A stretch of 64,000 nt of DNA from Chrysemys picta bellii (GCF_011386835.1 NC_088800.1:620001-684000); one strand, 5' to 3'; shown: positions 1 to 64,000, numbered from the stretch's first letter. Notes: generated from the sequence alone by a model not told the origin. Made by a program: numbers and translations.

Positions 1-186
1 AGGCATGTGGAGAAACAACCATCCACCTCTAGCTTGGAGCCTCAAAGTGCCCATTTCCTGGCCTTTATCTCTACCCTGACCACCGTCCCCATGGCACTTA
101 CCCCACCCCTCATTAGGCAACAACAATTCAGATTTCATCCACTAAATTGGACTTTATATACAGGTGGGAAGCACTGACCAGTAGAA

Positions 187-889
187 CAGAGGTGGGCAAA
201 CTATGGCCCGCGGGACTGTCCTGCCCGGCCCCCAAGTTCCTGGCCCGGGAGGCTGTCCCCCCCCTCCCCCCCGCAGCCTCAGCTCTCTCCGCCGCCAGCG
301 CAATGCTCTGGGCGGTGGGGCTGTGAGCTCCTGGGGCAGCAGAGCCCGGCCTGACCCGGTCTCTGTGCTGCGTGGTGGAGGCGGCGGTGGCATGGCCTGG
401 CTCCAGCCAGGTGGTGCGGCTGTAGCACCACCAGCCACCGGTGCTCCAGGCAGCACGGTAAGGGGGCAGGGAGTGGGAGGGTTGGATAGAGGTCTGGGGA
501 GTTTGGGGTGGTGGTCAGGGGTGTGGATAGGGGTCGGGGCGTTCGGGGGGAAACGGGGTTGAATGGGGGCTGGGGGGGAGTCAGGAAGAAGGGGTGGTTG
601 GATGGGGCAGGGGTCCCGGGGGGCAGCCAGGAAGGAGGGGGGTTGGATGGGGTGGCAGGGGTCCGGGGGCGGTTAGGGGACAGGGAGCGGGGGTGTGTGG
701 ATGGGGCAGGGGTCCCGGGGGGGGGGCCATCAGGGAACGGGAGGGTTGGATGGGGTAGGAGTCCTGGGGGGGTGGGGAGTGGAAGATAGGAGGTGGGGGC
801 CAGGCCATGACTCCCTCCCCTAACCGGCCCTCCACACAATTTACAAAACCCGATGCGGCCCTCAGGCCAAAAAGGTTTGTCTGCCGCTG
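187..889. mobile_element. Non-autonomous hAT-type DNA transposon
   Basis: Imperfect TIRs CAGAGGTGGGCAAAC / GTTTGTCTGCCGCTG. 8-bp TSD CAGTAGAA (179-186) vs CACTAGAA (890-897). G-rich interior explains the local ORFs. Confidence 0.8.
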
Positions 890-1102
890 CACTAGAACCA
901 CAGAATACAGAGATGGAAAAGATTTATCCAGCCCCCTGCCGGTCAACTCTCCGCTTTGTCCAGTCCCAAGCTACTGGGATTCCATCACTTCTCTTGCAGC
1001 TGATTCTGCCTATCACACTTAGGGTCTATTTTTTCCTTCTCTTCATACCAGCCCCCCTGACTCGCCCAATGGCAGAGTCAGTCCTGATTTGTCAAAGGAT
1101 AC

Positions 1103-2312
1103 TGTTCAGGACCCAGGATGCCCACATGGTCAGGGGAGGCCAGCGGCTGCAGCGCACTTGGATGCGGTTGCGTAGGCGTTTCTCTGGGGTGATGATGGTG
1201 TTCCTGACCGGGGTTATGTTGAAATAAACCAGCTGGTGATGGTCTGTGAGCATCAGCTTCCTCTGCTTCTGGGGGTCTGTAGGGAACAGTGACACAAAAC
1301 TCCTCCCAGGCCGTTCCTGGAGGACATGCAGGGAGGAAGAGGAGCCAGAGAGTCCAGCACAGCTAGACCTGTCCCCAGCAGGAGAGAGTTCCAGCCAGTA
1401 AGGAGAGGGGGTGAAAATGCCTGTCCCCTGCCTGCACTGCTGCGTGATACCCCTGGGGGAGCTGCATGGGTGCAGAAAAGCACATTTTGGCCCAGATCCT
1501 CAAAGGTATTTAGGCTTCTAACGTCCATCCATTTCGAGGATCTGGCCTTTCCTGCCTCAGTTGTGGAGAATAAATACAGGTAAGAGAGCAGCTTAGACAA
1601 CTCACCCAAACCCCAGTATAGAGCCACGGCCCCGCTGCAGCCCCAGCCATGTCACAGCCATTTGCAGCTAGGATGTGGAGGGAAGCCAATCAGGCTGGCA
1701 CCTCCAGGAACCCACCACCTTGCCCACACCTCCTCCGGAGTCAATGCTAGCTTCATGTCAGCAACCCTGCCCCTGGGGAGAGAAACACCCGCAGTGTGGG
1801 CACTTGTCAAACCCTAGGAGAGAGATGGGCTCACCACCCTCAGTGCCAGAGCTCTCTCCAGTGACCTCAGCACGGAGAAACTCGGCAGGCCTGTCCAGCA
1901 GAGCGAGAAGCATAGGGCATATTGCTGGGGGGTGGGGGTCCCTGCATGTGGTTTGTGGGGAGAGAGGAGCACTCAAGGTGAGATGCTGAGAGGTGTCTGA
2001 GCTCCTCAGTCATTCCACCCCCTCACAGGACCCCAGCTGTTGGCATAGTGAGAGTGGTTTGTTACCAAGGAAATCCTTGATATTGTGCCGTGGGATGGCA
2101 TGGCTCAGTCCCTGAAGGTGGTCAATCAAGTAGAAGGTGTAGATCAGCTTGGAGCGAATGGCGTCAGCTCGGGGAAGCAGTGTAAATGGGGAGCTGACTT
2201 TGGTTTGGGAACCATCCTCTGGGCTCTGAAAAGAGAAAGAGAAAGCAGCAGCGTGGAGCCAGTCTGAAACGGAGACCCCCCCCCCAAAGAGAGCTCTTAC
2301 CTGGGGATTCAT
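1103..2312 (-). CDS. CATSPER2: Cation channel sperm-associated protein 2, 5' partial (continues beyond window start). Coding exons 2312-2301, 2225-2066, 1276-1103
   Basis: Spliced translation MNPQ|SPEDG...LLPRADAIRSKLIYTFYLIDHLQGLSHAIPRHNIKDFL|DPQKQRKLMLTDHHQLVYF...RCSRWPPLTMWASWVLN matches the recalled CATSPER2 N-terminus (LPRADAIRSRLIDTFSLIEHLQGLS). All introns GT-AG and phase-consistent. Head-to-head with PDIA3 as in human. The start codon is the least certain part. Confidence 0.9.
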
Positions 2313-2452
2313 GAGTCCAGCTTGGCTTCTCCTTCTTGTTCCCTGCGGGGCTCAGAAGGTTCTTTGCTGTATCATCACAGAACTCTGCAGTGACCTCACA
2401 GTCTGGACTAAAGGAAGGGGACACGGCTGGCAGGTGCTCAGTGGAACAAGAG

Positions 2453-2849
2453 CGGCTTGGCAGAAGTTGATTTCTTTTTTAACAGTTTTGATGGATAGGG
2501 TCAATATTAAAAAAATTTTTTTTTACTTTCATCTATTTAAAGTTTCACAGTTGTGGGAAGTCGAGGGGGTCAAACAATTGTTGTTTGATGACAGTAGTCC
2601 CCAATATTCAAAACGTTAAAACGTTATAGCGATCAAAGCACAAACTGTCAGCATCACATGTCAGAACATACAGAGTAAACATCTTTCAAGCTGACTCTGA
2701 AGTTCCCAAGCAGCATTTGTCTTACTTTGCCTATCTGTAAATTTCTGTTATCACGACTGGAAATATTTGTTCACCGATTTGTCTGTGTGTGGTGACATCG
2801 ATGTTTGCCAACATTTACTGATAACAAAAATTGAATCCTTCCAAGCCTG
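2453..2849. mobile_element. AT-rich DNA transposon/MITE remnant
   Basis: Inverted termini GGCTTGGCAG ... CTTCCAAGCC. No clear TSD. Confidence 0.45.
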
Positions 2850-3374
2850 AGCATGTGCTCCTGAAATCAGAGGCAGTCTGGCCATCTAAAAGCTTCTGCT
2901 GTGCTCTGGCAGTCTTCAGAGAAAACGTCACTCTGAGGGATAGGGGGGAAATGTCCTGTGGGCAAAGGCTCCAAGCAGAGTTCTGTTTCTCTGTCTGACT
3001 TGGGTCCTGGACTCTGTTAACGTCTTTTACGTGTGAATTCATCTGTGATCAAATGCACTGATGACACAAGGACAGAACTTCACAGTGGCCCAGGTGGATC
3101 AGAGCAGTCAGAGCTGTAACCACTAATAATTGTAAAATCCAGAATCTGGAAGAGAAAATAAAACATTCCAGACACACCCAGTGCATTAGAGTGTGTCAAG
3201 GTGCACAAACCCCCTACTGGAGCAAGGAAGGAAGGGGTTAATGATCGGACCTGGACAGAGTGGCTGAAGCTGGCCTTGCCACACCTGTGGGAAACACCAA
3301 GCCTGGGGGAGTGGGAGGAAATCAAAAGGAGGAAGTAGGCCCAGAGCTGGGCGGTCCAGATAGAGATCCTAGGC

Positions 3375-3700
3375 CAGGGGTGGCCAACCTGCTCCGGAGC
3401 CACATGCGGCTCTTCAGAAGTTAGCATGTGGCTCCTTGTACAGGCACCAACTCCGGGGCTGGAGCTACAGGCACCAACTTCCCAATGTGCTGGGGGTGCT
3501 CACTGCTCAGCCCCTGGTTTTGCCACAGGCCCTGCCCCCACTCCACCCTTTCCCGCCCCCTCCCCTGAGCCTGCCATGCCCTCACTCCTCCCCCTGGAGT
3601 CTCTTGCACAGCATGAAACAGCTGATCAGGAGGTGCAGGGAGGGAGGGGAAGGCGCTGATTGGCAGGGCTGCCAGTGGGTGGAAGGTGCTGGGACCCTAC
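3375..3700. mobile_element. Truncated hAT-type element
   Basis: Begins CAGGGGTGGCCAACCT after TCCTAGGC, similar to the terminus at 187. Right end not defined. Confidence 0.5.
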
Positions 3701-4170
3701 TCAGCTTGTCTGGACTAGGCCTTTCCTCATCCTGCACAAAGCTTTTTCATGGACCCGGGTGCTACTGTTGCAATAGGGAAGGTGCAGGAGGGTGCAGTGG
3801 GGAGCATCCAAGAAGGTCTCAGCTAAAGAAGATACAGGCAGATAAAGAAGCAACCTTCAGTTTGAAAGTGTTTGAAGAACCAGTGCCCAGGTACACGCTC
3901 CAGCATCTCAGGTTATGCTTGAACCACCAGTTGTGGCTCTCTGGGACTCAAGTCTGCACCAAGAAGTGCAGTAAGTGCTGCTTGTGAATCACGAGGGCTG
4001 CTTTTCCCTTCCAGTCACTCCTGAGCAGGAAGGGAGCTGTGAAGGAACTGCCATCCTGCTGCTTCACAAAACAAGTTGTCATGGTTACCGGGCCAGTTGT
4101 ACCTCTGTCTCTTTTCTGATCTTGGCGCACCCCTTAAGGCCTCCTGCCTTTACCTCTCCTCAGAGTGCCC

Positions 4171-5063
4171 TGTCACTGATCCCCAGGATCAGTGCTACGG
4201 CCCCAGCTCTGGAACAGTCTCTGGGAGGACCCCTTCAGTGAGCCAGACCCCCTGAGGGTCTCACTCTTCCTCCAGGGCAAGCCATGCAGCATCACCACCT
4301 CCTTAGGCTGCATCTCTGGCCCTTCATAGAACATCAGGGTTGGAAGGGACCTCAGGAGGTATCTAGTCCAACCCCCTGCTCAAAGCAGGACCAATCCCCA
4401 GACAGATTTTTGCCCCAGATCCCTAAATGGCCCCCTCAAGGATTGAACTCACAACCCTGGGTTTAGCAGGCCAATGCTCAAACCAATGAGCTATCCCTTC
4501 CCCCCACTCTGCTTCCCACCATGAGCTCCAGTCAGCGAGTCCCGTGAAGGCAGACCCCTGAGGGAGACTTGTACTATCTTAGGGAGCAATGCAGCCCCAC
4601 CAGCATCTGCAGGGGCACTCACACAGTGCTTAGAAACAGTCGGGTTTATTATCAATTGGAACACAGCATAGGAAGGCCTTGGTTAGCACAGAGAAAAGAA
4701 AGTTACAGCATGGTCCATTATGGTTAGCCCAGAGCCCCGGCCAAGCAGTGTGACCCCCTTGGCTCCAGCTCTGTCCCTCTCTCCTCTTTGTTCAAGTTCC
4801 TGGTGCCAGTCCCACCTGGCCTCTCCTCAGTCCTTTGTTCCCCGGCTGGTCAAACACAGGTAGCAAATGTCCCAGAGATTGGATTTGCCATTGTGTTCAC
4901 AGACTCTCCATTGACCTGGGTCCCAAACTCGAAAAAGCTAGGCATCAATCATGCCTGCATCTCTGGGCCTCTCTAGAGAAAACAGCTCTTTTCCACCCCA
5001 AGGTGACAATACAGCATATAGAGGAAACTGAGGCACATACAGTAAAGTTTCCACTTCATCACA
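4171..5063 (-). mobile_element. Solo LTR with nested SINE
   Basis: TG...CA termini, AATAAA on the minus strand, and long colinear similarity to the opposite-orientation copy at about 29480-30235. Confidence 0.7.
4324..4498 (-). mobile_element. Tortoise-type PolIII tRNA-derived SINE with CR1 3' tail
   Basis: Minus strand reads GGGATAGCTCATTGGTTTGAGCATTGGCCTGCTAAACCCAGGGTTGTGAGTTCAATCC (A/B boxes) then the CR1-like tail GAGGTCCCTTCCAACCCTGATGTTCTATGA. Related copy at 35778. Confidence 0.85.
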
Positions 5064-5382
5064 CCCTCACTCTTTCATGGGATACTGAAGGCCAGGGCCT
5101 AATCTATCAATTGTGCTTGCCTAAGAGGTCTGACTGGGTTCAGCAGCTGCCATTCTTCCCATCAAGAATCTGCAACCAGTGGTGAACGTAATGACTAGAC
5201 AGCCTTCTTAAAACCCAAATGATTGTTTCCTTTGCAGTAAGAACAATGCATCAAAGGATTAAAAACAGTCTACACACATCTATCTTACCTAATGCACACC
5301 AGCTCCTGGCAGTAACCAGGCAGGCCTACCTTCTTCTGACACCCCCAGTGGGTGCTTGCATCTTAGTCTGGTTCCTCATAAT

Positions 5383-5774
5383 CAGTGGTTCTCAACCAGA
5401 GAGATGCCGAGGTGTTCCACGGGGTACATCAACTCATCTAGATATTTGCCTAGTTTTACAACACGCTATATAAAAAGCACTGGTAAAGTCAATACAAACT
5501 AAAATTTCATCCAGACAATGAGTTGTTTATACTGCTCTATACACTATACACTGAAATGCAAGTACAATATTTATATTCCAAATAATTTATGTTATAATTA
5601 TATGGTAAAAATGAGAGAGTCAGCAATTTTTCAGTAATGGTGTGCTGTGACACTTGTATTTTTATGTCTGATTTTGTACGCAAGTAGTTTTTAAGTGAAA
5701 TGAAACTTGGGGTACACAAGACAAATCAGACTCCTAAATGGGGTACAGTAGTTTGGAAAGGTTGAGAGCCACTG
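5383..5774. mobile_element. hAT-type MITE
   Basis: TIRs CAGTGGTTCTCAACC / GGTTGAGAGCCACTG. Degenerate 8-bp TSD CTCATAAT / CTCAAAAC. Second copy at about 12550-12913. Confidence 0.85.
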
Positions 5775-6052
5775 CTCAAAACAACTTCCCCTCTCAATGT
5801 TCATCTTTAAACTACTGTTGGCCTTTTGATCTTGCTAGTTCCTGTACTTTGGCCCTCCTGGTCAAAACCAGTTTCATAACTTGGCTGGAGCAAGGAGGTG
5901 GAATCTTCTGAGCTTAATAGTTTGGACAGTCTTTCTTAACAACCCTGAAGTGTTTACCAAGGGGTGGGGCTTATCTTGACCATTTGTTTCCCTTCCTCTT
6001 TGTTTTTCCTGACAGCCCTCTATTAAACTAAACAAACATATTCATGCAGTAC

Positions 6053-6744
6053 ATATTCCACTAACCATATGATAATGCGACTATATAAATCCATGGTATG
6101 CCCACACTTTGAATACTGAGTGCAGATCTGGTCACCCCATCTCAAAAAAGATATACTGGAATTAGAAAAGGCACAGAAAAGGGCAACAAAAATTATTAAG
6201 GGTATGGAACAGCTTTCAGATGAGGAGAGATTAAAAAGACAGGGGCTTTTCAGCTTGAAAAAGAGACAAGTGGGAATATGATAGAGGTCTATAAAATCAC
6301 GACTTGTATGGAGAAAGTGAATAAGGAAGTGTTATTTACCCCTGCACATAACACACAAATCAGGGGTCACCCAATGAAATTAATAGGCAGCAGATTTAAA
6401 ACAAACAAAAGTACTTCACACAATGCACAGTCAACCTGTGGAACTCATTGCCAGAGGACCTTGTGAAGGCCAAAACTATAATGGGGTTCAAAAAATAACT
6501 AGATAAGTTCATGGAGGATAGGTTCATCAATGGCTATTAGCCAATATGGCCAGGGATGCAACCCCATGCTCCGACTCTTCCTAGCCTCTATCAGAAGTTG
6601 GAAGTGGACAACAGGGAATGGATCACTTGATCATTGCATGCTCTGTTCATTCCCTCTGAAGCATGTGGCATTGGCTACAGTTGGAAGATAGGATCCCGGG
6701 CTAGATGGACCATTGGTCTGACCCATATAACTGTTATGTTCTTA
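6053..6744 (+). mobile_element. CR1 LINE 3' fragment (decayed ORF2 end and 3' UTR)
   Basis: Typical CR1 ORF2 C-terminal sequence (CAGATCTGGTCACCCCATCTCAAAAAAGATATA...GAGGTCTATAAAATC) ending GATGGACCATTGGTCTGACCC. Confidence 0.85.
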
Positions 6745-6749
6745 ACCAG

Positions 6750-6930
6750 ATTGTATGCAGTGTTACTGTAGCCATGTCGGTCCCAGGATATTAGAGTGAC
6801 AGGGTGGGTGAGGTAATATCTTTTATGGGACCAACTTCTGTTGGGGAAAGAGACAAACTTTTGAGCTACACAGAGCTCTTCTTCAGGCCTAGCAAGAGAA
6901 GACATTATCGCACCCATCTTGTCTCACTAC
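6750..6930 (-). mobile_element. Penelope-like remnant with degenerate hammerhead motif
   Basis: Minus strand 6890-6851 reads AGGC CTGAAGA A GAGC-loop-GCTC AAAA GTTT GTCT. Internal inverted arms at about 6791-6820 and 6899-6929. Confidence 0.5.
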
Positions 6931-7989
6931 CCAGAGTAACAACGTTTTCATACAGAGCAGCTCCAGTGCCGTTATGCAGATCCTGACTGCTTGTGCTCAT
7001 CTTTATTTCCAGTGTCCTAGCCAAATGCCACCTCTGTCGTTACAGGCGGTCTCCAAAACTTCCTCTGAAGCTTCCATTTAGCTATGGGAATCTCTGGCCC
7101 TTCTTACCCTAATTTGGGGTGTGGGATGGCTATGTGCTCAGGGGGCTGGAACAATTGTTATCGTGCGGGTGCTGCGGACAAAAGCCATGTCTTTGGTGTG
7201 TGTTATTACTGCTTCCAGCCGGGGGTGGGACAGCTCCAGCCTATGTGCTGCTGCGGTTCACCCCAGACAGCTGCGTGGCGGAGACGGTTCGTGTTGCTGG
7301 GGAAAGGCTCCACGAGCAGGACTGGGCTGGAGACCAGGACAGGTGAAAGCTGCCAGGCTCCTGAACCCTCCTCCGGCCTGAGGCAGAGTCAGACCTGCCC
7401 TGGTCGGTGGACCCAGCTCTGCTCACAGGTGCCGGGCTGGAGTCCGGCCTGCCGGGCTGAACGGAGCAGCAGGCCTGGCTCGTTCCCCGCAATGAACTCC
7501 GGGGCCGAGCCGAGCGCAGCGTCCCCCCCGCGGAGCGAGCGCCCTGCCCAGGCGCGGGGCCGCCCGGGGAGCCGCTGAATTGGCCGAGGCGGTTGGGGCT
7601 GTAAAATCCTGGGCCTGTCCCCCCCGGGCCCGCCTCCCAGCGGTTGCCATGGCTGCCAGCTCCCCGAGGGGCACGCGCCTGCTCCAGGCCCAGCCCGCCG
7701 AGTGCGGGGGGCGGGGCCGCCGCTCAGAGCCCGCCCCCGCCCTGAAGCAAACACCGCGGGGGCGCGAGGGAGGCAGCGATCCAGCCCATTTATTGGGCAC
7801 GGGCTATGAGGTCCCTAGGCCCCGCCCACCCTCCGTGACGCGCCACGCGGGCGCCAATGGGGAGCTGCCACACTACAGATCCGGTTCGGGGGCGGGACTT
7901 CCGGCTCTATAGCCGCTCGAGTCGAGTCCAGCCGCCGCCGCGGAGGAAGCGAAGCAGGAACCGCCCGGCCCGACTCGCCGCTTCCCGCC

Positions 7990-21209
<13,220 letters not shown>

Positions 21210-21492
21210 AGCACCTAACCACCCAGCTCACCAGTGTGTCTGAGGAGGAATTGTGCGGGCATTGGGGAAGCCCTGGGGCCAGCTGCGGGAGTGAAGAAAC
21301 TGTGCCCAATGCAATGTGGGCTGAAGGGACCCAACTGCTGTACCTAGCTGTGTTTAATTTCCTGACGTCTCTTTGCTGCATTCTTCTGGGGCTGCCCCAG
21401 ACGTGGGTGATGTTTGAGGGGTGGGGAAGGGGGGTGGGGCAGGGGGAGACGTGTTATTTTCTAATTTTTTTGTACATTTGGAGAAGTGAGAC

Positions 21493-21498
21493 AATAAA
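21493..21498 (+). terminator. PDIA3 polyadenylation signal
   Basis: AATAAA about 285 nt after the stop, preceded by a U-rich TTTTTTGTACATTTGG tract. Confidence 0.75.
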
Positions 21499-24400
21499 AC
21501 GGACCCCTTTAAAACCACACCTCTGTGCCCAGTGCTGCCAGCGGCGGCTGCTGAGTCCTGTGTACATGGTGCGAGCTGGGAGCCCATGGAGTGCTGCCCT
21601 GCTCCAGCTGGGAGAATGCATAGGGAACAAATCCCATCTGCCCTCGCACTCCAGCCTGTGGTCCATGAGCTGCTTCCCCTACAAGAGGCTGATGGGGGGG
21701 ACTGGCCACTACCATGCTTCTATGGAACTTGGCCTAGGAGGGGGCCTGTGCTGCTGTGGGGGTGCAGGAGGAGGTGCAAAGATGACCCCTTCACCCCATT
21801 GTGTACAGAACACAGGCTCTGCGGCAGGGCACAGCTGCCATTGTGAATGCCCCAGACACCAGTGGTGAAGTGGCAAGAAGCCTGCCTGAGGCCCATGCCT
21901 GGTCTGCTAGAGCCCAGGGCTGCAGGCTCTGGGCACCCTGCCATGGAGCAGCATGGGACCTGGTAGATTCTGCACTAACTACCTAGCCATGGGCTGTGCC
22001 TGGTGTTCCTACAGTGGCCTCCAGGGCCCGAGTCTGGGCTTTGCATGGGAGCAGCTCAAAGGTAGGCTGGTCATTCTGAGTGCTTCAAGCTGTGCTGAAC
22101 ATGGAGTGGGTTCACTTGGTGCTGGGCCTGGCAGCACCTCTCCCTGGCATGGAGCCAGAGCTGTGGTAATGGTGTGAGCAAACCCTGCAGTGCCACAAGA
22201 GGCTAGGACCAGATGTGAAAGCATCCCCCAGTCAGATAGAAGGGCAGGGCACTGCTTGGTGCTCAGCTCCCTTGTTAAGAGGGCCTGGTGGGCAGGCCAG
22301 AGCTGTGATTGCAACTACCCCAGCCTCTAGGTGCCTCTTACTTCTCACTCAAGGGCCTCCTCAATACAGCTGGGGAGGAGTAGCCTCCCCAGGGCTCCTA
22401 ACCCTGCAGCTAGTGACCTAGCCTCTGCCTGTAGCCCTCTGTCCTGTCTCCGGCTGGCTGGCTGCTCCAAGCCTACATCCCTTCGAAGGTTTTGTGTAGA
22501 GGAGTTTGATTTGCTAGGAACAGCTGGCCTGCTGTAATATGGACTGCTGTATTTACCTTGGTGCAGGTAGGAGGGTGTTCAGGCCCCCTTAAATTGTAGG
22601 AGGGAGATGAGTGGCTTCCTAGTCGTGGAGGCAGAGAGCTGCAGTGGAGGGTTGGTAAATCTGTGAGTACTGCTGTCTTCTGGCTCAGTGCTCAAAGCGC
22701 TCCAGCAGGGCTTCCCCTACCCTCTGACTTGTGTTTTACAAAACACCATGGGTGGGTATCTACACCTTTATTTGTGGGGCACACTCTAGATCCAGGAGCT
22801 TGCACAACAGCATTTACAAGGTCTCCACACTGGCTTTGCTGTACCAAGGCCCATTTACTCTTGTACCAAAGCTTCTCCTCCAGCCCAGCACCAGTGTAGG
22901 TCTAAACTACTGCTGGGAAAGCACCTGCTACCCTGTCGACTATGGGCTAGGGCAGGCAGTTTTGATTGAGCATTTCCCTCTAGGCCCTTGCTGTAGCCCC
23001 CCTAGCAGAGACTGAACCACAGCCCTGTCTACAAGTAGGCACCTGTCCCCCCACAACTGGGACTAGGAGGGGGAATTAGTTGTTGTGGAGAACAGGCAGT
23101 AAGTTAGGGGCTGGTGATCCTTGGGGGGGCTAATGCCTATCAGCTGTGAACAGCTGTTCCCCACCTAGCCCCTGGTCATGCCATGCCTGTAGAGCATTCA
23201 CATGAACATGGTGATTTGCTCAAGCTAGGCACATCCTTCAGCTAACCCACCCTGGCCCTTCCCGGGTAGAGGGGCAGTTTGGCTGCTAAGTGACTCACTA
23301 ATTATTGTATTACATCCAGCACCTCGTAACCCTCATCCCAGCCCCATGGTGCTGTACAAACACTTCCTCAGACAAAGCAGCAGAGCCTGTATGTGAGGGC
23401 TCTATCCCCCCCACCAAGGCCAGCTGGGAACAAAGGCAAAGTGATGGTAACTGCATCACTTACAGTCCCACAGCCAAGCCCTGCCCCATCAGTATCTCCT
23501 GCTGGGTTGGGTCAGGCAAGTTACTTTCAAAGCAGGAGGAGCTCAGGCAGGTGTTAGGAGAGGGCTGAAGGCCACAGCCACACATGGTACAATGAACTGT
23601 TTAACCCAGGGCCATAAACCAGGAACAACTCCCAGGGCCTCCACCTCACCTGCAGTGTAGCACAAAGGGACCTTAAGCAACCATTCCCATCTCACCCCCC
23701 TCCTTGCAGTTCCACCTAGTGATGTCAGTAGGTTCCAAGGACAACACGGATAGATAGTGGAGATACACCAACAATGGGGTGCACAGCCAAGGAAGGTGAG
23801 GCACTTCCCTGTCCCCTCAACTCCTGCTACCCTACACTGCTCAAGCAGGTGTCAGTCATTAAACCCCAGCACAGACTGACCCCTTTCCTCCTGTAGCCCC
23901 AGGGGCATGGTGCCCTTAGCTCTAGCAATTGAAACAGTCCCTGCTGGGCAAGTCTCTACCATGCTCTCGGCTCCTAGGGGGGAGAGAGCCAGTGAAGGAA
24001 GGTGGCAGGTCCCACTTGATGGCAAAAGCCACCTTCTCCAGCAGACAGCATAGGCTGCACCTCTCACAAGTTAGGCTGAGCACTGCATGGAGCTGGCCTG
24101 AGCTATGCTGGCTGACAAGCCTTAAGCCAGGGCTCCTGCCCAGGCAGAGCTCTGTGGTGCAGGCTGGCCCCCTGAGCAGGACACAGGCACCCATCCTAAC
24201 CTGGAGCTGCACCACTAGCCCCAGGTGCCCCTTAGGAGCTGGTACAGGTAAGACAGCAGCTCACTGGGGATAATTCACTAAGACCATCACCCACTCTCTC
24301 TACTTTGTGACAGCCACATGCTCTGTCCTGCCACCCTCCCCCACCCCCCCAACGCACCCCAGGGCAGTCAAATGACTGGGCTGGACACTAGGCTGGGGGT

Positions 24401-24503
24401 CTGCAACTACTGTACTACTACAGGAGAGTTCACTAACCCCCACCCCTTCCTCCCCTGCACTGAAGGGAAAGGAGAACGGGCAGGGGAAAGGCTGCAGGCT
24501 CCT

Positions 24504-27500
24504 CTAGGCAGCCCCTGTCTTCTCAAACTCGAGGATGAGGCCCTTGATGTGGGACAGCTTTTGGTGAAGATACTCGCAGCGGTCCTTCTCCTTCCTGTAG
24601 CTGGGGTAGGTCTGCAAGATAGAGCCCAGGTCAGCTCCTGCCAGGGAGCATCAGCCCCAGCCCCCCACTGCCAGCCTCACCTGCTTGAACCTCCGGTATT
24701 CCTGTAAGATTCTGTCTTCCACTGCCTGCAAACCAAGAGAGCTGACTCAGCACTCGGCCTAGGCACGCTGCCCTGGCGCCCAGCCCGGCCCACCCTCACC
24801 TTGTGCTCCTGCGTCCCGTGCGGCAGCGTTTTGATTTTGGCTCCCAGCTGGATGAATGTCCTGCTCACGTGTCCAATCCTGGTGTGGAGGCGCCGGTACT
24901 CTGCGTAATCCGCACTGAACGCCTCCATGTAGGCGTGATGCTGCTCCACGGAACAGATGGCTCTGTATTTCCTAGCACAACCAGGAGAAACTACTGACTA
25001 GTCCCTCCAACAAGGCCAGGTGAGCTGAGCAGCAGGGGCCAGAATGCTGCATGGTAGGAGCAACTCCATCTCCTGACCCGTACCACTTCAGCTTCCCTGT
25101 GCGTGAGGAAGAGACAAGGTGGGCACTGCCCAGAAGCAGGTGGTGCTGTCACGCGGTAGCTGTGGAGTGGGGCCTGGTCTGCTTCTTGTCCAGCATTGAG
25201 ATTCCATTTACAACTTGGACTTCACAGGCTGGGAATCTGCAGCTCAGCCTGGCTCCACACACACACACACCCCCCCGGCTCAGGCTGTGGGAGCTGGGAC
25301 AGGGCCCCCCTCATGGTGCCTGCCGAGAGGCTAGCCTGTCACCCAGGTGAGGAGCAATGTGCCTGGCAAGGAATGCCCGCCCCAGCCGTGCTTACCGGCA
25401 GTAATCTGGGAGCTCAGCAAAGGAGAACGGGGGGCTTGCCCGGGAGCTGCTGTCTGGGGAGGAAGCAAAAGAATTTGGGCAGAAACTCTTCAAAGTAATT
25501 TCCCCTCCAGCCTCCGTCCCTCAATTCCTTGGGGTTACGGAGCCACCACCAACCCCAGCAGGAGCTGCCTGCAAAGTCACCTGCGCTGCCTCAGGCGGGG
25601 CCCCTCAGCCATGCTGGTGTGCAGAAGGGACGGGACAGCGCCCGGATGCCACGCAGAGCGGGAGGTGCAGGGGCTCTGCCCAGCACTGCTGTGACCTGCC
25701 CCAGGGAAGCAAACCCCCCCCCTCCCCAGCACGTGGCCCTGGAAGCTGTGAGCAGACACACTGCTCCTGGGCTGAGTCCCAGCCCCCCAAGCATTAACCA
25801 GCGGGTTTGCAGGGCTCTGTGCAGGGACCAGCCTCAACCCCCTCCCTGCATCACTGGGGGAGGGGGGGCAACGGCTCAGGGTCACACAGAGCCGGGAACA
25901 GAACCCAGGGCCCCACCCCAGCTGGTGCCTGAGCCACAGGAGCCTCCTTCCTGGGGTGCCCCCTGCTGGCCATGGGGAGAGACTCCTCCCTCTGACTTTA
26001 GCTGGTACTTTGGGGCCACAACTTCCCCCTCCCTGAAGCTCTGATGTGAGCCTCGCTTTGGGCTCACCCCAAGTCCTTTTTCAGCCCCCCCTGGACTGCT
26101 CTCCCCTAGTCTCGCTGCCTGGGGCCCGATGTGGCAGACAGCTCTGGCTAGGGGTGCTTACGGCTGACAAGGTGGGTCAGAGCCTGGCTGCAGCAGGACG
26201 TCCCTGTGGTGGGCTGGGAGCAGCACAGCCCCTCACCTTGCAGGGCAGAAAGGTGCTGCTCCAGGCGCAGAGCTCCCTCTTCCCAGTCATCACCTCCCTC
26301 CCCATCACTCGGCTCCTCCTCTGAGCTCTGCAGCTCCGCGCTGGGCCTGGGAAGCTGGCATGGCTGCCGCTGGCTCTGGGCTCTCCGATGCTCCAGGCCA
26401 GGCTCCTGCAGGCTGTGGTGGGACCCCAGAGAGCTGGAGGGGTGCTCTTGGGCACAGGGTTTCTTCAGCCCTTGTGGGTCTGAGGCATCCAGCAGTGCCA
26501 GCCGCTTCTGAAATTAAAACCCACCAGGCTGTGAGGGCTGTCCTGGATTCATCCCCCAGGCTGGAGCCCTCACTGCAGGAAACAGGTGAGCAAGGAGGGA
26601 TCCACCCCTTTCATCATGGCCCACGGGGCTACCCCCTCCCCACATGCAGGGCTCTCACCCCCCTACTCTGGAGGGCAGAGGTGACGCTCTAGGCTGCAGC
26701 CCACTGCTCTAGGCCAGCCAGGCACAGGTGCTGGAACTAGGATGCCGGGGGGCGTCTGCTGCACCCCTGGCTTGCAATAGTTTCATCCCACGGGGTTACA
26801 GTTTGGTTCAATGGCTCTCAGCTCACCACTGTACAAACTGTTCCAGCCCCCTGCAGCCAGTCTGCCCGCCAGGACTCCAGCCACCCAGCCGGAGACTAGA
26901 GCCTACTCCCCCAACCCACCCAAGGCCAGAGACTTGGTGCTATGGCTAGTGACAGTGGGACAGCAAGGGGCAAGGCCCAGCCAGAGCCAAGCACGCAGCT
27001 GGGACCAGCCCCCTCCCAGCCCAGGGAAGACTCCGCCCAAGGCAGACCCTCAAGGAGCTGCCCAGCCAGTGGCCTGGGCACAGTCATTCCCATGACCCTA
27101 CAGCAGCTGGAACCTCGGGGACTTGTGCTGCGCTGTTAAGCAGTACGGCGGTGGGTGGAACCTGCCATGGGGTGGCCGGGCGGCCGCAGTGGCCCTGAAT
27201 GAGGGGCAGGAATCCAGCCTGCCCAGGGTTAGTGGAGGAGGACGCTGGGGCGCTGGATCTTGGGGGGAAGAACTGATCTTGCCCCAGGGGGGACGGGGGC
27301 ACCATGGCTTCAAGAAGTGGCACCAACAGATCTGTAAATCAGCTCAGTTCTGGTACTCAGGACACATGCAAATAAACTCATGCATATTCAGATATGAAAA
27401 TCAGGATATTAAGCCATGCTGGGGATCTCCAGATTTCTGGACATTTAGCCTTAGCAGGTTTTCAGCCCTCGTTCTCCTGCCCTTGCCTTGTTCGGGTGCC

Positions 27501-30500
27501 TGCGCCGGAGCATCCATCTGCCTAAGGCTTCGTACCACCAATACTTACCACGCCCAAGGGCCTTCTGCTGGCACCTTGGCAAGACGGGCACTCCAGAGGC
27601 ACTAAGAAGGGCCTGTCCACAGCTCCGTGGGCCTGTTTCCTGGAGCAGAAGAGAGAAGATATCTGGGGCAGCTACCATGGGCCAAGGCAGTGTGTCACCC
27701 AAGAACAGGAGAGGAGATGCCCTGCCAGCACCCAGGCCATGGGGCCGGGCAGGCTGGGGTCAGGGCCTTGGCGTGGGGATGGCATGGAGCACACGAGATG
27801 GGAACAAGGTGTGAACCACCATCTGGCTGTGAAGCTTCTGTGCCTGAAGCCAGCTGTACACACGAGTGCCCTGCAACCCTCCCCTGCTCTGAAACATCCA
27901 GCCCCTTCCCACAGCCAGCCGGGACTTCGGCATTAACCGGGGGCACCAGGGCAGCTCTCTGCCCCTTGGCCCAGGGCTGCACCTGCGCAGGAGCTGCCTG
28001 ACTTGCTGCTGCTCCTCGGCCGTGTAGCCCAGCCAGTCCTCCTGCACCTGCCCAAAGAGCTCCTCCTTCAGACTGTAGCTGCTCTCCCGGGGGTTCAGCT
28101 GCCCCACCTGCGTGGACGAGAGCAGCAGAGTCAGCGAGAGCTCAGGGGGCAGGAGCTGCCGCGCTGCCCCCTCTGCCCACACTCACCTCCTGCAGCATGG
28201 GCAGCAGCTGGGCCCTGTCCTTCAGGCTGATCTGCACCCTGTTCAGCCGCTCCAGGAGCTCGTGTTTGCAGTGGGGCCGCAGGGCCAGAAGCTGCACTAG
28301 GCATTTCACAAGAACGCTGCGATCTGTCCCCATGGGGCTACGTTTCCTGCCCCCGGGAGCAAGGCTCCCAGTGGGGCACTTCCTCAGTGGGGTGCTCATG
28401 CCCAGCTTCTTCGGGATGGCGACACATTTGCCTGCAGAGGAATCAATGCACAAACGGCTGCTAATAAAGCACTAACCCCCCCAGATGTGCCCCGAAGGCC
28501 TCTCATCCCGGATCTCACAGCGAGCACCAGACTCCTCTCTGCCCGCCCATAGCTGGCCCCCTTGACGCAAGAGCCTTCTCCTCTGCAACCCCTGGGTCCC
28601 TCCACTTCGTTGGGAGTTTGGGCTAAATTCTGCCAAGCTGAGGCCTGGCACATTTGCTGCAGCCAATGCGCAGCTCAGGGGGACTGGGCAGGGGTTGTGG
28701 AGGTGAGACGACACCCAGGGAGAGGCTGGGCTCACCCGGTAGCTGTTGCAGCCCCAGTTCAGCCCCCAGCTTCTTCCTGAATCCAGCCTTGCCAACCCCG
28801 CCCAGCAGGCCCGGTGCAGCCAGCAGGCCTGGTGCAGGCTGATTCCCAGGGCCCCGCACCTTGGGCTGCGCGAGGTGTGGGACGGAGAGACTTGGCCATG
28901 GGAGCCCAGCTCTGCTCACTCGCCCTCCAGGCAGGAGCTGTAGTGAGCCTCACCCACCCATGTGCGGCACAGAGCCAGCTGCCAACACTCACACGGGCCA
29001 CATGCTGCCCCGTGCCCAGGCGCAGAGTGGGAGGGGCTGCTCGGCCCTCTCAGTGCTTCCTCCCACTTCTCAAGGTCAGCCCCACTCGTGAGCCACGCCC
29101 TGACCGGGGCAGGATCCTGCCTTACCATGGCCTGGGGCTGCTGGCTTGATCTCGATAGCAGCTCTGCTCCACGCCTCCTTCTCCGCCTGGGACACACGCG
29201 CCCGCGTCAGCTGGTACGAGTCGTCGGTGGCACAGACGGTGATTTTCTCCTGGATGCTGCCCACACAGTCCAGCTGGCTCTGGCCCAGCCTGAGAGCACA
29301 GAAACCCGTGTCACTGGCCTGGCCCTGCTCTCTGCTCGCCAAGGAGAGGGGCCTAGACACACCCCCAGACCGGGGGGCACTTGCTACCACACAGCAGGGG
29401 CCAGAGCCAGTGATGTGCCCTTGTCTTGTCTCATCCCCAACCCCTGCCCAACACGGCACTCCCCAGGGCAGCCTCCTGCTGTGGTGGAGTGGAGATTTTC
29501 TGTCACATTTTGTATGACTAGTTTGCGTGCCTCAGTTTCTCCTACATGCTGCATTGCTAGCGAGGTGGTGGGAAAAGGTTGTTTATCTGCAGGGGGGCTT
29601 TGGCACAGGTGTGAATGGCACCAGGCTAGCACCTCATCAATAGAGTCCATGAAGACAACAGCAAATCCAGTCACCAGGACTTCGATACCTAACGACTAAG
29701 GACCATGGATGGCTCCACCTCTCTGCTGGAAGCCAAGCCGAGTTTGCCCAGTTGGAGAAGAAAGGGCTGGGGGATGGAGGGTTGAGGTGGAAGTGAAGTG
29801 TGGGCTGTGGGAAGCAGTCAGGGCTCGCCTGACCTGGGACAAAGACGGGTCAGAGGGATGGGACTTTAGGCTCCATGCTGACAGGACGGACCGTGCTGTA
29901 ACTGTCTGTTTTCTGAGCTACCGAAGGCCTCCCTGTGCTGTGTGCCAGCCGACCATAAACCAACTTTCTCAGCACTGGGTGAGTACCCCTGCAGATGCTG
30001 GTGGGGCTGCATTGCTCCCTGAGATAGCACAGGTCTCCCTCAGGGGTCTGCTTCCCACCATGGCTCCGGTCAGCGAGAGCGGCTGACAGGCCAGAGATGC
30101 AGCCTAAGGAGGCGATGACGCTGCGTGGCTTGCCCTGGAGGAAGAGTGAGACCCCTCGGGGGTCCGTCTCCCTGAACAGCCCTCCCAGAGACTGTTCCAA
30201 AGCTGGGGTCACAGCACCGGTTCGGCGAGGGTGTCTCCTGCGCATTCTGGAATGGAAGCGCCTTCTCCGCAGATGCCCCGCAGGGGAGTCAGCAGGGATG
30301 TGGGGCTGCCCCTCCCACAGGCCAGTAGGTCTCAGAGCCCTGCTGCCTGCCTTCCTACCTCTTTGGCAGGCTTCGGTTGGTGAGGCTGACGGGACCTCCC
30401 CACCTTAGGGGCACTGGGCTGGCCGGTGGCTCTGAAGTGGAACCAAGGACTCCTCCCTGACCCTGAACGAACTGCAACCGCCCCCAGAGCAGGGCAGCAC

Positions 30501-33500
30501 CGCCCCCCCCCCAAGTTAGCACAGATCGGTGGGAAGAGTTAGGGGACTGGGCTGCTTGAGACTGCAGCAGCTCTCACCAAGCAACTCACGCAGCCTGCTC
30601 CCTCCACGCTGAGGCAACTCCCAGCCACCTCCCGCCCTGCTGAACAGCCCGAGGGTGTCAGTCACCCTTCACTCGGCACTGTTCTCTGCTCAGGAGCAGC
30701 TGCTCCAATGCCCGTGTGGGGAGAGCAGCCCCCTCCTGGTCGCTGCTACCCCCCTCCGCTATCCTGAAGGAGATGTTCTTCGGAGGGTGGGGGCTGCACA
30801 GGCAGGGAGCTCCCGGCACATGGTGCGCCAGTGGATCTGGGGCTGCAGCTCCATACAGAACTGTCACTGGACACCATGGCCAGGCGGGTGCATCTGCAAA
30901 GAGCCAGCCCCCTCCCTGACACCAGAACAGACACAGCCCCTTCCCCACGGCTTGTGCCCCATCTCCAGCCGCCTCACACACGCTGCCTTGGACTCAGGTG
31001 CTGGCCATGCCCTTACTCAGCCAGGTCAGCTTCCCACAAGCCCTCGGCCCTGCCCCCAGCCACAGGCTGGGCAGAGGCCAGGAATCTGGTTACCTGCCTA
31101 GGGCTTCAGGCCAGGAAACAAGCCTCCAGTTCTGGGAAGTCTCCAGGACAGGGCCTCTGGGGCACAGACCGGCCCCACTCACTCACCTGGAGACGTATTG
31201 CCGGATGCAGTCGAAGCTGGCCTGCGGCTTGTCCTTGCTGTAGCGGGACAGGTAGAAGGTGAAGAGACGAGCTCCTTCCGCAGGGCTGCCCAGGGCACAG
31301 GGGATCTTGATGTACTGTCCAGGAGAGAGGGAGCGCATGGGACCATTCCCAGGGGAGTGGGGCACTGAGAAGAGGGGAGCTGCATTGTCCCTGCCCCTCT
31401 GCATCCTCCTCCCGCCCCACATCCCCATCCCTGCCTGGGACTTGGCAGCTGTCCTCAGGCTCAGCTGCACACGCCCCAGCTCTCCCAGGGAGGGGGATTG
31501 GGGGCTCCCCAGACCCCCTGTGTACAGACAAAGGGCCCCAGCAGCACTGCCATCTAATTGTCTGGTTCAGGATCCCCCCACGAGGCTACAGCCTGCTTTT
31601 AGCAGCAGCTCTCCAGGGGGCAGATCACCAGCAGAGATTTAACCCTTACAACGCTGGGCCGTTTCCCGACATGGGGGAGCCAATGGGAGACTTGGAGTGG
31701 CTTTACTCCCAGCAGTGGGGTACACAGCCGGGGGGCTGGGGCTGGGTCTCTTAGTGGAGGGACAGAAGGGGGATCAGCAGAAGGGAGGGCTGGCATTCTG
31801 GGCAGGGGACAGTTGGCCAAGCCAGGGGCTCTCTGCCCCAGCTCAGGTGGGGGTGGGTACATGGGGCAGGCACCCCCAGACATACCCTTGGGGCGGGCGC
31901 TCTGCCCCAGCTCAGGCAGAGGGGGGACACATGGGGGGATCCAGCGCTTTACCTATTCTCATTCCAGCTGCCTCTGCTGAGCTCACAGCCCAACCCCTGC
32001 CCCCGGCCCCCCTGCGAGGGGACTGTGAAGGTGGCTGCAGGCAAAGGCCAGAGGGACCCTTCTCTGAGCTCCAGGCAGCAGCTCCCCGCAGGAATCCCCT
32101 GCAGAGCTCGTTAGCGAGCCTGGCGCAGCTGAGATGCTGCAGCAGCCTGGAGCCAAAGGGGAGGGAGGCAAATCTCTGACCCCAGAGCCCCCAGAAACCA
32201 GCAGAGAAGAGACACAGCCAGGCCCAGCACAGGGCAGGCAGCCTACAGGGCCCTGAGCTGCCAAGGCCACAGGTTGCAGGAGCACAATCACTCCGCTCCA
32301 TCCCCCTTGGGGCTGCCGAGAGCCGGTCAGGCCCGAACAGGCCGTGACACCCCCCAGGCCGTGTCGTGGGCCCCTCCCCTGGCTACAGATCAAAAGGGCC
32401 CCTCACCCCCGCAGCCTAGCTGCTCCCCAGCCTCCGCGGGGCCCTGTCTGTCGAGCAGCCCCAGCCCCACGGTCCTGGGAGGAGGCTCACAGGTGATGGA
32501 GGTGGGGAAATCCCCTGGGTCCCATCTACAGCTTCTGCTGCCGGGGCTGGGGAAAAATCCCGCCCGCAGTGGCACGGCTGTGTCCTGTCCCAAGCAATGG
32601 AGCTCCCACCTGCCCAGGTCCCGCCGGCTCACACCGCACCTCCCCCAGAGCAGGGCTATGCTGTGCTCCCCCTGCCCCGTCAGCATGGCTCAGCTCCCAG
32701 CCCCCTCGCCTCCGGCTCAGCTGTAGGCAAGGAAGGAGAGTGAGGAGGAACAAGTGCTGCCCTCGCCCAAGCCCAGTCCAAGGGGTCGCGAGGGAGGGGC
32801 TGCTCCAAGGTCGCTGCCAATGGCGCTGGGCTGCGGGTGTGGGGACAGGCCCAGAACATGGCTGGGGTTGGCAGACCCAGGCTGGAAATGGGAGTGGAGA
32901 CAGGGCTGTTGAAAGCCAGCGGGGCTGGGCTGGGCTGGCGTCCGTCTCACACGCACTCAGTGTGTTCGAGGAGCCCAGTGGCCCCATCCTCACCCCCCAA
33001 ACAGGGAGTCTCGCGCTCCCCAGGGAGCCCCGCCCCACTCACCCCCTGGCTCCCTTGGAAGGCGATGACAGGCTGGGCTGAGCCCTGCAAACAGAACAAG
33101 AGGGACAGTTAGCGGCTGCACCCGTCCAGACCCCTGTGACTCAGGCGCCCCCACACAGCCGGGTGGCGCTACCCCGAGCCCAGCACCTTGCTCCTGGGGA
33201 GCGGGGAGCCCCCCACCCCACCCCACATGGGGCTGCCCTGGCTGAACTGCAGCAGAGCTTCTGGGCCAGGACCGGTCTAGGAGGGGGTGGCTGGGAAGAG
33301 GGCACTGACCCAGTCCCGGGGGGAGTTGGGGGGCAGAGCCCGGGGGAGGGGGGCGCAGGGGGCACTGACCCAGGCCCGGCCTGGGGTGAGGAGGAATACT
33401 GACCCGGTCCTGGGCCAGGGGGAGCTGGATGAGTGCCTGGTGGGGGATACGGGGGGCGCTGACCCGGGCGGGAAGTGGGGGTGGCCCGGGGGGAAGGTGG

Positions 33501-33869
33501 GGGGACACAGGGGGCGTTGACCCGGGCCCAGGGGGAAGGTGGGGGGACACGGGGGGCGCTGACCCGGGCCCGGGGGGGAGGTGGGGGGACACGGGGGGCG
33601 CTGACCCGGGCCCGGGGGGGGAAATGAGGGGACACTGGGGGCGCTGACCCGGGCCGGGGGGGGGGGAAATGAGGGGACACGGGGGTCGCTGACCCGGGCC
33701 CGGGGGGCGCTGATCCGGGCCCGCCCGGACGCACCTGCAGCCGCTGACAGTCCCGCAGCGCCCGCAGCGCCGGGTCGGTGAGTTTCAGGTGCAGGAGGCT
33801 GAGGCGGGGCCCGCGGGAGCCGCCCCGGTACCGGAGCCGCCCAGACAGCTCCGCCCGCGGCCACGGCAT
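24504..33869 (-). CDS. ELL3: RNA polymerase II elongation factor ELL3, 527 aa. Exons 33869-33735, 33084-33043, 31314-31187, 29289-29126, 28431-28187, 28107-27983, 27639-27549, 26507-26237, 25453-25396, 24971-24800, 24725-24681, 24611-24504
   Basis: ELL N-terminal motifs ([33 protein letters not shown]) and occludin/ELL C-terminal domain (YAEYRRLH...[19 protein letters not shown]). All introns GT-AG, phases close, CDS 1584 nt. Assigned to ELL3 by position between PDIA3 and SERF2. Confidence 0.92.
29480..30235 (+). mobile_element. Solo LTR, same family as 4171-5063
   Basis: Shared blocks such as GTGCCTCAGTTTC, CCCCTGCAGATGCTGGTGGGGCTGCATTGCTCCCT and GCTTGCCCTGGAGGAAGAGTGAGACCC. Ends approximate. 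Confidence 0.7.
33300..33722. repeat. GC-rich minisatellite in ELL3 intron 1 (about 10 imperfect units, mostly about 40-45 bp)
   Basis: Recurring GGGGGCGCTGACCCGGGCCCGGGGGG core. Confidence 0.85.
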
Positions 33870-34450
33870 GGCTGGGAGTGGGGCCGGGCCGAGCCGGGTC
33901 GGGCTGCAGGAGCCCCCAGCGCTCGGCTCACAGAGGAGCGGGGCGGGGCCATGGCGGGGCGGGGCGGGGCTGGTTTGGACCGGGAGTGGCCTGGCCGGGC
34001 CGGGCGGGGTCAGGATGGGCGGGGCCATGGCTCGGGCGGGGGCGGGGCCTAGCGGAGAGGGGCGGGGCCATTGCTGGGCGGGGGCGGGGCAATCGCCCGC
34101 CGGGGCTATTTTTGCGGCAGCCCGAGCCAATCTCCTAATCGCATTAGCAGCGTCCCGCACTGTGCAATCCCGGCCCGCTGCCCCCCCCCGGGCCGCCCCC
34201 TGCCGCGGCCCCTGGGCATTGACGGCCCCGAGGGGCTGGGCCAGGATCGGGCCCCGGGCACACAGCAGGAGCCCGCCCGGCGGGTGGGGTGCCGGGCTCT
34301 GGGCCGGTGTCCGCGCCCCGCACCTGGGCACCCTGCGGCCGAGCCCGGCTCCCCCCGTGCAGAGGCTCAGCGAGGGGCAGCTCCCGGGAGCCCTGGCCAG
34401 GCAGATCCGGGCTTAGCGCAGCCAGGCCCTGGGATGCGGGGGGCTTATGC
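33720..34450. promoter_or_regulatory. CpG island, divergent promoter of ELL3 and the FKBP8-like gene
   Basis: Many GGGGCGGGG boxes and a CCAAT at about 34128, between divergent ATGs at 33869 (-) and 34661 (+). Confidence 0.75.
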
Positions 34451-34660
34451 TAATCAGCCTGGCAAAGGCCGTGATGGCATTAGAGCCGGGGCAGGGCAGT
34501 CGCTGCCCAGACACCCCAGCTGCAGCCTCTCCTGGTCGCTGGCTGGGAAGAGCCCCTGGGAGAGCTGGGCTGTGAGTCTGCCGGGGCTGGCCTGGGACTT
34601 GCGGGGGTGCCTGTGGGAGACCACCCCTCTCCCGGGGCCAGAGCCCAGGAGCCTCTGGAG

Positions 34661-37600
34661 ATGTCGCAGGTGGGGAAGGAGGAAGCAGAGGAGAGCCGGC
34701 GTGCCAACCAGCCAGCATCAGCTGAGCCAGCAGCGAGCCAGGCAGCCCAGGAGCTGGCGGGGAGCCCTTGTCTGGGGAGGGTGGTCAAGTTCCTCCTGCC
34801 CCATACTACAGTTGAGGCCCCCCTGCCCCAGGAGGAGGAGCAACAATTCTACCAGGGGCTGGAGCGCCTGCTGGGGCCAAAGCTAGGCCGCTTCGGGGAG
34901 CTGTTCGCGGCCGCTGGCTGGGCAGATGTCACAGGTGAGTCAGCAGGACAGGGGGAGGGAAGGTGGGAAGGGGTGACTGGAAAACAAGACCCCAGAGCCA
35001 CTTTTACGGAAGCTCCCATCTGCCCCCCATCCTCTCTGCTGCACAACCCCTGAGTTACTCTTGAGAGCAAGGCCGAGAGCTGACGGGCTCCCGGAGCACC
35101 CACCCTGGCATTGTCACTACCACATTTCGCTTGGCTGGCCCCCGGCTGGCACTGGATTGCAGTGCGGCATGGGGGCACGGCCCTGCTGGATGGTGGGTCT
35201 CTGGCTGGCCAGCTGTGCCTGGCACAGTGCCATGTGACTAGCCAGCCTGGGGCAGCATGGACTGGATGAGCCTTCTGTGGGGTGCACAGACCCCAAGTGT
35301 TGAGCATGGGGCATCTCTGACCCCTTCAGGGCTGTTGAGTGGCACGCTGGGCAGAGGGGGTGGGGCCCTGAACTCCAGCAGCTGAGCTTCAATGGCCCTG
35401 GCCGGTTTCTAGGCCACAGAATTGCTGCCAAGAGAAACGTGCCTGTAAAACAGTGCAGGCTGGTGGGCAGGGCAAGGGTCTGGGACTCGGGAGAACTGGG
35501 TTCTAGTCCTGGCTGAGCCGCTGGGTGACCTTGGGCAAGTTGCTTCCTCACAGACTGGCTCTGCCTGCTGTAAACAGACTCTGGGGCAGGGCCCATCGCG
35601 CCTGTGCCTGGGCAGCGCCCGGCCCTGCGGGGCACCGATCTCGATGCTACCGTAATACACCTAATAAAGCAGAGCTGCCCTTAGGGAGGTGCAGTCACCT
35701 CCTTGAGGTTCCCCCTCGCTGACCAATGCCGCAGAGCCAAGAGCGGAAGCACTAAAACAAGGGGTCTAATATGAAGGAGGGATAGCTCAGTGGTTTGAGC
35801 ATTGGCCTGCTAAACCCAGGGTTGTGAGTTCAATGCTTGAAGGGGCCACTTAAGGATCTGGGGCAAAATCAGTACTTGGCCCTGCTAGTGAAGGCAGGGG
35901 GCTGGATTTGATGACCTTTCAGGGTCCCTTCCAGTTCCATGAGATAGGTATATCTCCTCATATTCAAGGAGCCCCTTGAGGGGAGGGAGAGCGAGGAATG
36001 CCCCGGCTGGAGAGGGAAGAACGGGTCCCTCTCTGCCCAGGGGAGTCCCACAGGTCCTGTGGCAGGGGCTCCTGTTCCCCTGGACTGATTCCCCTCTCCC
36101 TGTTTGCTTCCCCAAGAGGACCGATTCCTGAGGAAGTTGTTGGTGAGAGAAGGCCAAGGAGAGGCCAGCAGACCCCAGCCAGGCCAGGAGGTGACTGTGA
36201 AGCTGCTGGGAGTCCTGGAGGATGGAAGCCTGGTGGAGAAGGACCCGAAGCTGACTTTCATCCTGGAGCAGGGGGACGTCATACAGGTCTGGTCTCCTCC
36301 TGCACCCTAAGGACAGAGTCACCATCGAGGCTGGATGGTTTGGTGCCCCTGGAGGTTGGCATTTGCCAGTTTTTAAATGCCTGACTCCAGCCATAGGCAT
36401 CAGTGTCCATGTTCTTCTGATCCCATCTTGCTGTTGCAAAGAAATAGACTGTGTAAAACGTACTCAACACACTTGTGCTCCCCCTGCCAGCTGTGCAAGG
36501 GAGTAACAAAACCCCTTCCTGGCTGTGCTGGCCCCTTACAGAGCTGGGGCATAAACAGGGAGGCAAATAAACTCCTGGCGGTAATTCCCAGCTCCTGGGT
36601 TCAGCCCATGGGAAGGGCTGACTGGCTGGAAAGCTGCCCAGGGGGCCAGTCCAGCCAATGAGAATCACAGATCCACAGGGTACCAAGGGACCATCTGCAA
36701 GAGTCATCCAGTCTAACCCCCTACCAAGTGCAGGATTTGTTGTCTAAAAATCCTTCCTGGGCCCTTCCAGTCCCTGAGCTCAGCGCGCCCACAGGCGGGT
36801 AACCCAGGCATTTATGGTGCATGCCTAAGTGTCAACTGAAGTAGCAGCCAACTGCAGGCTCTAGAATCCTATTCAAACGCGCACACAGCTGCGATGGTAG
36901 TAACTGAACCTGGGAAGGAGGGAGCGAGAGGGCTGTGGGGTTGCACAGGATCCAGCCTCACACAATGGCTTGCAGGCCCTACCAAGGCCCTGTTCTTGTG
37001 ATCACTTGCTAAAAGTGACCGAAGGGATGAAAATGGAGCCAGACCCTGCCCCACCTAGATGCAAGATGTACTGGGCTGCCCAGAGGGGATGTGCACTTTG
37101 GGGTGGCTCTTGCTTCCTACCAGCAGCCCCTTGGTAAATGTGAGAGCCACAAGGCAAAGTCAGAGCTGAGGAAGAGACAGACAAAAGCCCAACAGCTGCT
37201 CCTCGGGGTGCCTCTGGGCTCCCCGGATTGGGAGTCCCCCTCAGCGACAAGGACTGACTGCCTTTTGGGGTTTGCTGCAGAGCCAAGCACGTTACTGGTG
37301 TATAACACATGCCATGTATAACAAGGGGAGGGCTGACTCATCTGCCCCCCAGGCCAGGTTAATGCCATGGGTTCCCGGTCACAGTTTGGGGTGCAATTCA
37401 GACTAGTCCGAGGTTCTCTCCTCACTTGTCCTGTAACCCTGAGGGCCTTAAAACACTCTACTGCTGTAGCTGCCTGTCTGGACTCTCCCAGCCAGCAGAC
37501 AAGCCCGCACAGTCCGGGCTCAGCAACTCTGACTCCAGCAGCTGGTTTGTTACACCCCAGCCACACTCAGGTCTCCACCAGCCTTGGTGACTGTTCACCA

Positions 37601-40600
37601 AGTGACCCCACCACACCCCAGTCCCGAATTTCCCCCAAACCGTCTGCCCTGAAGCGTCCAGCCCTCTCCTGGAACGTTCAGAGGAGTAGTAAGCTCCATT
37701 GCTCCTTTAAAGAGACAAAAACACAACTCCAGTTAAGGCAACAAGCTGCTAACGATTACTTCAAACCCAGCTCAGGGCTGGTTTAGATTAAAAGTAAAGT
37801 ACGTTTATTAACAAAAGAGAGAGGTTTTATGTGAGTTCAAGTACAAGGGATAAAGCCAAAGGGATTACAAGCAGATTCAAGTCAAATACATTTTCTGGTG
37901 GCCTAGACTTAACTCAACCAGCTCCAGCCTTGGGTCAAGGTAGATTTCTTACTAATCTTTTTCTTTCCAGCCATGGCCAACTGTCCCTCAGTCACCATCC
38001 ACAGAAGTACAAGGGGCGGTTTCCCTTGGCTTCCTAGGTGAAAGACCCTTGCCGAGGCAGTTTTTTCACCTATATTCAGTTCCTCGAGACTCCAATCCCC
38101 TTGGCTGAAGGACCCGTCTTTCTCAGCTTGCAGAGTGCTAGCCCCTTGTGTCTGGCCAGTGAGGGATGCCAAGATGGCTTCTTTTCTCTCCCCAAACTCA
38201 CTGTTTTGTCCCCAGACTCAGATGACCCCAGGCTGGTCTTCCCTGCTGTGTACTTCCTATCCCATTGAGCTGTATGTAACTGGGGCTTCCATTGGTTTTG
38301 GTCACACCTTGTTTGACGTCATTGGGAGACAGCCTGTTTTCCCTTTGTTTGGTCACAGACTATAAAGCAGAATATCTGTGAGCATCCACAGTTCCTCATA
38401 CAGTGTTAATAGAGATACCTTACAAAGATGGTAATCACCAGGGTGTCATCAGCTTTCATACTCGATACACGTGTATAGCACTAATATTGTACACAATCCA
38501 CTGACTCAACTACTTACGGCCTGGCTGTAGAGTCCCGTAAACCACTGACGTGCATTCTCAGATAAGATGTCATGCTGTTTCCTTCCCTGCCCACTGGTGA
38601 TAGTTGCCTTCTTACCTCCTCCCCTTGGTAGCCAGATGGCTCTATTGACCTTAGATTATAAATGCACCTTCATTCTCCCTGCCTGACGCCAAGGCTGGTC
38701 AGCCAAGCAAATACATTGCAGTGTCTAGGGCAGACTAGGCCTGTGTGCATGGCTGAGAACACAAGTCTAGCACATACGTAACTGTTCGTACACCCCCAGG
38801 ACAGACATCACACAAGGATATTAATGAGCAGTGAGCTATTCATTTCCCAGTGATAGCTCACATGCCACCTTTGGGGATATACATGACAAGCAAGTGAGGT
38901 GTAGGGACAAGTGTTGCTGCCAGACCCCCCAGGGGCCGCTGGCTTACACCCTGCTTGCACACCTATTCTGCGGCACTGCTGCTCCCGCCCCCCATGCTGC
39001 TTGTGGCTCAGCCAACACCTCGAAGCCTGTGAGGACAGCTACAGAAAATGATTCTTGCCAAGAAGCCCCTCTGGGTCCGGCTAGAATCTACATCCCTTGG
39101 GGCAAGGTGGGGGCAGGGGAAGTCGATGAGACTTCCCATCTCATCCTGACCCCAGGGTTCCTCAGAGGAGAGAGACTCCCAGTTTCACATCTCTGCCCAG
39201 AGGTGAGTCCCCAGTCAGGGGGAAGAGAACCCCACATCCATCCCACGCCCTGCTATTGGTGCAGGGCCCAGCAGCTCAGCTGCAATTCAGAACCTGATCT
39301 GACCCTTCCACCCTTCTCTACCACACCCCCTCACGGTTCCACCCACGTATCCGCAGCAGGAAGGGAACAGATGCCACAAGAATGGGGCCCTGTGGGGCAG
39401 ATTCCTCCCCTGACTCTGGCATGCAACGGAGAGGAGTAGAGACCCCAGAACGCCCAGCACCAGGAGCCAGTCACCTCCCTCCAAGCCAGGAGGCAGATGG
39501 TGGAACTCAGCATAGGCACTGCTGAGCTCTAACTTCTCTGCAGCATGCCATGTCAAACACGCTGGGCCAAGGGGAGCCTCCATGCAGTGCAATGGGTGCA
39601 TGCCTTGGGGCAGGAATAAACCACTCTACTCTGACCCCCTCTACAGGCTCTGGAGCTCGGTGTCCAGTCCATGCAGCTAGGAGAGGTGTCCTTCCTGCTC
39701 ACCAGCTTCCTGTATGCTTACGGTCACCTGGGCAGGTAGGCTGTGGTTGATCCTCTCCCTGCTCTGGGCTTAGAGCTGCAAGGTGCTGCCCACCCCTCAC
39801 TGTTCCTTTGGCAAAAGGAACAAAGAGTAATCCAGGCGCTGGTTGCCTGGAGGGGTCCTGTCGTCCTGGCCCAGCTGTCCCTAGTAAAATCACAGCTATC
39901 CACACTGTTTGTGATTCCGGGGTTCCAGAAGCCAAGGAGTTCTGCACCCTGACTCCCAGAAGGCAGGAGCCCAGGGAAGGGAGTACTGGGGAAAGGCAAA
40001 AATCTCACTTCCTCCCCCCAGGGACCCTGATATCCCATCGGATGCCTCATTACTGTATGAGGTGACCCTGCTGCAGATCCGGGACAGCCCCGATCCGGGG
40101 CTCCTGCCACCCTCTGCGCGAATCGGCCTCAGCAAGCAGAAGAGGGAGCGAGGGAACTTCCACTTTGAGCGGGAGGAGTACCAGCGGGCCATGCGATCCT
40201 ACCAGCTGGCCCTGGGCATCCTGGACTCACCTGGTGCAGGTAAAATAAGAGGCCACCTGGGCTCGGGGCACATGAGTTGCGTGGAGGGGAAACTGGGGGC
40301 TTCACCCTAAGAGGGTCTGGGATTAGCAGGGAGAGAGTCCGAGATCAGAGGCTGGCACAGGACTGGGGTTGCACGTTCTGAGTGAGCTGCAGAACACACT
40401 TGTCCCAGCTGGCTTTGACCGCCTTGTTGTTGGGCTCATTCCCAGTCCCTCCGAGCCCCGAGGAGGAAGAGGAGCTGCAAGAGCATCAAGTGAAATGTCT
40501 TAATAACTGTGCGGCCGCCCAGCTGAAGCTGCAGCTGTTTGAGGAGGCGTTGGCATCATGCACTGCAGTGCTGCACATCGACCCCAACAACGTGAAGGCT

Positions 40601-43600
40601 CTCTACAGGAAAGGCAAGGTACAGCCCAGCGCCCACGTCAAGGGAACCCAGCAGACGGGCACAGACCCGGAGAGGAGGGAAAAGGCTGGTAGGAGATGGA
40701 GGGGAGGGAGACTAGAAGCATTGGATCTGCAGGTTCCAGGATGAGATCTCACCAGTCAGGCCCTCTTTCTCCAACTGCTCTGAGTCTGGGTTGGAGACCG
40801 TTACACCAGCGGTTCTCAAACCTTTGTACTGGTGACCCCTTTCACAAAGCAAGCCTCTGAATGCAACCCCCCTTATACGTTAACAACACTCCTTTATATT
40901 TAACACTTATAAATGCAGGCGGCGAAGCGGGCCTTGGCGGTGGAGGCTGACAGCTCACGACCGCCTGAGGGGTCACAAACCCCAGTCTGAGCACCCTGCC
41001 TTACCCCAAAGGGACTGTCTGAGAAAGCAAAGAGAGACGGGGGCAGGGGGAGAATGGGCAGCAGGAGAGAAGGAAGAGGAGCCAAGAGGAAAGTACTGGG
41101 AGTTAGTAACCAAACGGCTCTTCCTCTGGGTGTATCTGAGGCTCTCTCCAGTGAGCCCTTCCCCCTTATCACTGCGTCCCATCCCCCATAGCTCTATGCC
41201 TCCTGATCGGTTTCCCTTCTTTTCTTTACCGTCTCCTCTGTCTCCCAGCTGCTGTCAGAACGAGGAGAGGACCAGGAAGCCATGAATACCCTAAAGAGAG
41301 CCCTCCAGCTAGAGCCCACCACAAAGGTAAAGAGCAGAGCCTAATTCCTGAATTATCCACTCTCCCTGGAGCGGGTGGGCAGCGAGGGGCCCTCCCTCCT
41401 GGCTCCAAGGGGAGAGCTCACCGTGCACTGCCAGCAAGCAGCACATTTACAGGGGTAGCCGGTATCCTGCTTATTTCACTCAGGGATCCCAAAGTGCTTT
41501 AGCCAGGTGTTACGGGCCCAGGGGGCAGTGACCTACCCAAGGTCATACAGGTCAGTGGCAGAACAGGAAATAGAGGCCAGGAGCCCTGACTAACCAGGAG
41601 TGAACTCAACCAGATTCCCACTAAAGCTGCTGCCATATAAAAGGTTTGAGAGGCAGGAGGAATGCCAGTTGCAGGACAAAAAGCCCCCTCCCCGTGCTCC
41701 GGAAGGAAGCAAGTGGAGCCCTCCAGGGTTAACGACCTGCTGTCCTCTCTTGGTCTCTTCCAGGCAATCCACGCTGAGCTCTCAAAGCTAGCGAAGCGTC
41801 AGAAAGGGCAGCCGGAACGCCCTGCCCCCACAGGCGTGGACGGCCTGGTGCAGCCAGCAGCACGCCAGAGCGCATGGGTATGTAGGCTTGGCCCAACCAG
41901 GGTGCTGGTGCTGCTCCTGCTCCGGCACAAGAACTCGGCCTCCCCGTTACTGCCCCTGGTCGCAGTTACGCCTGTGTCTGCAGCCAAAGCCTGATCACCT
42001 CAGGCCCTGCCTTGCCCAACCTGCCTGCCTGGCTGTGACTCCTGTCATCCTGGCCCAAGGCCCTGAGTTTTACCAGAGTGATTCATTCCCAGCTGGAAGG
42101 CTCAGGTAGAGGCTATGTCACCTCTTCTTGGGTGGAGACACTTCCCCTGTTGCCCATGAACAGGAGAGCATGGTCTACACACGGGGGGCGCCTGCTGGTT
42201 TGTGTATGTGAGCAGAAAGCTGGCGGGTGGATGCTAGCACTGCGGAAAGGAGCCATGGGGCCTCTTATAATTCCCTATGCTCTCCCCAGGGCAGATGCTG
42301 ATGGTGCAGAACCCAGGTCTTCATTGTTGGGGGACTGGGAGGGAGGTGTGTCTGATCCAGCGGCAAGAGGCCAGGGCCTGGGTAGAGGAACCCAGGACCT
42401 CGCTGCTCCACCAGGTTCCAGCCCAGAGCCCATCAAATGGTAGTTAAAAAATGTGCGGCATACACCTGCTCCCTGGGCCACTTCCTATCCTGGCTTCCTC
42501 TGCTGGTGCCCTCTTACGTTCTCCCTGGAGTCCTCTCAGGTCCCCTCCAGAGGTGTTCCTCTCTCCATCATGGCTCATCGATGCCACCCATCCTCTGCTG
42601 GTGCCCTCTTACGTTCTCCCTGGAGTCCTCTCAGGTCCCCTCCAGAGGGTGTTCCTCTCTCCATCATGGCTCATCGATGCCATCCATCCTCTGCGGTGGC
42701 TTGGCAGCAGGGCCTGGGCCAAACCACCCGGGGCCCAGCAGCTTCTCGTCAGGAGCCTGCAACACACAACTGCCCCCCAGACTGAGCTGAGCTGCCCCCT
42801 TGGAGCTCAGCCTCCACCGAGAGCATGTCCGGCAGGGGCAGCTGGGCAGAACTGTCTGGGCCGAGGGCTGGTCCTTAGCCCTGATCAGTGTGGGGCTTGC
42901 ACACCCCATCGCACCCATTCACTAGGTCCCTGCCTCGCTAGGGCCCATGCAGACACTCCCAGCCCCATCTGGCATTGTGCAGGGATGGGCTGGAAGGCTG
43001 CAGAGACTCACACCTTCTTGTCAACTGCCTGTGATGGGCCGCTCTCTTACCACTTCAGAGGTTATTTTTCCTCCCTTGGTATCCTGCTGTTCATTGATTT
43101 ATCTCACTAGACTGACCTCACACTTGGTAAAGCGACCCCCATCCTTTCATGTCTTTATACCTGCGCCTGTATTTTTCACTCCGTGCATCTGATGAAGTGG
43201 GCTCTAGCCCACGAAAGCTTATGCCCAAATAAATGTTAGTCTCTAAGGTGCCACAAGGACTCCTCCTTGTTTTAACCCAGCAATGGAACCCAGAAACTAA
43301 GACAGGAACAAGCAGCCTGGCTGGCAGTCGGGTTGTGGGGAGGGAGATGAATCAGAGCCTTCCTTGGCCCGCCCCTATCATCTCAAAACTCTTGACACAC
43401 AACAACCATCTTAGCTACACCCTCTCCCTACGAGGCAGGTCAGCATCACTGTCCCTGAATCACAAGTAGCGAGACCACAGCCCATTCAGATGACCTGTGG
43501 AGTCAGAAATGGAAAGAGAACCTCCATCTCCTAGGTACAGGGGCTGCACTCTCCTCCGAAGACAACAGGCTTGGTGAGCCCTGCCCATGGCCAGCCTCAC

Positions 43601-43842
43601 ACGGCCAGGCCCCAGGCTGCCTTGTGGGGTTCTTGCCGTGCAGGGGGCTGTTGTGAAGCTCATTCTCTCCATCTCTCTCTCTCCTCTTGCAGATGGACCC
43701 CAATGGCCCACAGCCATTGAAGGACACTAGCTGAGTTGCCTCCTGTTTTTTCCAGGTCACCCCCTGGAAGCTGCTTTTTGGTGCTGTGGCCGTGGCTCTG
43801 GGCAGCACAGTGACCTCCATCTTCCTGACAACACGGAGCTGA
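34661..43842 (+). CDS. FKBP8 (FKBP38)-like immunophilin: FKBP domain, TPRs and C-terminal tail anchor, about 400 aa. Exons 34661-34934, 36117-36286, 39647-39735, 40022-40239, 40446-40618, 41249-41326, 41764-41877, 43756-43842
   Basis: Spliced product aligns by eye with recalled FKBP8: GQEVTVKL...GDVIQ|ALELGV...YAYG, KRERGNFHF, VKCLNNCAAAQLKL...NNVKALYRKGK, AIHAELSKL, PWKLLFGAVAVALG. All introns GT-AG and in phase; CDS 1203 nt. The ATG is the first in-frame one after a TAG at 34481, so it is less certain. Confidence 0.88.
35778..35960 (+). mobile_element. Tortoise-type PolIII SINE
   Basis: GGGATAGCTCAGTGGTTTGAGCATTGG...GTGAGTTCAATGC head followed by the CR1-like tail GGTCCCTTCCAGTTCCATGAGA. 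Confidence 0.85.
36656..36750 (-). mobile_element. CR1 3'-tail fragment
   Basis: Minus strand reads GGGGTTAGACTGGATGAC...GGTCCCTTGGTACCCTGTGGATCTGTGATTCT. Confidence 0.5.
37432..38930 (-). mobile_element. Long LTR-like element in intron 2 of the FKBP8-like gene
   Basis: Starts TGTAAC, has a minus-strand AATAAA at about 37805, and resembles long retroelement LTRs in composition. Right end and TSD not resolved. Confidence 0.5.
40807..40998. mobile_element. hAT-type MITE
   Basis: CAGCGGTTCTCAAAC ... TGAGCACCCTG with degenerate TSD CGTTACAC / CCTTACCC. Confidence 0.7.
42497..42694. repeat. 95-bp near-perfect tandem duplication
   Basis: CCTCTGCTGGTGCCCTCTTACG... starts at both 42497 and 42592. 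Confidence 0.9.
43020..43272 (+). mobile_element. Penelope-like element end containing a minimal hammerhead ribozyme (43185-43224)
   Basis: GCAT CTGATGA A GTGGG-CTCTAG-CCCAC GAAA GCTT ATGC followed by a tail shared with the copy at 57111. Confidence 0.75.
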
Positions 43843-44035
43843 GACTACCCAAGGACACGAGGGATGCAGGGGGTTTACAGCCCCTCCCACAGCAAAGGGG
43901 GGGCCCAGGGAGGTGTCATCCCATCAACTCCTCCTGTGCGAGTCCTGGGGTGTCCAGCACAGGATGCAGGCCACATTCCCAGTGAAGCCAGGATCACCAG
44001 CTGACAGGACTTTAGCAGTGACCTGTGTGTCTGTA

Positions 44036-44041
44036 AATAAA
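44036..44041 (+). terminator. Polyadenylation signal of the FKBP8-like gene
   Basis: AATAAA about 195 nt after the stop, followed by a GT-rich tract. Confidence 0.65.
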
Positions 44042-44159
44042 CGTGGCTGTTGTTTAGCCAGCGCCCTGCAGCCAGGCCTGATCTCAGCGTGGGGATTGGG
44101 GCGTGCAGAGGGCTGCACTCCAGGCCTCATCCCCCACCCCCAAGTGCCTGGACCTCAAC

Positions 44160-44400
44160 CCTGGACCTCAACCCAGCACCCCCAGAGCGCCAGGACCTCC
44201 CCCACAACCCCCAACTCAGCACCCCCAGAGCGCCAGGACCTCCCCCACAACCCCCATCACAGCACCCCCAGAGCGCCAGGACCTCCCCCACAACCCCCAA
44301 CACAGCACCCCCAGAGCGCCTGGACCTCCCCCATCACAGCACCCCCAGAGCACCTGGACCCCCCGAGCACCTAGACCCGCACCCCAACACCTGGAGCTCA
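44160..44400. repeat. C-rich minisatellite (about 40-45 bp, 5-6 imperfect units)
   Basis: Repeated CACCCCCAGAGCGCCAGGACCTCCCCCA upstream of the SERF2 promoter. Confidence 0.8.
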
Positions 44401-44439
44401 CCCCACCCCCAGCGCCTGGCCCTCAACCCCGCCCCTTTC

Positions 44440-44615
44440 TGTAGCCAATCATAAACCCGACTCCCAAGTCCGCCCCTCACTGCGTCGAGCCAATGAGGAG
44501 CCTCCAGGGGGCGGGGCCGAGGTGCCGGTTGGGCAGCTTGTGGCCTCGCTGACGCGGAGCGGCCCTGGGTGGGGCCCGGGACGTGGCCGCTGAGCGGACG
44601 CAGCCGAGCGGAGCC
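44440..44615 (+). promoter_or_regulatory. SERF2 promoter
   Basis: Two CCAAT boxes (about 44445 and 44490), GC boxes and CpG-rich sequence immediately upstream of the ATG. Confidence 0.65.
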
Positions 44616-47600
44616 ATGACCCGTAGGTGCCGGGCGGCCCCGGCCCGGCCCTGCCGGGGGTGTGGGGGCGGGGCTTGGGAGGGGGGCTGCCCAGGGCTGT
44701 CTGGGGGGAGTCTAGGGAGGAGGTTTCTGGGGATCAGGGGAGCCCAGAGGGTTATGTGGGGAGCAGGGGTGTGTGGGGCTGGGCTGCCCGGGGCTGTCTG
44801 TGGGGGGAGTCTGGGGGGGAGGTTTCTGTGGATCAGGGGAGCCCAGAGGGTTATGTGGGGAGCAGGGGTGTGTGGGGCTGGGCTGCCCAGGGCTGTCTGG
44901 GGGGAGTCTAGGGGGGAGGTTTCTGGGGATCAGGGGAGCCCAGGGGGTTATGTGGGGAGCAGGGGGGTATGGGGCTGGGCTGCCCAGGGCTGTCTGGGGG
45001 GAGTCTGGGGGGGAGGTTTCTGTGGATCAGGGGAGCCCAGAGGGTTATGTGGGGAGCAGGGGGGTATGGGGCTGGGCTGCCCAGGGCTGTCTAGGGAGGA
45101 GGTTTCTGGGGATCGGGGGAGCCCAGAGGGTTATGTGGGGAGCAGGGGGGTGTGGGGCTGGGCTGCCCGGGGCTGTCTGGGGGGGGAGTCTAGGGGGGAG
45201 GTTTCTGGGGATCAGGGGAGCCCAGGGGGTTATGTGGGGAGCAGGGGGGTGTGGGGCTGGGCTGCCCGGGGCTGTCTGGGGGGGGAGTCTAGGGGGGAGG
45301 TTTCTGGGGATCAGGGGAGCCCAGAGGGTTATGTGGGGAGCAGGGGTGTGTGGGGGTGGGCTGCCCGGGGCTGTCTGTGGGGGGAGTCTGGGGGGGAGGT
45401 TTCTGTGGATCAGGGGAGCCCAGAGGGTTATGTGGGGAGCAGGGGTGTGTGGGGGTGGGCTGCCCGGGGCTGTCTGTGGGGGGAGTCTAGGGGGGAGGTT
45501 TCTGTGGATCAGGGGAGCCCAGAGGGTTATGTGGGGAGCAGGGGGGTGTGGGGCTGGGCTGCCCGGGGCTGTCTGGGGGGGGAGTCTAGGGGGGAGGTTT
45601 CTGGGGATCAGGGGAGCCCAGGGGGTTATGTGGGGAGCAGGGGTGTGTGGGGCTGGGCTGCCCGGGGCTGTCTGTGGGGGGAGTCTAGAGGGGAGGTTTC
45701 TGGGGATCTTGTGGGGAGCAGGGGGGTGTGGGGCTGGGCTGTCTGGGGGGGGAGTCTAGGGGGGAGGTTTCTGGGGATCGGGGGAGCCCAGGGGGTTATG
45801 TGGGGAGCAGGGGGGGTGGGGCTGGGCTGCCCAGGGCTGTCTGTGGGGGAGTCTAGGGGGGAGGTTTCTGGGGATCAGGGGAGCCCAGGGGGTTATGTGG
45901 GGAGCAGGGGGGGTGGGGCTGGGCTGCCCAGGGCTGTCTGGGGGGGGGGACTCTAGGGGGGAGGTTTCTGGGGATCAGGGGAGCCCAGGGGGTTATGTGG
46001 GGAGCAGGGGGGTGTGGGGCTGGGCTGCCTAGGGCTGTCTGGGGGGGAGGAGTCTAGGGGGGAGGTTTCTGGGGATCGGGGGAGCCCAGGGGGTTATGTG
46101 GGGAGCAGGGGGGGTGGGGCTGGGCTGCCCAGGGCTGTCTGTGGGGGGAGTCTAGGGGGGAGGTTTCTGTGGATCAGGGGAGCCCAGAGGGTTATGTGGG
46201 GAGCAGGGGGGTGTGGGGCTGGGCTGCCCGGGGCTGTCTGGGGGGGGAGTCTAGGGGGGAGGTTTCTGGGGATCAGGGGAGCCCAGGGGGTTATGTGGGG
46301 AGCAGGGGTGTGTGGGGGTGGGCTGCCCGGGGCTGTCTGTGGGGGGAGTCTAGGGGGGAGGTTTCTGTGGATCAGGGGAGCCCAGAGGGTTATGTGGGGA
46401 GCAGGGGGGTGTGGGGCTGGGCTGCCCGGGGCTGTCTGGGGGGGGGAGTCTAGGGGGGAGGTTTCTGGGGATCAGGGGAGCCCAGGGGGTTATGTGGGGA
46501 GCAGGGGTGTGTGGGGCTGGGCTGCCCGGGGCTGTCTGTGGGGGGAGTCTAGAGGGGAGGTTTCTGGGGATCTTGTGGGGAGCAGGGGGGTGTGGGGCTG
46601 GGCTGTCTGGGGGGGGAGTCTAGGGGGGAGGTTTCTGGGGATCGGGGGAGCCCAGGGGGTTATGTGGGGAGCAGGGGGGGTGGGGCTGGGCTGCCCAGGG
46701 CTGTCTGTGGGGGAGTCTAGGGGGGAGGTTTCTGGGGATCAGGGGAGCCCAGGGGGTTATGTGGGGAGCAGGGGGGGTGGGGCTGGGCTGCCCAGGGCTG
46801 TCTGGGGGGGGGAGTCTAGGGGGGAGGTTTCTGGGGATCAGGGGAGCCCAGGGGGTTATGTGGGGAGCAGGGGGGTGTGGGGCTGGGCTGCCTAGGGCTG
46901 TCTAGGGGGGAGGTTTCTGGGGATCAGGGGAGCCCAGGGGGTTATGTGGGGAGCAGGGGGGTATGGGGCTGGGCTGCCTAGGGCTGTCTAGGGGGGAGGT
47001 TTCTGGGGATCGGGGAGCCCAGAGGGTTATGTGGGGAGCAGGGGGGTATGGGGCTGGGCTGCCCAGGGCTGTCTGGGGGGAGTCTAGGGGGGAGGTTTCT
47101 GGGGATCAGGGGAGCCCAGGGGGTTATGTGGGGAGCAGGGGGGTATGGGGCTGGACTGCCCAGGGCTGTCTGTGGGGGGACTCTAGGGGGGAGGTTTCTG
47201 GGGATCAGGGGAGCCCAGGGGGTTATGTGGGGAGCAGGGGGGTATGGGGCTGGGCTGCCCAGGGCTGTCTGTGGGGGGAGTGGGGGGAGGTTTCTGGGGA
47301 TCAGGGGAGCCCAGGGGGTTATGTGGGGAGCAGGGGGGTGTGGGGCTGGGCTGCCTGGGGCTGTCTGGGGGGGGGAGTCTAGGGAGGAGGTTTCTGGGGA
47401 TCAGGGGAGCCCAGGGGGTTATGTGGGGAGCAGGGGGGTATGGAGCTGGGCTGCCTAGGGCTGTCTGTGGGGAGTGGGGCGAAGGTTTCCACAGATCAGG
47501 GGAGCCCAGAGGGTTATGTGGGGACCGGGGGGGTGGGAGTAGGCAGCCCCACTTGTGAGAGCCGGAGGCTGTGGCCTGGGGGGGTCCAAGGCGTCAGCCT

Positions 47601-49177
47601 CTCAGTGCTGACTGAAACGTTGCTTAAAGAGCCTGGGTTTTGTATCCCGGCCCGTTGGAAGCAGCGCCAGCTCCCTCTGCTAGTGGGCTGGCAGCACCGG
47701 TGCCACAGCGCGGTGGGGCTTCTAGGTGCAGCACTTCACGCACCTGCACAAGTTACTGTTCTCTGCACACCTGCTCCAGCGGCTGCTGCCTCGGCTGTTG
47801 AATGAACCGGGCTCTTCAAGGCACACACCCAGCTGCCCCGCCCTGAACAGCCCTTCCCTGGGGCTCCATGGGGACTGCCCGCGTAGAGTGCAGTGCTGCT
47901 GCCCCTTGGATACTGACAAGTTTGTTCTTCAAGACAGGTGGTCAAGTGACCCTTCTCTGAACTGACAGCTGTGCCAGTAACCCAGCCTGAGCGCTGGCAC
48001 CGGGGGACCTCCCAGTAACCTCTCATCTCAGGCTTGTGCTCCTTGCTTCCAGAACTACCTCAGACGGGAGGGCAGCTGGTGTCTGATGGGGCTGGGTCTT
48101 GGGGCCTTATCTCATCCAGGGTGCAGCGAGTCAGTCTTCTGCTGGTGTCATTGCAGGCGGTAACCAGCGTGAACTGGCCCGTCAGAAGCACATGAAGAAG
48201 CAGACTGACTCGGGCAAGGGGAAGCGGCGCGATGACGGCCTGTCGGCGGCTGCCCGGAAGCAGAGGTAACTAACTATCCATGATGAGAGGAAGAGGCAAG
48301 AGGCTGGCTTTGTTCTCTCCCAGGTTCCTGATTGGGGCTGCAGCCCCATGCTCCCTGCAGCAACTCCACCTGCCAGAGCTGCTTCTGGAGGGCTCCTAGG
48401 AAGCAGGGTCTTGGCTCCCTTCTAAGAGAGGTTCATGCTCAAAGGGCCCTGGGCCCCTGCCTGCTGTGTCCGTCCATGGTCTAGCCATGGAAGTACCATC
48501 CTCTGCTGGGAACCAGGGCCAGCATGGGGGGTCACAGTCCAGCATTCTCACCTGCAGTGTGTATAGAGCTGGGCCCTGGGCAGAACATCCTGCCATTCAG
48601 CTTTCTCTGAAATAACAATGAATGAGTGTCCGGCCTCCCCCTTTTCTCATTTCTCCTCCCTCCTGCACTGTCTTCCCTTCTCTGGGATGCTGTCTCTTTC
48701 ATCAGTCAGATTTCTCTGGCATGCTCAGTAACTTGCTCTCCCTGTCCTCCAGCAGCATGTACCCACCACCTGTGTGCCCCAGCAGAGGCCTCATCCCGTG
48801 TTGTTTCTTACTGCTTTGAGAAGACCCTGTTGTATCTCCACCTCCCTCAACTAGTTGTGTCCCGTTCTCCCCCCCACACCCCCAATCCATCCACCCACCC
48901 AAGGTTTCCAAATTCAATTATCCTGAATCTGAAGTTTGGGGGCCCTGGAGCTGCCACTCCTGCTCTGGCCAGTAGCTCCCTCATGTGCTGAAATCCTGCC
49001 TCCAGAAACTACTACTTTTGCTACCAGAAAACCTGAGATGCTTTCCCTGCCCCTCGCAGACACAGCTGCTCTCTCCTGGCCCACCAGCTAACAGGCTCCT
49101 TTTCTCCCAATAGAGACTCTGAGATAATGCAGCAGAAGCAGAAACAGGCCAGTGAGAAGAAGGAGCAACCGAAATAA
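44616..49177 (+). CDS. SERF2: Small EDRK-rich factor 2, 59 aa. Exons 44616-44622, 48157-48265, 49114-49177
   Basis: [59 protein letters not shown]. Characteristic 7-nt first coding exon (ATGACCC|GT); GT-AG introns. Confidence 0.96.
44682..47524. repeat. G-rich VNTR, about 30 copies of a mostly 97-99-bp unit, in SERF2 intron 1
   Basis: Unit approximately GGGGCTGGGCTGCCCAGGGCTGTCTGGGGGGAGTCTAGGGGGGAGGTTTCTGGGGATCAGGGGAGCCCAGGGGGTTATGTGGGGAGCAGGGGGGTGT. Copies counted by hand from the GATC anchor. Confidence 0.97.
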
Positions 49178-49464
49178 TGTGTGGGGAACTTGGTCTGGCC
49201 CAGGAGAAGTGAGGCAGCATCCCTGCCCTTCACCTTTGCGCTTGCCCTGCCCGCCTCTCCAGCCCACCACAGCCTTCTGGCCCTCTTGCTGGTAGAATGC
49301 AAAGCGTGTAGCCCCGCCGGGATTGTCCACGCCTGATGTATGTTCTCCCCACTCTCTACAATGTGCAGCCAGTGTTGGCCCAGAGGGGCTGGCCTGGGGC
49401 TGCATAGCCAAGCAGCTGCAGGAGCCCCTCGCCCTTCTTATTCACATCGGACCCACTTTCATGT

Positions 49465-49470
49465 ATTAAA
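49465..49470 (+). terminator. SERF2 polyadenylation signal
   Basis: ATTAAA in the context GTATTAAAGTAGCTTT, about 290 nt after the stop. Confidence 0.65.
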
Positions 49471-50607
49471 GTAGCTTTTGGATTCCTCAGGGGTGCTGGA
49501 TTATTTGTAGGTGTTTGTGACCCCGCAGAGCCTCCCCATGGAAGTGCCATTCCCTCCCTGCTCCTGCCCCTGAGGGGCTGCTTGCCTCATACAGGGGAGC
49601 TGGGAGGGCCCGAGCCCTCCCAAGCGGAAAGCATGGCCCTGGATCTAGCTCGCCCCAAGGCAGGGCTTAGAGGAATCTCTCACAGGAAGGGCAGGGGAAG
49701 CCACAGGCCAATGTACTGGCAGTACCAGAGCCTGACCCCACTCTCTCCTCCCCCCCCCCCCCCCGAGCTGTCAACAGGCAGTGAGGCTGCGTCTTTGGCC
49801 CCCAGGGCTCAAAGCTGGGTCCCAGCCCAGAGAAATGGGGGAGGCAGCGGTGGAGCCGGGGAGAGGGTGCAGAGCAGGCTTGATGTGTGTATATATATTT
49901 GGGGGGGGAGGGGTATGTGTCTGAGAGGCAGCGGGCTCAGACCTCCTCTCCCCTTGCTGGCTGCTTCCCTGGGCCTAGACCCTAGGCCAGGCTGACCCCA
50001 GCCCGCGGGGGGTGGAGCAAGCTGGCTGGTGCTAGGCGCTCATGGAGGAGGTGGCACCACAGCCCAGGTCAGGCATGAGCAGGGAAGCAGCAGTTTAGGT
50101 CCTACTGCCCCAAGCACTCAAAGGCAGGGGGCTGGGTGTAGGCCCAGGACGGAGGCCTATGGTTGGGTGAGCTGAGAGCCCCCCCTCCCTTACAGGGGGA
50201 GGGGACAGTCTCCACCCAGCCAGAGGGAGATTACCAAAATAATGTAGTGTTAAAGACGGCCTAGGCCCCAGGAGAGGCCAGAACAAGCCTGATGCCCATT
50301 TCTCTTCTCCCCTGTGCTGTAAGGCAAAGTAGCTACTAAGATACCCCCCTTGGCATAAGGGCCCATCTACCACACAGGGTCCATCCTCCCCCTGCCGGCC
50401 GGGGTGGGGCCACCTTCAGGATCCCCACCCCCTACTCCCGCCCCCACCCTCTGCTCCTAGTCCCGCCCCCAGCCCCGGCCTCAGGTACCGCGGCTGCCCC
50501 GGAGGGTCCGGAGTCTGCCCTGGGCCCCAGGAGCTCCGTGCCTATGCTGAGCTCTAGCCAGGCCAAGGGCTAGTGGGGTCCCCACCCACCCGGCCAAGCC
50601 TCCAGGC

Positions 50608-51190
50608 TACGGTTACCAACTTTCTAATGGCACAAAACTGAAACACCCTTGCCCCGCCCCCCCTCCCCTCTTTCCAGCCCCCACCCTCACTCACTTCCAC
50701 TGGGCTGGTGCAGGAGGCAGTGTGGGGTCCAGAAATGAGAGGTTCAGGATGCAGGGGGGGCCTCTGGGCTGGGGCCAAGGGGTTTGGAGTATGGGAGGGG
50801 GTGAGGGCTCCAGCTGGGGATGCAGGCTCTGGGGTGGGGCCCTGGATGAGGGGTTTGGGGTGCAGGAAGGGGCTCAGGGCAGGGGGTTGGGTGTGGGCAG
50901 AGTGCGGGTGCAGGGTGGGGTTCTGACCTGGGGCAGGGGGTTCAGGGTGTAGGTTCCAGCTGGGTGGCACTTACCTCAGCCGACTCCCAGTTGGCGGTAT
51001 AGTGGGGTAAGGCAGGCTCCCTGCCCGCCATGGCTCCGTGCTGCTCCCGGGAGCGGCCGGCATAGCCAGCCCCTAGGCGGAGGCACCAGCCAAGGGGAGC
51101 TGCGGAGCCAGCGCTTGGAGCTTCCCTGGCCGCCTCTGTGCCTCGGGTGCACAGGGACATGCTGGCCGCTTCCGGGAGGTGCGCGGAGCT
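50608..51190. mobile_element. hAT-like non-autonomous element, one end eroded
   Basis: Terminus TACGGTTACCAACTTTCTAAT; related to 58390-59108 in the opposite orientation. Confidence 0.55.
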
Positions 51191-53373
51191 CCCTTGCTAA
51201 GGAGAATGTAAGAACACTGCTCACGCCGGCTTCCTGGTGACTGGGATGGCACAGAACCTCTTCCCCGTATTAGCTACTACGGACCTAGGGCCGTCAATCT
51301 GACTGACACTGGTTATTTGAGCTCTTACATGTATTTCATAATGGACCAAAGTGTGATTGGGCAACTAACCATACAAGTTATCACCCTCCCCCAACACTGA
51401 GCCCTTCTCCAGCACCCTGCCTCCTCCCCCTCCAGGGCCAGCCCCAGCCCTGGCACCCCGCCCCTCCCCCAGTACTGTGCCTTTTCTCCGGGGCCCTTTA
51501 TTAGGCTGTGCTGGAGCACGAATAGCCCCCCCCACACACACACACACACACTGGCGCCCTGGCCTGGGGGTCAGAGAGGGTCTGGGAGCCCCCTCCGCTT
51601 GCTCTCCCTCGGCAGTTCTCTTCCTGCACCAGAACCTGGAGACCGACTACGAGTTCTGGCTTCGCAGAGCCACCAGCTGGGACCAGGCTGCCTGCCCAGC
51701 ACCGCCCTCCACTACCATGGAGCTGGACAGCAGGTACGTGGGGCTGTTCCCCTGCCCCAGGAGCCAGGAACGGTTCACCAGCCCCTGTGGCCAGCTCTGA
51801 GCATGAGACACAAGGCAGTGCCCACAGCCTCAATTCCCAACTGGCTGCGATGGGAGGGGAGCTGACGCAGTGCCCAGGATCCAGGAAGGGCCGAGCGGCA
51901 TTAAGTTAGGGCTCCCCGTTGGGGTGGAGCAGGGTGTGTGGGCGCCACCTCTGCGTCTCCTGCCTGCTACAGAACATGTGGGAGGCAGAACAAAATCAAG
52001 CAGTTCAGCGAGGGCTTTGTGAGGCCTAGGGCGCTGCCCGGGGCTGGAGGCCTGGCAATGCGCTGCTGCCAGGGGCAGCCTGTGACCCACATGTGGTGTC
52101 TTCCCTCCATTGGTCTGGGGTAGGGTCCTCAGGGAGCTGCTGTGACAGCCAAGTGAGAGCAGCCTACCAGAGCAGCTCCCTGCAGCACACGTGGGCCCAG
52201 GGCACTGCAAGCACCCCTCGGGAGGGAGGGAGGCAGATCAGCTCCCAATGCACCTGGGCAGGATCCTGCTGGAGCCCCACAGGCCCACCGAGGGCCAGCT
52301 CGGGTGAGGCCTGAACCAGGAGTGCGCCAAGACAGAGCTTCACCAGCACAGGCCCCAGCTCCCTCTGCCTGTGCCCTGTGGTCAGCCTAGCCAGCCCATT
52401 TCTCAACCCCCAAGGCCCTCTGCAGAGGGGCTGACCCTGCCTCCCCAAGTGCCCATCCCCTAGTTCCAGGCAGGCACTAGGGGGCCAGAGGGGGCTGGCC
52501 CCTGAGCCAGGGCCTGCAGGTACGCGTGCACAGTTCCACACAGGCTCAGCTCAAGGCTTTATGTAGAAACAGACCAGGAGTGATTTACAGTCCCGCTCGC
52601 CTTGCACGGCCTGACTGGAGGGCAGGCTGGTGTGGCTCCAGGAAGCAGGACAGTCACAGGAGGGGGGCAGCCAGGCCACAGCACCTGCAGGCGGGCTGGG
52701 GCAGAGCCTTACAGATGCCCTCTCAAGGCCAACAGAGCAGGAGCTGCAGCTGAGGTGTGAGGGGCATGGCGATAGCCCAGCCACTGCCCCGTGCTCTGGG
52801 CCTCACACGCCGCACATGAAAGACATTCTGCCAGAGGAGCCCCTGCCCCAGCTGGACCAGAGCGGGGCAGGTCGGACTAGCCGATGCTGCTCGAGACAGG
52901 CCAGTTCTGTGCGAGGTCCCTGAAGGCCAGCTCTCCGGCCTAGGCTTCCTTGACGATGGTTGGGGGACTCCATGCTGGGGCGATGTCCCCGGACCGCTGG
53001 CGCTGGGGGAGTTCCTGCCTGGGGGCGGCCCTGGGCCTGATCTGGGATCCTGCTTGAATTTCTCAGCAGTTTTCTGGACCCAATTTCTCAGCAGTTTTCT
53101 GGACCCAACAGCCGTGGGTGGGACGAAGCCGGGGTGGGTCATCCTCAAGGCAGAGGCAGAGCAGGGCTGGTGGGTGCCGTGCTTGCAGGCTCTTCGGTAC
53201 GTGGAGCCAGTCCAGAGTCATGGCTGGCAGGCAGGGAGGGCAGCCCTGCCCCCCTGATCCTGAACTGGCTGCTTGGGCCCTGCCCCCGGCCCCTCCCTCT
53301 CCATAGCCCTGCAGCCAGCTGCCCGGCCCAGCACCTGCCCAGCCCAGCACCTTGTCCAGTCCCAGCAGCAGGG

Positions 53374-63396
<10,023 letters not shown>

Positions 63397-64000
63397 TGGG
63401 GTGAGGGACATGGCTGGCTGCGCCCGGCCCCAGCTGCTCCTCCGGGGATGGCAAGGAGGCAGGCTCAGGGACGTCTCATGTTGGCACCAGCCCCAGTGGG
63501 AAGGGGCTGTCCTGGCCCAGAAGAGGCCCAAGGGGCTGCACTGAGGCTGCTGCGTCTTTCCTGGACGGGTCCCTGTTGAATGGCCAGTGCGAAGGGGGAG
63601 CCGAGCTGAGCTGCTCCTCAATGGGATTAGTGGGGGATTGGGAGGCTCTGGCCAGCCCTGGCCATCTGTTCCTGCCGGCGGGCTGGGGGCAGCGCTGCAG
63701 GGCAGGGCCAAGCCTGCACAGGCTCCTTGCCCCCAGCTGATGCCAGACAGAGAGACAGAGCTGCCCTGGGCCCATCCACCCCCTGCCCTGGACAGCTCCC
63801 CAACATGCCTCTCCAGCAGAACACAGCCCCTTTCCTCCCTCCCCAGCTGCCATTGACTGCCCCAGGCCTTCCAGGGGGTGGCTGTCCCGCTCTGGGAGGG
63901 ATTAGGGCTGCTAATTGACTTAGGGTTTCCAGACTCACCTCATGGGGGGTGGGCAGAGCCCAGGAGATGGGGCAGGCCCTGCCCACTACCTCCCCATGGA

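What the first reader, a model, noticed from the sequence alone, without database searches (positions are those of the whole stretch)
34661..43842. Intact FKBP8/FKBP38 paralog beside ELL3, a probable ohnolog lost in mammals
Seen: a complete 8-exon ORF with an FKBP domain, TPRs, the AIHAELSKL helix and a tail anchor, with no disabling lesion. Recalled: human has no such gene between ELL3 and SERF2, but FKBP8 lies next to ELL on 19p13.11. Inference: ELL3 plus this gene is the sister of ELL plus FKBP8 from vertebrate genome duplication, and it may correspond to teleost fkbp16. It could be a second, little-studied membrane-anchored Hsp90/calmodulin-linked co-chaperone or mitophagy adaptor in non-mammals.
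Basis: partly seen in the sequence, partly recalled or inferred. Interest (0 to 1): 0.75.

Follow-up and report, generated by a model that had tools for sequence, protein, structure and literature searches.

The report
Turtle FKBP16, an old FKBP8 paralogue
This is an intact, expressed turtle gene for a membrane-anchored relative of the chaperone helper FKBP8; databases already list it as "FKBP8-like" or "FKBP16", it is very old, mammals lack it, and nobody has studied what it does.

Summary
An 8-exon plus-strand gene at 34661-43842 has GT-AG introns, compatible phases and no stop. It encodes 400 aa: a disordered N-terminus, an FKBP domain, three TPRs, the IHAELSKL helix and a C-terminal membrane helix. 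One correction: exon 7 ends at 41877.

Spliced RNA contigs from four runs (three species labels) confirm five junctions. dN/dS against Mauremys is 0.31.

The exon translations are 99.2% identical to the annotated Chrysemys picta "FKBP8-like" protein. Sharks, coelacanth, bowfin and a loach call the orthologue "FKBP prolyl isomerase 16".

The tree splits FKBP16-type from true FKBP8 at 100/100. Turtles have both genes; mammals appear only under FKBP8. In turtles FKBP8 lies between KXD1 and ELL, and this gene lies between an ELL-family gene and SERF2. The SERF2 adjacency reaches back to chimaera.

All nine Hsp90-clamp residues and the pocket-blocking arginine of FKBP38 are kept. FKBP8's N-terminal LIR (FEVL) is replaced by a different conserved motif, so a mitophagy-receptor role is not implied.

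The gene is already annotated but has no literature. The scan holds only a note on this same stretch, none on other DNA.

The parts
33870..34660 (.). 791-bp stretch between the start codons of the minus-strand ELL-family gene (ATG at 33869) and this gene (ATG at 34661). It is probably a shared divergent promoter.
   Evidence: GC 75.7%, CpG observed/expected 0.58. The head-to-head layout is also seen in Mauremys and Amia. Promoter activity itself was not tested.
34661..34934 (+). Exon 1: start codon and the disordered N-terminal region. It ends in phase 1 at a CAG|GTGAGT donor.
   Evidence: 90 of 91 residues match P0282. AF2 pLDDT is below 50 for residues 1-40. No RNA reads were laid on this exon; the stretch laid began at 37950.
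34775..34813 (+). Conserved N-terminal motif GRVVKFLLPHTTV, family pattern [RK]xVxFx[LM]P. It sits where FKBP8 has its LIR, EDFEVLD.
   Evidence: The five-residue core [RK]xVxF is present in 30 of 30 lineages. The longer pattern is in 96 of 124 FKBP16-type proteins and 0 of 130 FKBP8-type. The binding partner is unknown.
36117..36286 (+). Exon 2: first half of the FKBP domain.
   Evidence: 56 of 56 residues. PDB phmmer finds FKBP38 at E 1.4e-6.
39647..39735 (+). Exon 3: middle of the FKBP domain (ALELGVQSMQLGEVSFLLTSFLYAYGHLG). It ends in phase 2.
   Evidence: The joint 39735/40022 is seen in runs X2, X5 and X10.
40022..40239 (+). Exon 4: end of the FKBP domain, including the Arg that corresponds to FKBP38 Arg184 (codon split across E3/E4), then a linker and TPR1 with the clamp residues R..GN.
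   Evidence: Residue mapping to FKBP38 follows PMC5344419.
40446..40618 (+). Exon 5: acidic linker, TPR2 and the start of TPR3 (KCLNN and NVKALYRKGK clamp residues).
   Evidence: TPR_1 27.8 bits; FKBP8 at E 2e-14; joints on both sides.
41249..41326 (+). Exon 6: second helix of TPR3.
   Evidence: 26 of 26 residues.
41764..41877 (+). Exon 7: the AIHAELSKLAKRQ helix, which is the putative calmodulin site of FKBP38, followed by a disordered linker.
   Evidence: The donor at 41877 is fixed by RNA contigs in X1, X5 and X10. AF2 helix 334-347.
43693..43755 (+). Alternative acceptor 63 nt upstream of exon 8. It brings in an in-frame TGA at 43732-43734 and gives a tail-less isoform ending ...SAWMDPNGPQPLKDTS.
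   Evidence: Joint 41877/43693 in run X2. The same end is found in annotated 385-aa isoforms of Chrysemys and Terrapene and a 381-aa isoform of Malaclemys.
43756..43842 (+). Exon 8: tail anchor VTPWKLLFGAVAVALGSTVTSIFLTTRS plus the TGA stop.
   Evidence: 28 of 28 residues. AF2 helix 376-399. Hydropathy of the tail is at least 1.6.
24507..33869 (-). Neighbouring ELL-family gene. It is ELL3 by position, head to head with this gene.
   Evidence: Pfam ELL and Occludin_ELL on five exon pieces. PDIA3-like exons lie upstream at about 8045-15123. Orthology to mammalian ELL3 was not tested by a tree.
48159..48257 (+). Neighbouring SERF2 exon, downstream on the same strand.
   Evidence: Pfam SERF-like_N 34.1 bits. 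Best named hits are SERF2 of turtles.

Best explanation
**Identity.** The stretch is the turtle orthologue of the vertebrate gene that databases call FKBP16, or "FKBP8-like".

**History.**
- It is an ancient paralogue of FKBP8/FKBP38.
- The duplication happened before sharks and bony vertebrates split, and it copied the neighbouring ELL-family gene as well.
- The gene has stayed next to SERF2 ever since.
- Cartilaginous and ray-finned fishes, coelacth-to-bird lineages (coelacanth, amphibians, reptiles, birds) keep it; mammals do not.

**State of the gene.** It is intact, spliced as predicted and under purifying selection.

**How it probably works (inferred).**
- The main 400-aa product is tail-anchored in an organelle membrane, either the mitochondrial outer membrane or the ER as for FKBP38, and faces the cytosol.
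- Its TPR domain docks the C-terminal MEEVD of Hsp90 through a fully conserved carboxylate clamp.
- Its FKBP domain, like that of FKBP38, has a pocket blocked by an arginine, so it is unlikely to be a constitutive prolyl isomerase.
- Its disordered N-terminus presents a conserved short motif, [RK]xVxFxLP, in place of FKBP8's LC3-binding FEVL. The two paralogues therefore probably bring different partners to the same kind of membrane-bound Hsp90 platform.
- Alternative 3' splicing also yields a tail-less, presumably soluble form.
For: **Shown: gene structure and expression**
- Exon structure.
- RNA junctions in four runs, three studies and three species labels.
- 99.2% identity to annotated Chrysemys protein P0282.

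**Shown: selection**
- dN/dS 0.31 against Mauremys (Nd 31, Sd 32), Fisher p = 8e-6.
- Intron divergence 0.079.

**Shown: naming and phylogeny**
- Names and taxon spread.
- True FKBP8 present in turtles.
- The two groups split at 100/100 with a stem length of 1.18, and the topology inside FKBP16 follows the species tree.
- A mite outgroup falls outside FKBP16. A tree that holds FKBP8 together as one group is at least as good (0.22 log-likelihood units better), p-AU 0.49.

**Shown: synteny**
- Mauremys: ELL(-), FKBP16(+), SERF(+).
- Terrapene: KxDL(-), FKBP8(+), ELL(+).
- FKBP16 followed by SERF in Callorhinchus, Xenopus, Columba and Amia.

**Shown: fold**
- AF2 pLDDT 82.4.
- Best structural match is FKBP38-MEEVD, 5MGX, TM 0.89 at 46% identity.

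**Inferred from conserved residues**
- The nine clamp residues named for FKBP38 in PMC5344419 are R225, N229, K273, N276, N277, N305, K307, R311 and K314.
- They map with identical spacing to R219, N223, K267, N270, N271, N299, K301, R305 and K308, which are invariant or nearly invariant.
- Arg184 maps to R178.
- The IHAELSKL helix and the tail anchor are conserved.
- Motif swap: FE[VI][LI] occurs in 112 of 130 FKBP8-type and 0 of 124 FKBP16-type proteins; [RK]xVxFxLP shows the reverse, 0 of 130 and 96 of 124.
Against: - No localisation, binding or activity data exist for any FKBP16. The paper library holds none: all 40 listed of the 42 "fkbp16" papers concern plant FKBP16-x or use the name as a synonym of AIP.
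- Membrane targeting, Hsp90 binding and lack of isomerase activity are inferred from conserved residues only.
- Exons 1 and 2 and their junctions were not covered by the one read-laying run. They rest on splice signals, the length of the contig, and the annotated orthologue.
- The runs are only guessed to be RNA, although contigs lacking GT-AG introns argue for it.
- dN/dS of 0.31 is moderate, and FKBP16 branches are longer than FKBP8 branches. Constraint is therefore weaker than on FKBP8.
- All bird and squamate models lack the tail anchor, so membrane anchoring is not universal in the family.
- The outgroup is a single, very long mite branch (3.56).
- No shark FKBP8 or cyclostome sequence was obtained.
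Confidence: 0.88

Rival explanations
1. It works as a second LC3/GABARAP-dependent mitophagy receptor, redundant with FKBP8.
For: - It has the same architecture and tail anchor as FKBP8.
- An acidic stretch followed by FYQGL (Y-x-x-L) in exon 1 is conserved in tetrapods and could act as a LIR.
- The W-x-D-[IV] motif is shared with FKBP8.
Against: - FKBP8's canonical N-terminal LIR, EDFEVLD, is absent from all 124 FKBP16-type proteins.
- The FYQGL stretch is predicted helical (AF2 helix 58-74) and is not kept in bowfin or teleosts.
- The W-x-D-[IV] motif lies at the edge of the folded FKBP domain, where pLDDT is 80-94.
Confidence: 0.2
2. The FKBP8/FKBP16 pair arose by an old local (segmental) duplication of an ELL-FKBP block, not by the vertebrate whole-genome duplications.
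For: - Only one paired neighbour, the ELL family, was shown with tools.
- The orientation differs. FKBP8 and ELL are in tandem, while FKBP16 and its ELL neighbour are head to head.
- No cyclostome or invertebrate chordate locus was examined.
Against: - The duplication predates the shark/bony-vertebrate split and postdates the arthropod split. That is the window of the two rounds of genome duplication.
- From general knowledge, not tested here: human 19p13.11, 15q and 5q14 share several gene families, including ELL/ELL3/ELL2, MEF2B/A/C, HOMER3/2/1 and CRTC1/3.
Confidence: 0.12
3. It is the FKBP8 orthologue itself, moved to a new place, or a decaying unexpressed copy.
For: Some sources label members of this clade simply "FKBP8", for example Caretta, Alligator and Xenopus laevis.
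Against: - Separate true FKBP8 proteins exist in Terrapene, Gopherus, Pelodiscus, Emydura, Pelusios and Carettochelys.
- Identity to turtle FKBP8 is 39.5%.
- The tree split is 100/100.
- Spliced contigs exist.
- dN/dS is 0.31 with p = 8e-6.
- The ORF is intact in 30 or more lineages.
Confidence: 0.01

Closest known systems
FKBP8 / FKBP38 (human, PDB 5MGX, 2AWG, 3EY6)
   Same: - Same domain order: disordered N-terminus, one FKBP domain, three TPRs, the IHAELSKL helix and a C-terminal tail anchor.
- The fold matches at TM 0.89.
- All nine Hsp90 carboxylate-clamp residues and the pocket-occluding Arg184 equivalent are kept.
- The tail ends with one basic residue in both (TTRS here, AARN in FKBP8).
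   Different: - Only 36-40% identical, and a separate clade.
- Different locus: ELL3/SERF2 rather than KXD1/ELL.
- It lacks the FEVL LIR and the glutamate-rich N-terminus, and carries [RK]xVxFxLP instead.
- It lacks the ETAMYRKMLGN stretch after the IHAELSKL helix.
- It evolves faster.
"FKBP prolyl isomerase 16" / "FKBP8-like" entries of other vertebrates (for example Callorhinchus P0229, Latimeria P0156, Amia P0249, Chrysemys P0282)
   Same: - Same clade.
- Same neighbour, SERF2.
- Same N-terminal motif.
- The window's gene is the orthologue, 99.2% identical to the Chrysemys entry.
   Different: Nothing of substance. Bird and squamate members lack the tail anchor. Salamander members are much longer (675-710 aa).
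FKBP4/FKBP5 (FKBP52/51) and AIP
   Same: FKBP domain plus an Hsp90-binding TPR domain. They are structural matches at E 1e-19 to 1e-14.
   Different: They are soluble with no tail anchor. FKBP52 and FKBP51 have two FKBP domains and an active FK1. Relative domain placement differs (rmsd 7-20 Å).
FKBPL
   Different: It did not appear among the 120 best hits of either full-length search. It was not compared directly here.

Membership tests
FKBP8/FKBP38-type architecture | One FKBP_C domain followed by three TPRs | tested here: met
   Pfam FKBP_C 55.1 bits and TPR_1 54.2 bits on proxy P0282. Weaker hits on single window exons. Foldseek to 5MGX gives TM 0.89.
FKBP8/FKBP38-type architecture | C-terminal transmembrane tail anchor | tested here: met
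   Exon 8 encodes WKLLFGAVAVALGSTVTSIFL followed by TTRS. AF2 helix 376-399. Hydropathy at least 1.6. Actual membrane insertion was not tested.
FKBP8/FKBP38-type architecture | Hsp90 MEEVD carboxylate clamp (R225, N229, K273, N276, N277, N305, K307, R311, K314 of FKBP38) | tested here: met
   All nine residues are present with identical spacing, and are invariant or at least 90% conserved in 50 sequences. Binding itself is not testable here.
FKBP8/FKBP38-type architecture | Canonical N-terminal LIR (FEVL) used for LC3A binding | tested here: not met
   0 of 124 FKBP16-type proteins against 112 of 130 FKBP8-type. The window has GRVVKFLLP at the aligned place.
FKBP8 orthologue group | Groups with FKBP8 of other vertebrates and lies between KXD1 and ELL | tested here: not met
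   It falls on the other side of a 100/100 branch. The true turtle FKBP8 sits at KxDL/ELL, whereas this gene sits at ELL3/SERF2.
FKBP16 orthologue group | Groups with proteins named FKBP prolyl isomerase 16 | tested here: met
   The proxy P0282 nests in a turtle clade inside the FKBP16-type group. Profile score margin is at least 113 bits.
FKBP16 orthologue group | Conserved position immediately upstream of SERF2 | tested here: met
   Window, Mauremys, Callorhinchus, Xenopus, Columba and Amia.
Ohnologue pair from the vertebrate genome duplications | Duplication before the gnathostome radiation and after the split from invertebrates | tested here: met
   Sharks, rays and chimaera sit inside FKBP16. 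The mite outgroup sits outside it, and a tree holding FKBP8 together as one group is not rejected. The outgroup is a single long branch.
Ohnologue pair from the vertebrate genome duplications | Paired paralogous neighbours on both chromosomes; single copy in invertebrate chordates | tested here: inconclusive
   One pair was shown, an ELL-family gene beside each. The wider paralogon rests on recall only. Amphioxus, tunicates and cyclostomes were not examined; the lamprey look-up failed.
PP1-interacting proteins with an RVxF motif | Match to [RK]x0-1[VI]{P}[FW] in a disordered region | tested here: met
   RVVKF at residues 40-44, where pLDDT is about 40-55. This loose pattern occurs by chance in about 25% of proteins (PMC4794898).
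PP1-interacting proteins with an RVxF motif | Match to the stricter [KR][KR]xVx[FW] pattern, and actual PP1 binding | tested here: not met
   The residue two before the x-V is G, S or similar in the lineages inspected by eye. Binding is not testable here.

The most novel reading that the evidence does not exclude
After the duplication, FKBP16 changed partner rather than merely backing up FKBP8.

- Its invariant N-terminal motif, [RK]xVxF-xLPP-xTI, took the place of FKBP8's LC3-binding LIR.
- The motif would recruit a different client to an Hsp90-bound platform on mitochondria or ER. Protein phosphatase 1, via an RVxF-like dock, is the best guess.
- Splicing in turtles, and loss of the tail in birds and squamates, would release the platform into the cytosol.
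- Non-mammalian vertebrates would then have a membrane-tethered Hsp90/phosphatase adaptor with no mammalian counterpart.
Probability: 0.15. Interest if true: 0.6.

Novelty: already known. Interest (0 to 1): 0.33.

Why it matters
**For the scan.** This is a correct reading of an ordinary annotated gene, so it should rank low for novelty.

**For the FKBP8 field.** The result carries a practical caution.
[quoted passage not shown] That holds only for mammals.
- Zebrafish, Xenopus, chicken and reptiles carry a second family member.
- The copy is membrane-anchored in fishes, amphibians, turtles and alligator.
- It keeps the whole Hsp90 clamp but has a different N-terminal partner motif.
- Knock-outs or morphants of fkbp8 in those models may be buffered or confounded by fkbp16.
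- Findings on fkbp16 cannot be carried over to mammals.

**An evolutionary oddity.** In the one bird locus examined (pigeon), FKBP16 is present and no ELL gene was called; mammals keep ELL3 and lack FKBP16.

Tried and rejected
- **Exon 7 donor.** My first model ended exon 7 at 41835 (GGC|GTGGAC). RNA contigs show 41877 instead.
- **Representative search with exon 5.** The list was crowded by unrelated proteins with many TPRs. Only the single-stretch hits belonged to the family.
- **Rooting.**
  - No shark FKBP8, cyclostome or chordate outgroup could be obtained.
  - The only outgroup found was a mite protein on a 3.56-long branch.
  - The free tree placed it among FKBP8 rows without support.
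  - The AU test shows that the simple two-clade tree is at least as good.
- **Lamprey SERF2 locus.** The protein is not on record.
- **Sigmodon SERF2-like locus L007.** It has no SERINC or HYPK beside it, so I did not take it as the syntenic locus and did not use it.
- **Felid locus L008.** The best tblastn match, at 3695-3826 (E 0.11), contains a stop and low-complexity sequence. The profile search gave nothing (best independent E-value 2.3). I treat the match as noise.
- **PP1 idea.** The motif fits only the loose RVxF consensus, not the stricter one, so I downgraded it to a low-probability reading.
- **W-x-D-[IV] as an accessible LIR.** It lies at the edge of the folded FKBP domain, so I did not adopt this reading.
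- **Literature.** "fkbp16" with "zebrafish" gave 0 papers. "FKBP8-like" gave 0 papers. All 40 listed of the 42 "fkbp16" papers concern plant proteins or AIP.
- **Scan notes.** A search by words for FKBP8, ELL and KXD1 found nothing.
- **Window ELL region against the pigeon locus by tblastx.** Only scattered, non-collinear low-complexity matches appeared.
Full report
**What is in the sequence**

On the plus strand between 34661 and 43842, the stop-free frame segments contain pieces that resemble FKBP8 along its whole length. At the DNA level each piece is bounded by canonical splice sites with compatible phases.

| Exon | Coordinates | Note |
|---|---|---|
| E1 | 34661-34934 | ends in phase 1 |
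| E2 | 36117-36286 | |
| E3 | 39647-39735 | ends in phase 2 |
| E4 | 40022-40239 | ends in phase 1 |
| E5 | 40446-40618 | |
| E6 | 41249-41326 | |
| E7 | 41764-41877 | |
| E8 | 43756-43842 | ends with TGA |

The coding sequence is 1203 nt, or 400 codons, with no internal stop. On single exons Pfam gives only borderline hits: FKBP_C 20.1 bits on E2 and TPR_1 27.8 bits on E5. The best solved relatives are human FKBP8/FKBP38, at E 2e-14 for E5 and 1.4e-6 for E2.

**Expression and splicing**

I laid contigs of four small public runs on 37950-43900. Two runs carry the species label of the best DNA holders, and two carry other labels. They come from three studies.

- The contigs skip exactly the predicted introns: 39735/40022, 40239/40446, 40618/41249, 41326/41764 and 41877/43756, all GT..AG.
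- This corrected my first guess for the E7 donor (41835).
- A 1445-nt contig in X10 runs from beyond the stop back through E3, with 468 further bases. That is the length of E2 plus E1 plus 24 nt.
- One run (X2) also shows an alternative acceptor at 43693.
  - It introduces an in-frame TGA and removes the tail anchor.
  - The same ending appears in annotated Chrysemys, Terrapene and Malaclemys isoforms.
- The runs are only guessed to be RNA, but contigs lacking GT-AG introns are hard to explain otherwise.

**Which gene it is**

I searched exon by exon and then used a stored proxy.

- E5 searched against the 1.84-billion representative library returned, among many unrelated TPR proteins, single-stretch hits of 65-93% identity.
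- Cluster look-ups and a word search with the turtle hit showed what these are.
  - They are named "peptidyl-prolyl cis-trans isomerase FKBP8-like" in turtles, crocodilians, birds, squamates and frogs.
  - They are named "FKBP prolyl isomerase 16" in sharks, rays, chimaera, coelacanth, bichir, bowfin and a loach.
- The window's exon pieces match the 400-aa Chrysemys picta isoform X1 (P0282) at 394 of 397 residues, contiguously from 1 to 400. The genome is therefore an emydid turtle close to Chrysemys.
- Identity to turtle FKBP8 (Terrapene, P0316) is 39.5%, and to rat FKBP8 36%.

**Paralogue, not orthologue**

- A search with Anolis FKBP8 found true FKBP8 in six turtle genera as well as in birds, squamates, amphibians, monotreme, marsupials and placentals.
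- A 61-protein maximum-likelihood tree separates 35 FKBP16-type rows from 26 FKBP8 rows by a branch of length 1.18, with support 100/100.
- Mammals occur only on the FKBP8 side.
- With the root on that branch, the FKBP16 side reads cartilaginous fishes, then ray-finned fishes, then coelacanth, then tetrapods. This is the species tree.
- A mite FKBP8-like protein used as outgroup falls outside FKBP16.
  - Its exact place among FKBP8 rows is unsupported.
  - The tree that holds FKBP8 together as one group is 0.22 log-likelihood units better, p-AU 0.49.
- The duplication is therefore older than the shark/bony-vertebrate split and younger than the arthropod split.

**Synteny**

In the window the gene order is:
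- PDIA3-like (+, about 8-15 kb)
- an ELL-family gene (-, 24507-33869)
- this gene (+)
- a 2.85-kb G-rich 99-bp minisatellite
- SERF2 (+, exon at 48159-48257)
- a SERINC gene (-, from about 53.4 kb)

| Species | Locus | Order |
|---|---|---|
| Mauremys | L001 | ELL(-), FKBP16(+), SERF2(+) |
| Amia | L006 | ELL(-), FKBP16(+), SERF(+) |
| Callorhinchus | L003 | FKBP16 then SERF |
| Xenopus | L004 | FKBP16 then SERF |
| Pigeon | L005 | PDIA3-like, FKBP16, SERF2, SERINC; no ELL gene called |
| Terrapene (true FKBP8) | L002 | KXD1(-), FKBP8(+), ELL(+) |

Whether the block was copied by genome duplication or by an old local duplication is not settled here. The wider 19p/15q/5q paralogon rests on my own recall only.

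**Selection**

- Exon-by-exon codon comparison with Mauremys gives Sd 32, Nd 31, dS 0.116, dN 0.036 and dN/dS 0.31.
- Without the disordered exon 1 the ratio is 0.28.
- The excess of synonymous change is significant, p = 8e-6.
- Introns differ by 0.079.
- Of nine exon differences seen in the RNA contigs, six are synonymous.
- FKBP16 branches are longer than FKBP8 branches, with a marked acceleration on the bird stem (0.8).

**Absence from mammals**

- All named proteins of the 144 FKBP16-type set are non-mammalian; a few Logan entries carry no name. Shark members, which are more distant, scored E of about 1e-77, so a mammalian member should have been seen.
- A felid locus with SERF2, SERINC, HYPK and MFAP1 (L008) has no called gene in the 10 kb upstream of SERF2.
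  - tblastn with eleven FKBP16 proteins found nothing there (best E 0.11, a stretch containing a stop).
  - A family profile against the six-frame translation also found nothing (best independent E-value 2.3).
- ELL3 itself was beyond that 10 kb.
- Monotremes and marsupials were not examined at the DNA level.
- No human sequence was fetched or compared, and no contig that I took for human was returned.

**How it probably works**

An AF2 model of the proxy, built with 50 aligned relatives, has mean pLDDT 82.4. Its layout is:
- a disordered N-terminus (residues 1-40)
- a helix at 58-74
- the FKBP domain
- seven TPR-region helices
- the IHAELSKL helix (334-347)
- a disordered linker
- a C-terminal helix (376-399)

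Foldseek's best match is FKBP38 bound to the Hsp90 MEEVD peptide: 5MGX, TM 0.89, rmsd 2.6 Å, 46% identity.

The paper on that structure (PMC5344419) supplies two sets of residues.
- It names the carboxylate-clamp residues R225, N229, K273, N276, N277, N305, K307, R311 and K314. It shows that K307E abolishes Hsp90 binding.
- It attributes the lack of constitutive isomerase activity to Arg184.
- With a constant offset of six, all ten residues are present here. They are invariant or at least 90% conserved across 50 FKBP8 and FKBP16 sequences.
- Where canonical FKBPs have the pocket residues aligned to Tyr in VHYTG and Trp in VIKGW, both paralogues have Leu.
- I infer Hsp90 docking and a non-constitutive FKBP domain. 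Neither is shown.

The tail (WKLLFGAVAVALGSTVTSIFL-TTRS) resembles that of FKBP8.

**Where the two paralogues differ**

- FKBP8 has a canonical LIR near its N-terminus (PMC7849173). In the alignment it is EDFEVLD, present in 112 of 130 FKBP8-type proteins and in none of 124 FKBP16-type proteins.
- At the aligned place FKBP16 has [RK]xVxFx[LM]P[PH]x[TI][IV].
  - It forms an island of conservation in an otherwise fast-changing disordered region.
  - The core is present in all 30 lineages sampled, from sharks to birds.
- The motif fits the loose PP1 RVxF consensus. That consensus occurs by chance in about a quarter of proteins, and the motif does not fit the stricter one (PMC4794898). I record it as unexplained.
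- FKBP16 also lacks FKBP8's ETAMYRKMLGN stretch after the IHAELSKL helix.
- All bird and squamate models lack the tail anchor. The pigeon locus has no such exon before SERF2.

**Novelty**

The gene is annotated in RefSeq and UniProt for this turtle family and named FKBP16 in several other vertebrates. Its existence and orthologue group are therefore already known.

The paper library holds no study of the vertebrate gene. [quoted passage not shown]

The functional suggestion is open, and on the mitophagy side it is weakened.

- Searching or folding the joined spliced product of the window itself.
- Examining the human loci.

Noticed in passing
L005 (Columba livia) 1-21716, compared with window 24507-33869: In the pigeon the order is PDIA3-like, FKBP16, SERF2, SERINC. 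No ELL-family gene is called, and there is no collinear match to the turtle ELL region. The pigeon locus keeps FKBP16 with no ELL3; mammals show the reverse.
   Followed up: partly
window 44684-47535: A G-rich minisatellite with a 99-bp unit, about 29 copies over 2.85 kb and strong GC skew. It lies between the 3' end of this gene and SERF2 and creates long spurious ORFs.
   Followed up: partly
bird and squamate FKBP16 proteins (for example P0186, P0201, P0030, P0195); L005 11716-12187: Every bird and squamate FKBP16 model retrieved ends in a proline-rich tail without the transmembrane helix. The pigeon locus has no tail-anchor exon before SERF2. This suggests loss of membrane anchoring in those lineages.
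   Followed up: partly
window 36254-39058 (intron 2): Contigs of runs X1 and X2 read from exon 2 on into intron 2 for up to 2.8 kb. This is retained intron or pre-mRNA.
   Followed up: no
window 40736-40934 and 43124-43322: Summed contig depth is in the hundreds to thousands in all four runs, with many loose ends. These are interspersed repeats inside introns 5 and 7.
   Followed up: no
window 40096 and 40586: The window has CCG (Pro) at 40096, where all four RNA runs and Chrysemys have CTG (Leu). It has AAC (Asn) at 40586, where three runs and Chrysemys have GAC (Asp). These are individual or species differences in non-clamp positions.
   Followed up: partly
window 43439-43531: An alternative last exon used by annotated Terrapene X1 and Pangshura models (ending ...GVRNGKRTSIS) is intact in the window. 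It has no contig support in the four runs laid.
   Followed up: no
P0198 (Pipra filicauda), P0208 (Anser cygnoides): Some bird gene models named "small EDRK-rich factor 2" are fusions of FKBP16 with SERF2. These are read-through or annotation merges of the two adjacent genes.
   Followed up: no
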